In this document: in pieces, positions 1 through 35,268 of the stretch
How the letters are laid out: every line of letters begins with the position of its first letter
Numbering within the stretch: the stretch's first letter is position 1
Source of the DNA: a virus
Length of the DNA: 35,268 bases
Reading direction: 5' to 3' (one strand)
UHGV virus genome: UHGV-0140091
Position numbers and translations under genes: made by a program
The notes under the pieces: generated by a model
Told to the model about the DNA's origin: nothing
Seen by the model: the letters and a program-made list of their open reading frames with translations, nothing else
Database searches by the model: none

Positions 1-284
1 TAAAGACTCTCTTAGAAAGCCCTTAAAGATGCCCACCTTATTAATCATACCGTGGGCGAGTACGCCAAATTCTTTGATGAGGGATTGGAAGACCTCACTG
101 GTGTTTAGCCTATCAAGCTACTGCCAGAAAAACATTGTCGTTTGCATTTATTTTAAATTTGCAAAATAGACGCTACGCAACGAAAACTATTCAGAATATG
201 TACAACAAATTTCCCCACATTGTGTTACGTCTAACGCTCATGTATTGGTGTTTGAATTATACATATGCTGAATCATTTTCAGTT

Positions 285-314
285 ACTATAAAGTAGTCAC
301 ATCTTAATGTCAAC
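285..314 (-). promoter_or_regulatory. sigma70-like promoter candidate reading leftwards out of the tRNA array
   Basis: Minus strand TTGACA (309-314), 18-nt spacer, TATAGT (285-290). Confidence 0.4.
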
Positions 315-328
315 AACTTTATTGAAAT

Positions 329-404
329 TGGTACTGGTAGGTGGAATCGAACCACCGATGTTCCCTTATCAGGGGAGTGTTATAACCTTCTTAACTATAC
401 CAGC
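329..404 (-). tRNA. tRNA-Ile (anticodon GAT)
   Basis: Minus-strand cloverleaf: acceptor GCTGGTA/TACCAGT, D-arm GTTA/TAAC, anticodon loop CTGATAA, T-arm GGTGG-TTCGATT-CCACC, encoded CCA. One C-A mismatch at the base of the anticodon stem. Confidence 0.75.
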
Positions 405-405
405 T

Positions 406-482
406 TGGAGGTTCAGATGGGAATCGAACCCACATTCATAGGGCTTATGAGACCCTTGCATTACCTTATCTGCGACTGAACC
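406..482 (-). tRNA. tRNA-Met (anticodon CAT; initiator vs elongator vs Ile-lysidine not resolved)
   Basis: Acceptor GGTTCAG/CTGAACC, anticodon stem AGGGT/GCCCT with loop CTCATAA, T-arm GTGGG-TTCGATT-CCCAT, encoded CCA; 1 nt from the neighbouring tRNA. Confidence 0.8.
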
Positions 483-486
483 ATAT

Positions 487-562
487 TGGTAGAAGTGGAG
501 GGATTCGAACCCATCGCCTGTCAGATTAAAAGTCTGCCGCATCACCATTCTGCTACACTTCC
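487..562 (-). tRNA. tRNA-Lys (anticodon TTT), non-canonical T-stem
   Basis: Acceptor GGAAGTG/CACTTCT, anticodon loop CTTTTAA, T-loop TTCGAAT, encoded CCA. T-stem has only 3 GC pairs plus two mismatches. Confidence 0.55.
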
Positions 563-577
563 ATTAAATTATCTTTG

Positions 578-700
578 TAGATAAGCTACCCAGACTTGCT
601 TAAGGTCTGTAGCGATGTGCCTTGTTGGGTTTAAATCTAGAATTTACCCTTTCACCCTTTGTGGTCGCATACTCACAGGTAAGCTTAATAACTTATCTAC
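578..700 (-). ncRNA. candidate structured small RNA (~123 nt) closed by a long terminal helix
   Basis: Perfect 9-bp terminal pairing GUAGAUAAG (700-692) with CUUAUCUAC (586-578), extendable with a bulge (AAGCU/AGCUU). No ORF. Starts 8 nt after a GGUCUGG helix strand, the same spacing seen before two tRNAs. Confidence 0.35.
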
Positions 701-708
701 AAAGATAA

Positions 709-846
709 TTACCAGACCGTTGTTTATCATCTTAAGTGCTACCATTACACCAACTCGACATCTGCCGAGTGAAGGAATCGAACCTTCGCCTTTTCTTTAC
801 CGGAGAAATAGATTGTTTAAGTTTTGCTGTAAACGGTCTTCTGTAA
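709..846 (-). ncRNA. candidate Y RNA-like RNA with circularly permuted tRNA-like domain
   Basis: 5' strand UUACAGAAGACC (846-835) and 3' strand GGUCUGGUAA (718-709) form a bulged helix. Between them, in order: T-arm GAAGG-TTCGATT-CCTTC (787-771), acceptor 3' strand ACTCGGC (770-764), 4-nt loop, acceptor 5' strand GTCGAGT (759-753), TG, D-arm GTGT-AATGGTA-GCAC (750-736). No anticodon arm. Confidence 0.5.
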
Positions 847-853
847 ATTTGTT

Positions 854-933
854 GAGCCAGACCAAGTTTTAAATTTTCAAAATTAAATTGGCTTGAAATT
901 TCATACGTACTTGCTGTAATTGGTCTTCTGCTC
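854..933 (-). ncRNA. bulged-helix RNA module, copy b
   Basis: GAGCAGAAGACC (933-922) pairs with GGUCUGGCUC (863-854): upper helix AGACC/GGUCU, internal loop AGA vs G, lower helix GAGC/GCUC. Ends 7 nt upstream of the Y RNA-like element. Confidence 0.4.
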
Positions 934-1016
934 CTTTAAAGAATACTCGTAAGAACTCTTTAAGGGAGGGGCTAAATAGCCCTCTCAAACATCATTTTGA
1001 AATACTTATTATAATT

Positions 1017-1094
1017 TGGCGGTTACGAAGGGACTCGAACCCTCATCATCTCCCGTGACAGGGGAGTATTTTAACCATATTAAACTACATAACC
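1017..1094 (-). tRNA. tRNA-Asp (anticodon GTC)
   Basis: Acceptor GGTTATG/CGTAACC, perfect anticodon stem CTCCC/GGGAG with loop CTGTCAC, T-arm GAGGG-TTCGAGT-CCCTT, encoded CCA. Confidence 0.8.
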
Positions 1095-1100
1095 TTTATT

Positions 1101-1188
1101 TGGTGTGCCGTGTAGGAGTCGAACCTACCGAGTCTCAATGACAAGGGATTTACAGTCCCCACCGCTACCATCTACGGGATAACGACAC
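1101..1188 (-). tRNA. tRNA-Tyr (anticodon GTA), class II with long variable arm
   Basis: Acceptor GTGTCGT/ACGGCAC, anticodon stem GGGGA/TCCCT with loop CTGTAAA, ~15-nt variable arm, T-arm GTAGG-TTCGACT-CCTAC, encoded CCA; 88 nt. Confidence 0.75.
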
Positions 1189-1197
1189 ATTTAAATT

Positions 1198-1274
1198 TGG
1201 CGGTTAGTCAGGGATTCGAACCCTGTGCCATTCGCTTAACAGGCGACCGCACATACCTTATGTGCTTCCTAACC
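1198..1274 (-). tRNA. tRNA-Asn (anticodon GTT)
   Basis: Acceptor GGTTAGG/ACTAACC (one mismatch at 7:66), D-stem GCAC/GTGC, anticodon loop CTGTTAA, T-arm CAGGG-TTCGAAT-CCCTG, encoded CCA. Confidence 0.7.
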
Positions 1275-1282
1275 TTAATACA

Positions 1283-1348
1283 TTGCCAGACCGTGTTTTT
1301 TCTTTTATCCGCAAAAAGTATTTTGTTGCTGAATACGGTCTTCTGCAA
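1283..1348 (-). ncRNA. bulged-helix RNA module, copy c
   Basis: UUGCAGAAGACC (1348-1337) pairs with GGUCUGGCAA (1292-1283). Lies 3 nt after the CCA of the upstream tRNA and 8 nt before the 5' end of tRNA-Asn. Confidence 0.4.
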
Positions 1349-1351
1349 AAT

Positions 1352-1428
1352 TGGAGGCGGGTGCAGGAGTCGAACCTGCCGATACCATGCTAATGAGACA
1401 TGTGAGACGCCCTTTCTCTATACCCGCA
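1352..1428 (-). tRNA. tRNA with anticodon CAT (Met/Ile2-type), non-canonical; possible pseudo-tRNA
   Basis: Perfect T-arm GCAGG-TTCGACT-CCTGC, acceptor 3' ACCCGCC + T + CCA, anticodon stem CATGT/GCATG with loop CTCATTA. But T1-C72 mismatch, A at position 8, U at position 37 and a 6-nt variable loop. Confidence 0.5.
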
Positions 1429-1437
1429 ATTCTTAAT

Positions 1438-1515
1438 GACCAGACCAAATCTCTTCTTTGTCCGATTTACCTTCAGATGAATAAGATTAAGTTTGCTGTA
1501 ATTGGTCTTCTGTCA
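1438..1515 (-). ncRNA. bulged-helix RNA module, copy d
   Basis: UGACAGAAGACC (1515-1504) pairs with GGUCUGGUCA (1447-1438). Lies 4 nt after the CCA of tRNA-Glu and 8 nt before the next tRNA. Confidence 0.4.
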
Positions 1516-1519
1516 AAAC

Positions 1520-1597
1520 TGGTGTTCCAGAAGGGATTTGAACCCTCAAATATCCACTTTGAAAGAGTGGTGACTTTACCATTTTGTCTACTGGAAC
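1520..1597 (-). tRNA. tRNA-Glu (anticodon TTC)
   Basis: Acceptor GTTCCAG/CTGGAAC, perfect anticodon stem CCACT/AGTGG with loop CTTTCAA, T-arm GAGGG-TTCAAAT-CCCTT, encoded CCA. Confidence 0.8.
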
Positions 1598-1604
1598 ATT
1601 AATT

Positions 1605-1681
1605 TGGTCTCTGTTGGAGGACTTGAACCTCCGGCCTTACCGCCCCAAACGGAACGCTCTACCAAGCTGAGCTAAACAGAG
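1605..1681 (-). tRNA. tRNA-Pro (anticodon TGG)
   Basis: Acceptor CTCTGTT/AACAGAG, D-arm GCTC-AGCTTGGTA-GAGC, anticodon loop TTTGGGG, T-arm GGAGG-TTCAAGT-CCTCC, encoded CCA. One T-T mismatch in the anticodon stem. Confidence 0.7.
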
Positions 1682-1707
1682 ATAAACTTTTCAAACTCTA
1701 TGTAACC

Positions 1708-1737
1708 ACTTTAACATTATTTTTTAGTGATTGTCAA
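1708..1737 (-). promoter_or_regulatory. sigma70-like promoter candidate upstream of the tRNA array
   Basis: Minus strand TTGACA (1737-1732), 18-nt spacer, TAAAGT (1713-1708). Confidence 0.4.
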
Positions 1738-1799
1738 GAACTTTTTTAAAATATTTTTCAGTATCTTAGAAAAGCTCTTATTTCGTTTCTATGTAGAAC

Positions 1800-1829
1800 A
1801 TATTAAAGGGTATCAAACACATTGTCAAT
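1800..1829 (-). promoter_or_regulatory. sigma70-like promoter candidate upstream of the tRNA array
   Basis: Minus strand TTGACA (1829-1824), 18-nt spacer, TAATAT (1805-1800); sits between the stop of the vWA gene and the first tRNA. Confidence 0.5.
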
Positions 1830-1846
1830 ACCCTTTTTAAAACTTT

Positions 1847-3261
1847 TTACCAGATATAACGGTCAATCATTACTGCTTTGAGCATTACGCTGATTGGGTC
1901 AAACTTCTCACCACCAAGCAGAGCTTTTAAAGTGGCTGGAGAGAAACCAGACACCATTGCTACACCGTTATCCTTAACAGATACTTCGCAAGTGCCATTA
2001 CGGTTTGCTAAGTACCAGAATACCAGTTGTGGCATCTCATATCCAGCTTTTTTGTACTTGCTCTGAATTGCTTCAAAGTTTGTACGACCGTTAGCTCCAT
2101 CAACCTGATTGAACTCCATATCAGAGAAGATGATAAGCTTACTTGGCATATCTTTCTGAGTCAAGTTGTTTCTTTTACCTGTCTCAAGAATACGGTCAAA
2201 AGCTGCTTGTAAGTTAGTTGAGCCATATTCAACGTGTCGCATCACCTGACGATGACGGTTTCGTAAATCACCACTCAGTTCAATGAAGTGAGGGTTTGTT
2301 GAATAAACCATCAACTCATTCTTAAAGCAACCTGTATTACGTTCTGCTACATACAATGCAAGTGAAACACCAATATCAAGAGCAGTAATTGAACCAAAAT
2401 TCACCCAAGACATTGAACTTGAAACATCAGACATACATAGAATGTTTTCACCCTCTGCCATCCAGTTTGGTAGTGCTTTCCACTGCTCATTAGCAACATC
2501 TGCATTACCATACTTAACAGATTTAATCACATCGTATGGGTAAACAGCACCAGCATTAATCTTAGCCTCACCCTTTGATAATGACTCGATGTAAGCTTTG
2601 TAGCGTTCTCCATCTTTACGGTTAAACAGTTTTTGGTAACGTGCAGCAGCAAGTGAAGGAATCTTACTGTAGTCAATCTTACCAAACTCATTAGCAGAGA
2701 TTTTTTGCTCAACTGTATCAGATAGTGCAGACAACAGTGTGCGGTACTCTTTCTCACTCAAGTTTGCAAACTTGCAGAAACGTTTTACAAACTGTTTGTG
2801 ACGTGGTTTTACTCGTGGTAACCACTTAGCTGCTAAACCTGCTGTTGCAGGGTCTAGTAATGCTGCTTCTAAATGTTTGAAGGCATCTGTCTCGAAACGA
2901 GTACCTACAAAGATTTTGAAGTCATCAAAGCGACCAAGCTCTGCAATCTTATCCATAATGCGAAGAACCTGCGTAGGTTCTAAAACTTTATCTTCAATCG
3001 CTTGAAGTAAAACAGTTCGGAAAGCTTTACGCTCACCATACCTTCTCGTACATCTCGCATATGCAGTAAAATACGAACTGCAACATCAACATCCTCATGC
3101 AAAGCTTTGTAGAACAGGTCTGGTAAGATTTCTACATTGCTACGGCTTGAACCAGCAGCTTTGTAAAAGTCTACAAGAGCAGACATTGATGAAGTATGGT
3201 TTGCAGCACCATTTTCAGTTCGACCTGCATGAAGGTGCGCATGTTTAAATAATTCGCTCAT
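1847..3261 (-). pseudogene. vWA-domain protein with N-terminal helical domain (DUF2828-like by recollection; Ro60/TROVE-like architecture), split by a -1 frameshift
   Basis: Two ORFs (2980-3261 and 1847-2956) overlap in different frames. The downstream frame stays open upstream of its ATG to ~3130 and reads YGERKAFRTVLLQAIEDKVLEPTQVLRIMDKI. Joining ...RDVREG to YGERK... at ~3038-3042 restores one ~470-aa protein. C-terminal part has the vWA MIDAS motif DVSSS. Confidence 0.6.
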
Positions 3262-3291
3262 ATTTTACTCTCTTCTCTCATTTGTTTGTTG

Positions 3292-3336
3292 GTGTGACAG
3301 ACTTTAGAGCAACTTTGTAGAGTCTGTCAACACCTT
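3292..3336 (-). promoter_or_regulatory. promoter candidate embedded in an inverted repeat, upstream of the vWA gene
   Basis: Minus strand TTGACA, 18-nt spacer, TAAAGT; the whole element lies inside a 13-bp inverted repeat GGTGTGACAGACT / AGTCTGTCA(A)CACC. Confidence 0.45.
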
Positions 3337-3342
3337 TTAAAA

Positions 3343-3714
3343 TTATTTTTTGAGAGTCGCTACAGCAGAGAACGTTGGTTTGTTATCTGTCTGAGACTGA
3401 CCACCATTATCAGGGGTCTTCTTAGTGTCTGCTGCAATCGCTTTCATCTCACCTGCTGAGTGAGTCATGATGGTTTTACCAGCCTCCATCATCGACTTCA
3501 GGTTTACATCGTCAGTCGTCAAACCGAACTCTGCAAGCTTAGCAGCATCCCTTGTAACAACCGCCTCAAACAACTTTGCAGCAAACTCAGCAGAATTATC
3601 AATGGTCAGTTGAGCTTTTACGAGTGAGCTTTTGTTACGAGAGCCTTTTGGTCTTCCAGATGGGTTTCCAGACTGGCCTTTTTTAAACTGGCCTTTGTTT
3701 GTTCTGTTTTTCAT
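3343..3714 (-). CDS. hypothetical protein with N-terminal GNPSGRPKG basic motif
   Basis: 123-aa ORF with AAGAGG ribosome-binding site upstream of the ATG. Confidence 0.6.
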   Translation of the reverse strand: MKNRTNKGQFKKGQSGNPSGRPKGSRNKSSLVKAQLTIDNSAEFAAKLFEAVVTRDAAKLAEFGLTTDDVNLKSMMEAGKTIMTHSAGEMKAIAADTKKTPDNGGQSQTDNKPTFSAVATLKK

Positions 3715-3729
3715 TGGTATGCCTCTTAT

Positions 3730-3810
3730 AAGACCTCTTAAAAGGCTTTTAAGATAAAAGATAGATATCCAGAAAGATATCTGTTTAAATAGCCTTTTTA
3801 GAGGAACCTT
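3730..3810. promoter_or_regulatory. divergent intergenic control region with dyad symmetries
   Basis: Inverted repeat AGATATC-N6-GATATCT (~3762-3781) and CCTCTTAAAAGGC / GCCTTTTTAGAGG; lies between the minus-strand block (3714) and the plus-strand block (3964). Confidence 0.35.
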
Positions 3811-3963
3811 TTAAGTTATCTTCTAAGTATTTATAAGCCTACACCTTGTCAAGTACTTTGTCAACAACTTTTTTAACTTGCAATAGTTCTTGACTTGTTG
3901 TATGGATTACTGTACCATCTTACTTAAAGCTGTAGGTCTGCCTTGTTCTACAAAGGAGACTTA

Positions 3964-4125
3964 ATGAGAAAATCAAATAAACCGAAGAAAGGTAAGAATA
4001 CCAATCACTGTAAGGAATCAAAAAGGGTAGAGTTAATCTACTATTCATCCTCTGAAATTGGTCTGTACCTGTTCTTTCAAAATTACAGAAGACAAGAGGA
4101 TTATCTATGTGTAGTTCCCAATTAG
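3964..4125 (+). CDS. small hypothetical basic protein
   Basis: Tracked ORF 3943-4125; AAGGAG ribosome-binding site sits just before the ATG at 3964, so the start is probably there. Confidence 0.35.
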   Translation: MRKSNKPKKGKNTNHCKESKRVELIYYSSSEIGLYLFFQNYRRQEDYLCVVPN

Positions 4126-4340
4126 AAATCGCAGATATTATAGATTTATATCAAACTGCAAAGAGTCATGGCTATATAACCTCAATTGGAAAGAATAGTC
4201 ACTATGATGCTTTGACTGGAATGTATTTCAGGGCAATGGCTCAATCTAGTGAACAACACTTAATGGTTTCTTCCAGTGAGTTTACTTCGTTTCTCTATTG
4301 CAGCAAAATTATAAACCGCAGGAGAACTGAAAAATGTTAA
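4107..4340 (+). CDS. hypothetical protein
   Basis: 77-aa ORF, overlaps neighbours by a few codons in operon fashion. Confidence 0.35.
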   Translation: MCSSQLEIADIIDLYQTAKSHGYITSIGKNSHYDALTGMYFRAMAQSSEQHLMVSSSEFTSFLYCSKIINRRRTEKC

Positions 4341-4924
4341 CAGTAAGTTTTAATTACAATAGTGATGGCTCTGTATCAATTAATTCACCATATGCAAATG
4401 ACCTGCTTAAAGAGCTAGTCAATCAGTGTGATAGAGGTCTTCACTATGTTCAAAATTCTTTTAAACAGAAGACTATTGCTAATAACTTGATGCGTGTAAC
4501 AGTGACGGCATCTAATCCAAATTATGACTTTGATAGTGAAAGTCCGTATTCATTAGTTGCGCTTGGAGAGAGCAGCCAATTCAAACTTGTTTGCCACGAC
4601 TCAGAAACATTCCTTAAGGTATTTTCCAACCTTATCCATAATAATAAGTACAGCTACGTTGATGGTAGTGTAAATTTCTATCCAGCAAACTATACATGTT
4701 TGTTGGTTGATAATATGAGAAAAAGTAAGCAAGAGCCTACGGAAATTTCATTTGATGTGAACTCTAGTCCAGATGCAGAAACAAGTAAGAACTTTGATAT
4801 GAGTTACGCATTGTCACTCAGTAAGAAATCCGAGTTCATTGATTATGTCAATGGATTTGGTTTTAAGTTTGATGAGAGTATGAATCTTAAAAAACTTAAG
4901 AACCTACTTAAGACCAAAGCTTAA
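4334..4924 (+). CDS. hypothetical protein
   Basis: 196-aa ORF in the plus-strand operon. Confidence 0.6.
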   Translation: MLTVSFNYNSDGSVSINSPYANDLLKELVNQCDRGLHYVQNSFKQKTIANNLMRVTVTASNPNYDFDSESPYSLVALGESSQFKLVCHDSETFLKVFSNLIHNNKYSYVDGSVNFYPANYTCLLVDNMRKSKQEPTEISFDVNSSPDAETSKNFDMSYALSLSKKSEFIDYVNGFGFKFDESMNLKKLKNLLKTKA

Positions 4925-4971
4925 GTGTGAATAGGGGCTTATGCCCCTTTAACTATTTATAAGGATATTTA

Positions 4972-5343
4972 ATGAAAGCTAAGAGTGCAAAAGACTTTTA
5001 TTGCTTCCTACAATCCTATATCAATTCCGTGCAAAATGGTGAAAGGTACAACCTTAATGATGTTATCCCAACACCTTTGACATGGAGACTCAGTAAATGG
5101 CCTGAAGAAGATATTACACCAACAATCGAACAGCGTACCTACAAACCTGAAATCAATATTCCAGACTCTGAGAATCTATTATACCCAATGTTCCATATTG
5201 TTGGTCTTGGAAGATTCCTTATGGATATCCAGTATGTAATTGGTAAAGGTTATAAGGTTAAAGGTATTGTCGTTGGTGATGTATCTCCGAATCACAAAGG
5301 TTATTTTAGACTAAACGCACATTTAGAGGCTGAAAAGAAATGA
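4972..5343 (+). CDS. hypothetical protein, paralog of the N-terminal domain of the next gene
   Basis: 123-aa ORF; aligns along its length with residues 1-~110 of the 5340-6224 product (shared RY, LTW/YWPE, YKP, ELLY, F(L)MD(I/L)QY segments). Confidence 0.65.
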   Translation: MKAKSAKDFYCFLQSYINSVQNGERYNLNDVIPTPLTWRLSKWPEEDITPTIEQRTYKPEINIPDSENLLYPMFHIVGLGRFLMDIQYVIGKGYKVKGIVVGDVSPNHKGYFRLNAHLEAEKK

Positions 5344-6224
5344 TTAAAGCAAAGACTTACCCAGACTTCAAAGAGTTTGTGAAGGGCTTCATTGCAAACG
5401 TAAAGGCTGGTAAGAGATATGATTTTAGAACATATCAAGAGGCTATTTTACCACTTACCTATAGTTCATATTGGCCTGAAGCTGATATTGCAGAAGTTGA
5501 GAAGTTTGACTACAAACCAGACTACAAAGTCCCATTTAGTGATGAGTTGCTTTACAGCGTTGGTGCTCAAATGAGAACTTCTGACTTCTTCATGGACTTA
5601 CAATATGCAATTATCAATGGTAAAGATGTTGATACAGTTTATTGTGAATGGCTGGCAAGGGTTAAACCATTCTCAATGTTGAATGCTAAGTTGAAGGATG
5701 CTATCAAGCCACCAGCAATTACTCAGCAGCCAACAGGTCAAACAGTTAATGAGGGTGGCACACTTACTCTAACCATTCTAGCAACTAACGCCACTGGATA
5801 TCAGTGGAAAAAGGATGGTGAGGACATCCCTAGTGCCAATTCTGCAACTTACACAAAACAGTCAGTAGCACCTTCTGACGCTGGTTCATACACTTGTGTT
5901 GTATCTGGAGAAGGTGGAACAAGTGTTACCTCAGATGCAGCAACAGTGACTGTGAATGCACTACCTGTGATTACCAAGCAACCTTCTAACCAGACTATTA
6001 ATGAAGGTGGAAACATCAACTTAGCAGTTACTGCAACAGGTGCAACAGGTTACCAGTGGAAGAAAGGTGAGGAAGATATACTTGATGCAACCGCTGCAAC
6101 TTACACTAAAGAAGGTGCAACCGCTGCTGATTCAGGAAGCTACACCTGTGTAGTTACTGGTGCAGGTGGCTCTGTAACATCTAATGCAGCAACAGTTACA
6201 GTTAACCCAGCAGGGGAGGCATAA
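5340..6224 (+). CDS. hypothetical protein with two C-terminal Ig-like repeats
   Basis: 294 aa. Two ~80-aa tandem repeats, each with NEGG, GYQWKK, ATYTK and GSYTCVV motifs, resembling phage Ig-like (I-set/Big-type) domains. Confidence 0.7.
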   Translation: MIKAKTYPDFKEFVKGFIANVKAGKRYDFRTYQEAILPLTYSSYWPEADIAEVEKFDYKPDYKVPFSDELLYSVGAQMRTSDFFMDLQYAIINGKDVDTVYCEWLARVKPFSMLNAKLKDAIKPPAITQQPTGQTVNEGGTLTLTILATNATGYQWKKDGEDIPSANSATYTKQSVAPSDAGSYTCVVSGEGGTSVTSDAATVTVNALPVITKQPSNQTINEGGNINLAVTATGATGYQWKKGEEDILDATAATYTKEGATAADSGSYTCVVTGAGGSVTSNAATVTVNPAGEA

Positions 6225-6688
6225 TGCAACTCTCAAGAAAAGGTTTAGAGGCTATTAAGTTCTTTGAAGGTCTGAAGTTAGAGGCTTACGAAGACTCTGC
6301 CGGAATCCCAACAATCGGGTATGGGACAATCCGTATTGACGGAAAACCTGTTAAGATGGGTATGAAAATTACTGCTGAACAAGCTGAACAGTATCTTCTT
6401 GCAGATGTTGAGAAGTTCGTTGCAGCAGTGAATAAAGCTATCAAGGTTCCAACTTCTCAGAACGAGTTCGATGCACTTGTAAGTGAAACATACAACATCG
6501 GTATCACAGCTATGCAGGATTCTACATTTATCAAGCGCCACAATGCTGGTAATAAGGTCGGTTGTGCAGAAGCTATGCAGTGGTGGAACAAGGTTACAGT
6601 CAAAGGTAAGAAGGTCACTTCAAACGGCCTGAAAAACAGACGTAGAATGGAAGCTGACATTTATCTTGACAGTGTATATCCAAAGTAA
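6224..6688 (+). CDS. endolysin, phage lysozyme (GH24-like)
   Basis: 154 aa with N-terminal FEG...YED...PTIGYG catalytic-region signature of phage lysozymes; followed by an intrinsic terminator. Confidence 0.85.
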   Translation: MQLSRKGLEAIKFFEGLKLEAYEDSAGIPTIGYGTIRIDGKPVKMGMKITAEQAEQYLLADVEKFVAAVNKAIKVPTSQNEFDALVSETYNIGITAMQDSTFIKRHNAGNKVGCAEAMQWWNKVTVKGKKVTSNGLKNRRRMEADIYLDSVYPK

Positions 6689-6695
6689 TATCTTC

Positions 6696-6722
6696 ATAGG
6701 CTCCTTCGGGAGCCTTTTTTAT
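6696..6722 (+). terminator. rho-independent terminator
   Basis: GGCTCC-TTCG-GGAGCC hairpin followed by TTTTTT. Confidence 0.75.
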
Positions 6723-6739
6723 TTTCTAAGGAGAAAACT

Positions 6740-7138
6740 ATGAAACTTTGGGCTAGTGACTTTGGAACTTTTAAGTACACTCGTAATGGCTCGCTTGTAC
6801 GCATTGTCGGGAACAATGTGGTTTCAAGAGGTGACAAAGTATATACACGGTTTACTGTAGAGCTTGTTGAACTGTCACCTATTGAGTCTGTGAACAATGG
6901 CCTGTTCAAGTTTGAGACTTACAATGTCAACGAACATGGGCAATTCAACCCTCTTGGTGAAAGTGGACTTGATATTATTTCAGAGCACCCATTGACAAAA
7001 GAGCAACTCGCAAGTTATTATAAAACTGTTCTGGAAAGGCAGTTAGCAACACATGAACAAGAAGCTAACTATCATTTACAACATTGCGAAGCTTTAAGAG
7101 CAAAAATAGAACAAGCAGAGAGAGGTTTTTATGAATAA
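6740..7138 (+). CDS. hypothetical protein
   Basis: 132-aa ORF; GGAG upstream of the ATG; stop overlaps the next start. Confidence 0.6.
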   Translation: MKLWASDFGTFKYTRNGSLVRIVGNNVVSRGDKVYTRFTVELVELSPIESVNNGLFKFETYNVNEHGQFNPLGESGLDIISEHPLTKEQLASYYKTVLERQLATHEQEANYHLQHCEALRAKIEQAERGFYE

Positions 7139-7520
7139 AGAGATTCAAGTAAAAGTTGACACCTTTGGCCATGATGGTCGAGAAGATGCTGGACTTGCTG
7201 ACGCAGTGATTTTTGAGTGTAATGGGAATATTAGTCTTCGCTTTACAGGCTCAGGTAGCACCCTTCGCAGAATGCGAGATGATGCAGATGGTTGCCCTGT
7301 ATTTGGCTGGTATGACATGGAGTTTCCTCTTTACGCCATCCATTATCCAGATGGTGGAGAAGACTGGACAACTCAATCAATCCGCGATGAGCTTAATGGC
7401 ATTCCAGTTGAGCAAGAAGAGCAAGAGCCTGTTGAACTCACCTTCACTTTTATCAAAGAAGAGAAAGTTGGTGATTTGTCTGTAACTGAAGCAATTCAAG
7501 TCTCACAGGTTGTTCGTTAA
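7131..7520 (+). CDS. hypothetical acidic protein
   Basis: 129-aa ORF with start and stop overlapping its neighbours. Confidence 0.6.
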   Translation: MNKEIQVKVDTFGHDGREDAGLADAVIFECNGNISLRFTGSGSTLRRMRDDADGCPVFGWYDMEFPLYAIHYPDGGEDWTTQSIRDELNGIPVEQEEQEPVELTFTFIKEEKVGDLSVTEAIQVSQVVR

Positions 7521-7813
7521 TGAGTAAAGTACAGGTTGTTTTCCCTATTTGTGACTTCTCACTAGAGCGTGAACTTGACCTGTACGAAGAAATTACTGAC
7601 GAAATTATCTGGTCTGTTGTAGAAGAGGCTATCAAGAAGCTGTATGGTGGCCTCTTAAATCCATCAAGTAAGAAGTTAAGCACTAAGCAAGTAGCTGACC
7701 CATATGTTTCATACGATGCCTGCAACAAGCCTTTTGAAAATACCTGCTTTGACCTTATGGTAGGTAATAACAAAGTCAACTATTTCTTCGTCAGAGAGTT
7801 TAACGATGAGTAA
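7520..7813 (+). CDS. hypothetical protein
   Basis: 97-aa ORF, overlapping start/stop. Confidence 0.6.
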   Translation: MSKVQVVFPICDFSLERELDLYEEITDEIIWSVVEEAIKKLYGGLLNPSSKKLSTKQVADPYVSYDACNKPFENTCFDLMVGNNKVNYFFVREFNDE

Positions 7814-8150
7814 GCTCCATGTCACAGTTTACAAAAACTTCTCAGATATCAAAGAGTCTTTAACAAACAAGCTTGATATGCAACGGAAAAGACTCTTTTT
7901 AATGTATGACATAGACAACTACAACCATCCTAAAGAGTTTAACTACAAAGATGGTACAAAGGTTGTTGAGTTTGAAGATTCTGTGACGGTGTATGTAAAA
8001 TATGACTTACCAGCAAAGTATATAGGGATGTTAGAGTACTATATATTCAAACATACAGGTATGCGTGGTGAATCTGTCAAGATATCTTCTATAGAAGTTT
8101 TTGAGAAACCTAACACACAACTTAAAAAGTATTTAATGAGGAAACTGTAA
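7806..8150 (+). CDS. hypothetical protein
   Basis: 114-aa ORF, overlapping start/stop. Confidence 0.6.
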   Translation: MSKLHVTVYKNFSDIKESLTNKLDMQRKRLFLMYDIDNYNHPKEFNYKDGTKVVEFEDSVTVYVKYDLPAKYIGMLEYYIFKHTGMRGESVKISSIEVFEKPNTQLKKYLMRKL

Positions 8151-8740
8151 TGTCCGAAGAGCAACAGAATATTACTCCACAAGTAACACTAGTCCAACAT
8201 TTTGGAAACATTGAAGGGTGTGTTGCACTTTTTCAACCAAGTATCAATTCTCCTGCAAAAGTCTGTAAGTTGACTATGAATGTTAACAACATCAGTGTTT
8301 GCCTTGTTGAAGAAGTACAATACTTCAAATTCAATGACAGAGAAGTTGATGCTGCACTATTGAAGTATCGAGCAAGCCTCGAAAAAGACATTGACCATAA
8401 AGAGCTTGTCACACTGTTTGGTGACCTACACAAGCTTCTTGAAAAGGTTATTAAGCGTACATACTACATGAACAATGGTTCAATCATCACAACTTTGATT
8501 TCTCCATGTATCTCAGAGCCAATTCTGACTGATGAAGGTGGATACTACGTAGTGGCATCAGCAGATTCTGATTGGTGGATGAAAAATACAGCACTTAAGA
8601 CGGTTATTGAGGCTATTCGTGAGCATATCCCTTCATTCAGCCCGTGGAAAGGTAAAGGTGATGACTTTATCGCACTATTGAGTGAAGAAAGTAGCAAACG
8701 CAGTGCATTAATGCCTAAGAAGTACTCTTGCCGAGTATAA
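8150..8740 (+). CDS. hypothetical protein
   Basis: 196-aa ORF. Confidence 0.6.
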   Translation: MSEEQQNITPQVTLVQHFGNIEGCVALFQPSINSPAKVCKLTMNVNNISVCLVEEVQYFKFNDREVDAALLKYRASLEKDIDHKELVTLFGDLHKLLEKVIKRTYYMNNGSIITTLISPCISEPILTDEGGYYVVASADSDWWMKNTALKTVIEAIREHIPSFSPWKGKGDDFIALLSEESSKRSALMPKKYSCRV

Positions 8741-8812
8741 AATATTGACTATAATGGGAGCTATCGAGAGGTAGTTCCCTTTTTAGCTTCTTAAGAAGAT
8801 GCGTGGTGAAAA

Positions 8813-9031
8813 ATGAAAAAACTAACTACAGTTGAAGATTACTACAAACTGTCCTTGTTAGAGCAGTATCGTAGGAGCCAGAATATCAGAAAATGCTATG
8901 GTAAACACGCTGAAGGTGACTTTTACCGTTGCTACGATGCAGATTTAAAAGGTGTAACACCTAGAGGGAAAGTCCTGCAAAGACTTGTTGACCTTGAGTG
9001 GAACAAACGATTGAGAGGGGTTGGGAAATGA
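8813..9031 (+). CDS. hypothetical protein
   Basis: 72-aa ORF. Confidence 0.45.
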   Translation: MKKLTTVEDYYKLSLLEQYRRSQNIRKCYGKHAEGDFYRCYDADLKGVTPRGKVLQRLVDLEWNKRLRGVGK

Positions 9032-9531
9032 TTTACGAAGAAAGATACAAGATAGATTATCAGAAGACTGGTCATCACACTTCACTAAGAGTAACCAAAC
9101 CAAATGGGGATACTGGTATCATAGCACATTTTGGTGGTGATTATTGGTACGGTACAGGTTGCTTTGAAGGCTACACTCAAGAATACTTAAAAGCTTTCTA
9201 CAGAGACTTTACAAATGACTACAACAGGGTTGTTGAAGAGAAGAATAAGTGCATTAAGCATGAATACCATGCCAGAGGTTGTCTGAATATTGTTATGATA
9301 CTGGTTTTCTTCTTAGCAACATTACTAGCCGTATCAGCAATCAGCTACATAGCTCAAGATTTGACCATTACACAGATTACTGCAAAGGTACATGATGTTT
9401 GGTACTTGTATGCTGTTCCTTTAGCTGGTATCATCATCTCACTAATGAGGTTCAGAGTTCATAAGAAACGACTTAAGGACTCTGAGGTTAAACTTGAAGA
9501 GGTAAGTAAAGAATGCAACCTACAATTATAG
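8998..9531 (+). CDS. hypothetical membrane protein
   Basis: 177 aa with hydrophobic segments IVMILVFFLATLLAVSAISYI and YLYAVPLAGIIISL. Confidence 0.55.
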   Translation: MEQTIERGWEMIYEERYKIDYQKTGHHTSLRVTKPNGDTGIIAHFGGDYWYGTGCFEGYTQEYLKAFYRDFTNDYNRVVEEKNKCIKHEYHARGCLNIVMILVFFLATLLAVSAISYIAQDLTITQITAKVHDVWYLYAVPLAGIIISLMRFRVHKKRLKDSEVKLEEVSKECNLQL

Positions 9532-9607
9532 CTGTCTGTGTTCGTTTTGCAATCGCTGAAATGATTAACAAGGCAATCTTAAAAGATGCCTATGGAGAGA
9601 CTAAGTA

Positions 9608-9832
9608 ATGATTAAGACACCTGTACCAATTTTTGGATTTCCTTCTATAGAAGAGTTTAAAGTTTATCTTGACAAAAACTTCTACAATGAGCAGCCTGTT
9701 ACTTTGCTGAAGAGTGACTTATCAGAGCTTCTTGATATGGTTATCAAGGCAACTTCTGAGAAGGAACCTGAACAGAAAGCTGAGAAGAAGACTAGTAAGA
9801 AATCCGATAAGAAGACTGAAAAGTCTGAGTAA
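9608..9832 (+). CDS. hypothetical protein with lysine-rich C-terminus
   Basis: 74-aa ORF. Confidence 0.5.
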   Translation: MIKTPVPIFGFPSIEEFKVYLDKNFYNEQPVTLLKSDLSELLDMVIKATSEKEPEQKAEKKTSKKSDKKTEKSE

Positions 9833-9884
9833 TAACTTAGGGGTTACTTGATAGCCCTTTGTAGAAACTTAGAAGGTAGCGAAT

Positions 9885-10313
9885 ATGCAAATCATAGCTG
9901 GTCAAGAACTTGACATCATAGATGCAAAAACACAGAAGTATATCGCAACAGTGAAGGCTCTAGGAGTCAGGGATTGGGATACTGAATACCCCATTCAATG
10001 CCTTGTACTGGAAAAGTTTAAAGTTAATGGTATACACTTTTACCACGGTAACTACATCAGTTTTAACAAAGAGGGCTATTGGCGTGGCAGTGACCATCCT
10101 CAAGCAAATGATTTTGATATGCGTCTAGTGATACCACAAAAAGGTAACCAACAAAACGTAAAAGATATCCTTGTAGAAGCCTATGCAGAAGGTATAATAG
10201 ATGTTGTGAATGATGTTGAAAAAGTTTTAAAACTCATCATGCCACATTTAGAATCTGGAAAGCTGACTTTAGAGATGCTTAATAGGGTTATTCGGAGAGC
10301 TTATGAAAATTAA
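9885..10313 (+). CDS. hypothetical protein
   Basis: 142-aa ORF. Confidence 0.6.
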   Translation: MQIIAGQELDIIDAKTQKYIATVKALGVRDWDTEYPIQCLVLEKFKVNGIHFYHGNYISFNKEGYWRGSDHPQANDFDMRLVIPQKGNQQNVKDILVEAYAEGIIDVVNDVEKVLKLIMPHLESGKLTLEMLNRVIRRAYEN

Positions 10314-10767
10314 AGAAGTAGTGCAAAGAGCAATGCTTGACAATTCTACTAAAGATGAGATGTACACAGAAATTTGTGATAAGTTGAACTGCTCAAGACA
10401 TGCTGCTAAGGTTCTTGTACATTGTTTTATTTGGGAATGCTCAGAAGCCTATATGAAACACGTAGCTTTTGAGAGTTCTCATTTACTCGGTGATGTAAAA
10501 ATAGGTGTAGCACTAAAAGAGCCTGAGATGAAAACAGTACCTAAGGTTGGTAATGTGTATAAATTAAAAAATTTTATTACAGGCGAGATTGTTGCAGAAG
10601 GTGAAGTGCAACAGGTTTATCATGATGGTAAATATCTGTTTAAGATATTCGAGTATGATAGTCGTTACAGACACTTATGTGGTATTACATTTTTAGTTTC
10701 AGAGGATGACCTCATCAAGAACAATAGTAATAAATTCGCAGTACCAGAATATCAAGTTTTACGATAA
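10303..10767 (+). CDS. hypothetical protein
   Basis: 154-aa ORF. Confidence 0.6.
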   Translation: MKIKEVVQRAMLDNSTKDEMYTEICDKLNCSRHAAKVLVHCFIWECSEAYMKHVAFESSHLLGDVKIGVALKEPEMKTVPKVGNVYKLKNFITGEIVAEGEVQQVYHDGKYLFKIFEYDSRYRHLCGITFLVSEDDLIKNNSNKFAVPEYQVLR

Positions 10768-10780
10768 TGGTGTGATATCT

Positions 10781-11329
10781 ATGGAAAAAGATAACTTAAA
10801 AGAAGTTGAAGGTAACTACCTAGTACTTGACTGGAGTGATGTTCGAGAAGCACTCTCCGAAGAAAATCTTGACTGGTTCGAACAAATTATCTTTGCAGTA
10901 CGGCATAATAGAGAAGTTGAAAATGGTAAAGAGCCACTTGAAGGAATCTTTGTAGAAAGGTCTTATCCGTTCTATGAAGACACTTTGCAGAAAGTTAAGA
11001 TGTACTTTAGGCAGAAGAACCGTAAAGTGGTCACTATGGTATCTCTTGGTGGACAGAGTATGTCTGTGATGGAAGATATCAATCCTAAGAGACCGAGTAA
11101 AGGTGTTTGTATAAAAATCACAGGTCATGAAGAGTATATCTCAGCAAGTGATTTTAGTGTATTCTGTAATGGTTCTGCTGTCTTTAATGGGTTTCACTAT
11201 GATATCCGAGTGTATCCAATCAAGGGAGATGATATCATGATGCAGGTATTTGATAACAACAACGGATTCACTCATTTTTATCAGACAACCAAGTCATCAT
11301 TAAAAACAGTTCTTGAAACACTGATTTAA
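10781..11329 (+). CDS. hypothetical protein
   Basis: Tracked ORF 10706-11329 overlaps the previous gene by 62 nt; the internal ATG at 10781, just after the upstream stop, is the more likely start. Confidence 0.55.
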   Translation: MEKDNLKEVEGNYLVLDWSDVREALSEENLDWFEQIIFAVRHNREVENGKEPLEGIFVERSYPFYEDTLQKVKMYFRQKNRKVVTMVSLGGQSMSVMEDINPKRPSKGVCIKITGHEEYISASDFSVFCNGSAVFNGFHYDIRVYPIKGDDIMMQVFDNNNGFTHFYQTTKSSLKTVLETLI

Positions 11330-11340
11330 AATATCTTAAT

Positions 11341-11367
11341 AGCCTCCTTAATTGGGGGCTTTTTATT
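11341..11367 (+). terminator. rho-independent terminator closing the plus-strand block
   Basis: AGCCTCC...GGGGGCT hairpin followed by TTTTTATT. Confidence 0.65.
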
Positions 11368-11375
11368 GAGTAAAA

Positions 11376-12923
11376 TTTACGAAATTTATATTTTTTATAA
11401 AATTTTATCGGTTGTCCCAACCTCTGGGTCACCATCATATGTGAACAAAATATCTATCCTTCTTAACAACCTTTTTAATCTTACTCTCTATATAGTTATA
11501 TAGTACTATATAGTATCTTAGTAACTACCTAGTGGTCTTAATAGCCCCTCTGTATAATCCTTCTAACAAGCCCTCTAACAAGCCTTCTTAACAACCTATA
11601 CAATCACCTTAACCATCTCTCTATACACTCTTAGAAGCTCCTATACACCTCTTAATCTCTATGTCAGCTATGACACTCTCTATAGGTGTTCACTAGGTGC
11701 TACTAAGCCTCTATATAGACTGTTTTAACAAACTTAACAGGAATATCTTTACAGGCCTTATCTCACAAGGTCTAACACGGTACTAACAAGGTATCTTATA
11801 AGCCTGTTATCACCTGTATTTTAGAAAGACTGTATAGGTAATTATTCAGATTTTTAAAATTTTTATAAAATAGGACTATCAAGTCATTTTTTAGGGTCTT
11901 TGAAGGAACTGAAAAATATCTGTAGAAGATGTATATCTGCTTGGTAGCCCTTAACAGCTCCCTTACAAGTACTTTGCAAAATTTTAAAATATCCTTAACA
12001 ATCTCTTAACAGTTCTCACATCTTCTTAACAACTCTTCAAAGGTCTTAACAGATTCTTAACAGAACTAACAAGGACGTAACAGTTTCTTAACAGTTGATA
12101 CATAGTCTTTACAGAATCTTAACAGATGACTAACAAGAGCTAACAAGTTAATTTTTAAGAGTTATTTTGTTAAGATAATTAACAAGTTCCTAACAAGTGT
12201 TTAATCTTTTTAACAAGCTGTTAACATGGTCACTACTCTTTTCTTATCGTTCCCTTTGCTTCTTAGTGATTCTTTAAACATACCTCTTAAAAGCCCTCTA
12301 TAGCTCCTTGTAAGCTCTTTTAAGTCTCTTCCTAGTATTTACCCCCCAACTGTACAGATAGCTCTTTATAGGGCTTTACAGGAGCTTTAAAGGCTATGTC
12401 AAAGACTCTTACAAGGCTTTTACGTGGTCTTAACAGAGATTTAACAAGGGGCTAACAAGTTGCTAACAAGTCTCTAACAAGCATAACTATGTAGGGATTG
12501 TTAAGAAATTGTTAAGAAAATGTTAAGGGGGCTAGCATTTACGTAACTTTTAAGCAACTTTGAAGTAACTTTATAGCCCCTATAACATACTTTTAAGACA
12601 CTAACAAGCCCTTTTTAGATATTCACAAGATAGCTAATGAGATGATAAAGCTTATAACCTTATAAGATTCTTTTAAGCCTCTATAAAGCCCTGTAAAGAG
12701 CTTTTTAAGGTTGGTTAATGCAATCCCTTAAGTTAGGTTGATAAGGCTGTTATAGAGCTTTATAGAGCGTTTAAATGGGCCATCCCCTTTCTGGGGTTAT
12801 TGGCTTTTATTTAAGTTGATTTGATAAAAGGTTATAGAGTAGACTATAGAGTTATTGCTTTTAAGGTCTGATAAGATTCTGGAAAGGTGAGGGAAAGGGA
12901 TTGTATAAGGATTCAATAGACGT
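11376..12923. repeat. ORF-free island of short phased repeats
   Basis: ~1.55 kb with no ORF of 60 aa or more. Dozens of CTTAACA(A/G) / CTAACAAG heptamers, many 10-12 bp apart, plus a second family CT(C/T)TATAG / CTTTACAG. Bounded by convergent terminators. Confidence 0.6.
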
Positions 12924-12949
12924 AAAAAAGCCCCTTTAAATAGGGGCTG
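12924..12949 (-). terminator. rho-independent terminator closing the minus-strand block
   Basis: Minus strand AGCCCCT-ATTTAA-AGGGGCT hairpin followed by TTTTTT; a second hairpin GGGGCT-ATTT-AGCCCC lies at 12961-12976. Confidence 0.65.
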
Positions 12950-12986
12950 TTGAGGTATCTGGGGCTATTTAGCCCCGTTGCGTCGA

Positions 12987-13235
12987 TTAGTTATAATCTT
13001 GTTTGTTGTAGTACAGGGAGACGATTTTTTCTCCCCAATAGTGATAAGTATAACCATCCTTGAGAACTTCTTGTTTTGTTTCCTCCCAGAACTCATCCGA
13101 AGGATTATAATCTTTGATGGTCTGACTGATAAGACCTTTCACCATTACAAAGGCGTTATCAGTACCTGCAATGTCAAATTTAACATCCAGAGAGGAAAAA
13201 CCGAACTCGTTAACAGTAGCGCGGATAGTTGCCAT
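12987..13235 (-). CDS. hypothetical small protein
   Basis: 82-aa ORF directly preceded by the conserved repeat with AGGAGA ribosome-binding site. Confidence 0.6.
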   Translation of the reverse strand: MATIRATVNEFGFSSLDVKFDIAGTDNAFVMVKGLISQTIKDYNPSDEFWEETKQEVLKDGYTYHYWGEKIVSLYYNKQDYN

Positions 13236-13301
13236 TTTTGAATCTCCTAGTTTAAGGGTTTTATTTAGTGGGGAGGTTATCGCCTCCCGTTGATTAGTAA
13301 T
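13236..13301 (-). repeat. conserved intergenic repeat (PeSL-like), hairpin variant 1
   Basis: TTTTGAATCTCCTAGTTTAAGG core plus hairpin GGGAGG-TTATCG-CCTCCC and GTTGATT. Confidence 0.7.
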
Positions 13302-13565
13302 TTACTGCATGTTGGCGTATGTTGCAAGCCTTTTTTCGTTGTATTTTGTCAGAATCTCACAAGATAAAACATCATATTTTGTAACCGCTTTGCCTTTGTC
13401 GAGGTCAAAGAATCCGAACGCTTTACCGTCTTTGAATCCGACAACTTCGTAAGATTCTTTAATGATTTCACCATTGAACAAATCACTTTCGATGCGGTGG
13501 AATAATGCTACATCCTCTTTGTCGGTTGCAATTTGTAAAAGTGTGGTCAGTTCGACGTGTTCCAT
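13302..13565 (-). CDS. hypothetical small protein
   Basis: 87-aa ORF preceded by the conserved repeat. Confidence 0.6.
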   Translation of the reverse strand: MEHVELTTLLQIATDKEDVALFHRIESDLFNGEIIKESYEVVGFKDGKAFGFFDLDKGKAVTKYDVLSCEILTKYNEKRLATYANMQ

Positions 13566-13630
13566 TTTGAATCTCCAGTTTAGGATTTTATTTAGTGGGG
13601 AAGGTCATTCCCTCCCCGTTGATTGACAAT
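13566..13630 (-). repeat. conserved intergenic repeat (PeSL-like), variant 1
   Basis: Same core; hairpin GGGGAAGG-TCATT-CCCTCCCC; near-identical to the copies at 14724 and 18468. Confidence 0.7.
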
Positions 13631-14161
13631 TTACAGATTTTTGATTGTCTCGTCAATATCTTTTTCAATATCTTTTAAAGTTTTTTCTAAGTTCTTGATA
13701 TTGAACGTTAAACCTTCACCGAGAGTCTTATGGTGACCATTAGGTCTATGTTCATAGAGTTCGATTTCTTCCACATTGGATAAGTTTACCATCTCACCAT
13801 TTGCAGCATAGGCTATTGACACAGTATTTTCAGGTGCGTCGTAAAACTTGTTTAAGGACTTGATAGAACGTTCATAAGCCATTTTATAGCTGTTTAAAAG
13901 GTTTTTAACGTGGCTGTGAACGTTTTTACACTCATCTAAGTAAAGACCTAAAAACATCGGGAGAAGTTCCGCGACAGCTTGCATAAAGTGAGAGACTACA
14001 ACGGTTGCAACATTACGACGATGAACGTAATAAGCCCCGTTTTCTGATTTGGTAATGGTTGCAAAGTGTACCCCATTACAACGAAATTCATAGGTATCTT
14101 TAACAGGTTTAGACATTACATTATTTGAACGAATATAGTTGATAGCTTTGAACTTGTTCAT
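13631..14161 (-). CDS. hypothetical protein
   Basis: 176-aa ORF preceded by the conserved repeat. Confidence 0.6.
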   Translation of the reverse strand: MNKFKAINYIRSNNVMSKPVKDTYEFRCNGVHFATITKSENGAYYVHRRNVATVVVSHFMQAVAELLPMFLGLYLDECKNVHSHVKNLLNSYKMAYERSIKSLNKFYDAPENTVSIAYAANGEMVNLSNVEEIELYEHRPNGHHKTLGEGLTFNIKNLEKTLKDIEKDIDETIKNL

Positions 14162-14233
14162 TTTAGAATCTCCTAGTTTAAGGACTTTACTTAGTAGGGA
14201 GGTTATCCCTCCCGTTGATTAGTAATTTACTTG
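14162..14233 (-). repeat. conserved intergenic repeat (PeSL-like), variant 1
   Basis: Core plus hairpin GGGAGG-TTATC-CCTCCC. Confidence 0.7.
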
Positions 14234-14381
14234 TTTTGATAGCTGATTGCAAGCAATTTTTTAAGTTTATCTATAAAGAATCTTTTAAGTAAATCCCTTT
14301 TAGATAAACCCCCTCGAACAAATGTACTATTGTCAAGGGGTATCGTCAAGTAATTTTTTAAAGTTTTTTGTAAGTTATTGA

Positions 14382-14723
14382 TTAACTGATGAATATTTTT
14401 TCAGGTTTTACATAGCTGATACGCTGATTTTTTAGTAGGCTATCCCATAACAAGGCGGCAATGTGCCCATATCCGGCCTCACGCAGCCCCTTCATCGTTT
14501 CAACTCGACTCTCAAAACGATTTGCGTAATACTCGCTATTAAGTGTCGTTTTGTTCCCTTCGTTATCTGTATGGATGATTTGCATCACTTGAAAGGGGCT
14601 GACATCCTCGCCTTTGTTCCACTGCTCAAAGTATTTTAGGCACTGCATAGGTGACATCTTATCACTTACTTGAGTTGACCAAGATGAATCTTCTTTATCG
14701 GTAATTACAGTTACATAAGCCAT
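14382..14723 (-). CDS. hypothetical protein
   Basis: 113-aa ORF preceded by the conserved repeat. Confidence 0.6.
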   Translation of the reverse strand: MAYVTVITDKEDSSWSTQVSDKMSPMQCLKYFEQWNKGEDVSPFQVMQIIHTDNEGNKTTLNSEYYANRFESRVETMKGLREAGYGHIAALLWDSLLKNQRISYVKPEKIFIS

Positions 14724-14800
14724 TTTAGAATCTCCTAGTTTAAGGACTTTATTTAGTGGGGAAGGTCATTCCCTCCCCGTTGATTGACAATTTACAGACT
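14724..14800 (-). repeat. conserved intergenic repeat (PeSL-like), variant 1
   Basis: Core plus hairpin GGGGAAGGTCATTCCCTCCCC. Confidence 0.7.
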
Positions 14801-14814
14801 TTTATCAGGCTTGT

Positions 14815-15048
14815 CTAGTCTTTTTCAATGATAATTTCATATTGACCATCGACACTGTCAAAATAGACGCCGTCTTCATCTTCTGTCTTAAAGTAGCATT
14901 GAATATCATCACTGGCGGGATAGTCTTGTCTTGCTATCTGGCAAACTTGAATAGCATTTTCTTTACTCCCTGTAAACTCCTCAAGCCCTTTAAAATCACA
15001 TGAATGACCATTACAAATGGAAAGGATGAGATAAATGGTTGTAAGCAT
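14815..15048 (-). CDS. small hypothetical protein with hydrophobic N-terminus (possible signal peptide)
   Basis: 77 aa starting MLTTIYLILSICNGHSC; GAGGG ribosome-binding site; preceded by a different hairpin (GGCCC-TTTAC-GGGCC) rather than the conserved repeat. Confidence 0.5.
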   Translation of the reverse strand: MLTTIYLILSICNGHSCDFKGLEEFTGSKENAIQVCQIARQDYPASDDIQCYFKTEDEDGVYFDSVDGQYEIIIEKD

Positions 15049-15111
15049 GATTTAAGCCCTCTAAATGGCCCTTTACGGGCCTTAAGTTGGAAGTTGGTGT
15101 CTTTGTACTGA

Positions 15112-15675
15112 TTAACCTAAAAAGTCTTTTAAATTGCGTTCTGTGATGTTTGCCGTGATTTTATCCAGCAGGTCACAAAACACGGAACTATCACCGCTAT
15201 TCTGTACAATTTTCGCCATACTTAACAAATCATCGTCAATATAGCCTAAATTGCGGTTAGTTGCATCTGGTACAAAGAAAGGCGCATACATCGCACTAAA
15301 TTTCGTCGAGTGAAGGCCAATAATCCAATCTTTATCAAAGTGTCCGGTAAAGCTGGCGATATCGCTCATGTTGTCACAAGAATAATCATCCTCTAGCTCT
15401 TCCTCTGGGATATCCATCTCAATGACAATTACGTCCTGCGTTTCCATTTGGAAAGCTGCCGTAATAAGCCCAGATTCTAAAGCGTTTTGAATGCAGCGTT
15501 CACGAATGTAAGAATCTTCCTCATCTTCCAGACATTCCGTTTTGATAATCTTGTTCATTGGGTAAACGTAGAAACAATCATCCATGTATGAGCAGTTCCA
15601 GATTCCTTCCGGCTTGTCGCCACCATTCAGCAGGTTTACAAAGTTTTTGAGGGTAGTTCCGTGATAGCATTTCAT
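15112..15675 (-). CDS. hypothetical acidic protein
   Basis: 187-aa ORF preceded by the conserved repeat. Confidence 0.6.
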   Translation of the reverse strand: MKCYHGTTLKNFVNLLNGGDKPEGIWNCSYMDDCFYVYPMNKIIKTECLEDEEDSYIRERCIQNALESGLITAAFQMETQDVIVIEMDIPEEELEDDYSCDNMSDIASFTGHFDKDWIIGLHSTKFSAMYAPFFVPDATNRNLGYIDDDLLSMAKIVQNSGDSSVFCDLLDKITANITERNLKDFLG

Positions 15676-15764
15676 TTTTGAATCTCCAGTTTAGGATTTA
15701 GTGGTAAAGCTCTTTATCTGGGGCTTACTTTATCGAACTATAAGCCCCTTGTAAAGTACTTTAT
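15676..15764 (-). repeat. conserved intergenic repeat (PeSL-like), variant 2
   Basis: Core plus AGCTCTTTATCTGGGGCTTA...TAAGCCCCTTGTAAAGTACTTTATT. On the minus strand TTTACA-17 nt-TAAAGT overlaps the hairpin. Confidence 0.7.
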
Positions 15765-16010
15765 TTAACTTTTTTTTGAGAAAATTAGTTTAACTGCAAC
15801 TGTAGGAATCTCGTCAGCGGTTGTAACCAGCATTACTTTTTGAGTGACCAACTTATAACCGTTCTTTGCAGCGTATGCGGTAAAACGGTTGACATTGTAA
15901 CTATAAGTTTTTGGTGTGTTGTCTGGCATGTGGTAAAGAAAAGGTTTACCCAAGTTTTCTTCTTGTGTCAATAGTCGGCAGGTATCAGGGATATTGAAAT
16001 AGTTCATCAT
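15765..16010 (-). CDS. hypothetical small protein
   Basis: 81-aa ORF preceded by the conserved repeat. Confidence 0.55.
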   Translation of the reverse strand: MMNYFNIPDTCRLLTQEENLGKPFLYHMPDNTPKTYSYNVNRFTAYAAKNGYKLVTQKVMLVTTADEIPTVAVKLIFSKKS

Positions 16011-16101
16011 TTTTTAATCTCCTAGTTTAAGGACTGTGTAAAGCTCTTTATCTGGGGCTTAAGATATCAGCTTTTAAGCCCCTTGTAAAGTACTTTATTA
16101 C
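16011..16101 (-). repeat. conserved intergenic repeat (PeSL-like), variant 2
   Basis: Variant-2 copy with hairpin GGGGCTTAA-GATATCAGCTTT-TAAGCCCC. Confidence 0.7.
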
Positions 16102-16299
16102 TTAATTTTTGACAACTTTTAAAACTGCAAGATAACCTAAGCAATAAGAATCACCGAAGAGAGTTCTACCCATGAAAGAATCCTCTTTGATATCCTTTGC
16201 AGTGACAGTTTTTTCTACGCCGTGGGAAAGGACTACATCACCAACTTTGATATCTTTGATGTGTGTTGTTTCAATGGTTAAGCCGTTAATAATAGCCAT
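16102..16299 (-). CDS. hypothetical small protein
   Basis: 65-aa ORF preceded by the conserved repeat. Confidence 0.5.
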   Translation of the reverse strand: MAIINGLTIETTHIKDIKVGDVVLSHGVEKTVTAKDIKEDSFMGRTLFGDSYCLGYLAVLKVVKN

Positions 16300-16370
16300 T
16301 TTAGAATCTCCTAGTTTAAGGACTTTATTTAGTAGGGAGGTTATTGCCTCCCCGTTGATGTGTAATTTAA
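16300..16370 (-). repeat. conserved intergenic repeat (PeSL-like), variant 1
   Basis: Core plus hairpin GGGAGG-TTATTG-CCTCCCC. Confidence 0.7.
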
Positions 16371-16388
16371 TCTATCTAAAAATCAGTG

Positions 16389-24296: not shown

Positions 24297-26663
24297 TTAA
24301 TCGTAAATTGTAGTCCCTTCTGGAACACACTTCACATCAAAGCCTAAAAACTTACTCACTTCGATAGGTGATACTTTATTCCAATCTAAGTGTGAAAGCA
24401 AGAAGTTTTCTTGTTTTCTTTTTGAAAGATAGTTTGTCAGCTTGATAACCATGCGGTCACCTGCTTTCTTAATCTTTTTGTACAGTTTTGTGTCATTATC
24501 AAGGCATGACTTCAAATCCTGAAGAACACTGATAGTGTAAGTGTATGCAAACGGTGCAGCCACATACTGAATCTTACCAAACATTGCCTCAACAGCATCT
24601 TCATTCCCTTCTAAGAAGATTGTCTTAATAGTATCCCTTGAATAACAATACCCGCGAGAAATCTTCCTGTTATTAAACGTAAAGTTTCTGGCAATAATCC
24701 AACTGCTTGTAAGGTCAAGGACACCATTCATATAGATACGCGTCATATATCTGTTATGGTTAATCCAGTGAACATCAGTTAAGCTGTCGTTCAAGAGTTT
24801 CTCATCTACTTCAATCCAATCTTCTGGTATCTTTTTCCAATTTGCTTTTCGGAAAACATAGACTGTCTTACCTGTAACATTAGCAACTGACTTAGCTACA
24901 TCTTCTGGAGATGAGCAAAAACATCTACCATCAACTGTATCACCAACTGCCTTAATGTAAAGCTGAGGCTCTTCAATTGTATCAAAGTCCTCTGAAACCT
25001 CTTTATAGGAAGCTACACCTTCTGCTGGAACAGCTTTCCAGAGTTTTACAACACCTCTTACAGCTTCTTTACGCTGATAATGGTGTTCCTTCTCAGACAT
25101 CTTCACAATCTTTAACAAGCTTTTATCAAGTTTGTGTAGATTGACTAAGTCATCTAGCTCTTTTTCAGTCGAGAATACAAATACAATACCATTGTATCTG
25201 TGAAACAGACTAGACTCACTGGCATAGTCTCGACATGCACCACGCAAGATTTGATTGCGTCCTACAGTCTTCTCAGTACCGTTTTTATTGCGACGGTCAT
25301 TTATAACAAACAAAAACTGTTCAATTTGGCTTTTACGCATTGCGCCAAAGATATTGAACATGCTTGCCTCTTGAGTGTAGGAAAGCGATGTTGCACGAAT
25401 CTTACTCTCTAAAGAGTTGAATTTGACATAAGCAACTGGGTCATAAAGATAATCTACTTTAGGGATATTGTTCCCGTTCCTATCAACCTTAATATTGCCT
25501 TTGCCGTCACGTTCATAAATGACTGAGCCGTCTTCTGCGTAGATAATTCCACGACGAATGTTTAGTAATTCTTCTTCCAGAGAATCAAGCTTAACACCTC
25601 CCCACTCTAGCTTTGGACACACAACATTAAACATCTCTCGTGAGTTTAAGCGTAACTCAGCATAAGCCTGTGCAGCATCCATGAGTGTAGGTTGACTATT
25701 AACTTTCTTGATAACATCCTTTGTAATTGCTTCAGTTATCTTTTTAGTAGCCTCGATGATAACATTTTTTGTCGTGTCATTCATCTGCAATGCTTCACGA
25801 GAAGCTGCAATAGCAACTGAACCAATAGGCATGTAGATGTTTACAAGGTCTATGCTCCTGCGGAAAAATTCTGGTAATACTTTGAAGAAATCATCACCAA
25901 GTAATGCCTCCATATTAACTGGGTAGGCAATATTACCCATAACCACGTTAAACTCTGTTCTATTGCTGCTTGAACGCCAGCTATGCTTATGAGTCATGGC
26001 ATCATAGACACCTTCTTCACGAGCAATCACATCCATATCTGCTAATATATCATTATACTCCACATTACTCTCTGGTTTTACAGCAAAGTATGAGTATACA
26101 TTACCAGCCTCTTCAAAGAACTTTGAAATACGGTGGTCAGCAACTGCCACACGTACAGCTAAACCATTAGGTTCTTTTGTTGGGTTAGTGGTCAGTTTAG
26201 TTACTTGAGGGATACCATTCTCAAGATAAACAGAGTACTTATTAACAACACCGTCAACATAGCTAGACACTGTGAATGACTGAGCAATTGCAAATGGTGA
26301 TTTTGAGCCGATACCCATTGCACCAATGTAGTCATTAGAGTCATTCTTCGTAGAAGCCCCATAGTTTAGGTACAAACTCATAACTTTATCATGAGTTAAT
26401 CCAGTTCCAAAATCACGAACTTCAAAGTAAGGCTCAAAACGAGTAGGCAAATGCACATGGAACGGGATGTTCTCTTTTCCAGCCTCTTTCTGAGCATCTA
26501 CTGCGTTACATGACAGTTCACGAATCACTGCCCTTTCTTTAAAGGTATATACACCAGAACTCAAAAGGCTGAACATTTCAGGTGTCATTGTAATCTGTGC
26601 TTGAGACGTCTCTAAAGAAGTTGAACTCTTAATCACTTCTGCGTGGTCGTTTACCATGCGCAT
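24297..26663 (-). CDS. rIIA: rIIA-like GHKL-family ATPase-domain protein
   Basis: 788 aa with N-terminal Bergerat-fold motifs ELSCNAVDA, DFGTGL and GAMGIGSKS; size and adjacency to a ~370-aa partner match the T4 rIIA/rIIB pair. Confidence 0.55.
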   Translation of the reverse strand: MRMVNDHAEVIKSSTSLETSQAQITMTPEMFSLLSSGVYTFKERAVIRELSCNAVDAQKEAGKENIPFHVHLPTRFEPYFEVRDFGTGLTHDKVMSLYLNYGASTKNDSNDYIGAMGIGSKSPFAIAQSFTVSSYVDGVVNKYSVYLENGIPQVTKLTTNPTKEPNGLAVRVAVADHRISKFFEEAGNVYSYFAVKPESNVEYNDILADMDVIAREEGVYDAMTHKHSWRSSSNRTEFNVVMGNIAYPVNMEALLGDDFFKVLPEFFRRSIDLVNIYMPIGSVAIAASREALQMNDTTKNVIIEATKKITEAITKDVIKKVNSQPTLMDAAQAYAELRLNSREMFNVVCPKLEWGGVKLDSLEEELLNIRRGIIYAEDGSVIYERDGKGNIKVDRNGNNIPKVDYLYDPVAYVKFNSLESKIRATSLSYTQEASMFNIFGAMRKSQIEQFLFVINDRRNKNGTEKTVGRNQILRGACRDYASESSLFHRYNGIVFVFSTEKELDDLVNLHKLDKSLLKIVKMSEKEHHYQRKEAVRGVVKLWKAVPAEGVASYKEVSEDFDTIEEPQLYIKAVGDTVDGRCFCSSPEDVAKSVANVTGKTVYVFRKANWKKIPEDWIEVDEKLLNDSLTDVHWINHNRYMTRIYMNGVLDLTSSWIIARNFTFNNRKISRGYCYSRDTIKTIFLEGNEDAVEAMFGKIQYVAAPFAYTYTISVLQDLKSCLDNDTKLYKKIKKAGDRMVIKLTNYLSKRKQENFLLSHLDWNKVSPIEVSKFLGFDVKCVPEGTTIYD

Positions 26664-26690
26664 AATACTTTCCTCTTAGTTTACTGTTAA

Positions 26691-26868
26691 ATTACTTGTT
26701 AAACATTTTACCAGAACCACCACACATAGGGCAACAACCTGCTCTTGTATAACCTTCCCCATTACAGTAGTCACATTTTTTGTGCTCTGCATAGTACTTA
26801 CAAAGAAGGTAAACAAACACTGCTACGCCACCAAGTGACAGTAAAATTTCTATCCAATATGCTTGCAT
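26691..26868 (-). CDS. small membrane-anchored DnaJ-type zinc-finger protein (below the ORF-track cutoff)
   Basis: My own translation: MQAYWIEILLSLGGVAVFVYLLCKYYAEHKKCDYCNGEGYTRAGCCPMCGGSGKMFNK (58 aa), with GAGAGGTGA ribosome-binding site, a transmembrane helix and two CxxCxGxG repeats. Confidence 0.45.
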
Positions 26869-27185
26869 GACTCACCTCTCATATTCTTGTAAAGGATAAA
26901 GCTTCTGTCATGGACGATACTTGTAGATACTGCAAAGTTACTTTCAAGCATCTGTTTATTTGGATTGTAGAAGCTTTCTTTAAACTCGTCAAGTGCAAAT
27001 TGGTGATTGTCTGGAAGACCTTTTACACAGACCTTTATTGTGATTGCTGCTGCAATCTTACCAGTCAGTTCTTCTTTAGCTGCTACTAAAATTTTGTTAA
27101 GGAACTTATGACCATTTTCAGGTTTCTTGATGTTCTCCCAACGTTCCTCTAAGACGATGTTGATGTTCATCTCTTTGATTTTCAT
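26850..27185 (-). CDS. hypothetical protein
   Basis: 111-aa ORF downstream of the NAMPT-like gene and its terminator. Confidence 0.55.
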   Translation of the reverse strand: MKIKEMNINIVLEERWENIKKPENGHKFLNKILVAAKEELTGKIAAAITIKVCVKGLPDNHQFALDEFKESFYNPNKQMLESNFAVSTSIVHDRSFILYKNMRGESCKHIG

Positions 27186-27201
27186 AATCTTCTCCAGAAA
27201 T

Positions 27202-27224
27202 TAAAAAGGCTCCCGTAGGAGCCT
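27202..27224 (-). terminator. rho-independent terminator after the NAMPT-like gene
   Basis: Minus-strand GGCTCC-TACG-GGAGCC hairpin followed by TTTTTAATTT. Confidence 0.65.
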
Positions 27225-27238
27225 CTTATCATATACTT

Positions 27239-29020
27239 TTAAAGCTGCTTGTCAATATTATTTCGAATATCACCAAGAGTTGTGTAGCCGAACTGCTCAG
27301 AGTCACTAAAGACTAGACGTAAAGCACAAGCTGGATGTTCAAGTGCATCTGCAAAGCTCTGGAACCCATAGCCATCTACAGCTTTCAGGTTTTCACCATC
27401 CCACATAGGTGCTACACCACCAAAAGCAGACTTCTTAACACCACTATCTGTTTTAGGGTCTTTTGCAAGCATAATCTCTTTACCACCAATGCTTGCAAGG
27501 GTTGCTTTGACAGCAAATGCAAAGGTGTCACGAGTCATGTACTGGTAAGTGTAAGAACCTACACCAAACACTACGTTAGAGCTTGCAAAACCCATTTCAT
27601 ACAAACGCTTCAGTATTTCATTTGCACGTTCCAACGTGATAGAGTCGCCATAAATAAGTCCAATATGCTCATCCAGTACTTTAAAGCCTTTAGAGTTAAT
27701 AGTTCCCCCAAAGATGTTGTACAGTGTCTTAATAGCTCCATCAATCTCAGCTACAGGACGTGTTACAACGTTTGCAGAACCAACCATATAAGCATTTTTC
27801 AACATCACTGTATCAGCAACTTCAAAGTCTTCTCTGTCAACAACCATCTCGTAGCCTTCTGACAGTAGCCATCCAGCAATACCATAGTTGATGTTCTCAA
27901 GCTTCATGTTCAGAACAGCATTCAACATTGTGTCACTGGCTTCCAGCTTGCTTAGGTGCTCGTAATAAGCCTTCTTAGCACATTCTAAGTGGATTGCTTT
28001 ATAACCTGTGACAATATGTACAGGGTCTCCAGAGTCAGGGCGAATTACCAGTTTGCCATCACGTTCCATAATTTCTTTACGAAGTGCTGGTAAGATTTCT
28101 GACACAGTTCTCCAGAAGTTATAAGTATCTGAAACAATGCTTGCAATACCTGTTGGGTAAGTTTCTGTTAAGAAACGACGGAAGGTTTGTAACTCACCTT
28201 TAAAGCGTCTTTCTTCTTCAATCAACTCATTACCACCTTCCCAAGCAATGTTTGCACACATTACAGAGTGCTCAGTGGCTGGTACAGAACTACCAATATC
28301 AGAGATTGGGTAGGACTGTCCATAGATTCGTTTAGCCGTGTATACAGCAGGGAAGCTATCAGTCCCTTTAAAGCTGGTTAAGTGACCTACAGCGTTAAAT
28401 GCGTCATCAGTAAAGCCGGACATACCACGCATAGCAAAATCATGGCACTGATAAGGTAAATGTAAGTCATTGTCACAAGTAAGGTCAGCCCACTTCTTAC
28501 AGATGCGTTTGTAATGCAATGCAATAGTTGCAATGGTGCAAGCCTTCCAAATTTCAGCAGAGAAAGCATCTTCCAGATAACCTGCTACCCAATGAAAACC
28601 TGAAACAGTGTTCTGAAAGACAATCATCGGGACACGCATTGGAACAACTGTGCCTTCTTCTACAGCGTATACTTCAACTGGTAGATAACCTAAGTCGTGA
28701 AGTGCTTCCCAATGCTCTCGACCGATAGCATCTTTACCCAGAACACCATTCATGACTTCTAAGATTTCATCAATGGCTTCTTTTTTATCACGTTCAAAGA
28801 AAGTGGCATTCCAGTGGTCTATCAAGTAATCTTTAACAAAACGTTGAATACCAAAAGCCACTACACCGTCAATTGCTAAGGGGCTGTTAAACCATTTGTC
28901 GCTACGTGGTGTCAGATTGAACATCAAGTACTCTGTTGCGCTAGGATACTGGTAAACATGACCAGATTTGTAAGCATCTGCATTTAAACCTGCTGGTACT
29001 GCATAAAGTGATTTAGTCAT
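27239..29020 (-). CDS. nicotinamide phosphoribosyltransferase-family protein (NadV/NAMPT-like; possibly a Namat-type enzyme)
   Basis: 593 aa with NAMPT-like motifs NADAYKSGH...YQYP, HDFAMRG, VPATEHS and IRPDSGDP; longer than typical NAMPT. Confidence 0.8.
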   Translation of the reverse strand: MTKSLYAVPAGLNADAYKSGHVYQYPSATEYLMFNLTPRSDKWFNSPLAIDGVVAFGIQRFVKDYLIDHWNATFFERDKKEAIDEILEVMNGVLGKDAIGREHWEALHDLGYLPVEVYAVEEGTVVPMRVPMIVFQNTVSGFHWVAGYLEDAFSAEIWKACTIATIALHYKRICKKWADLTCDNDLHLPYQCHDFAMRGMSGFTDDAFNAVGHLTSFKGTDSFPAVYTAKRIYGQSYPISDIGSSVPATEHSVMCANIAWEGGNELIEEERRFKGELQTFRRFLTETYPTGIASIVSDTYNFWRTVSEILPALRKEIMERDGKLVIRPDSGDPVHIVTGYKAIHLECAKKAYYEHLSKLEASDTMLNAVLNMKLENINYGIAGWLLSEGYEMVVDREDFEVADTVMLKNAYMVGSANVVTRPVAEIDGAIKTLYNIFGGTINSKGFKVLDEHIGLIYGDSITLERANEILKRLYEMGFASSNVVFGVGSYTYQYMTRDTFAFAVKATLASIGGKEIMLAKDPKTDSGVKKSAFGGVAPMWDGENLKAVDGYGFQSFADALEHPACALRLVFSDSEQFGYTTLGDIRNNIDKQL

Positions 29021-29065
29021 CTTTTAATCTCTCTCAAAATGGGGCTTGGAAGCCCCTATAAAGTT

Positions 29066-29962
29066 TTAATCAAGGTTTGCTACAGTAACTTGGCTATAAT
29101 GTGTTAAGCCACGGTCTTTAGCTTCCCCTAAAGAGTTTGTAGTGTAGATATGGTCAATACCATTGTCAAGCAAGTTTTCAACATCTTTAGAGAAAATACC
29201 ATGAGTTACATAGAGTTCCACACGTTTTGCACCTGCTTCACGAAGATGTTTGGCTGCTTCTATGAAGGTTCGACCTCCATCACAAATATCATCCAGAATC
29301 ATGACAGTTTTATCTGTCAAATCAACATCGTCAAGGATTCGCATACCAGTAATTTCACCAGTCTTAAGGTTACGCACCTTAGACATTGTGATGTATGGTT
29401 TATCCACCTCTTTAGCAGTCTCTGCAATCTTCTTAGCAGCACCTGCATCTGGGGCTACTAAGTAATCAATCAGTGGGTCATTTGCGTAGTGAACTGCAAT
29501 CTCCTTTTGAGGAATACTCTGGAAGCAGTTAAACAGGTTATCTGGAACGTAACTGTGAGGGTCAACTGCACAGACTGCACCAAATCCCATTGCATTTACC
29601 TGTTTAGCAAAAACCTTTAAAGCTGCTGCGTCGCCTTTAAACATGTGACGGTCATAACGTGCATTTGGTAAGTAGTAAAAGATGACAGTCTTTAAAGCAT
29701 AATCATGAGGAATTAAATCATCAATTGCTTCTTTAGCAAGTGCCACAGCAAACAATGTATCCTTATCATAACCTTTTACAATCATAATCACATTGTTGAT
29801 GGATGATGCTGCATAAGCAGTGAAATCAACAAACTCTGGAGAAAAGTGTCCACCAATCTCACCAGAAGGAAATTGGATGATGTTAAACTCTTCTTCATGA
29901 GTTCCTTTAGTTGGCGAATGAACTGTAACACGGATAGATGTTTTCATAGTTTTCTCTCTCAA
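29066..29962 (-). CDS. ribose-phosphate pyrophosphokinase-family protein (Prs-like; possibly an Adps-type enzyme)
   Basis: 298 aa with VIFYYLPNARYDRH (cf. Prs IPYFGYARQDRR) and PRPP-binding loop VMILDDICDGGRTF...GAKRV...THGIFS. True start may be the second ATG (MKTSIRV). Confidence 0.8.
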   Translation of the reverse strand: MREKTMKTSIRVTVHSPTKGTHEEEFNIIQFPSGEIGGHFSPEFVDFTAYAASSINNVIMIVKGYDKDTLFAVALAKEAIDDLIPHDYALKTVIFYYLPNARYDRHMFKGDAAALKVFAKQVNAMGFGAVCAVDPHSYVPDNLFNCFQSIPQKEIAVHYANDPLIDYLVAPDAGAAKKIAETAKEVDKPYITMSKVRNLKTGEITGMRILDDVDLTDKTVMILDDICDGGRTFIEAAKHLREAGAKRVELYVTHGIFSKDVENLLDNGIDHIYTTNSLGEAKDRGLTHYSQVTVANLD

Positions 29963-30237
29963 TCAAAAGTTACGTTTGTTACTGCCATTGCAGATTTGCA
30001 TTTTGCAGGGTCTACAACGTGATAAAGTACACTACAGTTACCTGTGCTGTCTGGTACAGGTTTAACCCATTGTTGCTTGACAGTTGGTTCGCCTAAGTCT
30101 TTGTAAGAACCATCTGTAAAGTTGTTTACCATCTCAAGTGCAATTGGCTCTGGAACATGACCACGTATCATGTACATTTCACAACCATTACCTCCTTCAC
30201 TGACTAATGGTAAAATCTCCCACTTTTCTTTAGCCAT
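29959..30237 (-). CDS. hypothetical protein
   Basis: 92-aa ORF, start overlaps the upstream stop. Confidence 0.55.
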   Translation of the reverse strand: MAKEKWEILPLVSEGGNGCEMYMIRGHVPEPIALEMVNNFTDGSYKDLGEPTVKQQWVKPVPDSTGNCSVLYHVVDPAKCKSAMAVTNVTFD

Positions 30238-30745
30238 TATAAGTTGCCCTATAAACTGTCTCGAACTTCAACAGGAGAGATATTGCCAAATCTGTATAGT
30301 TGTTGTCAAGCACATCTGGCATATTATTTTTGATATATTTCTCTTGCTCTTCATAGGTCATCTTAGGGATACTTAGGAGGCTATCTCCTTGCTTCTGGTT
30401 ATCAGTTTTAGTTTGGATAAACCAGTTTGCACAGTGATGTTCACCACCTTTTGTAACAGGTTTGTGATGACCTAATGTAAATGTTTGCTTACCCGTATAC
30501 CTGCAAAGATTGTTCAGTGTTGCAATGGTGTTCTTCACAACACACCATTCATACAGGTTATCTATTGTGTAGTGTGGGTAATAACGGACAAGTGCTCTTT
30601 CACGGAAGTTATCACGATTCCAAAGAACCATGTGATTAGAATTTGAAGGGTCATATTTGTGGGAGTCTATAAACTCTTGACGCTCATCAAAGCTGAGTCT
30701 TAGAACTGACATTGCAACCGAACGTTTCAGGTTTGACAGATACAT
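30230..30745 (-). CDS. putative HNH-type nuclease
   Basis: 171 aa with GHHKPVTKGGEHHCANW (HH...P...GG...N pattern). Confidence 0.4.
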   Translation of the reverse strand: MYLSNLKRSVAMSVLRLSFDERQEFIDSHKYDPSNSNHMVLWNRDNFRERALVRYYPHYTIDNLYEWCVVKNTIATLNNLCRYTGKQTFTLGHHKPVTKGGEHHCANWFIQTKTDNQKQGDSLLSIPKMTYEEQEKYIKNNMPDVLDNNYTDLAISLLLKFETVYRATYNG

Positions 30746-30796
30746 TTTACCTCCAAAATAAAAAGGGAACCTTTACAGTCCCCTTATAGTATCTGT

Positions 30797-31117
30797 TTAC
30801 TGAGCTACTTTCAAGATGCTTGTGAATGAAATATCACTCTCATCCATAAACTCTTTTGCTTCTCCAGTAACTTTCACAAAGTTATCTAGGCAGATAATCT
30901 TCTTATCTTTCTTGCTGTAGGTTAGCTTAACCTTTTCAATATCTTTCTTAGAGCTTTTCTCTTCATTAAAGAGTTTTACAGCTTCTTTGAATGGGAGGTA
31001 TGAGCCATCATCATCGCTAATAAAACCTGTACCACAATAGTAGAAGTTGTATTCTTTAGCCATAAACTGGCACAGTACGAAAATCTGTAATTTACGAGTG
31101 TTATAAACTTTGCTCAT
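30797..31117 (-). CDS. hypothetical protein
   Basis: 106-aa ORF. Confidence 0.55.
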   Translation of the reverse strand: MSKVYNTRKLQIFVLCQFMAKEYNFYYCGTGFISDDDGSYLPFKEAVKLFNEEKSSKKDIEKVKLTYSKKDKKIICLDNFVKVTGEAKEFMDESDISFTSILKVAQ

Positions 31118-31119
31118 GG

Positions 31120-31386
31120 TTATTTAACCTTCTTGTTACGTTTACGGTTACGAGCTTTCTTAGCTGCTCGTTTAATAGCTGCTGCACCAGATTGGCGGTG
31201 GGCTTGTTTCTTACCACCTTTACCACGTCCTACGTAGATGTAAGGCTGCTGTTCAATTTGGCTTGCAAGAACCTGTGCAACCGCTGAAGCATCTACACCG
31301 ACCTGCTTTCCAGTCATAGAAACAATTGCTGCTGCTTTTTCCAGTGCCTTCAAGAATCCAGCTTTCATATTACCTAAAATTCCCAT
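31120..31386 (-). CDS. hypothetical protein with highly basic C-terminus
   Basis: 88-aa ORF ending in a KR-rich tail. Confidence 0.55.
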   Translation of the reverse strand: MGILGNMKAGFLKALEKAAAIVSMTGKQVGVDASAVAQVLASQIEQQPYIYVGRGKGGKKQAHRQSGAAAIKRAAKKARNRKRNKKVK

Positions 31387-31482
31387 TTTTAGTCTCTCTC
31401 ATTAAAGTTTAATACAGAACTTATGAAGTTCTTCTTCAGTGATACCAATTGGAGTTATACCTTAGTCCATTTGCCAGAATAA

Positions 31483-31968
31483 TCACTCTGCTCTCCACTG
31501 ACAATCACCTTGCCATCCGTACTCTTTTCTCCAGAGGTTTTGGTTATCTGAACCACGATACGGTTTAACTGTTGGTTTAGATGAATCATACTTACCATCA
31601 ATCACCACGTCAACATATTTCATCACATCAAGGTGAATTTTTTCATGTAACTGAAAACCTGTCCAGAGCCAGATAGATTTTTCTGGGTAAACGGTTTTAA
31701 TACGTTTGCATATGTTGGTAACCTCTTGAATGTTTCTATCATCCAGAGGTTCTCCACCAAGTATTGACAGCCCACTGATGGCATTATCATCCATTAACTT
31801 AATGATGCCATAAAGGTTTGCATAAGTGAACTCTTTACCAGCATTAAACTTCCAAGATTCCTTATTAAAGCAACCTTCACAGTGATGCTTACAACCAGCT
31901 ACGAAGAGGCTTACACGAACCCCTTCACCATTAGCTGTGTCAAATGGTCGAATCTCCATGTAATTCAT
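31483..31968 (-). CDS. nrdG: anaerobic ribonucleotide reductase activating protein (radical SAM)
   Basis: 161 aa with CKHHCEGC (CxxxCxxC) radical-SAM cluster motif; lies near nrdD. Confidence 0.8.
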   Translation of the reverse strand: MNYMEIRPFDTANGEGVRVSLFVAGCKHHCEGCFNKESWKFNAGKEFTYANLYGIIKLMDDNAISGLSILGGEPLDDRNIQEVTNICKRIKTVYPEKSIWLWTGFQLHEKIHLDVMKYVDVVIDGKYDSSKPTVKPYRGSDNQNLWRKEYGWQGDCQWRAE

Positions 31969-31977
31969 CTAGTTACC

Positions 31978-32277
31978 TCACCAATACATATAAGTGTTCT
32001 TAGCGGCTTTCTTTGGAGACTTGCTATCAATATCAAAATCTTCATCTAAGAAGGATGTCTTAGAAAGCTGCCTTATTTGTGTTCTTGTAAGACGTTTAGT
32101 GGCCTTCTTAATCTCTCTACAAGGCTGGCTTGTGAAGTCGTAAGAGCCACCTTTTCTGGACATCATATCAGAATGGAAGTAGACATCTGAAGCATTTTCT
32201 CTGTTACGTACCTCATTTCTCCACTCATAGAGTCCATGAACGTTCTTTAAACCTTTTCTTCGAATTGTTTTACTCAT
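31978..32277 (-). CDS. hypothetical protein
   Basis: 99-aa ORF. Confidence 0.5.
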   Translation of the reverse strand: MSKTIRRKGLKNVHGLYEWRNEVRNRENASDVYFHSDMMSRKGGSYDFTSQPCREIKKATKRLTRTQIRQLSKTSFLDEDFDIDSKSPKKAAKNTYMYW

Positions 32278-32669
32278 TCAAACACCACCTGACAAGGAAC
32301 CTGTTTAGTAATAAATTCTTCGCAGTGTTCTTTAATGAAGTTTTGTAATGGCACACAATCTTGTGCACAAGTCATTAGTATAATGTACTCTGGATTCATA
32401 ATGTTTTCAAGAGTGTAGAAGACAACATCGTTAGATAATTCATGACCGTCTTCTTCAGACCAAGTTCCAGAGACTACAGCTAATTTGTCAAGCAATTCAT
32501 TAGGTAACGCTACACCATCTTCTACGGAATCACTTAGAACGTTGTCGCTGAGGTATAATGTGAAGGTCGTATGGAATGTTGAATATCTTACGTGATTCTT
32601 TTCGCAAGAGCCACACTCTGAGGCATAATCTTTAATCCACTCTAACTGTTTTTTGTTCAACTTAATCAT
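32274..32669 (-). CDS. hypothetical cysteine-containing protein
   Basis: 131-aa ORF with overlapping start/stop. Confidence 0.55.
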   Translation of the reverse strand: MIKLNKKQLEWIKDYASECGSCEKNHVRYSTFHTTFTLYLSDNVLSDSVEDGVALPNELLDKLAVVSGTWSEEDGHELSNDVVFYTLENIMNPEYIILMTCAQDCVPLQNFIKEHCEEFITKQVPCQVVFE

Positions 32670-32866
32670 AATTTCACCTTAGTTGGTAATGCACTGAATG
32701 CTATGACTAACCCTAAAAATGGTTTGAAGCATGACCATAAATCCATCTGACCCTGATATGCGAAACTCCATTGTGGGTCTGAAAAACCCCATACCATAAC
32801 ACTAACCCCAAAGAAGAAGATTAGAATGTGGAGAATGTATATCAACGCTTTTGATATTTTAAACAT
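32666..32866 (-). CDS. small hydrophobic membrane protein
   Basis: 66 aa, predicted two transmembrane segments. Confidence 0.5.
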   Translation of the reverse strand: MFKISKALIYILHILIFFFGVSVMVWGFSDPQWSFAYQGQMDLWSCFKPFLGLVIAFSALPTKVKL

Positions 32867-33020
32867 TTTAACTTGCCTCTTAATTCACAATAAGAGAGTC
32901 CTAAAAAGAACCCTAGTAAGATAGAACCTATGAACAACCCAATAATACTCTCTGCCATATCTAACATCCAATAAAAAAGGTGATGTAAGCCTATCAAGAC
33001 TCACACCACCATGTCAAGTT

Positions 33021-35268: not shown

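What the first reader, a model, noticed from the sequence alone, without database searches (positions are those of the whole stretch)
578..700. ORF-free ~123-nt element with a long terminal helix inside the tRNA array
Between the Y RNA-like element and tRNA-Lys, the ends GUAGAUAAG and CUUAUCUAC pair perfectly and the helix extends further with a bulge. It starts 8 nt after a GGUCUGG strand, the same spacing that precedes two tRNAs. It has no T-loop and is not a tRNA, but a closed terminal stem around ~100 nt of internal structure is typical of small stable RNAs.
Basis: seen in the sequence. Interest (0 to 1): 0.5.

Follow-up and report, generated by a model that had tools for sequence, protein, structure and literature searches.

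The report
Conserved pseudoknotted RNA beside phage tRNA-Lys
The spacer in front of the tRNA-Lys gene of this FelixO1-type phage encodes an unannotated, evolutionarily conserved, intricately folded ~145-nt RNA that sits in one operon with a Ro60-like protein gene and Y-RNA-like RNAs; its function is still unknown.

Summary
The inverted repeat is 22-23 bp (567-589 / 688-710), the best in the 35-kb window. It closes an RNA read from the minus strand (711->563), the strand of the tRNA array.

The window is a Felixounavirus. I found nine sequence-divergent versions of the element in FelixO1-like phages, each directly upstream of tRNA-Lys(UUU).

A hand-built alignment of the nine supports one shared fold:
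- a terminal helix P1;
- a four-way junction (P2, P3a/b, P5);
- two tertiary pairings (P4 and K), i.e. two pseudoknots.

About 96-98% of pair cells are canonical and 46-47 of 54 pairs carry double-sided changes. G.U cells outnumber A.C cells 87 to 6, which fixes the strand.

No Rfam family, tRNA model or conserved ORF fits.

The gene heading the operon (DUF2828/DUF7788) has a Ro60 fold. The neighbouring spacers hold four RNAs with the signature of Dictyostelium Class I RNAs, one carrying a permuted tRNA-like domain as in YrlA.

Best reading: a stable structured ncRNA excised from the tRNA/Y-RNA-like polycistron, with its 3' end cut by RNase P at tRNA-Lys, that acts as a protein-binding or decoy RNA. 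The fold is shown. Expression, processing and function are inferred.

The parts
563..711 (-). The element (called E here): a ~145-nt structured RNA plus 1-nt 5' and 4-nt 3' linkers, read 711->563
   Evidence: Sequence; fold z = -5.7; conserved in nine sequence types; segmentation checked against the sequence
688..710 (-). P1, 5' strand of the terminal helix (23 nt)
   Evidence: Inverted repeat. In the 9 representatives 94% of P1 cells are canonical and 21 of 23 pairs show double-sided changes; types 2-5 lack one base pair on both strands in step
567..589 (-). P1, 3' strand of the terminal helix; ends 4 nt before tRNA-Lys
680..684 (-). K, 5' strand (GCUUA) in the P1/P2 junction; pairs with the P5 loop (pseudoknot 2)
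   Evidence: GCUUA/UAAGC, GCUAA/UUAGC and GUUCA/UGAAC covary; L256 has a coordinated 1-bp deletion (GC-AA/UU-GC); L258 is an exception
598..602 (-). K, 3' strand (UAAGC) inside the 9-nt P5 loop (596-604)
674..677 (-). P2, 5' strand (UGUG)
   Evidence: UGUG/CACA, AUCG/CGAU, GGGG/CCCC, GCCU/AGGC, AGUAU/AUGCU; 97% canonical, 4 of 5 pairs double-sided
660..663 (-). P2, 3' strand (CACA)
665..668 (-). P4, 5' strand (GCGA), inside the P2 loop (pseudoknot 1, H-type; L1 5 nt in the window, 3-6 nt across types; L2 1 nt here, 0-2 nt across types)
   Evidence: GCGA/UCGC, GAGU/ACUC, GCGG/CCGC, AGGG/CCCU, AGAG/CUCU, GGGU/ACCU, GGGU/ACCC; 100% canonical, 4 of 4 pairs double-sided
612..615 (-). P4, 3' strand (UCGC), between P3 and P5
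617..655 (-). P3 arm: P3a 653-655/617-619, P3b 646-649/627-630, apical loop 631-645 (AAAUUCUAGAUUUAA; CUAG kept in types 1-3)
   Evidence: P3a 100% canonical with 4 of 6 pairs double-sided; P3b 97% with 5 of 5; P3b is in the single-sequence MFE
591..609 (-). P5 hairpin: stem 605-609/591-595, loop 596-604 (CUUAAGCAA)
   Evidence: CAGAC/GUCUG, CAAACC/GGUUUG, CAGUC/GACUG, CUGUUC/GAACGG, AGAGAC/GUCUCU, AAAGUC/GACUUU, CAACC/GGUUG; 100% canonical, 6 of 6 pairs double-sided
487..562 (-). tRNA-Lys(UUU), invariably the next gene downstream; its RNase P site would make the element's 3' end (inferred)
   Evidence: ARAGORN/Rfam; the same neighbour in all nine types
712..843 (-). Upstream neighbour D: Class-I-like stem (CAGAAGACC...GGUCUGG) enclosing a permuted tRNA-like domain (T arm, closed acceptor stem, D arm), the YrlA topology
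   Evidence: Sequence; weak Rfam tRNA hit at 770-820; the closed acceptor stem covaries between genera; equivalents in other phages
857..930 (-). Module C (Class-I-RNA-like hairpin RNA)
   Evidence: Sequence; invariant in relatives; motif analysis
1286..1345 (-). Module B (Class-I-RNA-like); 11 nt upstream of tRNA-Asn
   Evidence: Rfam RF01414, 24 bits, below the gathering score of 41.5
1440..1512 (-). Module A (Class-I-RNA-like); 11 nt upstream of tRNA-Met
   Evidence: Rfam RF01414, 19.7 bits, below gathering
1847..3261 (-). Ro60-like gene (DUF2828 + DUF7788, PHROG 850) heading the array; split here by a 1-nt deletion near 3037
   Evidence: Pfam/PHROG; AF2 model pLDDT 86; Foldseek PDB top 10 hits all Ro60/Rsr/TROVE; frameshift located; Bas63 gp130 in the literature
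1708..1828 (-). Two sigma-70-like promoter matches upstream of tRNA-Pro; none next to the element, so it is probably read as part of the polycistron
   Evidence: consensus matches only; total number of hits not above the shuffle expectation

Best explanation
The element is a gene for a ~145-nt structured non-coding RNA on the minus strand (711->563).

Shown:
- It lies in the tRNA array on the tRNAs' strand, with no promoter-like site of its own, downstream of a gene for a Ro60-fold protein.
- It folds into a 22-23-bp closing helix (P1) on a four-way junction (P2, P3a/b, P5).
- Two tertiary pairings lock the junction. P4 pairs the P2 loop with the P3/P5 linker, giving an H-type pseudoknot. K pairs the P1/P2 junction with the P5 loop.
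- The fold is kept by compensatory substitutions in nine divergent versions.
- The element always directly precedes tRNA-Lys(UUU).

Inferred:
- RNase P cleavage at tRNA-Lys creates its 3' end.
- Processing at the preceding Class-I/Y-like RNA, and/or RNase III cleavage within the two-turn P1 helix, creates its 5' end.
- P1 shields the excised RNA from exonucleases.
- The compact core works in trans as a specific binding surface. It could be an accessory RNA of the phage Ro60-like RNP system, or a decoy or protector linked to tRNA-Lys(UUU), a frequent target of host anticodon nucleases.
For: Real and non-random: inverted repeat 567-588/689-710, the best in the window; fold z = -5.7.

Conserved: 196 records carry type 1 and 60 carry type 2, across Felixounavirus, Suspvirus and Mooglevirus. 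Types 3-5 and their variants occur in relatives reached through the Ro-like protein.

Structure:
- 54 proposed pairs are 97.5% canonical over 33 unique sequences and 95.9% over 9 representatives.
- 46-47 of the 54 pairs show double-sided changes.
- Sliding the 3' partner by 1-3 columns gives 33-42% canonical.
- Column shuffles of the representatives give a mean of 59.9% (max 65.7) and 32 pairs (max 38) (earlier five-type set).
- Every helix covaries, including both pseudoknot pairings.
- P1 is predicted in the single-sequence MFE of all five type representatives folded, and P3b and P5 each in four of the five.

Strand: 87 G.U cells against 6 A.C cells.

Not coding: the 85-aa plus-strand ORF is lost in types 2-4.

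Not a known RNA: no Rfam hit at E <= 10 and no tRNA call.

Operon context:
- Promoter-like sites occur only upstream of tRNA-Pro.
- The Ro60 fold of the first gene comes from Foldseek at E 2e-8 to 1e-6, TM 0.5-0.64, with only Ro60/Rsr/TROVE in the top 10. This agrees with the published note on Bas63 gp130 (PMC11482910).

Linkage to tRNA-Lys(UUU) holds in 9 of 9 types although the upstream neighbour differs: D, module C, or tRNA-Ala plus other spacer sequence.
Against: - No RNA-level evidence. Expression, ends, stability and RNase P/RNase III processing are all inferred, and no transcriptome for these phages was found.
- The structural alignment was built by hand to fit the model, so its pair percentages lean towards it. 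The independent lineages number perhaps five or six, not 33.
- One lineage (L258) breaks 3 of the 5 K pairs. P2 has isolated mismatches (L042, L049-51, L257).
- P1 carries no recognisable Ro-binding motif.
- The element is confined to the FelixO1-like clade, while the Ro-like gene and its Class-I-like RNAs are far more widespread. A role in the Ro system is therefore not required by the data.
- In this window the Ro-like gene is frameshifted while the element is intact.
Confidence: 0.5

Rival explanations
1. Pure processing cassette. The only functional part is the two-turn dsRNA helix P1, an RNase III site that cuts the polycistron between the Y-like RNAs and tRNA-Lys. The enclosed 100 nt are a spacer.
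For: P1 keeps a length of 22-23 bp, about two helical turns and the known minimal RNase III substrate (established knowledge), in most types despite sequence turnover; types 2-5 lack one base pair on both strands in step. The element lies inside a multi-RNA transcript that must be cut.
Against: The interior is under structural selection as strong as P1: P2, P3a, P3b, P4, P5 and K are 91-100% canonical with compensatory changes. A spacer would not keep two pseudoknots. RNase III cleavage may still occur in addition.
Confidence: 0.1
2. Decoy or protector dedicated to tRNA-Lys(UUU). The RNA binds or misleads a host factor that attacks tRNA-Lys (PrrC, RloC or PARIS-type anticodon nucleases), or it controls maturation of the adjoining phage tRNA-Lys.
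For: The element is fused to tRNA-Lys(UUU) in 9 of 9 lineages while the rest of the array is rearranged. The architecture is cloverleaf-like, a four-way junction closed by a terminal helix with loop-mediated tertiary contacts. tRNA-Lys(UUU) is a known target of defence nucleases, and phage tRNA-Lys is a known countermeasure (Burman 2024, cited in PMC12916289).
Against: No arm resembles an anticodon or T arm. P5 has a 9-nt loop whose sequence is explained by the K pairing, and the P5 stem does not track the tRNA-Lys anticodon stem. The linkage may be a frozen accident of using RNase P for 3'-end formation.
Confidence: 0.15
3. Self-cleaving ribozyme or ligand-sensing RNA of a new class that processes or regulates the tRNA operon.
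For: A compact fold locked by two pseudoknots with a few invariant nucleotides is typical of ribozymes and riboswitch aptamers. Small ribozymes are known next to phage tRNAs (established knowledge, not tested here).
Against: No match to any Rfam ribozyme or riboswitch at E <= 10. The pairing order does not match the HDV-like order (P1, P2, P3 hairpin, P1', P4, P2'). Very few nucleotides outside helices are invariant across all nine types. There is no expression platform, since a tRNA follows.
Confidence: 0.08
4. Degenerate tRNA or tRNA-derived pseudogene kept only as filler.
For: It lies in a tRNA array, has a four-way junction, and some records annotate tRNA pseudogenes nearby.
Against: ARAGORN and the Rfam tRNA/tRNA-Sec models find nothing at 563-711. 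It has a 22-bp 'acceptor' stem and no T or D loop motifs. Compensatory evolution shows active selection, not decay.
Confidence: 0.03
5. DNA-level element: a palindrome or cruciform used as a protein-binding site, recombination or homing site, or a MITE-like insertion.
For: A long, nearly perfect inverted repeat. Homing endonuclease genes do insert in this array in some relatives.
Against: The helices contain 87 G.U cells against 6 A.C cells, so they are complete on only one strand of RNA. Internal pseudoknot pairings covary. There is no presence/absence polymorphism, since every relative examined carries a version at the same site. There are no target-site duplications.
Confidence: 0.02

Closest known systems
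Y RNAs of bacteria and phages (YrlA/YrlB of Salmonella, Yrn1 of Deinococcus, Yrl1/Yrl2 of Thermus phage phiLo)
   Same: Encoded in a cluster of small RNAs next to a gene for a Ro60-fold protein (PMC4201824, PMC12135203). About 100-150 nt and closed by a long stem formed by the 5' and 3' ends. A neighbour in the same cluster (712-843) has the permuted tRNA-like domain typical of YrlA.
   Different: The closing stem is a near-perfect helix without the GGUCCGA / GNCGAAN0-1G / CGAA bulged-helix motif. The interior is a compact double-pseudoknot core rather than a large loop. No Rfam Y RNA hit. The protein belongs to DUF2828/DUF7788 and is Ro60-like by fold only. Binding is untested.
Dictyostelium Class I RNAs (Rfam RF01414)
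   Same: The four neighbouring spacer RNAs share all their hallmarks: 5' AAG, a covarying 5-8-bp stem, the motif (C)UUACAGCAA, a variable region, and a 3' CUG(U) (PMC7919456). In types 1 and 3-4 the element's P5 loop (C)CUUAAGCAA differs from the motif by one missing C.
   Different: The element itself lacks the AAG/CUG ends. Its loop sequence changes together with its pairing partner K in other lineages (CUUGAACAA, CUUGCAC, CCUAUGCAA), so the resemblance is probably incidental. It is not a member.
Stable RNAs 'species 1 and 2' (rnaC, rnaD) of the phage T4 tRNA cluster (from my own knowledge; not tested here)
   Same: Small stable non-tRNA RNAs encoded inside a phage tRNA cluster and matured from the same precursors; function unknown.
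   Different: Unrelated phage family. No sequence or structure comparison was made. T4 has no Ro60-like gene next to them as far as I know.
RNAs whose 3' end is made by RNase P at a downstream tRNA or tRNA-like structure (MALAT1/mascRNA principle), and rRNAs excised through RNase III stems (established knowledge)
   Same: A structured RNA is followed within 0-16 nt by a tRNA, and flanking sequences pair into a two-turn helix around the functional RNA.
   Different: Processing is inferred here, not shown. The RNAs have different organisms and functions.
tRNA
   Same: A four-way junction closed by the terminal helix. Tertiary contacts involve the loops of the first and last arms. It lies in a tRNA array.
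   Different: The terminal helix is 22-23 bp. There are no D/T loop motifs and no anticodon loop. tRNA models are negative.

Membership tests
Y RNA (Ro60-associated ncRNA) | Encoded adjacent to a Ro60 orthologue | tested here: met
   A gene with a Ro60 fold lies 1.1 kb upstream on the same strand. It is Ro60-like by structure only; a profile search of PDB sequences found nothing.
Y RNA (Ro60-associated ncRNA) | 80-130 nt, with 5' and 3' ends paired into a long stem | tested here: met
   144 nt; 22-23-bp terminal helix. Slightly longer than the classical range.
Y RNA (Ro60-associated ncRNA) | Conserved Ro-binding motif or bulged helix in the stem (GGUCCGA; GNCGAAN0-1G; CGAA) | tested here: not met
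   P1 is a near-perfect helix of unrelated, covarying sequence in all types. Motifs as quoted from PMC4201824 and PMC12135203.
Y RNA (Ro60-associated ncRNA) | Match to the Rfam Y RNA / YrlA covariance models | tested here: not met
   No such hit at E <= 10 in 200-1800.
Y RNA (Ro60-associated ncRNA) | Physical binding to the Ro60 protein | not testable with these tools
   Needs RIP/EMSA with the DUF2828 protein.
Dictyostelium-type Class I RNA (RF01414) | 5' AAG, short terminal stem, 11-nt motif CCUUACAGCAA next to the 5' stem strand, 3' CUG(U) | tested here: not met
   The element has no RF01414 hit. Only its P5 loop partly resembles the motif, and that loop covaries with K. The neighbours at 857-930, 1286-1345 and 1440-1512, and the stem of 712-843, have the features, but where they hit (modules A and B only) they score below gathering.
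tRNA / tRNA pseudogene | Cloverleaf with 7-bp acceptor stem, D and T loops, 7-nt anticodon loop | tested here: not met
   ARAGORN and Rfam tRNA/tRNA-Sec are negative at 563-711. A four-way junction is present, but the arms and loops differ.
RNase III substrate | About 20 bp or more of nearly uninterrupted dsRNA | tested here: met
   P1 is 22-23 bp with 0-1 mismatch in types 1-3 and 1-3 mismatches or short internal loops in types 4-5.
RNase III substrate | Cleavage by RNase III in vivo or in vitro | not testable with these tools
   Needs end mapping in rnc+ and rnc- hosts.
Known self-cleaving ribozymes and riboswitches (Rfam 15) | Match to a family covariance model | tested here: not met
   None at gathering score or at E <= 10.
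Protein-coding gene | ORF conserved among homologues | tested here: not met
   The 85-aa ORF (615-872, +) is absent or truncated over the element in types 2-4.

The most novel reading that the evidence does not exclude
The element is the founding member of a new class of compact, double-pseudoknotted phage RNA with its own biochemical activity. Either it is a specific inhibitor or decoy of a host RNA-targeting defence factor, tied to tRNA-Lys(UUU) or to the Ro60-like RNP that counters the 'ppl' system in Bas63, or it is a new ribozyme. It would be one of several hidden ncRNA genes in what is annotated as a plain tRNA array.
Probability: 0.25. Interest if true: 0.85.

Novelty: new variant of a known kind. 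Interest (0 to 1): 0.68.

Why it matters
FelixO1-type phages are classic diagnostic and therapy phages, yet their 'tRNA region' is annotated only as tRNAs plus spurious small ORFs. This work shows that at least one spacer encodes a conserved RNA with a complex fold held together by two pseudoknots. The region as a whole looks like a Ro60-like protein / Y-RNA-like operon.

That gives a concrete set of RNA candidates for the partners that the PhageMaP study could only guess at for Bas63 gp130, a counter-defence factor.

The neighbouring RNAs carry the exact signature of Dictyostelium Class I RNAs, a family reported as unique to social amoebae and with no known mechanism. This suggests a testable link between that family and Ro60-like DUF2828 proteins.

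Tried and rejected
1. Rfam at gathering score and at E <= 10, and ARAGORN: nothing for 563-711.

2. IMG/VR scan with ATTCTAGATT...CTACAGACC: only the same Felixounavirus element, plus an unrelated coding sequence with a 30-nt gap.

None had the P5 stem together with the surrounding architecture.

4. Feeding my hand alignment to DNA alignment with N in place of gaps: MAFFT re-aligned it and broke the register (A3). The pair counts were therefore done in Python, and the count of structure pairs and a covariance model were not used.

5. Pairings considered and dropped:
- CUAC/GUAG around P5 is not possible in type 3, whereas the P1 extension covaries.
- GCUAA/UUAGC between the junction and the P3 5' strand in type 2 is broken in Mooglevirus.
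- My first type-5 assignment of P2, P3 and P4 was replaced after L256-L258 showed the conserved GUG-UAACGUU-CAC hairpin.

6. Reading the P3 loop UUCUAGA as an amber-suppressor anticodon loop: type 3 has A at the 'U33' position, and types 4-5 have other loops.

7. Reading P5 as a miniature Class I module: its loop changes with K in L256-L258.

8. HDV-like topology: the order of strands does not fit.

9. Literature searches for a Felixounavirus transcriptome, for DUF2828/PF11443, and for a Class I RNA-Ro60 link: nothing useful.

10. The retron Eco2 paper that matched 'Felixounavirus + noncoding RNA' is irrelevant.
Full report
**1. The observation**

The window's tRNA genes all lie on the minus strand. 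Those flanking the region are Ile, Met and Lys at 329-562 and Asp, Tyr, Asn, Met, Glu and Pro at 1017-1681.

GTAGATAAG (577-585) and CTTATCTAC (692-700) are complementary as reported. The repeat really runs 567-588 / 689-710: 22 nt, 95% complementary, 100 nt apart. It is the most complementary inverted repeat of at least 16 nt in the 35-kb window.

As RNA, the minus strand of 565-712 folds at -48.3 kcal/mol, z = -5.7, with 0 of 200 shuffles as stable. The plus strand is similar, so thermodynamics does not pick the strand.

No Rfam family reaches even E <= 10 over 563-711, and ARAGORN finds no tRNA there.

**2. What the window is**

The array is 98% identical to Felixounavirus genomes. Nobody annotates the element. 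Some records place a hypothetical ORF over it.

The 85-aa plus-strand ORF (615-872) is not preserved in the other sequence types.

**3. Homologues**

- Type 1 is the window's version. It occurs in 196 phage records at 94-100% identity.
- Type 2 is found in two 'non-matching' Felixounaviruses at exactly the same place. It is strongly divergent. It occurs in 60 records, including the genera Suspvirus and Mooglevirus, at 84-100% identity among themselves (loci).
- Types 3-5 and their variants came from following the neighbouring protein gene to more distant ~90-kb phages. These are L052, L255, L053, L258, L256, L054 (Yersinia phage P778) and L257.

In every case the element lies directly upstream of tRNA-Lys(UUU), 0-16 nt away. 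What lies upstream differs: the tRNA-like RNA D, a simple hairpin RNA, or tRNA-Ala plus other spacer sequence.

Other phages that carry the same protein gene, including four with a tRNA-Lys(UUU), lack the element. The family is therefore confined to the FelixO1-like clade.

**4. Structure**

All nine versions can be drawn in one architecture, and each segmentation was checked against the real sequence. Window coordinates are given with the RNA read on the minus strand:

| Pairing | 5' strand | 3' strand | Note |
|---|---|---|---|
| P1 | 710-688 | 589-567 | terminal helix |
| P2 | 677-674 | 663-660 | |
| P3a | 655-653 | 619-617 | |
| P3b | 649-646 | 630-627 | apical loop 645-631 |
| P5 | 609-605 | 595-591 | loop 604-596 |
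| P4 | 668-665 | 615-612 | 5' strand inside the P2 loop, 3' strand between P3 and P5 |
| K | 684-680 | 602-598 | 5' strand in the P1/P2 junction, 3' strand in the P5 loop |

P2 and P4 form a classical H-type pseudoknot, with L1 of 3-6 nt (5 nt in the window) and L2 of 0-2 nt. K is a second pseudoknot.

On 33 unique sequences the 54 pairs are 97.5% canonical, and 47 pairs show changes on both sides. On the nine representatives alone they are 95.9% canonical with 46 such pairs.

Two controls score far lower:
- Sliding the 3' partner by 1-3 columns gives 33-42% canonical and 13-20 pairs.
- Shuffling the 3' letters within columns of the representatives gives a mean of 59.9% (max 65.7%) and 32 pairs (max 38). 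The earlier five-type set gave the same picture.

Per helix, in the representatives:

| Helix | Canonical cells | Pairs with double-sided change |
|---|---|---|
| P1 | 94% | 21 of 23 |
| P2 | 97% | 4 of 5 |
| P4 | 100% | 4 of 4 |
| P3a | 100% | 4 of 6 |
| P3b | 97% | 5 of 5 |
| P5 | 100% | 6 of 6 |
| K | 91% | 2 of 5 |

Telling details:
- P1 has one base pair fewer on both strands in types 2-5 than in type 1.
- P4 reads GCGA/UCGC, GAGU/ACUC, GCGG/CCGC, AGGG/CCCU, AGAG/CUCU and GGGU/ACCC.
- K reads GCUUA/UAAGC, GCUAA/UUAGC and GUUCA/UGAAC, and in L256 it loses one pair on both strands (GC-AA/UU-GC).

G.U cells outnumber A.C cells 87 to 6. The helices are therefore complete only on the minus-strand RNA, which excludes a DNA palindrome and fixes the strand.

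Caveats:
- The alignment was made by hand to fit the model.
- The number of independent lineages is small.
- L258 breaks three K pairs, and a few P2 cells are mismatched.
- Single-sequence MFE folds recover P1 in all five type representatives tested and P3b and P5 each in four of them. P2 is recovered only partly, and P4 and K not at all; both are pseudoknot pairings.

**5. Surroundings**

Promoter-like sites on the minus strand lie only upstream of tRNA-Pro (1828-1800 and 1737-1708). No terminator-like site on the minus strand lies within the array. The element is probably part of one polycistron.

The gene just upstream of that promoter region (1847-3261, minus strand) is DUF2828 + DUF7788, PHROG 850 'RNA-binding protein'. 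An AlphaFold model of an intact homologue (pLDDT 86) has only Ro60/Rsr/TROVE structures as its ten best PDB matches, full length, at E 2e-8 to 1e-6 and TM 0.5-0.64. A sequence-profile search of PDB sequences found nothing.

This agrees with a preprint noting that Bas63 gp130 is Ro60-like, lies upstream of the tRNAs and counters the 'ppl' defence system. Its authors guessed that some 'tRNAs' are Y RNAs (PMC11482910).

In this window the gene carries a 1-nt deletion in a G run near 3037, inside its most conserved motif. This is a sequencing error or a pseudogene.

The other spacers hold four RNAs with a common frame: CAGAAG, a stem, UUACAGCAA, a variable part, the complementary stem strand, then CUGG. 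They lie at 1440-1512, 1286-1345, 857-930 and 712-843.
- The last one encloses a T arm, a closed acceptor stem and a D arm in the permuted order of YrlA. Its acceptor stem covaries between genera.
- Two of the four are weak hits to Rfam Dicty_Class_I_RNA, at 24 and 19.7 bits against a gathering score of 41.5.
- The Rfam consensus (GaUcuCCUUACAGCAA...GagAuCUG) and the published hallmarks (start AAG, 6-bp covarying stem, 11-nt motif, end CUGU; PMC7919456) are just what the phage RNAs show.
- In 75 diverse IMG/VR loci chosen only for a DUF2828 gene, a strict version of this motif occurs 41 times on the gene's strand, in 33 loci, against twice on the other strand. It often lies right after the stop codon, with stems that covary freely and sometimes with a tRNA-like insert.

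These RNAs, rather than the element, are therefore the likely universal partners of the Ro60-like protein.

**6. What the element most likely is and does**

Shown: it is a conserved, strand-specific, non-coding, highly structured RNA gene that no known family accounts for, embedded in a Ro60-like/Y-like/tRNA operon and fused to tRNA-Lys(UUU).

Inferred:
- It is excised as a stable RNA.
- RNase P at tRNA-Lys makes its 3' end.
- Maturation of the preceding RNA and/or RNase III cleavage in the two-turn P1 makes its 5' end.
- The closed helix protects it.
- The pseudoknotted core is a specific binding surface, either as an accessory RNA of the Ro60-like RNP or as a tRNA-Lys-linked decoy or protector.

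I put about 0.95 on 'conserved structured ncRNA' and about 0.3-0.4 on this functional sketch.

Rivals:
- Pure RNase III cassette: contradicted by selection on the core.
- tRNA-Lys-directed decoy: attractive because of the invariant linkage, but without any mimicry signal.
- New ribozyme or aptamer: the fold style fits, with no other support.
- tRNA pseudogene, and DNA palindrome: both essentially refuted.

**7. Comparison with known families**

It works most like a Y RNA in context and outline. It fails two defining tests, the Ro-binding motif and the covariance model, and cannot be tested for the third, binding. I therefore do not file it as a Y RNA.

It is not a Class I-type RNA. The similarity of its P5 loop to that motif disappears in L256-L258, where the loop changes together with its K partner.

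It is not a tRNA.

The closest analogies in principle are the T4 tRNA-cluster stable RNAs, RNase P-dependent 3'-end formation, and rRNA-type excision stems. These rest on general knowledge and were not tested.

**8. Novelty**

No annotation, Rfam family or paper in the searchable library describes the element. I rate it a new variant of a known kind: a small structured RNA of a phage tRNA / Ro-Y RNA operon.

The association of Class-I-like RNAs with DUF2828 proteins, noticed in passing, also appears undescribed. It may be the more far-reaching lead.

Noticed in passing
window 1440-1512, 1286-1345, 857-930, 712-843 (all minus strand); also L060-L134: Four spacer RNAs share the frame (C)AGAAG, covarying stem, UUACAGCAA, variable part, complementary stem strand, CUG(G). 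This is the signature of Dictyostelium Class I RNAs (Rfam RF01414; modules A and B give sub-threshold hits of 19.7 and 24 bits), a family reported as unique to Dictyostelia. In 75 diverse phage loci with a DUF2828 Ro60-like gene, a strict form of the motif occurs 41 times on the gene strand, in 33 loci, against 2 times on the other strand, often right after the stop codon.
   Followed up: partly
window 712-843 (-): The RNA just upstream of the element has a T arm (GAAGGUUCGAUUCCUUC), an acceptor stem closed by a loop, and a D arm, in the permuted order of bacterial YrlA Y RNAs, all inside a Class-I-like stem. The closed acceptor stem covaries between Felixounavirus, Suspvirus and Mooglevirus. 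Similar inserts occur in unrelated DUF2828 phages. No Rfam YrlA/Y RNA hit.
   Followed up: partly
window 1847-3261 (-), deletion near 3037: The Ro60-fold gene (DUF2828 + DUF7788) is split into 93-aa and 369-aa ORFs by a 1-nt deletion in a G run (GGG to GG), inside the conserved RDVRxGxGE motif. Relatives have an intact 471-aa protein. This is a sequencing error or a real pseudogene.
   Followed up: partly
window 3343-3714 (-); L052-L054, L255-L258: A small DUF5681 gene always precedes the Ro60-like gene. The order DUF5681, DUF2828, RNA array is conserved in distant relatives. It may be a further component of the system.
   Followed up: no
L003 1684-1761 (KhF3); L052 5091-5168; several Mooglevirus loci: Some relatives carry a ~78-nt insertion between tRNA-Lys(UUU) and the following tRNA-Met, where the window has only 4 nt (483-486). 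In L052 it folds into a long hairpin.
   Followed up: no
window about 964-986 (between tRNA-Asp and module C): A G+C-rich hairpin (GAGAGGGCUAUUUAGCCCCUC on the minus strand), followed by a second palindromic stretch (CUUUAAAG...), is almost invariant in the six Felixounavirus-type genomes aligned (window, EC6, I14.1, SP4, pSJ21, fKMPT1). Its role is unknown.
   Followed up: no
L007 2014-2442 (pSJ21); L005 1-48: HNH homing-endonuclease genes are inserted between tRNA genes of the array in some relatives, for example between tRNA-Asp and tRNA-Tyr in pSJ21. The array is therefore a target for mobile elements.
   Followed up: no
window 16039-16097 and 17648-17706: Two nearly identical 24-nt-arm hairpins (TAAAGCTCTTTATCTGGGGCTTAA / TTAAGCCCC.TGTAAAGTACTTTA) lie 1.6 kb apart. 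They may be repeated terminators or regulatory sites.
   Followed up: no
L053 8251-8395: In this distant relative the outer part of the element's terminal helix has a Class-I-like 5' strand (CAAAG-AAUCU-UUCAGCAU) and a matching 3' strand (AGAUU-CCCUG). This hints that the element may have arisen as the variable domain of such an RNA. L256 and L258 do not show it.
   Followed up: partly

What the first reader, a model, noticed from the sequence alone, without database searches (positions are those of the whole stretch)
709..846. Circularly permuted tRNA-like domain inside a covarying bulged helix: candidate Y RNA-like tRNA mimic beside a Ro60-like gene
A perfect T-arm (GAAGG-TTCGATT-CCTTC) and acceptor 3' strand ACTCGGC are followed after only 4 nt by GTCGAGT, whose seven bases all pair with that acceptor strand, then TG and a canonical D-arm (GTGT-AATGGTA-GCAC). 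There is no anticodon arm. The order T-arm, acceptor 3', loop, acceptor 5', D-arm is a circular permutation of a tRNA, with the acceptor stem capped by a tetraloop. The domain is enclosed by UUACAGAAGACC and GGUCUGGUAA, which pair as a helix with an asymmetric internal loop exactly where a tRNA would have its anticodon stem. This is the architecture described for bacterial YrlA-type Y RNAs, which bind Ro60/Rsr. The element lies on the same strand ~1 kb downstream of a vWA gene with Ro60-like domain organisation.
Basis: partly seen in the sequence, partly recalled or inferred. Interest (0 to 1): 0.9.

Follow-up and report, generated by a model that had tools for sequence, protein, structure and literature searches.

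The report
tRNA-mimic Y-like RNA beside phage Ro60
Between the tRNA genes of this Felix-O1-type phage lie four small structured RNAs, one of them a circularly permuted tRNA look-alike, that most likely partner the neighbouring Ro60-like protein; the same RNA design sits beside over half of the ~155 related genes examined and closely resembles the unexplained Class I RNAs of social amoebae.

Summary
On the minus strand, 846->709 holds a T arm, a closed 7-bp acceptor stem, U-G and a D arm, enclosed by a bulged helix. No tRNA finder calls it.

The element is one of four paralogous modules in the tRNA array. All share AAG, a 7-bp covarying helix, UUWCAGCAA, a variable insert, the return strand and CUG.

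Covariance models and two model-free descriptors find the same module beside distant DUF2828 genes: 40 of 75 viral loci and 54 of 80 genome loci. Every model hit lies on the gene's strand, including loci without tRNAs.

Many relatives carry the same tRNA-like insert. Clostridial-type loci carry the exact circular permutation: a normal tRNA body whose anticodon loop is replaced by the module.

Architecture matches YrlA, but Rfam YrlA does not reach threshold and the GNCGAA motif is absent.

The module reproduces the defining features of Dictyostelium Class I RNAs.

Verdict: a new variant of the Ro60/Y RNA system. RNA expression and binding to the protein are untested.

The parts
709..846 (-). 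E4: a 138-nt Y RNA-like RNA with a circularly permuted tRNA-like domain (YrlA-type architecture).
   Evidence: RNAfold. Orthologue alignment and RNAalifold. Covariance-model hits of 153, 121 and 93.6 bits. Descriptor scan.
834..846 (-). 5' strand of the module. UUAC is outer helix 1, AGA is an internal loop, and AGACCG is the 5' strand of helix 2. It carries the conserved (A)AG.
   Evidence: Four exact copies of CAGAAGACC on this strand. Family consensus A9, G10. Helix 1 covaries among the paralogues: GAC/GUC, UUGC/GCAA, GAGC/GCUC, UUAC/GUAA.
824..833 (-). UUUACAGCAA, the near-invariant single-stranded motif (family consensus UUWCAGCAA). It is the presumed protein-recognition site.
   Evidence: C19, G21 and C22 are present in 53 of 53 non-redundant family members that have a base at that column (54 rows), and A23 in 52 of 53. 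The motif is identical to the core of the Class I RNA 11-nt motif.
792..808 (-). V hairpin UUUCU-CCGGUAA-AGAAA, a variable-arm equivalent and not a conserved anticodon arm.
   Evidence: The loop differs or the hairpin is missing in orthologues and distant members. Rfam's tRNA model aligns it as an anticodon arm only in a partial, sub-threshold match.
771..787 (-). T arm GAAGG-UUCGAUU-CCUUC.
   Evidence: Invariant in Ounavirinae. The stem covaries across the family while GG/UUCRA/CC is kept.
753..770 (-). Closed acceptor-like stem: ACUCGGC (equivalent to tRNA positions 66-72), loop AGAU, GUCGAGU (positions 1-7).
   Evidence: Fully compensatory changes in Suspvirus and Mooglevirus and in about 17 distant members.
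736..752 (-). U8-G9 linker and D arm GUGU-AAUGGUA-GCAC, with A14, G18-G19 and A21.
   Evidence: The linker is UA or UG in nearly all family members listed, matching the conserved UA linker of YrlA.
709..719 (-). 3' strand of the module: CGGUCU (helix 2), the unpaired G, and GUAA (helix 1).
   Evidence: G358 is unpaired and present in 53 of 53 members with a base there; the G10-C356 pair is kept in 49 of 53.
854..933 (-). E3: the same module enclosing an AU-rich hairpin and no tRNA-like domain (YrlB-like or Class I-like).
   Evidence: Fold.
1283..1348 (-). E2: a 66-nt short module between tRNA-Met and tRNA-Asn.
   Evidence: Rfam Class I RNA model gives 24 bits over its full length.
1437..1515 (-). 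E1: a 79-nt short module between tRNA-Glu and tRNA-Met.
   Evidence: Rfam Class I RNA model gives 19.7 bits.
1847..3261 (-). Ro60-like gene (Pfam DUF2828 + DUF7788/vWA), the orthologue of Bas63 gp130. In this window it is split by a 1-nt deletion in a G run near 3037 into ORFs 2980-3261 and 1847-2956.
1708..1828 (-). Two sigma-70-like promoters upstream of the tRNA/Y-like RNA array: TTGACA-17-TAATAT at 1828-1800 and TTGACA-18-TAAAGT with an upstream TG at 1737-1708.
   Evidence: Consensus scan. This is a pattern match only. The number of sites found does not exceed the number in shuffled sequence, so function is inferred.

Best explanation
E4 (846->709, minus strand) is a stable non-coding RNA of the Y RNA kind, built from two modules.

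Module 1, the protein-binding module. It is formed by the RNA's two ends: a short outer helix, an unpaired G, a 7-bp helix, and an asymmetric internal loop that carries the near-invariant UUWCAGCAA. It is proposed to be bound by the ring-shaped Ro60-like protein encoded 1 kb upstream (DUF2828/DUF7788, equivalent to Bas63 gp130).

Module 2, the tRNA mimic. It has a T arm and a D arm that can form the tRNA elbow, and an acceptor stem closed by a loop. It joins module 1 where a tRNA would have its anticodon stem. It is proposed to bring a tRNA-recognising factor to the protein, or to gate the protein's access to RNA, as proposed for YrlA.

E1, E2 and E3 are sibling RNAs with the same binding module and other inserts.

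All four are inferred to be transcribed with the tRNAs from the promoters just downstream of the gene. They would be released by the tRNA-processing enzymes, because they lie 3-9 nt from flanking tRNA ends. Their paired termini would protect them from exonucleases.

Shown here: the sequence and structure, the covariation, the gene linkage and the predicted protein fold.
Inferred: transcription, processing, binding and the downstream role. That role is most likely RNA surveillance or counter-defence during infection.
For: Structure:
- Every helix is recovered by RNAfold and RNAalifold.
- On 41 family members, 95.1% of pair cells are paired, against 61.7% in shuffles and 34-42% when partners are slid. 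29 of 30 pairs show double changes.
- tRNA hallmarks are kept: UUCRA T loop, U8, A14, GG, and a pyrimidine at position 48 in most members. G15-C48 or A15-U48 pairs occur in about 10 of 14 informative members, by my reading of the table.

Partner protein:
- The MIDAS residues D279, S281, S283, T349 and D381 are invariant.

Linkage:
- Model R3 finds 64 hits in 40 of 75 distant viral loci (protein 39-47% identical) and 78 hits in 54 of 80 genome loci (33-42% identical). All 142 are on the gene's strand, and most lie within a few hundred nt of the gene.
- There are no hits in 46 kb of Bxz1, elsewhere in the window, or in the distal tRNA array of Bas63.
- Loci L036, L046, L049, L054 and L070 have the RNA but no tRNA within 6 kb. 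The RNA therefore follows the gene, not tRNA arrays.
- A model-free module descriptor gives 71 hits on the gene strand against 1 on the other strand in the viral loci. The four in the window are also all on the gene strand.

Precedent:
- YrlA has the same order of parts next to Ro60.
- Rfam YrlA scores 38.9, 28.7 and 26.7 bits on three distant family members.
- Phage phiLo Ro60 binds Y-like RNAs encoded beside it.
- The PhageMaP authors predicted, but did not find, Y RNAs downstream of Bas63 gp130.
Against: - There is no evidence of expression, processing or binding; none can be obtained with these tools.
- Rfam YrlA (gathering score 69) gives no hit on the window element even at E<=10.
- The published Rsr-binding motif GNCGAAN0-1G is absent.
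- The protein has no sequence-level match to TROVE or to Ro60 chains. hhalign against Bxz1 Ro60 reaches only 50% probability, over the MIDAS segment. The relationship therefore rests on a predicted structure.
- gp130 expressed alone, from a plasmid or from the T7 genome, rescues T7 on the ppl defence. That phenotype does not need the phage RNAs, unless host RNAs substitute.
- In this window the gene is frameshifted while the RNAs are intact.
- The RNAfold z-score of E4 alone is unremarkable at -1.55.
- The pair counts were made on alignments fitted to the model, which lean towards the structure.
Confidence: 0.75

Rival explanations
1. The element is a tRNA-mimic decoy or two-piece tRNA-like RNA that acts independently of the Ro60-like protein. 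Because its acceptor stem has 7 bp, RNase P would cut 5' of G759 and the CCA-adding enzyme would finish the upstream piece. The product would titrate, or be used by, tRNA-binding host factors such as anticodon nucleases of defence systems, modification enzymes or synthetases.
For: - The 7-bp acceptor stem stacked on a 5-bp T stem matches M. smegmatis YrlA, which is cut by RNase P and receives CCA.
- Four relatives encode N-CCA directly after a 7-bp acceptor strand: L005, L080:10481, L080:7792 and L050:7521.
- Clostridial-type relatives have open acceptor ends, some with an encoded CCA.
- The element sits in a tRNA array.
- gp130 alone suffices against ppl.
Against: - The tRNA-like body is always fused to the conserved module.
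- That module also occurs without any tRNA-like insert, and it tracks the DUF2828 gene even where no tRNAs are nearby.
- Many relatives close the acceptor stem with stable GNRA or UNCG tetraloops, or have 6-bp stems, which are poor RNase P substrates.
- This reading is compatible with the main explanation as an added step rather than a replacement.
Confidence: 0.12
2. The four modules are cis-acting punctuation of the tRNA precursor. They would be processing or stability hairpins recognised by RNase E, RNase III or RNase P, with no dedicated protein partner.
For: - They lie 3-9 nt from tRNA ends and on the tRNA strand.
- Most related loci also carry tRNAs.
Against: - Modules occur beside DUF2828 genes in loci with no tRNA within 6 kb.
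- They are absent from the distal 24-tRNA part of the Bas63 array and from the tRNA-containing 46 kb of Bxz1.
- A 9-nt near-invariant single-stranded motif and an invariant unpaired G, kept across proteins only 33-47% identical, point to a specific binder. A generic RNase site would not explain them.
Confidence: 0.08
3. The element is a decayed relic without function: a degenerate or dimeric tRNA remnant, a genuinely permuted tRNA gene, or a MITE-like repeat that spread in the array.
For: - A published model derives YrlA from dimeric tRNA transcripts.
- One GenBank record annotates a 131-nt 'tRNA-Thr GGT' over E3/E4.
- The module termini look like imperfect inverted repeats.
Against: - The element is 96-100% conserved in 212 records, and about 40 more hold it at 74-95% identity, with purely compensatory changes in the stems of the four divergent versions aligned.
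- The strand bias is absolute, 142 of 142 hits, unlike mobile repeats.
- The would-be anticodon loop is not conserved and lacks U33.
- ARAGORN finds no tRNA or tmRNA here.
- The REP6 call needs a mismatched acceptor stem.
Confidence: 0.03

Closest known systems
YrlA, the bacterial and phage Y RNA-like A family (Rfam RF02553; Chen et al. 2014, PMC4201824; Wang et al. 2018, bioRxiv 10.1101/312249)
   Same: - Same order of parts: 5' protein-binding strand, V stem-loop, T arm, closed acceptor stem, UA/UG linker, D arm, 3' strand.
- tRNA tertiary-contact nucleotides are kept.
- Encoded beside a Ro60-type ring protein, with several Y-like RNAs per locus.
- A 7-bp acceptor stem, as in M. smegmatis YrlA.
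- RF02553 scores 26.7-38.9 bits on three distant members of this family.
- Model R2 finds the tRNA-like core of Bxz1 YrlA at 21.4 bits.
   Different: - RF02553 gives no hit on the window element at E<=10, and no family member reaches the gathering score of 69.
- GNCGAAN0-1G is replaced by (A)AG plus UUWCAGCAA plus an unpaired G.
- The partner protein is DUF2828/DUF7788, not TROVE/vWA_Ro60.
- The RNAs are embedded in a tRNA operon.
- The family also exists in a non-permuted topology with an open acceptor end.
Dictyostelid Class I RNAs (Rfam RF01414; Aspegren 2004; Avesson 2011; Kjellin et al. 2021, PMC7919456)
   Same: - Termini AAG ... CUG(U), with the G pairing the C.
- A short stem joining the 5' and 3' ends that covaries while its sequence drifts.
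- The motif (CC)UUACAGCAA directly after the 5' stem strand, with the same near-invariant positions (U3, C6, C9, A10, A11).
- A variable remainder.
- Many paralogues, in clusters.
- All five RF01414 hits seen here fall exactly on modules, on the gene strand.
   Different: - Scores are 12.8-24.3 bits against a gathering score of 41.5.
- There is one nucleotide less between the G and CAGCAA.
- The window copies have an extra outer helix.
- E4 carries a 100-nt tRNA-like insert.
- The host is a phage of enterobacteria, not an amoeba, and there is no DUSE promoter.
- The only known direct binder of Class I RNAs is the RRM protein Rnp1A.
- Whether dictyostelids encode a DUF2828 protein could not be tested here.
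Ro60/Rsr proteins (TROVE + vWA), including phage phiLo Ro60 (PDB 9KOP, 9L5Y) and Bxz1 gp220
   Same: - A C-terminal vWA domain with an intact MIDAS motif.
- Encoded next to Y-like RNAs.
- RefSeq already names the Felixounavirus protein 'RNA-binding protein'.
- The PhageMaP authors noted the Ro60-like fold of Bas63 gp130.
   Different: - No sequence-level match to TROVE.
- About 470 aa against 500-550 aa.
- A separate and large family: 8,936 clusters at 50% identity with E<=0.001.
YrlB, D. radiodurans Yrn1/Yrn2, phiLo Yrl1/Yrl2 and metazoan Y RNAs
   Same: E1-E3 resemble them: short RNAs whose paired ends form a bulged protein-binding stem around a variable loop, with several per locus.
   Different: - Different conserved nucleotides: CGAA or GGUCCGA motifs against UUWCAGCAA.
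- None of these models matches E1-E3 in Rfam.
Circularly permuted tRNA genes (Cyanidioschyzon merolae) and two-piece permuted tmRNA. This comparison rests on my own knowledge.
   Same: Gene order is T arm and acceptor 3' strand first, then acceptor 5' strand and D arm.
   Different: - No conserved anticodon arm, and no tag reading frame or pseudoknots.
- ARAGORN finds neither a tRNA nor a tmRNA.
- The junction is a 4-nt loop, and relatives use stable tetraloops.

Membership tests
YrlA (RF02553) | Order V, T arm, closed acceptor-like stem, D arm, with the 5' and 3' ends leaving through the anticodon-stem position. | tested here: met
   The same descriptor recovers the Bxz1 YrlA control.
YrlA (RF02553) | Conserved tRNA elbow and tertiary-contact nucleotides: T loop UUCRA, D loop A14/G18G19/A21, U8-N9 linker, a pyrimidine before the T stem, and a Levitt 15-48 pair. 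| tested here: met
   All are present in the window element except the Levitt pair, which reads A15.C48. It is A15-U48 in phage REP6. Across the family it is G15-C48 or A15-U48 in about 10 of 14 informative members, by my reading.
YrlA (RF02553) | GNCGAAN0-1G motif near the 5' end. | tested here: not met
   The window has UUACAGAAGACC. The family consensus is (A)AAG-helix, with no G-N-C-G-A-A.
YrlA (RF02553) | Score at or above Rfam's gathering threshold of 69 bits. | tested here: not met
   No hit at E<=10 on the window. The best relatives score 38.9, 28.7 and 26.7 bits. The canonical Bxz1 YrlA itself scores only 32.5 bits.
YrlA (RF02553) | Encoded adjacent to a Ro60 orthologue. | tested here: inconclusive
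   The adjacent protein has a Ro60 fold by prediction but belongs to Pfam DUF2828/DUF7788, not TROVE. The control gp220 is TROVE + vWA_Ro60.
YrlA (RF02553) | Bound by Ro60/Rsr, and modified by TruB and DusA. | not testable with these tools
   Needs immunoprecipitation or EMSA, and mapping of modifications.
Dictyostelid Class I RNA (RF01414) | A short covarying stem joining the 5' and 3' ends, with conserved termini AAG ... CUG(U). | tested here: met
   A9 in 40 of 53, G10 in 49 of 53, C356 in 49 of 53, U357 in 43 of 53, G358 in 53 of 53. Helix 2 is paired in 98.9% of cells and all 7 pairs show double changes. Definition taken.
Dictyostelid Class I RNA (RF01414) | An 11-nt motif CCUUACAGCAA adjacent to the 5' stem strand, with U3, C6, C9, A10 and A11 near invariant. 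| tested here: met
   UUWCAGCAA, with U17 in 50 of 53, C19 in 53 of 53, C22 in 53 of 53, A23 in 52 of 53 and A24 in 47 of 53. The first two C's of the motif are not conserved, and the spacing is 1 nt shorter.
Dictyostelid Class I RNA (RF01414) | Score at or above Rfam's gathering threshold of 41.5 bits; length 42-65 nt. | tested here: not met
   Scores are 24.3, 24, 23.4, 19.7 and 12.8 bits. E1-E3 are 66-80 nt and E4 is 138 nt.
Dictyostelid Class I RNA (RF01414) | Dictyostelid genomic context: DUSE promoter and Rnp1A binding. | tested here: not met
   The context is a phage tRNA operon in an enterobacterial phage. Rnp1A binding cannot be tested.
Ro60/TROVE protein family (the neighbouring gene) | A ring of HEAT-like helical repeats closed by a vWA domain with a MIDAS motif. 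| tested here: met
   [not shown]
Ro60/TROVE protein family (the neighbouring gene) | A match to Pfam TROVE (PF05731) or vWA_Ro60 (PF25045). | tested here: not met
   Only DUF2828 and DUF7788 match. There is no sequence hit to Ro60 chains in the PDB.
tRNA | A cloverleaf in standard order with an anticodon arm, detected by ARAGORN or Rfam RF00005. | tested here: not met
   No ARAGORN call. RF00005 gives only a partial match of 22-23 bits, below its threshold of 29.

The most novel reading that the evidence does not exclude
DUF2828-type Ro60 paralogues and 'AAG-stem-UUACAGCAA ... stem-CUG' RNAs form one ribonucleoprotein family, and it reaches from enterobacterial, vibrio and clostridial phages to social amoebae.
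- The Class I RNAs of Dictyostelium were reported as unique to dictyostelids and have had no known function for about 20 years. On this reading they are the amoebal members of the family, and their missing partner would be a DUF2828-like ring protein.
- In phages the same binding module is fused to a tRNA body in either of two circularly permuted topologies. One has open, CCA-bearing acceptor ends that could be charged or sensed like a tRNA.
Probability: 0.35. Interest if true: 0.9.

Novelty: new variant of a known kind. Interest (0 to 1): 0.8.

Why it matters
1. It supplies candidates for the missing RNA half of a phage counter-defence factor.
   - Bas63 gp130 neutralises the ppl defence, and its discoverers guessed that Y RNAs were hidden among the downstream tRNA genes.
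   - The candidates are four unannotated RNAs in the gaps between those tRNAs. Public records partly cover them with spurious ORFs.

2. It gives the first candidate RNA partners for DUF2828/DUF7788. This family has about 9,000 clusters at 50% identity and no known function. It would join the Ro60/Y RNA world.

3. The family exists as two exact circular permutations of one design: a tRNA body joined through its anticodon stem to a protein-binding module. This is a natural experiment on what the tRNA mimic is for, and it bears on how Y RNAs arose from tRNAs.

4. The module matches the defining features of Dictyostelium Class I RNAs. A long-standing question, what those RNAs bind and do, becomes directly testable.

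Tried and rejected
- Ordinary tRNA or tmRNA mis-parsed. ARAGORN and Rfam find nine flanking tRNAs but nothing at 709-846. Rejected.

- Functional permuted tRNA-Thr(GGU) with the V hairpin as anticodon arm. Rejected for three reasons: the loop lacks U33; it changes to CUAUAAA or disappears in close relatives; and many distant members have no such hairpin. The 131-nt 'tRNA-Thr' in the REP6 record needs a mismatched acceptor stem.

- Sequence-level link of the protein to Ro60. phmmer and a profile search against PDB sequences, Pfam, NCBIfam and hhalign gave nothing convincing. Only the structure comparison works.

- Linkage to tRNA arrays rather than to the gene. Rejected, because loci without tRNAs still carry the RNA, and distal tRNA arrays and Bxz1 lack it.

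- Anticodon-stem equivalent of E4. Several pairings are possible (CUUA/UAAG, AUCU/AGAU). They are not consistently supported by the few orthologues. Left open.

- Chen 2014 supplementary alignments, Avesson 2011 and the Sim 2020 review are not held.

- The afdb50 fold library is not available. I therefore could not ask whether Dictyostelium has a DUF2828 protein.

- Literature searches for DUF2828, PF11443, Ro60-like and Felixounavirus Y RNA found no prior description of these RNAs.
Full report
**Where the window comes from.** The first 4 kb match 307 phage records at 80-99% identity. Most are Felixounavirus and its relatives in the Ounavirinae. The finding lies on the minus strand inside a tRNA operon. 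ARAGORN finds nine tRNAs at 329-1681, all on the minus strand, and nothing at 709-846. Rfam at gathering score gives tRNAs only.

**Check of the observation.** Read from 846 to 709 the RNA is:

UUAC AGA AGACCG UUUACAGCAA (15 nt) [UUUCU-CCGGUAA-AGAAA] AGGC [GAAGG-UUCGAUU-CCUUC] [ACUCGGC-AGAU-GUCGAGU] UG [GUGU-AAUGGUA-GCAC] (16 nt) CGGUCU G GUAA.

It takes the place of YrlA's 'V' stem-loop.
- Its loop is not conserved, so it is not an anticodon arm. Rfam's tRNA model nevertheless uses it that way in a partial 22-23-bit match.

**The element is one of four.** CAGAAGACC occurs four times exactly, all on the minus strand within 700 nt. Each copy opens a module that closes with GGUCUGG.

| RNA | Position (minus strand) | Insert |
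|---|---|---|
| E1 | 1515->1437 | no tRNA-like domain |
| E2 | 1348->1283 | no tRNA-like domain |
| E3 | 933->854 | AU-rich hairpin, no tRNA-like domain |
| E4 | 846->709 | tRNA-like domain |

- The outer 3-4 bp differ and stay complementary among the four: GAC/GUC, UUGC/GCAA, GAGC/GCUC, UUAC/GUAA.
- E1 and E2 sit 3-9 nt from the flanking tRNA ends. E3 and E4 are 7 nt apart.
- Two strong sigma-70-like promoters lie between the upstream gene and the first tRNA.
- I infer co-transcription with the tRNAs, and release by the tRNA-processing enzymes for E1 and E2, which abut tRNA ends.

**Orthologues.**
- The element is 96-100% identical in 212 records. About 40 further records hold it at 74-95% identity, in Suspvirus and Mooglevirus.
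- In those genera the T and D arms are unchanged. The acceptor-like stem is completely rewritten but still pairs: ACACGU[UACG]GCGUGU and ACCCUUC[GCCAAACA]GAAGGGU.

**The neighbouring gene.**
- ORFs 2980-3261 and 1847-2956 are two pieces of one 471-codon gene. A 1-nt deletion in a G run near 3037 splits it, inside an invariant motif.
- Relatives have it intact. Pfam assigns DUF2828 + DUF7788.
- Sequence searches do not reach Ro60.
- An AlphaFold model built on 50 homologues is confident (pLDDT 89.7).
- The gene is 97% identical to Bas63 gp130.
- The PhageMaP preprint described gp130 as Ro60-like and as a counter of the ppl defence. It suggested that some downstream 'tRNA genes' might be Y RNAs.
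- Model R3 finds the same four RNAs in Bas63. None is annotated; two lie under small reverse-strand ORFs.

**Is the RNA tied to the gene?** I fetched 75 distant viral loci (protein 39-47% identical) and 80 loci from bacterial genome assemblies (33-42% identical). I searched them with covariance models built iteratively from the Ounavirinae elements.

| Locus set | R3 hits | Loci with a hit | Strand |
|---|---|---|---|
| Distant viral loci | 64 | 40 of 75 | all on the gene's strand |
| Genome-assembly loci | 78 | 54 of 80 | all on the gene's strand |

- Most hits lie within a few hundred nucleotides of the gene.
- There are none in 46 kb of mycobacteriophage Bxz1, none elsewhere in the 35-kb window, and none in the distal 24-tRNA stretch of Bas63.
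- Five loci carry the RNA with no tRNA within 6 kb.
- Two model-free descriptors agree.
  - The permuted tRNA pattern gives 15 hits, all on the gene strand, and none in shuffles.
  - The module pattern gives 71 hits against 1 in the viral loci.
- On the 41-member alignment, 95.1% of pair cells pair, against 61.7% in shuffles and 34-42% when partners are slid. 29 of 30 pairs show compensatory changes. That alignment was fitted to the model, which favours the structure. The descriptor scans do not have that bias.

**Anatomy of the family.** The module reads: (U/A)(U/A)NN - AA - [A G R A U N N] - U U W C A G C A A ... A-rich ... [N N A U Y C U] - G - (U/A)UAA.
- C19, G21 and C22 are present in 53 of 53 members with a base there, and A23 in 52 of 53.
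- The G after the 3' strand is always present and unpaired.
- About 17 distinct members carry the tRNA-like insert.
- Their acceptor stems have 5-8 bp. Some close with stable GNRA or UNCG tetraloops.
- In four cases the loop begins N-CCA directly after a 7-bp strand, which suggests cleavage and a free CCA end in a subset.

**A second topology.**
- In many Clostridia-type loci, Rfam's tRNA model and ARAGORN with introns allowed report 100-140-nt 'tRNAs' just upstream of the gene.
- These have an open 7-bp acceptor stem, sometimes with an encoded CCA, and normal D and T arms.
- In place of the anticodon loop they carry an insert reading ...AAAAU-[7-bp hairpin, loop often starting with G]-UAACAGCAA....
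- That is the exact circular permutation of the window's module: D arm, A-rich strand, helix 3' strand, G, outer end, helix 5' strand, UWWCAGCAA, then the V and T arms.
- 36 such calls carry the motif, and all 36 are on the gene strand.
- The unit under selection is therefore a tRNA body joined through its anticodon stem to this module. Where the RNA ends lie is free to vary.

**Comparison with YrlA.**
- The architecture is the published one.
- Rfam does hold YrlA as RF02553. It finds the Bxz1 YrlA beside a true TROVE protein at 32.5 bits. It gives 26.7-38.9 bits on three distant members of this family.
- It does not report the window element at E<=10.
- GNCGAAN0-1G is absent, and the partner belongs to another Pfam family.
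- My model finds only the tRNA-like core of Bxz1 YrlA.
- Conclusion: it works like a YrlA but is not a demonstrable member of RF02553.

**Comparison with Class I RNAs.**
- The only other Rfam family that touches the modules is RF01414, Dictyostelium Class I RNA.
- It gives five sub-threshold, full-length hits of 12.8-24.3 bits. Every one lies on a module.
- The published definition is: start AAG, end CUGU, a 6-bp covarying terminal stem, an 11-nt motif CCUUACAGCAA after the 5' strand with U3, C6, C9, A10 and A11 near invariant, and the rest variable.
- The phage family reproduces this position by position, apart from a 1-nt shorter spacing.
- Those RNAs were reported as absent outside Dictyostelia, and their function is unknown.
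- I could not test whether dictyostelids encode a DUF2828 protein. The link is therefore a strong resemblance, not a shown homology.

**Caveats.**
- Nothing here shows transcription, processing or binding.
- gp130 alone rescues T7 on ppl, so at least that activity does not require the phage RNAs.
- The gene is frameshifted in this window. This may be a homopolymer sequencing error.
- Many 'genome' loci are MAG contigs that may be phage DNA.
- E-values from the shortened model calibration are rough.

**Verdict.**
- E4 is best described as a YrlA-like tRNA-mimic RNA of a previously undescribed Y-like RNA family.
- That family is linked to DUF2828-type Ro60 paralogues, a protein family of 8,936 clusters at 50% identity. 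The RNA has been sampled beside about 155 of those genes.
- It has two permuted topologies and an unexpected likeness to Class I RNAs.

Noticed in passing
window 565-706, minus strand: A fifth structured RNA (E5, about 142 nt) lies between E4 and tRNA-Lys. A closing helix of about 23 bp (a 19-bp perfect inverted repeat in the window) encloses two or three hairpins. It is conserved in Felixounavirus, Suspvirus and Mooglevirus, with 11 of 52 predicted pairs compensated. It lacks the UUWCAGCAA module and has no Rfam match.
   Followed up: partly
window ~3037 (gene 1847-3261, minus strand): The Ro60-like gene has a 1-nt deletion in a G run (TATGGGTG to TATGGTG), causing a frameshift at about codon 75 inside the invariant DVRxGxGER motif. 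Relatives are intact. It may be a real pseudogene or a homopolymer sequencing error.
   Followed up: partly
L124:1710-2877, L126, L130, L132, L135, L150, L151, L152, L160, L168 (upstream of DUF2828 genes in Clostridia-type assemblies): These are tRNA-like genes of 100-140 nt in normal topology. They have open acceptor stems, some with an encoded CCA, and the anticodon loop is replaced by a hairpin plus UAACAGCAA. There are two to four per locus. L124:1710-1826 has a G3.U70 pair, the alanine identity element.
   Followed up: partly
L044:5727-5838: A module of the window type (AAAAGGUUAG-UUUCAGCAA ... CUAACCUG) encloses a tRNA-Thr(UGU)-like sequence in normal order that ARAGORN calls a tRNA (5753-5824). 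Here the module joins at the acceptor end rather than at the anticodon stem.
   Followed up: no
L005:2509-2637, L080:10481-10611, L080:7792-7922, L050:7521-7640: Four permuted members encode N-CCA immediately after a 7-bp acceptor 3' strand, inside the 'closing' loop. Others use GNRA or UNCG tetraloops. This suggests two subtypes, cleavable and closed.
   Followed up: no
window 615-872 (+); L001:1114-1371; L170:16749-17023: Public records place hypothetical ORFs on the opposite strand across E4/E5 (Phi87_08, bas63_0137, bas63_0138). The REP6 record (L007:268-398) annotates a 131-nt 'tRNA-Thr GGT' over E3/E4. These are probably annotation artefacts.
   Followed up: partly
window 113-280, minus strand: A weak Rfam match to permuted tmRNA (22.2 bits, E 0.11, gathering score 47) lies downstream of a strong promoter-like site at 313-285. 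ARAGORN finds no tmRNA there.
   Followed up: no
L033:1317-1767; L038, L040, L045, L060 (about 5-6 kb downstream of the DUF2828 gene): Several distant DUF2828 loci also encode a phage tmRNA on the same strand. One is permuted (L033, Rfam 71.7 bits). L031:11696-11922 holds a group I intron.
   Followed up: no
window 3343-3714, minus strand: A DUF5681 gene lies directly upstream of the Ro60-like gene, as in UAB_Phi87, ESh22, Moogle and HP1, and as an unnamed ORF of the same size and position in Bas63. Whether it belongs functionally with the Ro60-like gene was not examined.
   Followed up: no

What the first reader, a model, noticed from the sequence alone, without database searches (positions are those of the whole stretch)
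854..1515. Four-copy bulged-helix RNA module with compensatory base changes, nested at fixed spacing between tRNA genes
The pair ...NNNC-AGA-AGACC / GGUCU-G-GNNN... occurs four times on the minus strand (846-835 with 718-709; 933-922 with 863-854; 1348-1337 with 1292-1283; 1515-1504 with 1447-1438). The upper 5-bp helix AGACC/GGUCU and the 3-nt versus 1-nt internal loop are invariant. The lower 4-bp helix differs in every copy yet stays complementary (UUAC/GUAA, GAGC/GCUC, UUGC/GCAA, UGAC/GUCA), which is the pattern expected for a selected RNA helix. Two copies sit 3-4 nt after the CCA of one tRNA and 8 nt before the next. These could be protein-binding sites, processing signals or small stable RNAs analogous to the uncharacterised stable RNAs in the T4 tRNA cluster.
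Basis: seen in the sequence. Interest (0 to 1): 0.75.

Follow-up and report, generated by a model that had tools for sequence, protein, structure and literature searches.

The report
Phage Y-RNA-like partners of Ro60-like protein
The four repeated hairpin modules in this Felix O1-type phage's tRNA cluster belong to a widespread, undescribed family of small RNAs that sit next to a Ro60-like protein gene, probably bind that protein, and carry the same signature as the unexplained "Class I" RNAs of social amoebae.

Summary
CAGAAGACC and GGTCTGG each occur four times on the minus strand, paired as described, and nowhere else as a pair in 35 kb.

The window is a Felixounavirus. The gene directly upstream (DUF2828 plus a vWA domain) folds like Ro60/Rsr.

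Each module is a 4-bp clamp (P1), an AGA/G internal loop, and a 7-8 bp helix (P2, A-U and G-C at its base). A conserved single-stranded UUACAGCAA follows the helix, then a variable insert. The insert of module D (709-846) is a permuted tRNA-like domain laid out as in bacterial YrlA Y RNA.

The same signature (A-AGR-helix, WWCAGCAA, YCU-G) recurs beside DUF2828 genes:
- 75 diverse viral contigs: 72 modules on the gene strand, 3 on the other.
- 80 bacterial-genome loci: 32 versus 4.
- Yersinia, Aeromonas, Campylobacter, Cronobacter and Mycobacterium phages.

Rfam has no family for it. The nearest models are YrlA and Dictyostelium Class I RNA, both below threshold. Class I RNA shares the terminal stem, CUUACAGCAA and the AAG...CUG ends.

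Best reading: Y-RNA-like ligands of the phage Ro60-like protein, released from the tRNA precursor. Binding is inferred, not shown. I rate it a new variant of a known kind, with a testable link to Class I RNAs.

The parts
1437..1515 (-). Module A, in the tRNA-Glu / tRNA-Met spacer. P1 is UGAC (1515-1512) with GUCA (1440-1437). The internal loop is AGA (1511-1509) opposite G1441. P2 is AGACCAA (1508-1502) with UUGGUCU (1448-1442). The UUACAGCAA motif lies at 1501-1493, followed by a 44-nt variable insert.
1283..1348 (-). Module B, in the tRNA-Met / tRNA-Asn spacer. P1 is UUGC/GCAA, P2 is AGACCGU/ACGGUCU, the motif AUUCAGCAA lies at 1334-1326, and the insert is 31 nt. It was the best hit in the window both for a model built only from unrelated phages (19.3 bits, E 0.014) and for Rfam's Dictyostelium Class I model (24 bits).
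854..933 (-). Module C, first of a tandem pair in the tRNA-Asp / tRNA-Lys gap. P1 is GAGC/GCUC, P2 is AGACCAA/UUGGUCU, the motif UUACAGCAA lies at 919-911, and the insert is a 45-nt AU-rich hairpin.
709..846 (-). Module D, the YrlA-like copy. P1 is UUAC/GUAA, P2 is AGACCGUU/AACGGUCU, and the motif UUACAGCAA lies at 832-824. The insert is a permuted tRNA-like domain: V arm 808-792, T arm GAAGGUUCGAUUCCUUC 787-771, closed acceptor-like hairpin ACUCGGC-AGAU-GUCGAGU 770-753, and D arm GUGUAAUGGUAGCAC 750-736.
   Evidence: (tRNA model 22 bits over the V/T arms)
1847..3261 (-). Ro60-like protein gene (DUF2828 PF11443 plus DUF7788/vWA PF25043), directly upstream on the same strand. In this window it is split by a 1-nt deletion at about 3037. 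Close relatives carry an intact 471-aa gene.
1800..1828 (-). Sigma-70-like promoter (TTGACA-17-TAATAT) between the Ro60-like gene and tRNA-Pro. It is a likely start of the tRNA + module transcript.
1708..1737 (-). Second sigma-70-like promoter (TTGACA-18-TAAAGT, with an extended -10 TG) just upstream of tRNA-Pro.
329..1681 (-). Context: a nine-gene tRNA array (Pro, Glu, Met, Asn, Tyr, Asp, Lys, Met, Ile) in which the four modules are embedded. No terminator-like site was found on the minus strand inside it.

Best explanation
The four modules are small non-coding RNAs of a Y-RNA-like kind.

**Proposed pathway**
- They are transcribed with the tRNAs from the promoters at about 1828-1708 and released when RNase P and the tRNA 3'-end nucleases cut out the neighbouring tRNAs (inferred).
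- Each folds so that its two ends form a clamp: P1, an AGA/G internal loop, then a 7-8 bp helix whose first pairs are always A-U and G-C. The helix presents a single-stranded UUACAGCAA (structure shown by sequence, folding and comparison).
- This constant part is the binding site for the Ro60-like DUF2828/vWA protein encoded directly upstream (inferred from co-localisation and strand bias; binding not shown).
- The variable inner part is the effector end. In module D it is a closed, permuted tRNA-like L-shape as in bacterial YrlA, which could recruit or decoy tRNA-binding enzymes. In modules A-C it is a short, fast-evolving hairpin.
- By analogy with Ro60-Y RNA particles, the RNAs would gate or tether the ring protein to RNA-processing or RNA-decay factors during infection. 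The orthologous protein of phage Bas63 (gp130) is reported to counter the Ppl defence system.
For: **Structure**
- The pairs are exact and found only here in the window.
- Folds agree with the proposed architecture.
- All four modules are syntenic in Felixounavirus, Suspvirus and Mooglevirus. Cores are conserved, inserts diverge, and helices show compensatory or G-U changes.
- The acceptor-like hairpin of module D has three different sequences that all pair. RNAalifold finds both-sides changes in 10 of 19 pairs.

**Protein partner**
- The upstream protein matches PF11443 and PF25043.
- Its AF2 model (pLDDT 84, pTM 0.86) gives eleven top full-length Foldseek hits, all Ro60/Rsr/TROVE structures (E 6e-8 to 4e-6, TM 0.45-0.64).
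- Homologues in mycobacteriophages are annotated 'Ro-like RNA binding protein'.
- Bas63 gp130 is described as Ro60-like, sitting upstream of the tRNAs and acting as a Ppl counter-defence gene. Its authors guessed that Y RNAs lie among the tRNAs (PMC11482910).

**Association of RNA and gene**
- 75 diverse IMG/VR loci chosen only for the protein: 72 modules on the gene strand against 3 on the other (binomial p 4e-18). Shuffles give 3-7 for both strands together. Most lie within 1 kb of the gene.
- 80 bacterial-genome loci: 32 against 4.
- Modules seen by eye in Yersinia P778, Aeromonas 4_4572, Campylobacter F368, Cronobacter S13 and Mycobacterium phage Itos.
- Reverse test from the RNA pattern alone: 14 of 51 hits whose helix closes have a DUF2828 gene in the stretch held, against 1 of 70 where it does not close (Fisher p 1.7e-5).
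- Positions my scanner left free are still conserved: U 91% two bases before CAGCA, A 89% after it, and no C before the helix.
- Some mini-modules sit right against the Shine-Dalgarno sequence of the DUF2828 gene, as expected for an autoregulatory binding site.

**Likeness to Y RNA**
- The order V-T-AS-D matches Salmonella YrlA (10.1101/312249; PMC4201824).
- Two modules in L085 hit Rfam YrlA over the full model at 38.9 and 28.7 bits.
Against: - No binding, expression or end-mapping data exist for these RNAs.
- The canonical Ro60/Rsr recognition motifs (GGUCCGA in animals, GNCGAAN0-1G in bacteria; PMC4201824) are absent.
- Rfam YrlA does not reach its threshold, and gives no hit at all on the window's module D.
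- The strict signature was found in only 38 of 75 protein-selected loci, although looser variants such as UUGGUUCC...GGAACCAG exist in others.
- About 15 clear modules from the reverse test lie in tRNA arrays with no DUF2828 gene in the stretch held. Many of those stretches are short.
- In this very window the Ro60-like gene is frameshifted. If that is real, the RNAs persist here without their proposed partner.
- In Dictyostelium the one proven direct binder of a Class I RNA is an RRM protein, not a Ro-like one.
Confidence: 0.68

Rival explanations
1. The RNA family is real but has a different partner. The conserved stem plus UUACAGCAA is recognised by a host factor or another phage protein, and proximity to the DUF2828 gene reflects shared regulation or a shared pathway rather than direct binding.
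For: - In Dictyostelium the only shown direct binder of a Class I RNA with the same motif is the RRM protein Rnp1A/CIBP (PMC7919456; 10.1101/2020.04.05.026054).
- Some clear modules lie in tRNA arrays with no DUF2828 gene in the stretch held.
- The Ro60-like gene is frameshifted in this window.
Against: - Strand-specific adjacency holds across very distant phages and bacterial loci.
- The reverse test is significant.
- Mini-modules abut the gene's own ribosome-binding site.
- The protein has the fold of a known stem-binding RNA chaperone ring.
Confidence: 0.14
2. The modules are structural spacers or processing signals of the polycistronic tRNA precursor. They would be clamps that insulate tRNA folding or guide RNase E, P or III, and have no life of their own after cleavage.
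For: - Two copies sit 3-4 nt after a CCA and 8-9 nt before the next tRNA.
- The extra P1 clamp is seen only in tRNA-embedded lineages, Ounavirinae and P778.
- Other phage tRNA arrays also contain modules.
Against: - The same module is abundant next to DUF2828 genes where there are no tRNAs, for example L036, L075 and Aeromonas 4_4572.
- A 9-nt single-stranded motif conserved from Mycobacterium to Campylobacter phages is not expected of a spacer.
- P1 plus P2 is 11-12 bp with an internal loop, which is too short for RNase III (inference).
- Most tRNA junctions in the same array have only 1-9 nt spacers and evidently need no such element.
Confidence: 0.08
3. The modules are purely cis-acting operators. 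The protein binds them on the long transcript to control translation or decay, and they are not separate small RNAs.
For: Mini-modules with 14-24-nt inserts lie directly before the Shine-Dalgarno sequence of the DUF2828 gene in L018, L024, L027, L037 and L039. In Vibrio phage VH7D, a UUUACAGCAA lies in the gene's leader.
Against: - In the window the modules lie downstream of the gene, behind two separate promoters, among tRNAs that are cut out of the transcript.
- Large effector inserts, including tRNA-like domains, make no sense for a simple operator.
Confidence: 0.05
4. The modules are decayed tRNA pseudogenes or a small mobile DNA repeat (MITE or recombination site) that spread within the tRNA cluster.
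For: - Modules A-C are tRNA-sized (66-80 nt) and occupy tRNA-like slots. Module D contains T and D arms.
- Relatives show insertion and deletion of other short elements between tRNAs.
Against: - All four copies are syntenic and retained in three genera, with compensatory changes.
- The strand bias relative to the gene is 72:3.
- G-U pairs work only at the RNA level.
- There are no target-site duplications. The flanking 4 nt are inverted, not direct.
Confidence: 0.04

Closest known systems
Bacterial Y RNAs of the YrlA type with Ro60/Rsr (Rfam RF02553; Chen et al. 2014, PMC4201824; Wang et al. 2018, 10.1101/312249)
   Same: - The RNA genes lie next to a Ro60-fold gene.
- The 5' and 3' ends pair into a stem that carries a conserved presumed protein site.
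- The design is modular, with a variable effector domain.
- Module D has the same permuted tRNA-like domain (V, T, closed acceptor-like hairpin, D).
- Several Y RNAs occur per locus, one tRNA-like and others short, like YrlA and YrlB.
   Different: - The protein is DUF2828, not TROVE, by sequence. It has no phmmer hit to PDB, and a profile search gives only E 0.7 to the Ro60 vWA domain.
- The recognition motif is different: A-AGR helix, UUACAGCAA and YCU-G instead of GNCGAAN0-1G or GGUCCGA.
- The YrlA model misses the window copy and stays below threshold elsewhere.
- The modules are embedded in a tRNA operon.
Class I RNAs of dictyostelid social amoebae (Rfam RF01414; Aspegren 2004, Avesson 2011, Kjellin 2021 PMC7919456)
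   Same: - Both have a short terminal stem joining the 5' and 3' ends, with structure conserved and sequence free.
- The conserved motif directly 3' of the 5' stem strand is CCUUACAGCAA in Class I RNA and UUACAGCAA or WUUCAGCAA here.
- Both have the conserved ends AAG...CUG(U).
- The remainder is variable, there are many copies, and the length is about 40-140 nt.
- The Rfam Class I model picks modules B, A and D as weak hits of 24, 19.7 and 12.8 bits.
   Different: - Class I RNAs are eukaryotic Pol II/III genes with a DUSE promoter, reported as unique to Dictyostelia.
- In most phage modules the stem-to-CAGCAA distance is one nucleotide shorter (7 bp + 3 nt against 7 bp + 4 nt).
- Scores are below the gathering threshold (41.5 bits).
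- The known direct binder is an RRM protein.
- Whether Dictyostelium has a DUF2828 protein could not be checked here.
Phage Ro60 with Y-RNA-like RNAs (Thermus phage phiLo Yrl1/Yrl2, PMC12135203; mycobacteriophages, CcrColossus and phage G in Chen 2014)
   Same: A phage-encoded Ro60-fold ring protein has small stem-loop RNAs encoded beside it. The proposed role is hijacking host RNA decay or counter-defence.
   Different: Those use canonical TROVE proteins and the CGAA motif. This family uses DUF2828 and a different motif. It is much more widespread in phages, with 710 phage records carrying the gene.
T4 stable RNAs species 1 and 2 (rnaC, rnaD)
   Same: They are small stable RNAs encoded inside a phage tRNA cluster and released by tRNA-processing enzymes. 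rnaC has a tRNA-like T arm and acceptor 3' end.
   Different: They have no AGR-helix/CAGCAA/YCU-G module. The resemblance is positional only.

Membership tests
Y RNA / Ro60 RNP (general) | Partner protein is a Ro60 orthologue (TROVE HEAT-repeat ring plus vWA domain) | tested here: inconclusive
   The fold test is met. The AF2 model's top 11 PDB matches are all full-length Ro60/Rsr/TROVE, and a DxSxS MIDAS motif is present. The sequence test is not met: Pfam assigns DUF2828/DUF7788, not TROVE, and the PDB sequence searches give no hit (phmmer) or E of about 0.7 (profile).
Y RNA / Ro60 RNP (general) | 5' and 3' ends pair into a stem that carries a conserved, bulged protein-binding helix | tested here: met
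   The P1 / AGA-G loop / P2 architecture is present in all four copies. The A-U and G-C base pairs and flanking A/G are conserved family-wide.
Y RNA / Ro60 RNP (general) | Canonical Ro60 recognition sequence (GGUCCGA in animals; GNCGAAN0-1G in bacteria and phage phiLo) | tested here: not met
   The 5' strand reads NNNC-AGA-AGACC. There is no CGAA motif in any of the four modules, compared with the motifs given in PMC4201824 and PMC12135203.
Y RNA / Ro60 RNP (general) | Physical association of the RNA with the Ro60 protein | not testable with these tools
   Only genomic association is shown: strand bias 72:3 and 32:4, and the reverse test at p 1.7e-5.
YrlA (Rfam RF02553) | tRNA-like domain in the order V arm, T arm, closed acceptor-like stem, D arm, between the two strands of the terminal stem | tested here: met
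   Module D has V 808-792, T 787-771, AS 770-753 and D 750-736. The AS and T stems covary across relatives.
YrlA (Rfam RF02553) | Covariance-model score at or above the gathering threshold (69 bits) | tested here: not met
   There is no YrlA hit on the window at E up to 10. The best hits in the family are 38.9 and 28.7 bits in L085.
Dictyostelium Class I RNA (Rfam RF01414) | Short (about 6 bp) stem joining the 5' and 3' ends, with structure rather than sequence conserved | tested here: met
   P2 is 7-8 bp. Family-wide, 5 of 7 pairs show changes on both sides, though that set was selected for pairing. Unselected orthologues keep the pairing.
Dictyostelium Class I RNA (Rfam RF01414) | Conserved 11-nt motif CCUUACAGCAA directly 3' of the 5' stem strand | tested here: met
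   UUACAGCAA occurs in three copies and AUUCAGCAA in one, immediately after P2. That is 9 of the 11 positions, including four of the five reported as near-invariant (C6, C9, A10, A11). The fifth, U3, is U in three of the window copies and A in module B, and is only 43% U across the phage family.
Dictyostelium Class I RNA (Rfam RF01414) | Conserved termini AAG... and ...CUG(U) | tested here: met
   The window has A-AGACC...GGUCU-G. Family-wide, the base before the helix is A 63% or U 32%, followed by A, G, R, and the 3' strand ends Y-C-U-G (paper text).
Dictyostelium Class I RNA (Rfam RF01414) | Covariance-model score at or above the gathering threshold (41.5 bits) | tested here: not met
   The scores are 24.0, 19.7 and 12.8 bits for modules B, A and D.
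Dictyostelium Class I RNA (Rfam RF01414) | Dictyostelid gene context (DUSE promoter; organism encodes the partner) | not testable with these tools
   The promoter criterion does not apply to a phage. Whether Dictyostelium encodes a DUF2828 protein, for example the uncharacterised Class I interactor DDB_G0281243, could not be looked up.

The most novel reading that the evidence does not exclude
The phage modules and the dictyostelid Class I RNAs are one ancient RNA family. It is the cognate small-RNA ligand of DUF2828 proteins, a second Ro60-like lineage found in phages, mimivirus-like viruses and eukaryotes. On this reading, Class I RNAs, whose function has been unknown since 2004 and which were thought unique to social amoebae, are the 'Y RNAs' of that lineage. 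A Dictyostelium DUF2828 protein, possibly the uncharacterised DdR-21 interactor DDB_G0281243, would bind their stem plus CUUACAGCAA.
Probability: 0.3. Interest if true: 0.9.

Novelty: new variant of a known kind. Interest (0 to 1): 0.78.

Why it matters
- **A partner RNA for a common phage protein.** Ro60-like DUF2828 proteins are encoded by hundreds of sequenced phages: Felix O1-like, Listeria P100-like, Campylobacter, Vibrio, Aeromonas and Staphylococcus phages, and mycobacteriophages. One of them is reported to counter a bacterial defence system. Their RNA partners have only been guessed at.
- **A concrete candidate.** This finding supplies a sequence-defined candidate RNA family, with a simple signature that can be mutated and searched for. 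It shows that the family is modular like Y RNAs, including tRNA mimics.
- **Annotation.** It explains the 'pseudo-tRNA' and 'tRNA-OTHER' calls and the odd spacers in many phage tRNA clusters.
- **A testable hypothesis for Class I RNAs.** The unexpected identity of the signature with Dictyostelium Class I RNAs gives a direct hypothesis for a 20-year-old orphan RNA class.

Tried and rejected
**Known RNA families and motifs**
- Rfam scans of the region and of relatives found no known ribozyme, riboswitch or sRNA family.
- Hairpin-ribozyme loop A (AGAA / N-GUC): the 3' strand offers only 1-2 unpaired bases, not four. Rejected by inspection.
- Archaeal bulge-helix-bulge splicing motif with permuted tRNA processing: the geometry is 4 bp / 3x1 loop / 7-8 bp, not 3-4-3, and there is no encoded CCA or anticodon loop. 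Rejected.
- Kink-turn: the pairs after the 3-nt bulge are Watson-Crick A-U and G-C, not tandem G-A. Rejected.
- Integron attC-like or MITE DNA element: rejected on strand bias, G-U pairs and the absence of direct repeats.
- T4 rnaC and rnaD: no shared module.

**Approaches that did not work**
- Covariance model R1 was built from 45 loop-trimmed modules of unrelated phages. It ranked modules B and A first in the 35-kb window (19.3 and 13.9 bits). It cannot span the long inserts and performed poorly with filters off, so I relied on the pattern scanner with strand and shuffle controls.
- The pairing count on the selected set is circular for percentage paired. I used it only to list pair types.

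**Attempts to check a Dictyostelium DUF2828 protein**
- The afdb50 fold library was not available.
- Literature and supplement searches for DDB_G0281243, DUF2828, vWA or conserved peptides found nothing usable.

**Other**
- DUF5681, the next gene upstream, co-occurs only in close relatives, so it is not part of the general system.
Full report
**What the window is.** The minus strand of 1-1900 is the start of a tRNA cluster: ARAGORN and Rfam find Pro, Glu, Met, Asn, Tyr, Asp, Lys, Met and Ile. The region is 98.6% identical to Escherichia phage LTH02 and other Felixounavirus genomes, and 302 phage records match. A 241-nt piece is 100% identical to Salmonella phage SLAM_phiST56.

**The observation.**
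- CAGAAGACC occurs four times, all on the minus strand. GGTCTGG occurs four times on that strand at the matching places.
- The 4 nt outside each half differ between copies but are complementary.
- Single-sequence folds of all four give the same picture: P1 (4 bp), an internal loop of AGA against G, then P2.
- P2 is really 7-8 bp (AGACCNN/NNGGUCU). Its inner pairs differ between copies: AA/UU or GU/AC.
- A conserved single-stranded UUACAGCAA (AUUCAGCAA in module B) follows P2 on the 5' side.
- Two copies sit between tRNAs. The other two are tandem in the Asp-Lys gap.

**Module D contains a permuted tRNA-like domain.**
- Between the P2 strands of the 846-709 copy lie, in order, a V-like hairpin, a canonical T arm (GAAGGUUCGAUUCCUUC), a 7-bp hairpin closed by AGAU, and a D arm (GUGUAAUGGUAGCAC).
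- The two strands of the closed hairpin are what would be the acceptor stem of a tRNA.
- The tRNA model matches the V and T part at 22 bits.
- This is the layout of the bacterial Y RNA YrlA: V, T, closed acceptor-like stem, D, with the 'anticodon stem' running into the protein-binding stem (PMC4201824; 10.1101/312249).
- In Suspvirus and Mooglevirus relatives the closed hairpin has quite different sequences (ACACG...CGUGU; ACCCUUC...GAAGGGU) that still pair. RNAalifold reports changes on both sides in 10 of 19 predicted pairs.

**The neighbouring gene.**
- The ORF directly upstream on the same strand matches Pfam DUF2828 and DUF7788, a vWA domain, and PHROG 850 'RNA-binding protein'.
- It has no detectable sequence match to solved structures. 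A profile search gives only E 0.7 to the vWA part of Ro60.
- An AlphaFold2 model from a 42-sequence alignment (pLDDT 84, pTM 0.86) was searched against the PDB. Its eleven best matches, all full length, are Xenopus and human Ro60, Deinococcus Rsr and Thermus phage phiLo Ro60 (E 6e-8 to 4e-6).
- The family is in 710 phage records. Mycobacteriophage annotators already call it 'Ro-like RNA binding protein'.
- A 2024 preprint on the Felixounavirus Bas63 found that the orthologue gp130 resembles Ro60 and counters the Ppl defence system. Its authors speculated that some of the downstream 'tRNA genes' might be Y RNAs, but identified none (PMC11482910).
- A 2025 study of a Listeria P100-like phage made a similar guess (PMC12282133).
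- In this window the gene carries a 1-nt deletion in a GGG run at about 3037.

**The module is a widespread family tied to that gene.**
- Reading the flanks of distant homologues showed the same element: a helix starting A-G-R, followed by WWWCAGCAA, with a complementary 3' strand ending Y-C-U and then G. It appears in Yersinia phage P778, Aeromonas 4_4572, Campylobacter F368, Cronobacter S13 and Mycobacterium phage Itos, often in tandem arrays and sometimes with tRNA-like inserts.
- I wrote a strict scanner for this signature.
  - In 75 diverse IMG/VR loci fetched only by protein similarity (about 40% identity to the window protein), it finds 72 modules on the gene strand and 3 on the other. 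Block shuffles give 3-7 for both strands together. 38 loci have at least one (binomial p 4e-18).
  - Looser variants occur in other loci.
  - In 80 bacterial-genome loci, mostly MAGs and probably often prophage, the counts are 32 against 4.
  - In the whole window it finds the four modules and nothing else.
- Positions the scanner did not constrain are conserved: U 91% at -2 and A/U at -1 of CAGCA, A 89% after it, and A/U but never C before the helix.
- Reverse test. An exact 14-base pattern, AAAGGNNNNNTACAGCAAA, was scanned over IMG/VR. Of 51 hits whose helix closes, 14 have a DUF2828 gene in the stretch held, against 1 of 70 that do not close (Fisher p 1.7e-5). Many of the remaining closed hits sit beside tRNAs in short stretches.
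- Inserts range from 14 to about 240 nt and include tRNA-like domains and other recurrent domains. This is the modular design of Y RNAs.
- Several mini-modules abut the gene's Shine-Dalgarno sequence, which suggests autoregulation.

**Within Ounavirinae.** All four modules are syntenic in Felixounavirus, Suspvirus and Mooglevirus. P1, the loop, P2 and the motif are nearly invariant while the inserts diverge. P1 of module B changes from UUGC/GCAA to UUAC/GUAA. Other changes give G-U pairs, which argue for selection on RNA rather than DNA.

**Comparison with known families.**
- Rfam 15 has no family that reaches threshold.
- YrlA (RF02553) gives full-length but sub-threshold matches on two modules of one IMG/VR phage (38.9 and 28.7 bits against 69), and none on the window.
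- The Rfam model for Dictyostelium Class I RNAs (RF01414) gives weak hits on modules B, A and D (24, 19.7 and 12.8 bits against 41.5).
- The alignment shows why. The Class I consensus is a 6-bp terminal stem, then CUUACAGCAA, a variable region, the 3' stem strand, then UG.
- The published description lists the same features as the phage family: a short stem with compensatory changes, an unstructured 11-nt motif next to the 5' stem strand, and conserved AAG start and CUGU end (PMC7919456). The spacing differs by one nucleotide in most phage modules.
- That paper reports Class I RNAs as unique to Dictyostelia. The one shown direct binder is the RRM protein Rnp1A. Another pulled-down protein, DDB_G0281243, has no known function.
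- DUF2828 is known from plants and mimivirus-like sequences. I could not determine whether dictyostelids have it.

**How it most likely works.**
- Shown: the structure, its conservation and covariation, the Ro60-like fold of the neighbouring protein, and the strong strand-specific genomic association of the RNA signature with that gene family.
- Inferred:
  - The modules are co-transcribed with the tRNAs from the two near-consensus promoters at 1828-1800 and 1737-1708, with no terminator-like site inside the array.
  - They are released by tRNA processing.
  - The constant clamp plus UUACAGCAA is the binding site of the Ro60-like protein.
  - The inserts act as effector ends. Module D would be a tRNA mimic.
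  - The particle acts on RNA metabolism or counter-defence.
- Rivals are scored in the Rival explanations section: a different protein partner, mere tRNA-precursor spacers, cis-operators only, or pseudogenes and mobile DNA. The main uncertainty is the absence of any binding or expression data.

**Verdict.** It is best filed as a new variant of the Ro60/Y-RNA kind: a different protein family by sequence, a different recognition motif, and a tRNA-operon context. It fails the formal membership tests for YrlA and for Class I RNA on model score. It shares the defining architecture of both.

Noticed in passing
window ~3037 (gene 1847-3261, minus strand): The Ro60-like gene has a 1-nt deletion in a GGG run relative to LTH02. 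This splits it into 93-aa and 369-aa ORFs inside the conserved RDVREGMGER motif. It could be a sequencing error or a real pseudogene.
   Followed up: partly
window 568-709 (minus strand): An 18-bp inverted repeat (AUUAUCUUUGUAGAUAAG / CUUAUCUACAAAGAUAAU) encloses about 105 nt between module D and tRNA-Lys. It overlaps the last base of P1 of module D. There is no Rfam match and its function is unknown.
   Followed up: no
window 113-280 (minus strand); L003 3094-3278: Sub-threshold matches to the permuted tmRNA model in the spacer after tRNA-Ile: 22 bits here and 29 bits in phage KhF3, against a threshold of 47.
   Followed up: no
L003 2921-2998 (KhF3, Lys-Met) and L006 7401-7482 (Yersinia P778, Met-Ile): A different inserted element of about 75 nt shares the core CUGCGCGGCUGGAAACACCCACUCAACAG, closed by a variable outer helix. 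It is absent at that position in the window and has no Rfam match.
   Followed up: partly
L002 ~1715-1820 and 2309-2377 (phage SP22): Two further lineage-specific inserts, about 105 nt before tRNA-Pro and about 60 nt between tRNA-Asn and tRNA-Tyr. The spacers of this tRNA array evidently gain and lose small structured elements.
   Followed up: no
L009 5396-5638 (Cronobacter phage S13): Two tRNA-shaped RNAs, annotated tRNA-Ser (121 nt) and tRNA-OTHER (113 nt), have normal acceptor ends but carry GUAUUCAGCA in a greatly expanded anticodon arm. They lie downstream of the DUF2828 gene and are followed by a YrlA-like module.
   Followed up: no
L018 3954-3987, L024 1764-1796, L027 2859-2891, L037 3950-3986, L039 3903-3938: Mini-modules with 14-24-nt inserts end only a few bases before the Shine-Dalgarno sequence of the DUF2828 gene. 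This suggests translational autoregulation.
   Followed up: partly
modules in L018, L019, L024, L027, L037: A recurrent non-tRNA effector insert, GAACCUUUCUGGAGGGGAAAGCAAAAACUCGCCAAAA, sits inside the modules. It is a second conserved effector domain type.
   Followed up: no
window 3343-3714 (minus strand): The DUF5681 gene directly upstream of the Ro60-like gene is conserved only in Ounavirinae-like relatives (P778, L017). It is not found in other DUF2828 loci.
   Followed up: yes

Follow-up and report, generated by a model that had tools for sequence, protein, structure and literature searches.

The window analysed here, the whole 35,268-nucleotide stretch of virus genome UHGV-0140091, is a segment of a Felixounavirus (Felix O1/wV8-like) E. 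coli phage, 95-97% identical to Felixounavirus genomes. Its positions 1-8000 are covered to at least 80% by 229 of 307 records; in the region 13-18.6 kb just one of 298 records reaches that coverage. On the minus strand, a DUF5681 gene is followed by a gene for a Ro60-like RNA-binding protein and then by an array of stable RNAs (Table 1). The Ro60-like gene is split in the window by a 1-bp deletion in a G-run around position 3037, a frameshift relative to phage vB_EcoM_ASO1A (ASO1A). The AlphaFold model of its product has a pLDDT of 83, and the top 11 PDB matches returned by Foldseek were all Ro60/TROVE proteins, matched over the full length. Sequence searches against the PDB and NCBIfam gave no match, the Ro60 identity having come from the fold search alone. 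In Rfam scans, run at the gathering threshold and at E<=5, only the tRNAs were recovered, with no match for the hairpins described below, the leaders or the Y-like RNAs.

Felix O1-like phages lack an RNA polymerase gene. In Felix O1, transcripts of ORF41/42 have been found by RT-PCR; they peak at 25 min and are placed in the 'middle' class, not the obvious expectation for a strong, constitutive sigma-70 promoter with an UP element.

Table 1. Genes, stable RNAs, putative promoters and stem-loops of the window
Feature	Position	Strand	Details
DUF5681 gene	3343..3714	minus	Pfam PF18932, ORF table; stop TAA 3345..3343
Ro60-like (TROVE-like + vWA) gene	1847..3261	minus	Pfam DUF2828 + DUF7788; stop TAA 1849..1847
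Stable-RNA array	329..1681	minus	nine tRNAs, four Y-RNA-like elements (Y-like stems, tRNA-like core)
Y-RNA-like elements	1515..1436, 1348..1282, 933..853, 846..708	minus
Putative promoter P_Ro	3301..3330	minus	-35 TTGACA (3330..3325), 18-nt spacer, -10 TAAAGT (3306..3301); predicted start A3295 or A3293
UP-element-like A/T-rich tract of P_Ro	3331..3352	minus	caaaaaataattttaaaaggtg; holds DUF5681 stop codon
Inverted repeat around P_Ro	3291..3334	minus	arms GGTGTTGACAGAC (3334..3322) and GTCTGTCACACC (3302..3291), one bulged T
Putative promoter P_tRNA1	1800..1828	minus	-35 TTGACA (1828..1823), 17-nt spacer, -10 TAATAT (1805..1800); predicted start A1794 or A1792
UP-like A/T-rich tract of P_tRNA1	1829..1850	minus	gtaaaaagttttaaaaagggta; includes Ro60-like stop codon
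Hairpin at P_tRNA1	1805..1836	minus	AAAGGGTAT...ATACCCTTT; overlaps -35 and spacer; 10 nt past Ro60-like stop
Putative promoter P_tRNA2	1708..1737	minus	-35 TTGACA (1737..1732), 18-nt spacer, -10 TAAAGT (1713..1708); predicted start A1703 or A1701, ~20 nt ahead of tRNA-Pro (1681)
UP element of P_tRNA2	1739..1760	minus	tgaaaaatattttaaaaaagtt; 15/15 specified UP-consensus positions
Putative promoter, Felix O1 'P45'	285..313	minus	TTGACA-N17-TATAGT; past tRNA-Ile; PMC3185647; annotated in MZ726791
Promoter-like site, Felix O1 'P41'	3836..3864	minus	TTGACA-N17-TAGGCT; upstream of DUF5681 gene; second TTGACA at 3852..3847; PMC3185647
Five variant-2 promoter/stem-loop cassettes	18078..18050, 17698..17670, 17094..17066, 16089..16061, 15755..15727	minus	TTTACA-N17-TAnnnT
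Putative promoter behind gene 24297..26663	24262..24291	minus	TTGACA-N18-TAGAAT; hairpin GGGGCTTCAAAGCCCC within spacer, z = -2.42

Candidate promoters of the Ro60-like gene and the tRNA array

Three minus-strand sites with a -35 TTGACA, noted in a preliminary description of this DNA and here called P_Ro, P_tRNA1 and P_tRNA2, are present, and P_Ro and P_tRNA2 do have the same -10 TAAAGT. This hexamer also recurs, as described, in the variant-2 repeat, where it is the -10 of two of the five cassettes (15755..15727 and 18078..18050). The 18-nt spacer said to be common to all three holds for P_Ro and P_tRNA2, but the third site has 17 nt; its hexamers stand, whilst its span, previously 1800-1829, is corrected to 1828..1800.

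The window-wide motif search that had been proposed gave counts above chance. Two minus-strand matches to TTGACA-N18-TAAAGT were found against 0.12 expected, a number reached by none of 100 shuffles. With the pattern relaxed to TTGACA-N17/18-TAnnnT there were 13 in the window against 1.74 expected, again reached in 0 of 100 shuffles, and these 13 sites are mostly intergenic and co-oriented with the downstream gene. The pattern AAARKNNTTGACA was matched seven times, with 0.37 matches expected.

Upstream of the -35 elements lie A/T-rich tracts that resemble UP elements. The consensus used for scoring them (~-59 to -38), reportedly that of Estrem et al. 1998, is a literature consensus and not one supplied by a tool. 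Background scores in the window are 7.1 +/- 1.5 of 15, with at least 13 at 0.1% and at least 12 at 0.4% of random positions. P_tRNA2 fits the full consensus, and its TTTTAAAAAA is invariant in relatives; the P_Ro tract fits at 13 of the 15 specified positions, and that of P_tRNA1, likewise invariant in relatives, at 11. The spacer of P_tRNA2 additionally carries an extended -10 TG (1716..1715).

The -35 is a six-of-six TTGACA at all three sites and does not vary among some 35 relatives, which represent at least four genera: that of P_Ro at all Felixounavirus, Suspvirus, Mooglevirus and Kolesnikvirus loci, and that of P_tRNA1 in the Felixounavirus/Suspvirus/Mooglevirus-type loci examined. The sequence AAAAG(G/A)TG adjoining the P_Ro -35 is also unchanged in relatives. 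At all three sites the -10 keeps A2 and T6 of TATAAT, with spacers of 17-18 nt. P_tRNA1 reads TAATAT in the loci above, the sole exception being TAAGAT in one metagenomic relative. Orthologues of P_Ro have TAAAGT, TAGAGT or TAAATT with a spacer of 18 or 17 nt, and Mooglevirus-type relatives have TATAGT at P_tRNA2, one relative having a 17-nt spacer there. TAAAGT was considered as a phage-specific -10 signature and rejected on the strength of these orthologues. Nor can it be called unusual, as it had been, since it keeps T1, A2, A4 and T6 of TATAAT. The view of TTGACA-N18-TAAAGT as a distinctive recurrent signature likewise gives way to one of spacer and -10 drift within the ordinary sigma-70 range, seen both among the sites and among their orthologues.

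P_Ro is kept in Kolesnikvirus too, without the hairpin described below and ahead of another gene, an HNH-like one that replaces the Ro60-like gene between the same two promoters. The P_Ro orthologue of ASO1A is already annotated as 'promoter' in GenBank MZ726791. Motif enrichment, near-consensus UP elements, a -35 that stays the same from genus to genus, fitting position and orientation, and this earlier in silico annotation of one site together make it very probable that all three are promoters used by the host sigma-70 RNA polymerase. P_Ro would then drive the Ro60-like gene, and P_tRNA1 and P_tRNA2 the tRNA/Y-RNA-like array.

Stem-loops overlapping the candidate promoters

The near-perfect inverted repeat that had been reported around P_Ro is real, although its limits are 3334..3291 and not 3336..3292. 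It starts 9 nt past the DUF5681 stop codon. The 5' arm takes in the -35, whilst the 3' arm covers 3302..3301, the last two positions of the -10, and roughly +1 to +5. On folding, the sense RNA gives a hairpin of up to 16 pairs with one bulge, at -18.2 kcal/mol (z = -4.45; 0 of 200 shuffles as stable). It would be carried at the 3' end of a read-through transcript from the DUF5681 gene. There is no U-tract on the sense strand, the next bases being AACAAACAAAUG, and the hairpin is thus not a canonical intrinsic terminator.

Pairing is kept in 93.8% of stem cells across 15 distinct relatives, and comparable hairpins are found in Moogle (z = -4.41) and in relative L035 (z = -5.89), with none in Kolesnikvirus. 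A covariation test on the same 15 relatives found no pair changed on both sides, and shuffles scored equally; the case for the hairpin is therefore one of conservation, stability and analogy. Its sense-strand MFE holds at -15.0 to -22.5 kcal/mol across the 15 variants and the antisense MFE ranges from -10 to -24 kcal/mol; the antisense strand folds at least equally well in most Felixounavirus variants. Assignment of the hairpin to a strand by MFE is no more than suggestive.

The promoter had been described as embedded in this way only once. Instead, P_tRNA1, the five variant-2 cassettes and the promoter at 24291..24262 also overlap hairpins, the fold z-scores of the promoter-overlapping stem-loops being -4.45, -3.41, -3.41, -3.95 and -2.42. 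The hairpin at P_tRNA1 (-12.6 kcal/mol, z = -3.41) is terminator-like according to the scan, with a partly U-rich tail, UUUAAUAUGUUCU, that makes it borderline as a rho-independent terminator. Its arms are constant in relatives apart from one wobble change, whilst the loop varies. The Felix O1 orthologue is listed as the rho-independent terminators t42/t43 (PMC3185647, Table 2).

The variant-2 cassette corresponds to the 57-bp member of the 57-bp and 39-bp direct repeats that Felix O1 carries (PMC3185647). Each has a 9-bp GGGG.../...CCCC stem over the spacer and the -10, and in the cassettes the promoter as a whole is enclosed by a three-segment fold of 6+5+9 = 20 pairs. Pairing is complete in 10 distinct copies (90 of 90 stem cells); positions 7-9 of the stem show double compensatory changes, and there is a U.G pair valid on the sense strand only, whilst the -10 stays TAnnnT. 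Relative to the window, ASO1A has a 954-nt insertion with duplicated cassettes at both edges.

Hairpins are confined to promoters that have the end of a coding gene just upstream. The promoter at 24291..24262 directly follows a stop codon; P_tRNA2 (z = -0.50) and the promoter at 313..285, which follow non-coding or tRNA sequence, gave no hairpin on folding. The upstream stop codons sit within the UP-like tracts at 3345..3343, at 1849..1847, in the variant-2 cassettes and at 24291. Given this recurrent class of promoter-overlapping stem-loops right behind an upstream stop codon, the repeat at 3334..3291 is best read as a combined 3'-end element and promoter. The earlier proposal of structure-dependent control, or of a combined processing and promoter site, is thus supported in part, by a conserved, stable hairpin and a recurrent class, but not by significant covariation.

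Proposed arrangement and competing explanations

We consider it fairly probable that the three sites are host sigma-70 promoters and that the inverted repeats are 3' stem-loops of the preceding gene's RNA, in an architecture of the type known as PeSL (promoter-early stem-loop). Each promoter would have the consensus hexamer TTGACA as its -35, a moderate -10 of the form TAnnnT, a spacer of 17 or 18 nt between them, and an A/T-rich UP element close to consensus that serves the alpha subunits of RNA polymerase. P_Ro would start transcription of the Ro60-like gene, and P_tRNA1 and P_tRNA2, in tandem, that of a stable-RNA operon comprising nine tRNAs and four RNAs of Y-RNA-like type, without the inverted repeats being involved in promoter recognition. 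The stem-loops would form in sense RNA reading through from the upstream gene, 9-10 nt past its stop codon, and act there as a terminator, an attenuator or a 3'-end-defining hairpin. The same bases would thus be the -35, spacer or -10 of the next promoter in DNA and the 3' hairpin of the previous message in RNA, a double use that may be favoured because the intergenic space is tiny. RNA from the embedded promoter would have its 5' end within the 3' arm or beyond it, and hence be unable to form the hairpin. Sequence features, motif enrichment, conservation, stem compensation in the repeated cassettes and the fold of the Ro60-like protein are observed; start sites, termination or processing activity, and timing are predictions in this scheme. 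The promoters are functional-looking but ordinary, and the mechanism is not of a new kind.

Nuclease processing leads to a related scheme, which we regard as rather unlikely: the long interrupted hairpins would be sites at which RNase III or another nuclease cuts polycistronic read-through RNA, as in T7, and would not be terminators. The 16 pairs and single bulge of 3334..3291, the 20 pairs in three segments of the variant-2 cassettes and the absence of a U-tract after these stems are consistent with it. A typical RNase III substrate has about two helical turns of mostly paired double-stranded RNA, however, against which the stems here are short and interrupted, and PeSLs, the only tested analogues, behaved as a terminator or attenuator (PMC2839356). 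The hairpins could also be plus-strand intrinsic terminators of antisense transcription, with the A-tract of the UP element read as a U-tract. Folding of plus-strand RNA from 3286-3342 indeed gives -23.8 kcal/mol (z = -5.24), with UUUUAAAAUUAUUUUUU next in the sequence, and the complement of the 1836..1805 hairpin is t43 of the Felix O1 authors. Such a role is nevertheless improbable: within 1-3300 there is no plus-strand gene or convincing plus-strand promoter upstream, antisense stability is lost (-10 to -12 kcal/mol in Moogle, L035 and L036) where sense stability is kept, and the U.G pairs of variant-2 become C-A mismatches on the plus strand.

An operator in DNA could account for the 'middle' timing if a dimeric phage or host regulator, bound to GACAGAC/GTCTGTC half-sites in 3334..3291, switched the promoter off or on. 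At least three genera conserve the arms, which flank the -35 and the start site, and ORF42 mRNA peaks at 25 min and not at 5 min. Against this, the half-sites diverge asymmetrically (GACAGGT versus GACAGAC in Mooglevirus; GG..CC to GG..TC to GA..TC), in changes that retain RNA pairing and not half-site identity, and one arm contains a bulge. TGACAG...CTGTCA is found just once more in the window, within a gene, and the other promoter-overlapping hairpins are unrelated in sequence, so that there is no shared operator motif; we think an operator unlikely. Least credible, and in our judgement very improbable, is that the sites are chance matches or pure terminators, with the downstream genes served by read-through from the divergent promoter region near 3864. 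A generic consensus scan was hardly richer in promoter-like sites than shuffled sequence (55 versus 51.2), and a search of the literature on Felix O1-like phages found no start-site, RNA-seq or 3'-end mapping data. Chance is nevertheless at odds with the excess of the strict 13-site pattern, with UP-element matches in the top 0.1-0.4% of positions, with an invariant -35 beside a variable spacer, and with the retention of the promoter in Kolesnikvirus, before a different gene and without the hairpin.

Host promoters combined with 3' stem-loops, the reading preferred here, would provide a concrete transcription map for a poorly understood part of the Felix O1-like phages, which are widely used in Salmonella and E. 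coli typing and biocontrol. The published 'terminators' and 'direct repeats' of these genomes would be composite promoter/stem-loop units, which would explain why the Felix O1 authors were at a loss over the way in which transcription gets past the many terminators. The PeSL concept would also reach beyond T4-type phages, and very strong, compact promoters bear on cloning toxicity and phage engineering.

A further-reaching possibility, put forward tentatively and doubtful as it stands, is that Felix O1-like phages independently evolved or acquired a PeSL-type system in which promoter DNA doubles as an insulating terminator or processing hairpin. Were this so, every small gene, and likewise the Ro60/Y-RNA/tRNA module, would form a transcription unit that is complete in itself and can be exchanged, with the cassettes also serving as recombination sites at which genes are shuffled among Ounavirinae; the variant-2 -10 hexamer would be co-encoded within a covarying stem. 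The Kolesnikvirus swap of the Ro60-like for the HNH-like gene fits such shuffling. In a bolder variant, the Ro60-like protein may bind the hairpin enclosing P_Ro for autoregulation.

Comparison with known systems

PeSLs are composite promoter-terminator cassettes of T4-type phages (Arbiol et al. 2010, PMC2839356; Comeau et al. 2014, PMC4122927). In these, a stem-loop cut lacZ read-through like a strong terminator, and termination or attenuation and in vivo promoter activity have been shown only for the PeSLs of RB49/phi1 (PMC2839356). The elements described here share with them an upstream stop codon in an A/T-rich tract, sigma-70-like -35 and -10 boxes about 17 nt apart, followed by a Shine-Dalgarno sequence and ATG, and a stem-loop placed between the two boxes, across the -35 or the -10, or farther downstream. 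In both, the stems tolerate G-T pairs, and repeated copies lie between small ORFs of a mosaic region with cassette-bounded indels, which is here the region 13-18.6 kb. The nt-1 stem-loop consensus A3-4G3-loop-C3T3-4 resembles AAAGGG...CCCTTT at 1836..1805, and in Vibrio phage nt-1, which bears PeSLs, a Ro60-like orthologue is preceded by TTTATA-[ACGGGTTTAAACCCGT]-TATAAT. The likeness is one of sequence architecture, and as the genome belongs to the Ounavirinae (Felix O1-like) and not to the T4-type phages (Straboviridae), the elements are 'PeSL-like' and not members by descent. The two focal elements occur once each, in a segment that is conserved rather than hyperplastic, and the 3334..3291 hairpin, with arms on both sides enclosing the whole promoter, falls outside the five listed PeSL subclasses.

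P_tRNA1 and P_tRNA2 recall rrnB P1/P2 of E. coli in being two tandem sigma-70 promoters, 91 bp apart, before a stable-RNA operon. As in E. coli rRNA and tRNA promoters, there is a full or near-full UP match upstream of the -35 and a short leader before the first tRNA. They differ from rrnB P1 in combining a consensus -35 with a weak -10, the reverse of the arrangement there, and in having no G+C-rich discriminator; unlike rrn promoters, P_tRNA1 overlaps a hairpin.

The early region of T7 contains intergenic RNase III processing hairpins, interrupted and without U-tracts, between consecutive genes. The stem-loops here are likewise interrupted, intergenic and without U-tracts between consecutively transcribed phage genes, but those of T7 are longer and do not overlap promoters. 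Hairpin promoters of the N4 type, with a 5-7 bp stem and a 3-nt loop read by a virion RNA polymerase, were also considered. With stems of 9-16 bp and loops of 8-19 nt here, such DNA-hairpin promoters and cruciform control were rejected on account of the long loops and the lack of a phage RNA polymerase.

Some of these elements already figure in the annotation of Felix O1 (PMC3185647), in which 1836..1805 is t42/t43, 313..285 is P45 and the 57-bp repeat is variant-2. That annotation and MZ726791 treat promoters, terminators and repeats separately. New in relation to both are the consensus -35 inside t42, the reading of the 57-bp repeat as a promoter in a covarying stem, and the presence of two promoters before tRNA-Pro.

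Probable promoters of the Ro60-like gene and tRNA array

Positions 1-8000 match 307 phage records by megablast, the best being Felixounavirus genomes at 95-97% identity (vB_EcoM-Ro111lw, wV8 and E. coli O157 typing phages). The locus is laid out in the table.

Features of the locus and hairpin sites, in minus-strand order where they belong to the locus
Feature	Position or length	Strand	Remark
Divergent control region			first in the locus; upstream of DUF5681 gene
DUF5681 gene	3714..3343	-	
Gap to 'vWA' gene	81 nt		
Focal hairpin	3334..3291		after end of coding gene
P_Ro	3330..3301	-	promoter
'vWA' gene	3261..1847	-	
Gap to tRNA-Pro	164 nt		
Second hairpin	1836..1805		after end of coding gene
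P_tRNA1	1828..1800	-	promoter
P_tRNA2	1737..1708	-	promoter
tRNA-Pro	begins 1681	-	eight further tRNAs after
Y-RNA-like elements (four)	1515..1436, 1348..1282, 933..853, 846..708	-	among the tRNAs
Variant-2 cassettes (five)	15727..18078	-	hairpin after end of coding gene
Further hairpin	24291..24262		after end of coding gene

The preliminary description gave three promoters here a common TTGACA and 18-nt spacer, two of them with a TAAAGT -10. TTGACA-N18-TAAAGT is indeed found at P_Ro and P_tRNA2 (2 matches against 0.12 expected) and TTGACA is present at all three, but the shared spacer fails at P_tRNA1, which reads TTGACA-N17-TAATAT. TAAAGT also recurs, as claimed, in the variant-2 repeat: two cassettes, 15755..15727 and 18078..18050, use it as their -10, and TATCTT or TAAGAT takes its place in the remaining three. 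The proposed motif search of the whole sequence returned 13 TTGACA-N17/18-TAnnnT sites against 1.74 expected, a number reached by none of 100 shuffles. These are mostly intergenic and oriented with the next gene. The extended motif AAARKNNTTGACA occurs seven times (0.37 expected), and an extended -10 TG is present at P_tRNA2. A loose generic consensus scan of the window was uninformative, with 55 promoter-like sites against 51 in shuffles.

The full E. coli UP-element consensus, nnAAAWWTWTTTTnnAAAAnnn, is attributed to Estrem et al. 1998. It has 15 specified positions; in the 22 nt 5' of each -35, P_Ro matches at 13 of them, P_tRNA1 at 11 and P_tRNA2 at all 15. Background matching is 7.1 +/- 1.5, and at least 13 is reached at 0.1% of random positions. 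In silico, the promoter reading has good support, and the original observation was largely correct. A literature search found no start-site mapping for Felix O1-like phages.

Across loci from Felixounavirus, Suspvirus, Mooglevirus, metagenomic relatives and Kolesnikvirus, the -35 is unchanged at all three promoters and the -10 varies solely inside TAnnnT. TAAAGT becomes TAGAGT or TAAATT in P_Ro orthologues and TATAGT in those of P_tRNA2, while TAATAT becomes TAAGAT in one P_tRNA1 orthologue. Spacers are 17 or 18 nt long, with bases that vary freely. TAAAGT with N18 is therefore no signature. The idea of a special architecture is not supported, as -10 and spacer drift within the ordinary sigma-70 range; judged by sequence comparison, the combination is just one state of a predicted ordinary sigma-70 promoter. 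Erwinia phage SunLIRen keeps two of the promoters, TTGACA-N17-TAAATT behind the DUF5681 gene and TTGACA-N17-TATGAT ahead of tRNA-Pro, even though the intervening gene differs (HNH-like).

In the record of phage vB_EcoM_ASO1A (ASO1A; MZ726791) the P_Ro orthologue is labelled 'promoter, 2 mismatches'. P41 and P45 of the Felix O1 paper correspond to window positions 3864 and 313; Felix O1 lacks its own RNA polymerase, and RT-PCR placed ORF41 and ORF42 in a class with a 25-min peak (PMC3185647). The control region with the ~120-nt DUF5681 leader (3715..3965) is 94% identical in three genera, against ~81% in flanking genes. It contains nested inverted repeats (AAAAGGCT...AGCCTTTT and AGATATC...GATATCT) and two TTGACA boxes 12 nt apart, and may act as a regulatory hub or form a structured leader.

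The 'vWA' gene encodes DUF2828 and DUF7788 domains. An intact orthologue was modelled (pLDDT 83), and the top 11 PDB matches of the model are Ro60/TROVE proteins over the full length, that of Thermus phage phiLo among them. By fold, the product is a Ro60/TROVE-like RNA-binding protein. Relatives carry it as one ORF of 471 aa. In the window, loss of 1 bp from a GGG run near 3037 breaks the gene into two ORFs (93 and 369 aa), which reflects a recent pseudogene or else an error in sequencing. The Y-RNA-like elements adjoin this gene and are conserved in Felixounavirus, Suspvirus and Mooglevirus. All four are closed by a conserved bulged stem, NNNC-AGA-AGACCR...YGGUCU-G-GNNN, and an Rfam scan gave no match to them. 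The last (846..708) has three parts inside this stem: a T-arm, an acceptor-like stem-loop that shows compensatory changes in relatives, and a D-arm. YrlA-type Y RNAs have this layout (PMC4201824). With the Ro60-like gene, these elements and the tRNAs downstream, the three promoters thus head one module.

Hairpins overlapping the promoters

The inverted repeat described around P_Ro is real, if displaced by 1-2 nt, with arms GGTGTTGACAGAC (3334..3322) and GTCTGTCACACC (3302..3291) and one bulged T. As sense RNA it folds at -18.2 kcal/mol (z = -4.45). It is not the only such case, as had been thought: P_tRNA1 too lies in an inverted repeat, AAAGGGTAT/ATACCCTTT (z = -3.41), whose orthologue appears in the Felix O1 paper as rho-independent terminators t42 and t43, the internal TTGACA going unremarked (PMC3185647). 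Fold z-scores show no hairpin at P_tRNA2 (z = -0.5), nor at the promoter that follows tRNA-Ile (z = -0.6). Hairpins occur where a coding gene ends just 5', which links them with how the upstream message ends and not with promoter recognition.

In 15 distinct variants of the focal hairpin, 93.8% of stem cells are paired. One pair appears as G-C, G.U and A-U; elsewhere A-U changes to G.U or C-G to U.G. No double-sided pair changes occur among these variants and column shuffles score equally well, so covariation is not demonstrated for this hairpin. The sense-strand fold is -15.0 to -22.5 kcal/mol in all variants and the antisense fold -10 to -24 kcal/mol. In Mooglevirus (z = -4.41) and L035 (z = -5.89) the -10 is taken into a longer inner stem, and in Kolesnikvirus the hairpin is absent (z = +1.0).

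It seems somewhat probable that these are strong sigma-70 promoters with UP elements, and that the hairpins are sense-RNA 3'-end elements of the upstream message overlapping the next promoter. In that message the hairpin would act as a terminator, attenuator or processing hairpin. RNA started at the embedded promoter would begin inside or past the 3' arm, and so could not form it. That the repeat is instead a DNA operator, an antisense terminator or an RNase III site, or that the sites have no promoter function, is in each case unlikely.

On the plus strand, a mirror promoter-like site (GTGACA-N18-TAGAGT, 3294..3323) points into the DUF5681 gene. It exists because the inverted repeat is palindromic and, lacking a UP-like tract, is probably its by-product. 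In a further promoter/stem-loop overlap elsewhere, TTGACA-N18-TAGGCT (32988..33017, minus strand) overlaps a canonical terminator, GGTGGTGTGAGTCT...AGGCTTACATCACC then TTTTTT (region 32867..33020), with a true U-tract, directly 3' of the stop codon of a 714-aa gene.

Repeated cassettes and other non-coding regions

Ten distinct variant-2 copies, from the window, ASO1A and Citrobacter phage Maleficent, all carry TTTACA-N17-TAnnnT plus a 9-bp stem (90/90 cells paired). Double compensatory changes occur at positions 7 (T-A/A-T), 8 (A-T/T-A) and 9 (A-T, T-A, C-G, T.G), and position 5 is U.G in seven copies, pairing on the sense strand only. The -10 hexamer lies partly in the 3' arm, so that the same bases meet two constraints. 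These alignments make the cassettes the clean test of the putative promoter/stem overlap. With outer helices, ~20 interrupted pairs surround the entire promoter, paralleling the focal hairpin.

The 13-18.6 kb region is covered to at least 80% by one of 298 records, against 229 of 307 for 1-8000. ASO1A has a 954-nt, three-gene insertion between duplicated cassettes, which its record annotates as promoter plus terminator. 'Variant-1' cassettes, in gaps within 13236..18560 (minus strand), have promoter-like boxes (-10 TAAATT or TAATAT), a leader hairpin GGGGAGG...CCTCCCC and a conserved SD region, AAACTAGGAGATTC. In ASO1A they are annotated as 'promoter' then immediately 'terminator' before each gene, and two copies flank the 954-nt insertion.

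Between convergent late and early gene blocks lie 1.6 kb without a long ORF (11330..12980), with at least six copies of a repeat containing TCTTAACAG, spaced 31 nt (11987..12437); these could be an origin/iteron array or regulator binding sites. Upstream of the early block, 488 nt of non-coding sequence (18468..18955) contain a C-rich tract, CCCCTCTCCCCCTCTTACTCCCCCTCTCCC, a strong terminator-like hairpin and a 39-nt repeat with GAAAAATCATTTT (minus-strand reading), present twice.

Comparison with the PeSLs of T4-type phages

Parts of this promoter, terminator and repeat set are already annotated in earlier records. The sole novelty is that these annotations form one composite design, like the promoter-early stem-loops (PeSLs) of T4-type phages, in an Ounavirinae phage; overall the finding is of modest interest. 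In PeSLs, an upstream stop codon inside an A/T-rich tract is followed by sigma-70-like -35 and -10 boxes; the stem-loop, with G-T pairs, lies between the boxes, over either of them, or up- or downstream, and an SD and ATG follow. One PeSL stem-loop cut read-through like a strong terminator, and the promoters were too strong for intact cloning (PMC2839356; PMC4122927). Vibrio phage nt-1, one of the phages in which PeSLs were defined, has TTTATA-[ACGGGTTTAAACCCGT]-TATAAT ahead of its 'vWA' orthologue. Unlike the PeSL hosts, the phage of the window is not T4-type, and both focal elements are single-copy; they are therefore called PeSL-like. The elements of the window share the PeSL anatomy, and the evolutionary hallmark of PeSLs is also seen in the 13-18.6 kb region.

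Follow-up and report, generated by a model that had tools for sequence, protein, structure and literature searches.

The stretch of DNA analysed here (the window; 35,268 nucleotides) is a fragment of a Felix-O1-type myovirus of the genus Felixounavirus, and is a contig of the ENA metagenome assembly ERZ1753435 with a coverage of 6.17. The region of the gene described below matches 252 phage records, the best of them at 97-98% identity. The features of the locus are as follows.

1847 to 3261, minus strand: the complete gene with its frameshift (1415 nt), orthologous to the Felixounavirus DUF2828 and DUF7788 gene of 1416 nt and 471 aa (Bas63 gene 130)
2980 to 3261, minus strand: ORF1, 93 aa, native Met1-Met75 followed by 18 out-of-frame residues (VSVKLSELFYFKRLKIKF) and TAG at 2982-2980
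1847 to 2956, minus strand: ORF2, 369 aa, native residues 103-471
2957 to 3037, minus strand: codons of native residues 76-102 (GERKAFRTVLLQAIEDKVLEPTQVLRI), intact in the downstream frame
3036 to 3037, minus strand: frameshift site, GG left from an ancestral GGG (ATG-GGT to ATG-GT) in the codon of the invariant Gly76
2980 to 3088, minus strand: the sole stretch where a -1 shift could join the frames, from the downstream-frame TGA (3088-3086) to the upstream-frame TAG (2982-2980)
3301 to 3330, minus strand: Sigma-70-like promoter, TTGACA-18-TAAAGT, upstream of the gene, at a place where a promoter is annotated in phage ASO1B
329 to 1681, minus strand: nine canonical tRNA genes (Pro, Glu, Met, Asn, Tyr, Asp, Lys, Met, Ile), downstream of the gene, detected with ARAGORN and Rfam

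The ORFs at 3261..2980 and 2956..1847 both derive from a single 471-aa gene. When the locus was aligned with three close relatives, the junction proved to read ATGGGTGAG in the relatives and ATGGTGAG in the window, one G of the GGG run being gone. A single CDS of 1416 nt and 471 aa lies at this place in garuso, ASO1B, ECML-1, KhF2, fjerdesal and Bas63. When the intact 471-aa ortholog of fjerdesal was used in tblastn, residues 1-75 matched the window in one frame (97%) and residues 76-471 in the other (99.5%), indicating that the ORF pair is not a product of chance. An earlier note on this DNA, made from the sequence alone, had described a single-base frameshift that splits one vWA/Ro60-like gene, and both the alignment with the relatives and the two-frame tblastn match bear this out. 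The -1 relation between the frames was read correctly as well: G3037 serves both to close the Met75 codon ATG and to open the Gly76 codon GGT. As the note wrote, the downstream frame stays open 5' of the ORF2 ATG and encodes Y-GERKAFRTVLLQ...; it does so up to a TGA at 3088-3086. Its placement of the shift at 3038-3042 was approximately right and 1-2 nt off, the shortened G run lying at 3037-3036. The part of that interpretation that did not hold concerns the neighbouring RNAs and is taken up with the tRNA genes below.

Translation from the normal start yields the 93-aa fragment, which ends ...HMRDVREGM followed by VSVKLSELFYFKRLKIKF and meets its stop 18 codons past the shift. The remaining 396 codons are intact, with no start before Met103. 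The codons for residues 76-102 have no preceding ATG, GTG or TTG in the downstream frame, and these residues are absent from both ORFs. ORF2 holds the C-terminal part of a TROVE-like helical domain and a vWA domain with the MIDAS-type motif D279-x-S281-x-S283.

With the missing base put back, the protein matches Pfam PF11443 (DUF2828, N-terminal and middle part; 102.3 bits) and PF25043 (DUF7788, C-terminal and vWA-like; 148.8 bits), both above the gathering cut-off. Taken separately, ORF1 scores 29.1 bits against a cut-off of 29, and ORF2 scores 70.4 and 149.5 bits. The repaired protein had no match to Pfam TROVE, to NCBIfam or, by sequence, to PDB, and a literature search on DUF2828 returned nothing useful. 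An AlphaFold (AF2) model of an intact ortholog that is 98% identical (pLDDT 87, pTM 0.88) was compared with PDB using Foldseek. The 12 best matches were all Ro60/TROVE proteins (E = 3e-8 to 4e-6, query-normalised TM-score 0.49-0.66), namely Xenopus and human Ro60, Deinococcus Rsr and the Ro60 of Thermus phage phiLo, with isolated vWA domains coming next. The intact protein is therefore predicted by the model to have the Ro60/TROVE plus vWA fold, a helical ring followed by vWA. The vWA/Ro60-like label of the earlier note is thus supported at the level of the fold (Foldseek, and Pfam DUF2828 plus DUF7788), the sequence itself being without a TROVE match. Compared with Ro60 and Rsr (PDB 1YVR, 2I91 and 2NVO; phiLo 9L5Y), the modelled full-length structure is alike and the vWA D-x-S-x-S motif is common to both, whereas sequence identity is 11-16%, the window gene belongs to DUF2828/DUF7788 and not to Pfam TROVE, and no Y-RNA family is found nearby.

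The family comprises 2474 hits, with members in Yersinia and Vibrio phages, among others. Among the matches listed that cover the whole query, all are single polypeptides of ~470 aa, down to ~40% identity; the ortholog comparison proposed in the earlier note was thus carried out, and orthologs consisting of two genes with matching boundaries were not found. Residues R69, D70, R72, G74, G76, E77 and R78 are invariant in 47 aligned homologs, down to 40% identity. By descent the window gene is an ortholog in this family, although not an intact one, as it does not encode a single ~470-aa polypeptide with the RDxRxGxGER motif.

The deletion hits the G76 codon inside this invariant motif (R69-D70-x-R72-x-G74-x-G76-E77-R78). 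Neither ORF product contains G76-E77-R78 or the helix 78-90 of the model that follows, from which we infer a null allele or a severely hypomorphic one. A different outcome could be imagined in which the two pieces, of 93 and 369 aa, join to form a working protein, with termination-reinitiation 24 nt past the TAG giving rise to the 369-aa one. The ORF1 stop (2982-2980) is only 24 nt before the ORF2 ATG at 2956, a distance compatible with reinitiation, and the two ORFs are undamaged in all lineage members seen. The lineage, however, is too young for this to carry weight, there being no divergence across the gene. Moreover, the 27 residues missing from both pieces (76-102) include, besides the invariant G76, E77 and R78 and the helix 78-90, the nearly invariant R82. 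The ORF2 start, Met103, sits in the middle of the model helix 96-109, the ATG at 2956 has no Shine-Dalgarno-like sequence beyond that of intact relatives, and a two-gene organisation occurs in none of the listed homologs (2474 hits). A functional split gene is accordingly a highly unlikely reading of the locus.

We then asked who carries the deletion. All 198 GenBank Felixounavirus records that matched a 71-nt junction query differed from it by that one gap and none was 100% identical. In IMG/VR, 20 contigs had the intact allele and none the deletion allele, and the deletion allele was not found in GTDB genomes. Given the absence from the 198 GenBank relatives, a sequencing error was first assumed, namely that the phage truly has GGG and that the consensus lost one G of a homopolymer. 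The window contig has a coverage of only about 6x, the change is one of homopolymer length, and another homopolymer change specific to the lineage is present in the window at 22476-22482 (A6 to A7), all of which would suit such an artefact. The assumption was dropped after the frameshift product had been recovered from 49 contigs in many assemblies. In ENA/Logan, the exact frameshifted 93-aa product, its 18 out-of-frame residues included, occurs on 49 contigs; for the 369-aa product the number is 38.

The deletion is present in at least eight separate assemblies (a count of assemblies, not of cohorts) that are 99.6-100% identical to the window: ERZ1753435 (the window), ERZ1767432, ERZ1753109, ERZ1749482, ERZ921555, ERZ28667797, ERZ27230296 and ERZ506880. 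ERZ921555 corresponds to SRR1197733 of PRJNA240307, a human gut sample, and ERZ28667797 to SAMN02675520; no useful literature was found on PRJNA240307. The carrier assemblies were made with SPAdes-type and MEGAHIT-type assemblers and have 5.7-15x coverage where the contig name gives one. Between positions 1 and 4500 the sole difference between the carriers and the window is one SNP at 2160. Further along, at 4504-5369, the differences from two contigs of the lineage (L011 and L012) cluster, with 9-18 substitutions and a 3-nt indel between identical flanks; this patch covers the 196-aa and 123-aa ORFs and looks like a small recombination event. The 93-aa product is listed in 60 blocks of the sequence collection, against 348 for the neighbouring DUF5681 gene.

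Recurrence of the same allele in different samples, with different assemblers and at up to 15x coverage argues against a lost base, as does the restriction of the allele to one haplotype, the 198 GenBank and 20 IMG/VR sequences with an identical local context all being GGG. An allele that sits on one haplotype and reappears in independent read sets is best taken as a real inherited deletion. An error-ridden contig was likewise ruled out: when the 51 CDS of fjerdesal were placed on the window by tblastn, the Ro60-like gene alone was split across two frames, showing that the contig is not riddled with indel errors. The A7 allele, for its part, is also present in a 98.9%-identical contig from another biosample. 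Together, these sequence comparisons indicate that the deletion is inherited within a near-clonal gut lineage and that an assembly error is very unlikely. The earlier note had left open a sequencing indel, a true pseudogene and a programmed frameshift. The first of these is made very unlikely by the carrier assemblies and the second is favoured, as the indel is derived, is inherited across independent samples and removes conserved residues, in line with a pseudogene or null allele. The third, recoding, is not supported.

A programmed -1 frameshift was rejected on the basis of a scan for heptamers and tetramers and of RNA folding, neither of which was convincing. The required -1 event is confined to 106 nt (3085 to 2980), and this overlap contains no X_XXY_YYZ slippery heptamer. 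It does contain three tetramers that allow single-tRNA slippage, U_UUA at 3069 and A_AAG at 3027 and at 2988. In E. coli, A_AAG acts as a weak site for -1 shifts. The downstream 111 nt gave no significant fold (z = -0.75), 42 of 200 shuffled sequences folding at least as well. The two-frame arrangement is not conserved either; in GenBank, among the homologs and in IMG/VR, every relative outside the near-clonal lineage has the gene in one frame. The locus resembles known cases of programmed -1 frameshifting (dnaX, IS elements, the phage tail-chaperone G/GT) in having two overlapping ORFs related by -1, but it differs from them in having no heptamer, stimulatory structure or conservation, and in that the shift falls in an invariant motif and not at a domain boundary.

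Some full-length protein could nevertheless be imagined to arise by a -1 ribosomal shift, by doublet decoding at GGU-AUG-G or by polymerase slippage. The downstream 396 codons are there to be read, slippage-prone tetramers are present in the overlap, and a shift exactly at GGU_AUG_G would recreate REG(M/Y)GERK. That shift is the only one that rebuilds the motif, and it falls where tRNA-Met cannot re-pair (AUG to UAU); slippage at each of the three tetramers would substitute invariant residues, either G76/E77/R78 or R69/D70/R72/G74. For transcriptional slippage, GG is too short a run. Over 150 nt aligned at the junction with the intact gene of ASO1B, the window differs, besides the missing G, by one base ~60 nt downstream, indicating that nothing in this stretch is adapted to a shift. 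A lineage-specific suppressor tRNA was also considered and rejected, since phages with an intact gene have the very same tRNA-Gly(UCC). Recoding of the gene is therefore extremely doubtful, although in a weaker variant the allele may yield a little full-length protein through unconventional -1 decoding at GGU-AUG-G.

Compared with its closest intact ortholog, that of ASO1B, the repaired gene has 31 nucleotide differences, of which 28 are synonymous and three amino acids are changed. The excess of synonymous differences points to purifying selection until recently and hence to a young deletion. The lack of decay besides the missing G suits a recent knockout, and it suits a gene still in use equally well. 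The allele may keep some residual function. Within the lineage there is no variation with which selection could be tested, the gene being identical in all members except for one SNP. As the lineage is common (60 blocks), loss of the gene is not obviously costly.

Other Felixounaviruses appear to carry truncations of the gene at a different site. The A6 run GAGCAAAAAATC, at codons 185-188 (about 2698-2709 in the window, where it is intact), is a recurrent putative frameshift site; truncated products of 116-245 aa, at least seven of them distinct, change sequence beyond VEQK. These putative alleles include CAD5160347.1 of phage Barry (244 aa), in which the same gene is truncated, as in the window, by a one-base homopolymer indel, the site differing in that it is the A6 run of codons 185-188 and not the GGG run of codons 75-76. 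Putative independent truncations of this kind fit a dispensable gene.

The intact counterpart for which a role has been described is gene 130 of Bas63 (Escherichia phage JohannRWettstein; MZ501086). The repaired protein is 97% identical to it (458/471), and the two genes lie in the same place, after the DUF5681 gene and before tRNA-Pro and the tRNA array, and have the same 1416 nt and 471 aa once the window is repaired. In the PhageMaP preprint, Bas63 gp130 is described as resembling Ro60; a gp130 deletion mutant is viable and is impaired only on a host expressing Ppl, a defence consisting of an ATPase plus a PHP domain, where its plaques are tiny and are restored by complementation, and gp130 moved into T7 led to better growth of T7 on the Ppl host (PMC11482910). 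The copy in the window, one G short at codon 76, is unable to encode the protein at full length, and the anti-Ppl role was shown for Bas63 gp130 only.

Taken together, we consider it probable (roughly 80%) that the locus carries a genuine heritable one-base deletion (GGG to GG, Met75/Gly76) in a Ro60-like accessory gene, a recent loss-of-function allele. One G would have been lost in a Felixounavirus lineage from human gut metagenomes, leaving the 93-aa fragment and a remainder without a start. The intact ortholog, Bas63 gp130, can be dispensed with on laboratory hosts and is required only when the Ppl defence is present. With the gene needed only against Ppl, a phage could lose it and still spread where Ppl is absent. 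The sharing of the allele and the splitting of its frames are direct observations, whereas we infer the loss of function and its neutral or advantageous nature. An adaptive loss seems unlikely: a host defence common in gut E. coli would sense the Ro60-like protein or its RNA complex, and the knockout lineage, which also has a frameshift at the start of the 'polynucleotide kinase' gene of a neighbouring module, would thereby have evaded the defence and come to be present in many human samples. Selection for loss may have acted, the evidence here neither supporting nor opposing it.

If the deletion is read as a recent knockout, the window offers a phage knockout in natural circulation, affecting a Ro60-like protein tied by a screen to Ppl evasion. 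At least one successful lineage would do without the gene in the human gut, in agreement with the view of such genes as a 'conditional toolbox'. Annotators would do well to label the locus as a disrupted gene, and neither as two genes nor as a frameshift site. Beyond the natural knockout, it would be a case of ordinary gene decay, a new instance of a known process.

The downstream tRNA array is a conserved gene neighbour in all relatives examined. The earlier note had proposed adjacent tRNA-mimic RNAs as partners of the protein, and this did not hold up: Y RNAs or tRNA mimics beside the gene were rejected, since ARAGORN and Rfam find canonical tRNAs there, with Rfam scores of 48-64 bits (threshold 29). 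When positions 1-4500 were scanned with Rfam by E-value, no Y-RNA family matched, and besides the canonical tRNAs there was only sub-threshold noise. The identity of some neighbouring tRNA genes as Y RNAs is speculation of the authors of the Bas63 study (PMC11482910). The Ro60-like protein may still have a novel RNA partner. Between the tRNA genes there are sub-threshold RNA matches, a partial tRNA (22 bits) and a weak permuted-tmRNA-like match (22 bits), at 770-820 (minus strand) and 113-280, which may be tRNA remnants; in ASO1B a 129-nt 'tRNA-Thr' is annotated in the corresponding gap.

Several observations were made elsewhere in the window. At 22471-22485 (minus strand) the window has A7 where 209 GenBank relatives have A6, right after the ATG of a gene that is annotated in relatives as a putative polynucleotide kinase (231 aa). 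The site reads ATG AAA AAA ATT AAG AAA GTC TGA, and the longest ORF left is 215 aa, from TTG 22435. The upstream homolog of an SLT-like 'lysin' ends three residues early in the window. This A7 allele is heritable, the exact 179-aa product being present in 50 collection blocks, including the 98.9%-identical contig.

At 15800-20200, tblastn gave no match for five small genes of fjerdesal (fjerdesal_40, 41, 48, 50 and 60), and fjerdesal_33, 38 and 46 are among several genes that are only 40-62% identical to the window, as is usual for the mosaic early region. The Ig-domain gene at 5340-6224 encodes 294 aa here and 377 aa in fjerdesal and several metagenome relatives, and close relatives appear to differ in how many Ig-like repeats they have. 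Finally, in the small-gene region at ~13560-18530, a motif of ~60-100 nt (…GAATCTCC(T)AGTTTA(A)GG…) followed by a GC-rich hairpin is repeated in many intergenic gaps. It was seen as off-diagonal BLAST matches and occurs likewise in KhF2, where nearby hairpins are annotated as terminators.

What the first reader, a model, noticed from the sequence alone, without database searches (positions are those of the whole stretch)
4972..6224. Tandem paralogs, the second one extended by two Ig-like repeats
The 123-aa product aligns with the first ~110 residues of the next product, indicating a tandem duplication. The second gene then adds two ~80-aa repeats with GYQWKK and GSYTCVV motifs typical of Ig-like folds. 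Phage Ig-like domains usually decorate virion proteins and mediate surface adhesion, yet this pair sits in an early-looking block next to the endolysin.
Basis: seen in the sequence. Interest (0 to 1): 0.5.

Follow-up and report, generated by a model that had tools for sequence, protein, structure and literature searches.

The report
Capsid decoration gene plus anchor-only paralog
The longer gene is the already-solved Hoc-like protein that decorates the head of Felix O1-type phages (mislabelled "tail protein"), and the short gene in front of it is a conserved copy of only its capsid-anchoring domain whose role nobody has described.

Summary
The window is a Felixounavirus, 99.8% identical to Escherichia phage vB_EcoM-Ro111lw. 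ORF A (4972-5343, 123 aa) aligns with the first ~100 residues of ORF B (5340-6224, 294 aa) at 37% identity, E=2e-16. B carries two I-set Ig repeats that are 65% identical.

B is not new. It is the orthologue of Bas63 Hex-Dec (PDB 9NCF chain S) and Sf14 gp20 (9C2D chain S). [quoted passage not shown] The "tail protein" label is a legacy error. The pair is transcribed late in Felix O1, not early. A programmed frameshift is excluded.

The part I found described nowhere is A, a CapBD-only paralog.
- It arose by tandem duplication inside Ounavirinae; Erwinia and Hafnia relatives lack it.
- It is under purifying selection (dN/dS 0.12).
- It is predicted to keep the CapBD fold.
- The two capsid-contact arginines are replaced.
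- It is absent from two published virion proteomes and two cryo-EM maps.
- It was lost once, in a viable sub-clade.

Most likely it is a late, non-essential, non-virion accessory factor that still acts on capsid hexamers or on Hex-Dec. This is inferred, not shown. Interest is moderate to low.

The parts
4933..4948 (+). GC-rich hairpin (A-GGGGC-TTAT-GCCCC-T) followed by TTTAA, between the upstream 196-aa ORF and gene A. It is terminator-like and marks the unit boundary.
   Evidence: Read from the sequence. RNA fold -14.4 kcal/mol, z = -2.2. Retained in phages that have lost gene A. Not listed by the terminator scan because the T-run is short.
4961..4965 (+). AAGGA Shine-Dalgarno sequence of gene A, 6 nt before the ATG
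   Evidence: Read directly from the sequence.
4972..5343 (+). Gene A: 123-aa CapBD-only paralog of the hexamer decoration protein (phrog_4463, 'unknown function'; Felix O1 ORF37, Sf14 gp21, VpaE1 ORF40c)
   Evidence: ORF. 37% identical to B residues 1-100, E=2e-16. AF2 model pLDDT 76.6 matches only the CapBD chains 9c2d_S and 9ncf_S (TM 0.68). dN/dS 0.12. Present in 233 of 253 matching phage records.
5326..5343 (+). Coupling junction: GAGG Shine-Dalgarno sequence (5326-5329) inside the end of A, then ATGA (5340-5343) where B's start overlaps A's stop
   Evidence: GAGG and the junction are conserved in nine phages. B's frame is closed at TGA 5331-5333.
5340..5705 (+). Gene B, capsid-binding domain (CapBD, aa 1-122), with contact arginines R79 (5574-5576) and R107 (5658-5660)
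   Evidence: Nearly identical to the modelled part of Bas63 Hex-Dec (9ncf_S) and Sf14 gp20 (9c2d_S). R79/R107 contacts to MCP Asp221 are from PMC11821841. Both arginines are invariant in all B orthologues. dN/dS 0.04.
5706..5960 (+). Gene B, Ig-like repeat 1 (I-set/Ig_3 type, aa 123-207)
   Evidence: Pfam Ig_3, Ig_2 and I-set. tblastn/BLASTP between repeats 65% identical.
5961..6224 (+). Gene B, Ig-like repeat 2 (aa 208-294) and stop codon
   Evidence: The number of such repeats is 1-4 among relatives.
6224..6688 (+). Endolysin (T4-type lysozyme family). Its start overlaps B's stop (TAATG). Third gene of the compact unit.
   Evidence: Pfam Phage_lysozyme 6.6e-41 and phrog_7 endolysin.
6698..6725 (+). 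Intrinsic-terminator-like hairpin (AGGCTCC-TTCG-GGAGCCT) plus T-run that closes the A-B-lysin unit
   Evidence: Terminator scan.

Best explanation
Gene B (shown). Gene B is the Felixounavirus hexamer decoration protein, called Hex-Dec in Bas63 and gp20 in Sf14. It is a monomer. Its N-terminal ~120-aa capsid-binding domain plugs into the acidic centre of the 60 pentamer-proximal hexamers of the T=9 head, partly through Arg79 and Arg107. Its C-terminal string of I-set Ig domains (two here) projects outward like T4 Hoc, presumably for weak adhesion to surfaces, mucus or cells.

Origin of gene A (shown). Gene A is a tandem duplicate of only the capsid-binding domain. The duplication happened within Ounavirinae, after the split from the Erwinia (Kolesnikvirus) and Hafnia phage lineages. 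A then diverged faster than B but stayed under purifying selection. It is translationally coupled to B. Its Felix O1 orthologue is expressed late together with B's orthologue.

Function of gene A (inferred, about 0.35 for this specific mechanism). A is a non-essential, late accessory protein that is not part of the mature virion. It still uses the CapBD fold to dock transiently on major-capsid-protein hexamers, with altered specificity because both contact arginines are replaced. Candidate targets are unexpanded procapsids or the hexamers that Hex-Dec does not occupy. In this way it would modulate head maturation or where Hex-Dec binds.
For: B identity:
- phmmer against PDB gives 9ncf_S at E=4.6e-245 and 9c2d_S at E=1.1e-182, with a near-identical CapBD.
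- The cryo-EM descriptions are in PMC11821841 and PMC12609058.
- Felix O1 gp36 was found in CsCl-purified virions at 44% coverage.
- Pfam shows two Ig domains.
- R79 and R107 are invariant in B.

A is a CapBD paralog:
- BLASTP E=2e-16.
- phmmer of A hits only 9ncf_S and 9c2d_S in the PDB.
- The AF2 model (pLDDT 76.6) matches only those two chains, TM 0.68.

Timing of the duplication:
- Erwinia phage EAP4 and Hafnia phage Zyzzx have the same order (~200-aa ORF, CapBD gene, lysin) but no A.
- The A clade has 100% bootstrap support. Four of the six outgroup proteins are clearly closer to B (about 35% identity) than to A (about 26%); the other two, P0102 and P0103, are roughly equidistant.

A is functional:
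- dN/dS is 0.12 over pairs with mean dS about 1.1.
- The A-B-lysin order is kept in a metagenomic phage whose A is only 44% identical.
- The two best-conserved stretches of A (YPMFHIVGLGxFLMDIQ and SPxHKGYFRLNA) align with the B segments that carry R79 and R107.

Late co-expression: Felix O1 ORF36 and ORF37 are both maximal at 60 min. The ATGA overlap and the GAGG Shine-Dalgarno sequence are conserved.

Not in virions:
- A is absent from the 17 Felix O1 virion proteins.
- The 22 VpaE1 virion proteins do not appear to include it: ORF40c is left as 'hypothetical', and the only named additions to the Felix O1 set are gp54, gp58 and gp68.
- The Bas63 paper reports no density on other hexamers; the Sf14 paper models gp20 only on the pentamer-proximal (quasi-3-fold) hexamers.

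Non-essential: one inherited deletion scar is shared by REP5, Z31 and CECAV_041.
Against: Nothing here shows that A binds capsids at all.
- The replaced contact residues (Gly for R79; Asn, Gln or His for R107) could equally mean loss of capsid binding and a new partner.
- The evidence that A is absent from virions is indirect. The Felix O1 list used a cut-off of at least 25% coverage. VpaE1 Table S2 is held only as an image. Sf14 raw MS data could not be read.
- Icosahedral averaging would weaken a monomer sitting on a true 3-fold axis.
- The outgroup phages and the A-less sub-clade do without A.
- RT-PCR timing comes from one 2010 study in Felix O1, not from this phage.
Confidence: 0.8

Rival explanations
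1. A is a genuine but overlooked virion component. It is an Ig-less cap that occupies the 20 hexamers on the icosahedral 3-fold axes, which Hex-Dec does not bind. Its changed contact residues match the shifted Asp221 geometry there.
For: A keeps the full CapBD fold. It is made late, just upstream of B. Its most conserved segments align with B's capsid-contact segments but carry different residues. [quoted passage not shown] A monomer on a 3-fold axis is smeared by icosahedral averaging (inference).
Against: A is not among the virion proteins of Felix O1 or VpaE1, although smaller and rarer proteins were detected. The Bas63 authors state that no density was observed on the other hexamers. A is dispensable in a natural sub-clade.
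Confidence: 0.12
2. A works on Hex-Dec rather than on the capsid. As a homologous domain made from a translationally coupled gene, it pairs with B's CapBD. It would act as a chaperone or holdase that keeps B soluble, or delays its binding until heads have expanded, and then be released.
For: The ATGA coupling and conserved gene order are typical of partner proteins. A is absent from virions. The CapBD has two pseudo-symmetric lobes (PMC12609058), a geometry that can support homotypic contacts (inference).
Against: Phages without A (Kolesnikvirus, Hafnia phage, the REP5 clade) still encode apparently functional Hex-Dec genes. No evidence of A-B interaction exists.
Confidence: 0.15
3. A has taken on a function unrelated to capsids or Hex-Dec, using the CapBD fold as a scaffold for a new partner, for example a host or defence-related target.
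For: A has diverged faster than B, and both capsid-contact arginines are replaced. It is absent from virions and maps. Its net charge varies between lineages, pI 5.1-9.1.
Against: A is co-expressed late with B's orthologue in Felix O1 and is translationally coupled to B. Its best-conserved segments align with B's capsid-contact segments, which suggests a retained interface at the same site. No candidate alternative partner emerged from any search here.
Confidence: 0.25
4. A is a functionless leftover of the duplication that is slowly decaying.
For: It was lost in one sub-clade, with the remnant accumulating indels. It is absent from the outgroups. Its constraint is weaker than that on B's CapBD (0.12 against 0.04).
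Against: dN/dS of 0.12 with dS above 1 means long-term purifying selection. The reading frame is intact, at 122-124 aa, in Felixounavirus, Mooglevirus, Suspvirus and a 44%-identical metagenomic lineage. Sixty-three columns are invariant across the family.
Confidence: 0.05
5. A and B are joined by a programmed -1 frameshift into a fusion protein.
For: B is in the -1 frame relative to A in eight of nine phages, and the junction is A-rich (GAA AAG AAA TGA).
Against: A stop closes B's frame 0-2 codons before its ATG in most phages (0 in KMM2, 4 in SUSP1). The offset is +1 in SUSP1. There is no conserved X XXY YYZ heptamer. A GAGG Shine-Dalgarno sequence is conserved upstream of B's ATG. The solved chains and the 31.6-kDa MS identification correspond to B alone. 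Phages lacking A still express the B gene from the same junction.
Confidence: 0.02
6. B is a tail protein, as annotated in most GenBank records.
For: 'Tail protein' annotation in most relatives. phrog_3995 is labelled 'tail protein', and the Ig part hits 'major tail protein' PHROGs.
Against: The label derives from Ig-domain similarity to the HK97 major tail subunit (AF320576 annotation). Two cryo-EM structures place the orthologue at hexamer centres of the capsid, and the Bas63 paper states explicitly that the annotation is incorrect.
Confidence: 0.01

Closest known systems
Bas63 Hex-Dec (PDB 9NCF chain S) and Sf14 gp20 (PDB 9C2D/9C3A chain S): Ounavirinae hexamer decoration proteins
   Same: B is a direct orthologue. 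Its CapBD is almost identical to the Bas63 chain and clearly orthologous to the Sf14 chain (full-length E 4.6e-245 and 1.1e-182). It has the same I-set repeats, the same position next to the endolysin, and the same conserved R79 and R107. A shares the CapBD fold and about 35% sequence identity with them.
   Different: B has two Ig repeats, against four in Bas63 and three in Sf14. A has no Ig repeats, lacks both contact arginines, and its orthologues have not been seen in virions or maps.
[quoted passage not shown]
   Same: One monomer per hexamer centre, with a string of Ig-like domains projecting from a small capsid-binding domain. The Ig part of B hits Hoc-like PHROGs (phrog_2973 at 8.9e-28, phrog_4069 at 2.2e-25). 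The proposed adhesion or aggregation role is the same.
   Different: The domain order is reversed: in Hoc the capsid-binding domain is C-terminal. The Ounavirinae CapBD is larger, topologically distinct and pseudo-C2 symmetric (PMC12609058). I know of no anchor-only paralog for Hoc (own knowledge, not searched exhaustively).
T5 pb10 decoration protein (PDB 5LXK, 8ZVI)
   Same: Same order: N-terminal capsid-binding domain followed by a C-terminal Ig-like domain, bound at hexamer centres. The Ig domain of B matches it (E about 1e-11).
   Different: The match covers only the Ig part (B residues 128-207). The pb10 anchoring domain shows no sequence or Foldseek similarity to A or to B's CapBD. pb10 has one Ig domain.
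Single-gene CapBD proteins of Erwinia phage EAP4 (Kolesnikvirus) and Hafnia phage Zyzzx
   Same: Homologous CapBD at the same genomic position, between the ~200-aa ORF and the lysin.
   Different: There is one gene only and no A-type copy. The display domains differ (Big_2-like rather than I-set), which shows that the anchor is the constant module and the outward part is exchangeable.

Membership tests
Ounavirinae Hex-Dec / gp20 hexamer decoration protein (tested on gene B) | N-terminal CapBD homologous to the solved capsid-bound domain | tested here: met
   phmmer against PDB: 9ncf_S E=4.6e-245 and 9c2d_S E=1.1e-182, aligned from residue 1.
Ounavirinae Hex-Dec / gp20 hexamer decoration protein (tested on gene B) | One to four C-terminal I-set type Ig-like repeats | tested here: met
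   Pfam Ig_3, Ig_2 and I-set, two stretches each. The two repeats are 65% identical.
Ounavirinae Hex-Dec / gp20 hexamer decoration protein (tested on gene B) | Capsid-contact arginines R79 and R107 (salt bridges to MCP Asp221 in Sf14) | tested here: met
   Both are present in the window protein and invariant in nine B orthologues. The contacts are described in PMC11821841.
Ounavirinae Hex-Dec / gp20 hexamer decoration protein (tested on gene B) | Physical presence on capsid hexamer centres | not testable with these tools
   Shown for orthologues only: cryo-EM 9C2D and 9NCF and MS of Felix O1 gp36 and Sf14 gp20.
Ounavirinae Hex-Dec / gp20 hexamer decoration protein (tested on gene A) | CapBD fold and sequence homology | tested here: met
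   BLASTP E=2e-16. phmmer against 9ncf_S gives 6.1e-12. Foldseek TM 0.68, prob 1.0, to 9c2d_S and 9ncf_S only.
Ounavirinae Hex-Dec / gp20 hexamer decoration protein (tested on gene A) | C-terminal Ig-like repeats | tested here: not met
   The protein ends after the CapBD (123 aa). No Pfam hit. All family members are 110-124 aa.
Ounavirinae Hex-Dec / gp20 hexamer decoration protein (tested on gene A) | Capsid-contact arginines R79 and R107 | tested here: not met
   The aligned positions are Gly and Asn/Gln/His in the A orthologues of the described genera. The divergent L013 copy has Arg at the second position.
Ounavirinae Hex-Dec / gp20 hexamer decoration protein (tested on gene A) | Presence in purified virions | not testable with these tools
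   Literature on orthologues is negative but indirect. A is not in the Felix O1 list. It is not flagged as structural in VpaE1. No extra hexamer density is reported.
T4 Hoc family | N-terminal Ig domains followed by a C-terminal capsid-binding domain homologous to Hoc domain 4 | tested here: not met
   The order is reversed in B. Similarity to Hoc-like PHROGs is confined to the Ig region, residues 120-292. The Bas63 paper reports that the CapBD is topologically distinct. B works like Hoc but is not a Hoc orthologue.
Programmed -1 frameshift gene pair | Conserved slippery heptamer in an overlap where the downstream frame is open and lacks its own initiation signals | tested here: not met
   The downstream frame is closed 0-2 codons before the ATG in most phages. 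The frame offset is not conserved. GAGG Shine-Dalgarno sequence and ATG are conserved.
Phage major tail protein (as annotated) | Homology to a tail tube or major tail fold outside the Ig domain | tested here: not met
   Hits to 'major tail protein' PHROGs cover only the Ig region, residues 96-208. The N-terminal domain matches only the capsid-bound chains.

The most novel reading that the evidence does not exclude
The anchor-only paralog A is a second ligand of capsid hexamers. It either sits on the 20 icosahedral 3-fold hexamers, where icosahedral averaging would hide it, or transiently masks hexamers during assembly. It would then be the factor that restricts Hex-Dec to 60 of the 80 hexamers. 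That would be an example of a decoration protein's site selection being set by a duplicated, display-less copy of its own anchor.
Probability: 0.15. Interest if true: 0.6.

Novelty: new variant of a known kind. Interest (0 to 1): 0.35.

Why it matters
The main gene needs no new explanation, and the useful outcome there is corrective. In this genome, as in most Felix O1-like records, "tail protein" should read "Hoc-like hexamer decoration protein, two Ig domains". The gene pair is late, not early.

The residual point of interest is the conserved anchor-only copy. Both cryo-EM papers leave open why Hex-Dec binds only the pentamer-proximal hexamers and what the decoration is for. A co-expressed protein that has the same docking fold but different contact residues gives a direct experimental handle on that question: knock it out, or compare the natural A-less clade.

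The CapBD also appears to be a compact, very lineage-restricted anchor, with only 12 clusters at 50% identity among 1.84 billion proteins. It carries interchangeable display modules, which is relevant to phage-display engineering on therapeutic Felix O1-type phages.

Tried and rejected
- First AF2 model of A, from a shallow A-only alignment: pLDDT 59.9, too weak to rely on. Replaced by the A+B alignment model.
- Tandem Repeats Finder did not detect the two Ig repeats at the DNA level, because they are too diverged. Protein comparison was needed.
- The word-indexed homologue search with B's CapBD returned only close relatives, mostly 210-aa one-Ig forms. The exhaustive profile search was needed for distant members.
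- The sigma-70 promoter scan gave no more sites than shuffled sequence.
- The motif TATTTATAAG upstream of A recurs exactly once more, at 3828, but is not above chance when one mismatch is allowed. I make no promoter claim.
- The virion MS tables could not be fully checked. VpaE1 Table S2 is stored only as an image. The Sf14 supplement says nothing about its own gp21. The Bas63 supplement and Doore et al. 2018 are not held. The UAB_Phi87 paper has no proteomics.
- No further CapBD or Ig copies occur elsewhere in the window.
- Considered and rejected: a programmed frameshift, a tail-protein function, and A as a decaying pseudogene.
Full report
**Observation**

The window is a Felix O1-type myovirus. 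Positions 4300-6700 are 99.8% identical to Escherichia phage vB_EcoM-Ro111lw and about 95.6% identical to Salmonella phage Felix O1. ORF A (4972..5343, 123 aa) and ORF B (5340..6224, 294 aa) exist as described and overlap in ATGA. BLASTP of A against B gives 37% identity over 101 residues, E=2e-16. Each protein also hits the other's PHROG family. B carries two Ig-like domains of the Ig_3/Ig_2/I-set type, at about aa 124-205 and 209-290. They are 65% identical to each other, E=8e-36. The endolysin follows with a one-base overlap.

**What B is**

B matches two solved chains over its whole length. One is 9ncf_S, 'Immunoglobulin-like domain protein' of phage Bas63 (E=4.6e-245). The other is 9c2d_S/9c3a, 'tail protein' of Shigella phage Sf14 (E=1.1e-182).

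The corresponding papers (PMC12609058, PMC11821841) show that this protein, called Hex-Dec or gp20, is a Hoc-like capsid decoration protein.
- One monomer sits in the centre of each pentamer-proximal hexamer of the T=9 head.
- The Ig-like repeats extend outward and are too mobile to resolve; there are one to four in different felixounaviruses.
- In Sf14, Arg79 and Arg107 form salt bridges with Asp221 of three capsid subunits. Both arginines are present here (codons 5574-5576 and 5658-5660) and invariant in all B orthologues examined.
- The Bas63 authors state that the widespread 'tail protein' annotation is wrong and that the gene lies more than 10 kb outside the structural module.
- Felix O1 gp36, the orthologue, was found in CsCl-purified virions at 44% coverage.

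The label goes back to Ig-domain similarity with the HK97 major tail subunit (AF320576 annotation). B is therefore an already known protein, here in its two-Ig form.

**'Early-looking block' and the frameshift idea**

The neighbourhood does look non-structural. There is a tRNA cluster at 329-1681, followed by DUF2828/DUF7788 and DUF5681 genes. The opposite strand carries NAMPT, PRPP synthetase, NrdD and a macro-domain gene. However, RT-PCR in Felix O1 places ORF36 and ORF37 (the B and A orthologues) among the genes maximally expressed at 60 min, together with morphogenesis genes 72, 73, 76 and 77. ORF35 (lysin) and ORF38 peak at 25 min (PMC3185647).

A, B and the lysin form a compact unit between a GC-rich hairpin (4933-4948) and a strong terminator-like site (6698-6725).

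A programmed frameshift is excluded.
- In nine phages, B's frame is closed by a stop codon 0-4 codons before its ATG: 0 in KMM2, 1-2 in seven, and 4 in SUSP1.
- The frame offset differs in SUSP1.
- No slippery heptamer is conserved.
- GAGG precedes the ATG in all nine.
- Phages that have lost A keep the same junction in front of B.

**What A is**

A is the CapBD alone. By sequence it hits only 9ncf_S and 9c2d_S in the PDB (E=6e-12 and 2e-11). An AlphaFold2 model built on a joint A+B alignment (pLDDT 76.6, pTM 0.75) matches only those two chains by Foldseek (TM 0.68, probability 1.0).

Orthologues of A are 110-124 aa and 67-98% identical in the protein search. In the phage collection, 233 of 253 matching records cover at least 80% of A, spanning Felixounavirus, Mooglevirus and Suspvirus, and nearly always directly upstream of B. 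A metagenomic 87-kb phage contig keeps the order 195-aa ORF, A, B, lysozyme although its A is only 44% identical; its B CapBD is 59% identical.

More distant Ounavirinae have the same synteny but one CapBD gene and no A. These are Erwinia phage EAP4 (Kolesnikvirus; 204 aa, CapBD plus a Big_2-like domain) and Hafnia phage Zyzzx (321 aa).

In a neighbour-joining tree the A sequences form a 100%-supported clade. Four of the six outgroup proteins are clearly closer to B (about 35% identity) than to A (about 26%); P0102 and P0103 are roughly equidistant. A is therefore the derived, faster-evolving copy from a tandem duplication inside the subfamily.

An exhaustive profile search of 1.84 billion representatives found only 12 clusters. 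The CapBD is thus a very lineage-restricted anchor that carries interchangeable outward modules: I-set repeats, Big_2-like domains or a low-complexity tail.

**Is A functional, and what might it do?**

Nei-Gojobori dN/dS over nine phages is 0.12 for A, 0.04 for B's CapBD and 0.12 for B's first Ig domain, with mean dS about 1.1. A has therefore been maintained by selection, less strictly than the capsid-bound domain.

The two segments of B that carry the contact arginines align with the two best-conserved segments of A, YPMFHIVGLGxFLMDIQ and SPxHKGYFRLNA. In A the arginines are replaced by Gly and by Asn, Gln or His. This pattern suggests a retained interface with changed specificity rather than decay.

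Against a structural role:
- The A orthologue is not among the 17 Felix O1 virion proteins.
- The 22 VpaE1 virion proteins do not appear to include it. Its ORF40c remains 'hypothetical', and the only named additions to the Felix O1 set are gp54, gp58 and gp68.
- The Bas63 paper reports no density on the other hexamers, and the Sf14 paper models gp20 only on the pentamer-proximal hexamers.
- A is also dispensable. REP5, Z31 and CECAV_041 (USA, China, Spain) share one deletion scar in which the start codon and about 220 bp are gone and further indels are accumulating.

Neither structural paper mentions this gene or uses the word 'paralog'. No other paper on it turned up.

**Best reading and rivals**

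Shown: B is the known Hoc-like hexamer decoration protein. A is a tandem, anchor-only duplicate that is conserved, predicted to keep the fold, and translationally coupled to B. Its Felix O1 orthologue is co-expressed late.

Inferred: A is a late, non-essential, non-virion accessory factor that still docks on capsid hexamers, possibly in another maturation state or on another hexamer class, or otherwise modulates Hex-Dec placement. I give this about 0.35.

Rivals:
- A function unrelated to capsids or Hex-Dec (0.25).
- A partner or chaperone of B (0.15).
- A hidden occupant of the 20 three-fold hexamers (0.12).
- A functionless remnant (0.05).
- A frameshift fusion (0.02).
- B as a tail protein (0.01).

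The decisive tests are re-mining the Sf14 MS data for gp21, focused asymmetric classification of the 3-fold hexamers, multimer prediction, and an A knockout or imaging of a natural A-less phage.

**Novelty and score**

What remains is a modest, apparently undescribed variant: a display-less paralog of a decoration protein's anchor. That is worth a note and a simple experiment, but it is not surprising enough to rank high. Interest 0.35.

Noticed in passing
window 4334-4924 (196-aa ORF, phrog_4034): An ORF of unknown function, about 195-207 aa, sits directly upstream of the CapBD gene(s) in every lineage examined, including the outgroups that lack gene A (Erwinia phage EAP4, Hafnia phage Zyzzx, metagenomic contig L013). 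It is as syntenic with Hex-Dec as the endolysin is. It has no Pfam hit above threshold.
   Followed up: partly
L015 698-1270 (Shigella phage Z31): In Z31, which also lacks gene A, the Hex-Dec gene carries an in-frame stop after residue 134 and an internal deletion in the Ig domain. That leaves a naturally anchor-only B, or else it is a sequencing error. The related CECAV_041 has a one-Ig, 210-aa form. Many metagenomic relatives are also 210 aa.
   Followed up: partly
window 3828-3837 and 4954-4963: The exact 10-mer TATTTATAAG occurs only twice in 35 kb. Both copies are intergenic and upstream of + strand genes: one in the divergent region that starts the + block, the other just before gene A. 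It is retained with small changes in phages that lost A. Allowing one mismatch, it is not above chance, so it is only a candidate promoter element.
   Followed up: partly
window 1847-2956 (-) and 3343-3714 (-): A DUF2828/DUF7788 protein (annotated 'RNA-binding protein' in Felix O1) lies directly downstream of a nine-gene tRNA cluster (329-1681), next to a DUF5681 gene. This ORF is 369 aa, whereas the Felix O1 orthologue is annotated at 1416 nt (about 471 aa), so the gene may be shorter or split here.
   Followed up: no
window 18956-19735 (-): A 259-aa protein with a Macro domain (ADP-ribose binding/hydrolase; Pfam E=2.3e-6) lies among the small genes of the minus-strand block, near the NAMPT and PRPP-synthetase (NAD salvage) genes at 27239-29962. 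This could be relevant to countering NAD-depleting or ADP-ribosylating defences.
   Followed up: no
P0103 (153 aa): A distant CapBD homologue ends in a Lys/Ser/Glu-rich low-complexity tail instead of any Ig domain. It is another display-less form of the anchor, unrelated to the A clade. Its context was not examined.
   Followed up: no

Follow-up and report, generated by a model that had tools for sequence, protein, structure and literature searches.

Repeat units in an ORF-free island

The window analysed here is a 35,268-nucleotide stretch of viral DNA (UHGV virus genome UHGV-0140091), in which two gene blocks converge on a region without any ORF of at least 60 amino acids on either strand from 11329 to 12978 (ORF scan). 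A sequence-only reading had described 11376-12923 as an island devoid of ORFs of 60 codons or more, and this was borne out. The plus-strand block, whose last gene lies at 10706-11329, and the minus-strand block, whose last gene lies at 12987-13235, are each closed by an intrinsic terminator (Table 1); i.e., convergent hairpins bound the island on both sides, as the same reading had stated. KhF2, wV8 and Mordin have an annotated terminator at the place homologous to the plus-strand one. The ten ORFs nearest the island contained no Pfam domains, and their PHROG matches were all of unknown function.

Motif counts and spacing confirmed overall that the island is rich in repeats. Exact CTTAACAR occurred 15 times in the island and 22 times in the whole window, for which 5.4 ± 2.2 copies were expected by chance, and 11 of the 13 window copies of exact CTAACAAG fell in the island (chance, 2.25). 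The core TAACA was found 31 times on the plus strand of the island and seven times on the minus strand, where the rate in the rest of the window predicted approximately 2.3. Using an EM-derived 11-nt weight matrix, we identified 54 non-overlapping units with the consensus tCTTAACAAGc. The earlier figure of more than 30 copies holds for the loose motif; exact matches to the two consensus strings given at the time number 26. The second repeat family that had been proposed exists as a CTnTAWAG type, mainly in the outer parts of the island. In addition, we considered the 12-mer TTTTTATAAAAT as a phage-wide promoter element; both of its window copies (11392-11403 and 11860-11871) sit in the island, and the candidate was rejected.

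Correspondence to the genome ends of relatives

Judged by its sequence, the window comes from a Felixounavirus (Felix O1-like phage). The island matched 256 phage records, nearly all from Felixounavirus and its allies, of which 197 were full-length matches at 60-94% identity. Four independently deposited relatives carry two copies of a terminal repeat, start with 5'-GCCCCCTTAACA and end with GTTAAGGGCTACC-3', and their ends map to the window between 12532 and 12533 (left) and between 11942 and 11943 (right). The duplicated ends are exact, measuring 581 bp in Pr103Blw, 580 bp in E9, 613 bp in Ro111lw and 570 bp in Mooglevirus HP1 (OK539913), and the terminal sequences are identical in these four independently sequenced phages from two genera. 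In Pr103Blw (MW481326), the 581-bp repeats are annotated at both record ends, BLAST placed these ends at window positions 12532 and 11943, and the end-adjacent genes are homologues of 10706-11329 and 12987-13235. The D4 and SPJ41 records likewise end at window position 12532. The window, like more than 190 records, holds a single repeat copy flanked on either side by homologues of the genes that adjoin the ends.

Since the ends of the relatives map to these two positions, the island is very probably a concatemer junction, i.e., the genome terminus together with its direct terminal repeat (DTR), with the ends transferred from relatives at 77-94% identity. The predicted DTR of 590 bp falls within the range of the relatives (570, 580, 581 and 613 bp). 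The DTRs of Felixounavirus, Mooglevirus and Kolesnikvirus phages (Pr103Blw, Ro111lw, HP1) constitute the homologous locus, with 77-94% identity and the same flanking genes and terminal sequences; their records and papers give the repeat length only, and the window holds one collapsed copy. DTR packaging was assigned to Pr103Blw by PhageTerm (PMC8303462), a DTR of 613 bp was reported for Ro111lw (MH571750; PMC6454146), the E9 set was described as DTR phages (PMC11737134) and Felix O1-like TerL was assigned to short-DTR packaging (PMC11984208). In relatives, we found an exact repeat at both ends and non-permuted, sequence-specific ends, rather than the imprecise, permuted cuts of a headful mechanism; a report of headful packaging in Felixounavirus SEP1 (PMC13431587) conflicts with these ends and is at odds with the DTR reports. 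The DTR of the genus was already known, whereas its array architecture appears undescribed; the literature searched yielded no description of the internal arrays, cut boxes or flank arrays. Packaging was among the roles that the sequence-only reading had listed for the island, and a packaging site, as a concatemer junction with a DTR and both cuts, is the option that fits; the reading had not recognized the island as a physical genome end.

Table 1. Features of the island, with positions in the window. The repeat, flanks and cuts are predicted from the ends of relatives; a slash marks a cut.
Feature	Position	Strand	Description
Intrinsic terminator	11341-11360	+	7-bp stem, 5 G-C pairs, T-run
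AT-rich block 1	11370-11410		Holds TTTTTATAAAAT at 11392-11403; repeat family D14
Flank A	11376-11942		Junction part beyond right-end cut
Flank A array	11450-11830	+	CTCTATAG-type units intermingled with C(T)TAACAAG units; period ~11.6 bp locally
AT-rich block 2	11838-11880		Holds TAAAATTTTTATAAAATAG at 11855-11873
Right-end cut box	11930-11951		TGTATATCTGCTT/GGTAGCCCT; cut 11942/11943; invariant in 15/15
Direct terminal repeat	11943-12532	-	590 bp, single (collapsed) copy; in the virion the window sequence is read as its reverse complement
DTR array 1	11949-12230	+	~24 TAACA-type units, one orientation; effective period 10.3 bp
DTR array 2	12360-12482	+	CTTTATAG/CTTTACAG units grading into CTAACAAG type (weight matrix and spacing)
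Invariant box	12479-12494		AAGCATAACTATGTAG; 38-53 bp from left virion end
Three inverted units	12498-12527	-	TGTTAAG x3 on + strand (motif scan)
Left-end cut box	12527-12546		GGGGGC/TAGCATTTACGTAA; cut 12532/12533; nearly invariant in 15 phages
Flank B	12533-12923		Junction part beyond left-end cut
Flank B array	12533-12800		Near-palindromic CTnTAWAG / ACGTAACTTTn units (motif mapping)
Weaker terminator-like hairpin	12782-12797	+	Inside flank B (hairpin scan)
Intrinsic terminator	12929-12948	-	Terminator-like hairpin; Mordin annotation agrees

Placing the ends on the window also separated the two repeat families, as the TAACA-type units occupy the DTR and the near-palindromic CTnTAWAG units occupy the flanks. 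In the virion, both flank arrays would be unique sequence, that of flank A directly following the left terminal repeat and that of flank B immediately preceding the right one. Both cuts lie in conserved boxes, 3-5 bp outside an inward-facing (G)CCC(CC)TTAACA unit, and the three inverted units near the left end mean that the outermost units at both DTR boundaries face into the repeat. A nick motif shared by both cuts, TGCTW^G, would have backed symmetric nicking; it holds in Felixounavirus and fails in Mooglevirus and Suspvirus, and we dropped it.

The inward orientation bears on a reading in which the arrays, instead of guiding packaging, bind a phage or host protein at the incoming ends after ejection, either for protection from RecBCD or for pacing of DNA entry, with the first-step-transfer stop of T5 as the comparison for the latter. 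The TAACA arrays lie within the DTR, hence at both virion ends with units facing inward, and the phage Bas63 is stated to have no RecBCD inhibitor (bioRxiv 10.1101/2024.10.10.617714). However, the island contains no Chi-like or known host-factor motif, and end handling leaves unexplained both the flank arrays with their different motifs and the cut boxes embedded in arrays. We regard this reading as improbable.

Short ORFs and transcripts were also considered. The island contains 13 ORFs of at least 20 amino acids, 12 of which are broken in most relatives (intact in at most nine of 15). The thirteenth, a 26-amino-acid ORF at 11929-12009, is open in 15 of 15 relatives; it crosses the cut site, has no Shine-Dalgarno sequence and starts with either ATG or GTG, and the relatives differ in it by blocks of non-synonymous change. 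Real short ORFs that would explain the repeats, a possibility raised against the island at the outset, were examined in 15 relatives and none held up: 12 of the 13 are not kept and the other was discounted as a gene.

A non-coding RNA between the two terminators might take the form of a long repeat transcript that acts as a sponge for protein, or of clustered small RNAs. There are weak sigma-70-like matches, e.g., CTTACA-17-TAAAAT at 11962-11990 with a conserved TAAAAT element, as well as the plus-strand terminator-like hairpin in flank B, and in T7 a leftward E. coli promoter is annotated inside its own array. However, promoter-like matches showed no excess (12 versus 8.3 ± 3.0 in shuffles), and the DTR boundaries cut across the putative transcription unit. 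The Rfam search of the island gave no family at threshold (the best matches, with E values of 0.45 and 0.66, fell far short of the gathering scores), and the folding z-scores against shuffles were marginal (-2.3 and -1.6), a gain that arises because the three inverted units pair with array 1. The literature search found no transcriptome for Felixounavirus. An RNA role, including the small-RNA cluster proposed earlier, is very improbable.

Local phase and conservation of the arrays

Neighbouring units are mainly 10-12 bp apart. Successive TAACA gaps of 9-12 bp numbered 16 of 30, compared with 2.3 ± 1.4 under random placement, and the excess persisted within the dense zones (P = 0.0003 and 0.0006). 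Base autocorrelation against dinucleotide shuffles peaked at lag 11 (z = 13.1), with further signal at lags 21-22 (z = 5.5) and 31-32 (z = 3-4), indicating that the earlier remark on frequent 10-12-bp distances stands up to a periodicity analysis. The periodic zone extends from approximately 11450 to 12800, and elsewhere in the 35-kb window no stretch of 300 bp exceeded the mean + 3 sd. In DTR array 2, five CTAACAAG-type units are exactly 11 bp apart. Only short runs of 3-10 units stay in phase, and the effective period differs among sub-arrays (10.3, 11.25 and 11.6 bp). A single coherent lattice over 1.3 kb was rejected, as the periodogram has multiple peaks in the range of 10.1-11.9 bp and the sub-arrays differ. 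The suggestion that the motifs share one face of the helix is therefore correct within short runs and fails across the whole island.

Intrinsic DNA curvature was rejected as the cause of phasing. In a wedge model of the Bolshoy/Trifonov kind, the end-to-end/contour ratio was 0.949 for the arrays and 0.954 for the rest of the window. The arrays are thus no more curved than their surroundings, and static bending does not account for the phasing; only the AT blocks and the region around the left cut show mild curvature. A further AT-rich stretch lies at about 11975-11990.

Direct repeats at about one helical turn are also a feature of iteron and centromere arrays such as lambda ori, P1 incA and the 11-bp repeats of R1 parC, which bind oligomerising proteins. 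In a replication origin, the phased units would be the iterons to which a phage initiator binds, and the conserved AT-rich blocks would serve as unwinding elements, although this pattern is not specific to origins. T7 has the promoters phiOL and phiOR near its ends, and these act as secondary origins. However, the island contains no consensus sites for DnaA, IHF or Fis, nor for Chi, there is no initiator-like gene among the ten nearest ORFs, and the GC-skew change at the island is accounted for by convergent transcription. The 1.3 kb of sites with two motif families is unlike compact iteron origins; compared with iteron and centromere arrays, the island has no adjacent Rep or Par gene and no DnaA boxes, is 5-10 times larger and coincides with genome ends. 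We consider it improbable that the island is an origin, a role that could coexist with terminus function. The partition-like site proposed earlier found no support: the ten nearest ORFs include no par-like genes. A plasmid or phage centromere of parC/parS type was not supported either, as these ORFs have no partition ATPase or adaptor domains and the phage is virulent.

Comparison with relatives, which had been suggested as a check, showed that the region is present and that its repeats and DTR/flank layout are kept in four Ounavirinae genera. All 16 junctions compared, including that of Erwinia phage Hena2 (Kolesnikvirus), showed the lag-11 signal and 21-33 TAACA copies on one strand, with a total island length of 1.44-1.74 kb. 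Hena2 has TTAACA/TGTTAAG units in the homologous DTR and other 11-bp units in its flanks (CTTCTAAG, CTTCTCAG). The TAAAATTTTTATAAAATAG element of AT-rich block 2 was invariant in 15 phages from three genera. Indels of more than 2 nt cluster at 11, 12, 21-22, 24, 32, 44 and 55 nt, and at about 12555 the flank B copy number differs among phages by 11, 22, 44 and 55 bp.

Indels in multiples of the unit, copy numbers that differ between close relatives and phase that is coherent only locally all fit a largely neutral satellite, in which slippage during replication and out-of-register annealing of terminal repeats continually generate 11-bp units in DNA under no coding constraint and only the cut boxes are functional. 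However, four genera share the motif and layout although their identity is 75% or lower, and both persist even in Erwinia phages in which only 85 bp still align. In addition, motif cores are more conserved than spacers in divergent genera (0.80-0.86 versus 0.63-0.70), the strand orientation is strict (31 versus 7 TAACA) and the island length stays within 1.44-1.74 kb. A neutral origin is, in our estimation, slightly less probable even than the origin or end-handling readings.

Proposed role in packaging and comparison with known systems

The best explanation overall is a terminus with a DTR whose arrays are sites for packaging recognition, to which we assign a probability of roughly 0.6. A role of the arrays in terminus recognition or packaging we place somewhat below even odds. 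The units would be putative protein-binding sites that determine where the terminase makes its two cuts. We propose that they bind a packaging-recognition protein, either the terminase small subunit or an accessory factor, which may oligomerise along runs of sites spaced at one helical turn. This protein would mark the junction in replicating concatemers and direct the terminase nuclease to both boxes. Every packaged genome would obtain its own repeat copy if opposite strands are cut 590 bp apart and fill-in or strand-displacement synthesis follows, as in the Watson/T7 scheme, and the two motif families inside and outside the repeat might enable the machinery to distinguish the DTR from flanking DNA. 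T7-like replication genes are present in the genus (DNA polymerase, primase/helicase, exonuclease and ligase).

Several points argue against the packaging reading. The 1.3 kb of sites greatly exceeds the extent of characterised pac and cos sites such as lambda cosB, P1 pac and SPP1 pac, and the phase coherence is only local. Moreover, no candidate binder emerged from the ten nearest ORFs, and the annotation of Bas63 includes no small terminase subunit; the large subunit (TerL) is absent from the window and in Bas63 lies approximately 70 kb from the terminus. The neighbouring genes were rejected as candidates, since all ten are of unknown function and lack recognisable domains.

Among known systems, the heptamer array adjoining the T7 DTR comes closest, as an analogue and not a homologue. 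T7 is likewise a DTR phage with precise ends, and its 160-bp DTR has adjacent short-repeat arrays, which Dunn and Studier reportedly named SRL and SRR in 1983. We checked the T7 sequence and found approximately 14 copies of (C)CTAAAG in one orientation at 175-357, directly inside the left DTR, with further copies within the repeat and before the right repeat. In both phages, a one-orientation array of a 7-8-nt motif adjoins the DTR. However, the T7 array repeats every 13 bp rather than every 10-12 bp (its autocorrelation at lag 13 is 0.54), its motif CCTAAAG is unrelated to CTTAACAAG or CTnTAWAG, and its array covers approximately 0.2 kb as opposed to approximately 1.35 kb. Unlike T7, the island has its densest array inside the repeat and two motif families that part the DTR from the flanks, and transcription of the genes on either side runs toward the ends, in contrast to the early promoters of T7, which read inward.

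The P1 pac hexamers and the SPP1 pacL/pacR boxes, the latter bound by the small terminase, are short repeats flanking the cleavage point. They resemble the island in having short motifs on both sides of a terminase cut with a spacing tied to the helical repeat. Both phages use headful packaging, have permuted ends and carry fewer than 10 motifs over 100-250 bp, whereas the island combines more than 50 units with a pair of fixed cuts that lie 590 bp from each other.

We also put forward, as a speculation that is unlikely to hold, that the two-motif array of approximately 1.35 kb is a "terminus organiser", on whose more than 50 helical sites an Ounavirinae DNA-binding protein polymerises. With one motif family inside the repeat and the other outside, the DTR boundaries would then be read from the protein coat and not from a single pac or cos sequence, and the same coat could act at both incoming genome ends in protection or entry control. 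If true, this would be a mode of terminus definition new for DTR phages and could explain the T7 arrays.

More than 190 deposited Felix O1-like genomes, among them therapeutic and diagnostic phages, carry the island in the middle of the record, where it is unannotated or filled with spurious "hypothetical proteins" of 30-45 codons. The ends give a sequence rule for orienting and completing such genomes: start at GCCCCCTTAACA, end at GGGCTACC and add the second DTR copy. In the building of Felix O1-type vectors, the island is to be kept intact or deliberately exploited. To our knowledge, T7 and T3 are the only DTR phages in which junction recognition and the two distant cuts have been worked out in detail, and we know of no role assigned to the heptamer arrays beside their repeat. 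The Ounavirinae offer a larger, comparably organised array system with invariant cut boxes, which can be tracked through evolution.

Motif content and spacing of the island

We assessed the coding capacity and motif content of the island at 11376-12923. No ORF of at least 60 codons occurred on either strand between 11329 and 12978. The island held 15 of the 22 copies of CTTAACAR in the 35-kb window, for which shuffles gave a whole-window chance level of 5.4, and 11 of the 13 copies of CTAACAAG. The TAACA core was present 31 times on the + strand and seven times on the - strand, compared with an expectation of 2.3 based on the remaining window sequence, and an EM-refined 11-nt weight matrix yielded 54 non-overlapping units with the consensus tCTTAACAAGc. 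ORF scan, hairpins and motif counts thus bear out the sequence-only reading in its observation of an ORF-free, terminator-bounded, motif-rich island.

Successive TAACA cores were separated by 9-12 bp in 16 of 30 gaps (2.3 +/- 1.4 under random placement), a surplus that also held within dense zones. Base autocorrelation peaked at lag 11 (z = 13), 21-22 and 31-32; the periodic zone extends over ~11450-12800 and has no second counterpart in the window. Phased repeats had been proposed before, and their helical spacing is confirmed by autocorrelation and gap test, but the phase holds only locally, with effective periods of 10.3, 11.25 and 11.6 bp in different sub-arrays and no common lattice through 1.3 kb. 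Static DNA curvature does not account for the phasing.

Homology with the genome ends of related phages

The island was matched by 256 phage records, nearly all from Felix O1-like myoviruses (Ounavirinae), and over its full length in 197 of them. In most matches it lies mid-record, where it is unannotated or carries tiny 'hypothetical proteins'. Phage Pr103Blw is packaged with direct terminal repeats (DTRs) of 581 bp according to PhageTerm (PMC8303462), and its GenBank record annotates terminal repeats at each end. Its end-adjacent genes are homologues of the window genes at 10706-11329 (+) and 12987-13235 (-), and by BLAST its left and right ends fall at 12532 and 11943, respectively; virion DNA reads as the reverse complement of the window sequence. 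Exact duplicated ends were also found in E9 (580 bp), Ro111lw (613 bp, as reported in PMC6454146) and Mooglevirus HP1 (570 bp). All four phages start with 5'-GCCCCCTTAACA and finish with GTTAAGGGCTACC-3', and records D4 and SPJ41 also have an end at 12532. Because these exact, shared ends map to the island, we conclude by homology that it is the concatemer junction of a phage genome. The terminators are convergent because the genes on either side are transcribed toward the ends. The sequence-only reading had listed a packaging site among its candidate roles and had missed the terminus and its DTR.

Headful pac packaging has been described for Felixounavirus SEP1 (PMC13431587), whereas short DTRs have been described in close relatives (PMC8303462, PMC6454146, PMC11737134); the identical exact ends of four records, as judged from their sequences, favour a DTR. 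The record labelled Staphylococcus phage SA1 (GU169904) includes, at 135343-137102, this terminus region of an enterobacterial Felixounavirus with 91% identity, and is probably chimeric or contaminated.

Features of the terminus and its surroundings. Invariant blocks were called from a 15-phage alignment of Felixounavirus, Mooglevirus and Suspvirus; a slash marks the terminase cut point.
Feature	Position	Strand	Description
tRNA cluster	329-1681	-	nine tRNAs: Ile, Met, Lys, Asp, Tyr, Asn, Met, Glu, Pro
Terminator-like hairpin	11341-11360	+
Flank A	11376-11942		unique DNA directly inside the left repeat
AT block	11855-11873		TAAAATTTTTATAAAATAG; invariant
Right cut box	11930-11951		TGTATATCTGCTT/GGTAGCCCT; invariant, 15/15
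DTR	11943-12532		590 bp, one collapsed copy
Invariant block	12479-12494		AAGCATAACTATGTAG
Flank B	12533-12923		unique DNA directly ahead of the right repeat
Left cut box			GGGGGC/TAGCATTTACGTAA; nearly invariant
Terminator-like hairpin	12929-12948	-

The ORF at 10706-11329 (+) encodes 207 aa as mechanically called, but Pr103Blw, wV8 and Bas63 are annotated with a homologue of 549 nt (182 aa); translation therefore probably begins at an internal ATG. Beside the terminus, at 13216-18545, intergenic cassettes are reiterated between small minus-strand genes, with seven copies of a conserved leader (reverse complement AACCCTTAAACTAGGAGATTCnAAAATG), G+C hairpin modules and an 84-nt family at 15683, 16017, 17626 and 18006. 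The cassettes probably supply promoter, terminator and ribosome-binding units repeatedly across an early-gene region. The 35-kb window has no GATC site (98.6 +/- 8.7 in dinucleotide-preserving shuffles), which suggests that Dam/MboI-type recognition sites are strongly counter-selected.

Organization, conservation and possible role of the arrays

TAACA-type units number 23 on the + and five on the - strand in the DTR, eight and none in flank A, and one and one in flank B; the flanks are dominated by near-palindromic CTnTAWAG-type units. Since three units (12498-12527) face the opposite way from the main arrays, (G)CCC(CC)TTAACA lies 3-5 bp in from either virion end, read inward. A 26-codon ORF, MYICLVALNSSLTSTLQNFKISLTIS (11929-12009, +), spans the terminus cut site and remains uninterrupted in all 15 relatives; it lacks a Shine-Dalgarno sequence and differs among relatives by non-synonymous blocks, and it probably stays open merely because the DNA is conserved.

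The lag-11 signal (0.36-0.41) was retained in all 16 junctions examined, each with 21-33 one-strand TAACA cores. In Erwinia phage Hena2 (Kolesnikvirus), just ~85 bp of the island could be aligned; its homologous DTR has forward TTAACA-like units followed by TGTTAAG units, and its flanks carry 11-bp arrays of other motifs, CTTCTAAG and CTTCTCAG. In divergent genera, motif cores were more conserved (0.80-0.86) than spacers (0.63-0.70). Indels of more than 2 nt clustered at 11, 12, 21-22, 24, 32, 44 and 55 nt, indicating that units are gained and lost whole. A neutral slippage satellite would agree with such unit-sized indels but is at odds with the cross-genus conservation and strict strand bias. 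Taken with the Hena2 layout and the core-versus-spacer difference, these sequence comparisons speak for selection acting on the arrays. By homology, the start of the Hena2 record itself (OM522317.2) coincides with the left DTR boundary or is no more than 1 nt away; the deposited sequence has a single copy of a ~436-bp repeat and lacks the second, and the inferred right boundary lies between GCGGCCACT and AAGTAGATATACA at ~position 436.

We regard as established the DTR with both end positions, the conserved boxes, the inward terminal units, the motif partition and the conservation pattern. In the reading we favour, the units would be binding sites of a packaging-recognition protein, which would oligomerise wherever successive sites follow at one helical turn, mark the junction in concatemers and direct the terminase nuclease to both boxes; opposite-strand cuts 590 bp apart and fill-in synthesis would then duplicate the repeat. 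Duplication by staggered cuts and fill-in is the classical scheme of T7-type DTR phages, and the genus carries T7-like replication genes. No small terminase is annotated in the genus member Bas63, and all ten ORFs nearest the island, the candidate binders, lack a known function.

Less probably, the island could act as a replication origin, since AT blocks adjoin the repeats, but DnaA sites, IHF sites and an initiator gene are lacking. Helical spacing is also typical of iteron origins and parC-type centromeres, whose cognate genes are absent here. End protection or entry control by the arrays is plausible because TAACA arrays sit at both virion ends, although it leaves the differently built flank arrays unexplained. 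An RNA role, suggested earlier as a cluster of small RNAs, found no support in this analysis.

Comparison with T7 and other packaging sites

T7 was the nearest analogue among the systems tested. Inspection of its ends showed a DTR of 160 bp, beyond which ~14 (C)CTAAAG units in one orientation occupy 175-357 with a 13-bp period, and more copies within the repeat and ahead of the right repeat. The two phages share the kind of feature, a short-motif array hugging a DTR. However, the motifs are unrelated, the period here is 10-12 bp, the array covers ~1.35 kb rather than ~0.2 kb, and, unlike in T7, the densest array lies inside the repeat and there are two motif families. The pac sites of P1 and SPP1 likewise have repeats on either side of the cleavage site, but these are headful packagers.

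An ATCTG(C/T)T heptamer stands directly outside a DTR boundary in both this phage and T7. Read toward the repeat, the copy here (ATCTGCT, 11936-11942) is separated from the cut by a single T; the T7 copy (161-167) is ATCTGTT when read away from the repeat, with CCCT directly across the repeat boundary. The T7 heptamer is the RNA-polymerase pause signal required for junction processing. Given the opposite orientation, the likeness is probably due to chance.

DTRs were already known in the genus from PhageTerm lengths and a few GenBank annotations (e.g., PMC8303462, PMC6454146), and our literature search found no account of their internal architecture. The locus is a DTR terminus, a known kind of element, whose repeat architecture appears to be undescribed so far and is conserved across the subfamily.

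Follow-up and report, generated by a model that had tools for sequence, protein, structure and literature searches.

Adjacent adps and namat genes in a FelixO1-like coliphage: an orthologue of the NARP1 type system

NARP1 (NAD+ reconstitution pathway 1), a pathway made up of the proteins Adps and Namat, was first described in Bas63 (Escherichia phage JohannRWettstein), a Felixounavirus that encodes them as bas63_0079 and bas63_0080 (Osterman et al., bioRxiv 10.1101/2024.02.11.579819). Bas63 lacking genes 79–80 no longer overcomes the SIR2-HerA defence, and ADPR-PP (m/z 720.010) was detected only when wild-type phage was combined with the defence system (bioRxiv 10.1101/2024.02.11.579819). A second, independent study, PhageMaP, found that single deletion of either g79 or g80 lowered plating efficiency 1e4–1e6-fold on Sir2-HerA cells and that complementation rescued plating. 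The evidence for NARP1 from the Bas63 lineage is genetic and metabolomic, with the biochemistry coming from the homologues of the Bacillus phage SPbetaL1 and the Vibrio phage ICP1; enzyme activities have been demonstrated for the homologues of SPbetaL1, ICP1, DyoEdafos and P. foliorum. The substrate of SPbetaL1 Adps is ADPR and not R5P, and SPbetaL1 Namat favours ADPR-PP (bioRxiv 10.1101/2024.02.11.579819). Crystal structures are available for SPbetaL1 Namat (9W5X and 9W5W; PMC12774641), as are structures of ICP1 Adps (PMC13586617).

In the proposed mechanism, an NAD-depleting defence (SIR2-HerA, type I Thoeris, DSR1/2, SEFIR and similar) would split NAD+ into ADP-ribose and nicotinamide. ADP-ribose would then receive, at its 1'' hydroxyl, the beta-gamma pyrophosphate of ATP in a reaction catalysed by Adps, giving ADPR-PP, and Namat, whose adenine-binding clamp would lead it to favour ADPR-PP over PRPP, would join ADPR-PP and nicotinamide by NAMPT-type chemistry. 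NAD+ would be rebuilt directly, with neither NMN nor an NMN adenylyltransferase being needed. By reversing the chemistry of NAD depletion instead of blocking each system separately, NARP1 allows a phage to overcome NAD-depleting defences as a whole class, some pAgo and CBASS effectors among them, and its recognition is of use in judging which hosts FelixO1-like phages employed for therapy or typing can infect. The study describing NARP1 was reportedly published later in Nature.

The adps–namat locus and its surroundings

The DNA analysed here (the window) is a 35,268-nt stretch of the virus genome UHGV-0140091 and comes from a Felixounavirus, with 99.7–99.9% identity across the locus to the phages KhF2 and LF82P5. 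A sequence-only reading had described a PRPP-synthetase-like gene adjacent to, and co-oriented with, a gene for a 593-aa NAMPT-like protein, and this description held. The two minus-strand genes are separated by a spacer of 45 nt, with the Prs-fold gene adps (29066..29947; 293 aa from its ATG) directly upstream of the NAMPT-fold gene namat (27239..29020; 593 aa). The motifs reported in that reading were all confirmed: the upstream protein has DDICDGGRTF and YLPNARYDRH, and the downstream protein has HDFAMRG, VPATEHS and RPDSGDP. A chance ORF or a pseudogene is ruled out, since neither ORF is truncated and both score strongly against their families.

In the mechanical ORF list adps spans 29066-29962 on the minus strand (298 aa from a TTG). 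Translation, however, almost certainly begins at the ATG (29947) and not at the TTG (29962), because a Shine-Dalgarno-like GAGAGAG (29954..29960, minus strand), which overlaps the stop codon of an upstream 92-aa gene, is located 6 nt upstream of that ATG and Bas63 has been annotated with the same start. The ATG of namat is likewise preceded by a Shine-Dalgarno-like sequence, GAGAGAGA (29028..29035, minus strand), and the GAGAGAG element is common to the upstream regions of both start codons. The spacer can be read as containing a small GC hairpin, GGGGCT-TCCA-AGCCCC followed by ATTTT (29041..29056, minus strand), whose T-run is under the threshold of the terminator scan. A terminator-like hairpin with a 10-bp stem and a T-run, identified by consensus scan only, is located 12 nt past the namat stop codon (27204..27227, minus strand) and is likely the end of the transcription unit.

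The gene pair sits just downstream of the nrd cluster (NrdAB and NrdDG), with thymidylate synthase also nearby. None of the neighbouring genes (92, 171, 111, 58, 106 and 88 aa) has a domain of the Macro, RyR, NMNAT or Nudix type, which rules out a third NARP1 component adjoining the operon. The 92-aa upstream gene is not a general part of NARP1, since it is confined to Felixounavirus/Mooglevirus-type phages.

Comparison with the Bas63 genome (MZ501086) revealed how closely these genes match the validated pair. The window Namat is identical to Bas63 gp80 at 585 of 593 residues (98.7%) and equal to it in length, and the window Adps is identical to gp79 at 230 of 293 residues (78%) in a gap-free alignment, with the two genes in the same order. 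We are highly confident that the locus represents the NARP1 operon of a FelixO1-like coliphage, in agreement with the earlier suggestion of a two-enzyme route from ADP-ribose and nicotinamide to NAD+. The activities of the two enzymes, predicted to be an ADP-ribose pyrophosphokinase (Adps) and a nicotinamide ADP-ribose transferase (Namat), and the anti-defence phenotype they would confer, are expected on the basis of published work on their orthologues.

Family assignment of the two proteins and the competing pathways

The matches of Namat, in sequence and in fold, rank known Namat ahead of NadV and NAMPT. The protein matched NCBIfam PRK09198 (469 bits, E 1.4e-140) and phrog_448 (E 3.6e-202), and its best PDB sequence match was Namat 9W5W/9W5X (E 5e-128), compared with E 7.6e-52 (180 bits) for the Xanthomonas Nampt (7YQO) and E ~1e-40 (143 bits) for human NAMPT. 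The top fold match of its AF2 model (pLDDT 93.4) was also 9W5X, with a target TM of 0.95. The catalytic core is conserved (F195, D221 and R327, corresponding to F189, D215 and R306 in SPbetaL1, together with the catalytic His H251), and 16 of the 20 ligand-contacting residues in the crystal structure 9W5X are identical in the window Namat, the changes at the other four being conservative or of the Bas63 type.

Both elements of the adenine clamp could be located. The selectivity-clamp helix motif (SCH), GSYTYQYMTRD (aa 488–498; 27527..27559, minus strand), fits the published consensus GS-X-Phi1-X-Phi2-X-Phi3-TRD, which has aromatics at motif positions 3 and 7. These aromatics are Y490 and Y494 in the window, and Phi3 is Met and not the usual Asn or Val, exactly as in Bas63. 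The pattern was kept in 34/34 aligned homologues, whereas the Xanthomonas Nampt has GGALLQKVDRD at this position. The selectivity-clamp loop (SCL), PRSDKW (aa 38–43; 28892..28909, minus strand), is identical to that of Bas63. The adenine-stacking residue of the SCL is either an Arg at the third position or the residue that follows a Lys or Tyr there, and in the Bas63-type loop the third residue is Lys and the next one stacks on the adenine (PMC12774641). K42-W43 of the window Namat is predicted to be an SCL of this Bas63 type.

The length of Namat had been taken in the sequence-only reading as consistent with a diverged enzyme. The length of 593 aa was confirmed, but it is shared to the residue by Bas63 Namat and is not the sign of a newly diverged enzyme. 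Compared with the crystallised enzyme of SPbetaL1, the added residues form two insertions, at aa ~258–272 and aa 351–426. The latter (76 aa; 27743..27970, minus strand) is an alpha/beta subdomain absent from SPbetaL1 Namat and from NAMPTs, and although it is confidently folded in the model, no fold match to it was found.

The sole Prs model whose cut-off was passed by Adps was the broad subfamily model TIGR01251 (123.6 bits against a cut-off of 113); the protein also matched phrog_619 (E 4.7e-97). It fell below the cut-off of every NCBIfam Prs equivalog, the best score being 103.6 bits versus 296 and another 91 versus 297. Its best PDB sequence match was the archaeal Prs 4TWB, in a copy of the PDB without the ICP1 Adps structures. 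Identity was 37% to ICP1 Adps (116 bits) and 29% to E. coli Prs (61 bits), and with scores and identities serving as the proxy, rather than a tree, Adps groups with phage Adps and apart from cellular Prs. Residues were mapped by MAFFT alignment to the ICP1 gene taken from GenBank. All of the catalytic and acceptor residues of ICP1 Adps (R87, H121, D161, K185, D212, D213 and D216) are conserved in the window protein, with K185 aligned to the K of SKVRN, whereas the positions of F92 and F223, the adenine contacts of the peripheral donor cap, are not. The MAFFT placement of ICP1 F18 is unreliable; from motifs (TFSD in ICP1, RFSDGE in Prs and QFPSGE in the window), we infer that F26 may be its equivalent. 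Where canonical Prs has the R5P 5-phosphate loop DTGGT (DDMIDTGGT), Adps has CDGGRT (DDICDGGRTF), and this missing loop, together with the failed equivalog thresholds, sets it apart from canonical class I PRPP synthetases.

These features bear on whether the locus might instead act in classical salvage, in which a PRPP synthetase and a NadV-type nicotinamide phosphoribosyltransferase would produce NMN and the host NadR or PncC would complete NAD+. That is how nearly all related records describe the genes ('ribose-phosphate pyrophosphokinase' and 'nicotinamide phosphoribosyltransferase'), almost every one in GenBank still reading 'Prs' and 'NadV', which gives the NARP1 assignment its relevance for annotation. 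The cut-offs of TIGR01251 and PRK09198 are also passed, and Namat in vitro retains about half of the PRPP-to-NMN activity of human NAMPT. However, SPbetaL1 Adps acts on ADPR and not on R5P, SPbetaL1 Namat prefers ADPR-PP, the window Namat has an adenine clamp absent from true Nampts, and the window Adps, with CDGGRT at the position of the R5P-phosphate loop, reaches none of the Prs equivalog thresholds. We therefore regard classical salvage as a very unlikely function of the locus, although some classical flux may occur alongside NARP1 because of the PRPP-to-NMN activity that Namat retains.

A slightly smaller chance attaches to a general metabolic role, in which the genes would supply NAD+ or PRPP for NrdAB, NrdDG and thymidylate synthase regardless of host immunity. 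Their position just downstream of the nrd cluster would suit such a role, as would the probable requirement of a phage-encoded ligase and of redox metabolism for NAD+. Against it, ADPR-PP was seen in Bas63 only with the defence system present, PhageMaP picked out g79 and g80 as counters of specific defence systems, and a counter-defence role has also been reported for the immediate neighbours gp77 and rIIA/rIIB.

The least probable alternative is a NARP2-type pathway, in which NMN would come from a Nampt and be turned into NAD+ by a phage NMN adenylyltransferase whose gene lies in another part of the genome. Such a pathway accounts for about 20% of phage Namat/Nampt homologues, and of a genome of roughly 85–88 kb the window covers only 35 kb. 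However, the Nampts of NARP2 occur in phages lacking Adps, whereas here Adps adjoins a Namat with a Namat-type SCH motif, and the annotation of the complete Bas63 genome includes neither an NMNAT nor a Nudix gene. Within the window, the earlier observation that an NMN adenylyltransferase is missing was upheld by Pfam scans of 30 ORFs (all those of at least 150 aa apart from rIIA, rIIB and NrdD, which were identified by synteny), none of which had a CTP_transf_like/NMNAT or Nudix domain, and the ORFs scanned thus lack the NMN adenylyltransferase that NARP2 requires.

A distant Macro-domain gene

A Macro-domain protein (Macro 28 bits, cut-off 22) is encoded at 18956-19735, on the same strand as namat but 7.5 kb and ~14 genes from it. 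Its PDB neighbours are OARD1/TARG1 and Poa1p, placing it in the Poa1p/TARG1 clade, and it has 27% identity to Adpp, the Macro phosphatase of the Vibrio phage Gary (E 4e-13, end-to-end over Adpp), in an alignment from which substrate specificity is not readable. In NARP1-AP, the system of phage Gary, the Macro gene is defined as being within two genes of Adps/Namat (bioRxiv 10.64898/2026.01.28.702374); the genes flanking the window operon have no Macro domain, and no Felix-like phage is present in the table of that paper. Two alleles of the Felixounavirus Macro protein exist, ~40% identical, and the window has the rarer one. Its homologues are found widely among phages; in T4-like genomes, for instance, the gene adjoins that of the valyl-tRNA synthetase modifier and not any Adps.

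The Macro protein might act on ADPR-1''-phosphate as a phosphatase, or on some other modified ADP-ribose, and in this way supply Adps, so that Felixounaviruses would have a split and extended NARP1. If so, the phage could resist NAD+ phosphorylases of the RES type with no Adpp in the operon. Independently of this, the 76-aa fold-orphan subdomain of Ounavirinae Namat might have a regulatory or inhibitor-evasion function which the crystallised enzyme lacks. The two proposals are in our view a speculative and rather improbable reading.

Comparison with known systems

The window proteins share their folds and core phosphoribosyl-transfer chemistry with E. coli Prs and the NadV/NAMPT enzymes of salvage (H. 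ducreyi NadV 9KE8, Xanthomonas 7YQO and human NAMPT), and the catalytic His and the nicotinamide pocket are conserved with cellular NAMPTs. The scores to these cellular enzymes are much lower, however (61, 180 and 143 bits to E. coli Prs, Xanthomonas Nampt and human NAMPT), cellular Nampts lack the adenine clamp, and Adps lacks both the DTGGT loop and the C-terminal extension of cellular Prs. NARP2 of the Vibrio phage KVP40 (NadV Nampt and NatV Nmnat) also has a NAMPT-fold enzyme and rebuilds NAD+ against NAD-depleting defences, but it does so through PRPP and an NMN adenylyltransferase with no Adps, whereas in the window Adps is present, the clamp is of the Namat type and an NMNAT is lacking. 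The core of Adps and Namat is shared with NARP1-AP of phage Gary, which has the gene order Adps – Adpp – Namat; the window Macro gene, in contrast, is outside the operon and its product has an extra C-terminal region of ~100 aa.

The two-gene architecture and folds of NARP1 in SPbetaL1 and ICP1 are as in the window, although identity is only 46% (Namat) and 37% (Adps). SPbetaL1 Namat has R40 in its SCL where the window has K42-W43, has F392 in its SCH where the window has Y490, and is without both of the insertions in the window protein. The PP loop of ICP1 Adps is CDGAAS, compared with CDGGRT in the window.

The closest counterpart is Bas63. The small gene bas63_0081 downstream of its Namat is absent from the window, and the N-terminal ~165 aa of the window Adps represent another allele (59–80% nucleotide identity over the first 500 nt), pointing to a recombinant patch that spans the N-terminal domain. 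The window allele is the commoner of the two among Felixounaviruses, and the window Adps is 100% identical to that of KhF2. The two phages agree in genus, gene order, spacing, a Namat length of 593 aa, the K-W SCL, the SCH motif and the 76-aa insertion. The locus is an orthologue of the already known NARP1 type system and its identification is a rediscovery, and for that reason it adds little for discovery.

The adps and namat genes and their transcription unit

Our analyses revealed that the locus is an orthologue of the type NARP1 system, the two-enzyme phage pathway in which Adps and Namat rebuild NAD+ from ADP-ribose (ADPR) and nicotinamide, and that it is already known and near-identical to loci in many sequenced phages. 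Its two ORFs, namat at 27239-29020 (-; 593 aa) and adps at 29066-29962 (-; 298 aa when read from a TTG), are co-oriented. The sequence-only reading had reported such a Prs-like and NAMPT-like pair and was correct in its positions and families, as the family scores were strong and all five of the motifs it quoted were found in the translations. The namat product is a NAMPT-family member based on its match to Pfam NAPRTase (E 6.8e-35); it also matched NCBIfam PRK09198 (469 bits) and phrog_448 (E 3.6e-202), and its NAMPT_N score of 24.9 bits fell marginally below the gathering score of 25. The adps product is Prs-like, with matches to Pfam Pribosyltran and Pribosyl_synth, TIGR01251 (123.6 bits, cut-off 113) and phrog_619 (E 4.7e-97).

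The true start of adps is almost certainly the ATG at 29947, giving a product of 293 aa, because GAGAGAG lies 6 nt upstream of it, as it does before the namat ATG, and the Bas63 gene is annotated from the same Met. Two terminator-like hairpins, identified by consensus scan only, lie after the namat stop codon (27227-27204, -) and at 30785-30763, which suggests that a 171-aa gene, a 92-aa gene, adps and namat likely form one transcription unit.

Signatures of Adps and Namat

In an alignment with ICP1 Adps, an enzyme of known structure (PMC13586617), residues R87, H121, D161, K185, D212, D213 and D216 were all kept in the window Adps, and no positional conservation of the donor-cap residues F92 and F223 was detected. 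The PP loop of both proteins starts DDICDG, whereas that of E. coli Prs reads DDMIDTGGT. The window Adps scored far below all NCBIfam Prs equivalog cut-offs, and is closer to ICP1 Adps (116 bits, 37% identity) than to the host Prs (61 bits, 29%).

The adenine "selectivity clamp" of Namat, known from structures 9W5X and 9W5W, has two elements, and its loop provides one stacking residue, either a third-position Arg or, as in Bas63, a Lys/Tyr followed by the stacking residue (PMC12774641). The corresponding elements of the window Namat are GSYTYQYMTRD (aa 488-498) and PRSDKW (K42-W43); at the helix motif a true Nampt, that of Xanthomonas (7YQO), has GGALLQKVDRD instead. Sixteen of the 20 ligand-contacting residues of 9W5X are identical in the window Namat, the four changes being R40 to K42 (with W43), S190 to A196, A362 to S460 and F392 to Y490. 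The mutationally essential D215 and R306 (D221 and R327 in the window Namat) and the catalytic His (H251) are all conserved. Among PDB sequences, Namat 9W5W/9W5X scored highest (431 bits), followed by H. ducreyi NadV (352 bits), Xanthomonas Nampt (180 bits) and human NAMPT (141 bits), and 9W5X was also the structure closest (target TM 0.95) to an AlphaFold2 model built with 34 homologues (pLDDT 93.4, pTM 0.91).

The extra length of Namat results from insertions at ~aa 258-272 and aa 351-426. The latter is a confidently predicted alpha/beta subdomain (pLDDT 93-96 in context, 87.7 alone) that is common to Ounavirinae-like long forms, even those with as little as 46% identity, is absent from 496-aa forms, and is not discussed in the Namat structural paper (PMC12774641). 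That length had been read as consistent with a diverged enzyme; it represents no new divergence, since Bas63 Namat likewise has 593 aa. Proteins of 496 aa annotated as nicotinate phosphoribosyltransferase (P0069-P0118), encoded on Klebsiella, Cronobacter, Kosakonia, Phytobacter and Erwinia chromosomes, have 46-48% identity to the window Namat and retain a Namat-type GSFTYQYNTRD motif. This fits the report of NARP1 homologues in bacteria in PMC12774641.

The reported absence of an NMN adenylyltransferase was upheld: no NMNAT or Nudix domain was found in the 30 window ORFs by Pfam scans, which covered all ORFs of at least 150 aa but rIIA, rIIB and NrdD (those three assigned by synteny), and none is listed in the complete Bas63 annotation.

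Neighbouring genes and a distant Macro-domain gene

NARP1-AP adds to NARP1 the phosphatase Adpp, a Poa1p-like Macro protein that converts ADPR-1''-phosphate to ADPR, a step that defeats RES-type NAD+ phosphorylases (bioRxiv 10.64898/2026.01.28.702374). No Macro gene lies beside the adps-namat operon. On the same strand and 7.5 kb from it, at 18956-19735 (-), the window encodes a Macro protein of 259 aa (PF01661; phrog_335, "phosphatase") that belongs to the TARG1/Poa1p clade. The closest solved relatives of this protein are OARD1/TARG1 and Poa1p, and it aligned with the whole of the validated Adpp of Vibrio phage Gary (27% identity, E 4e-13). The published survey extended at most two genes from NARP1 (bioRxiv 10.64898/2026.01.28.702374) and the gene would therefore have escaped it. 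However, homologues occur in ~2,800 phage records; in the many T4-like genomes among them, the gene adjoins the valyl-tRNA synthetase modifier gene and not any Adps. The window protein also has an additional C-terminal region of ~100 aa with no Pfam match. This wide spread, the T4-like setting and the extra region count against a dedicated NARP1 role. The window copy shares just 40% identity with its positional counterpart in Bas63, and its allele was found at ≥90% identity in only 13 phage records.

By analogy with Bas63, NARP1 lies within a run of counter-defence genes (23.1-30.7 kb), because Bas63 gp77 is reported to counter the Ec67 retron and Bas63 rIIA and rIIB to counter QatABCD. The rIIA (788 aa) and rIIB (369 aa) homologues occupy 23112-26663 (-), and the 171-aa product (30230-30745, -), whose gene probably shares the NARP1 transcription unit, is 89% identical to gp77. 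The latter has been described as GIY-YIG; in the 171-aa protein, scans detected no nuclease domain from Pfam and only a weak HNH-endonuclease similarity (phrog_2214, E 2e-6). The stop codon of the 92-aa gene (29959-30237, -) overlaps the adps ribosome-binding site, and its product (phrog_4726) was found solely in Felixounavirus/Mooglevirus-type phages (231 records). No gene for RyDEP (RyR domain), another published NARP1 accessory, was found adjoining the operon.

Elsewhere in the window, nrdD is an uninterrupted 714-aa ORF (33021-35165), whereas that of Bas63 is split by ~740 nt with the homing endonuclease bas63_0068 (17829-18569 of the Bas63 comparison sequence; window equivalent ~33968). 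Between small early-type genes at ~13200-18530 there are intergenic elements of 60-110 nt, each matching several distinct Bas63 intergenic sites (80-99% identity) and resembling members of one repeat family, which might serve as promoter or terminator modules. A cluster at 329-1681 (-) holds nine tRNA genes (Ile, Met, Lys, Asp, Tyr, Asn, Met, Glu, Pro) and matches one part of the Bas63 tRNA array. The Ig-like protein encoded beside the endolysin gene (5340-6224, +) has 294 aa and its counterpart bas63_0124 has 460 aa; the two thus probably contain unequal numbers of Ig repeats.

Comparison with the Bas63 operon

NARP1 was discovered via operon 79-80 of the BASEL phage Bas63 (JohannRWettstein), deletion of which rendered the phage sensitive to SIR2-HerA; wild-type Bas63 partly restored NAD+, and ADPR-PP was seen only with wild-type phage and the defence system (bioRxiv 10.1101/2024.02.11.579819). 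In the same study, purified SPbetaL1 homologues converted ADPR and ATP to ADPR-PP, and ADPR-PP and nicotinamide to NAD+. Single deletion of g79 or g80, in an independent genome-wide knockout study, lowered plating on Sir2-HerA cells 1e4-1e6-fold, and complementation rescued it.

Across the 3.3-kb region, the window shares 99.9% identity with Felixounavirus LF82P5, 99.7% with phage KhF2, and ≥90% with more than 200 FelixO1-like phages of Escherichia, Salmonella, Shigella and Citrobacter, nearly all of whose records label the pair "ribose-phosphate pyrophosphokinase" and "nicotinamide phosphoribosyltransferase". In many Felixounaviruses, such as Salmonella phage Mushroom (KP143762) and Escherichia phage skuden (MN850585), ~470 nt with an HNH homing endonuclease gene split the adps-namat match; the window is without this insertion. 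Escherichia typing phage 1 and fjerdesal are among relatives with ~350 extra nt near the namat 3' side.

Bas63 (MZ501086) is also a Felixounavirus, in which genes 79 and 80 (882 and 1782 nt) have the same neighbourhood as the window pair: NrdG, small genes, 77, 78, 79, 80, small genes, rIIA and rIIB. A small gene 3' of its Namat, bas63_0081 (345 nt; 25512-25857 of the comparison sequence), is missing from the window at 27186-27238. Bas63 gp79 and the window Adps are identical at 230 of 293 residues without gaps. The first ~500 nt of adps (~29450-29947, -) have 59-80% nucleotide identity to Bas63 and the remaining operon 86-100%, indicating that the Adps N-terminal domain is covered by a recombinant patch. 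At least two alleles of this domain, and probably three, circulate in Felixounaviruses, and the window allele is the commoner (155 phage records at ≥90% protein identity versus ~90 with the Bas63 type). With a 2724-nt query spanning the locus (27239-29962), some records align no further than query position 2434. Bas63 gp80 and the window Namat are of equal length and identical at 585 of 593 residues. The earlier reading of the pair as a candidate NAD+ reconstitution module was therefore correct, as the locus is orthologous to the NARP1 operon 79-80 of Bas63.
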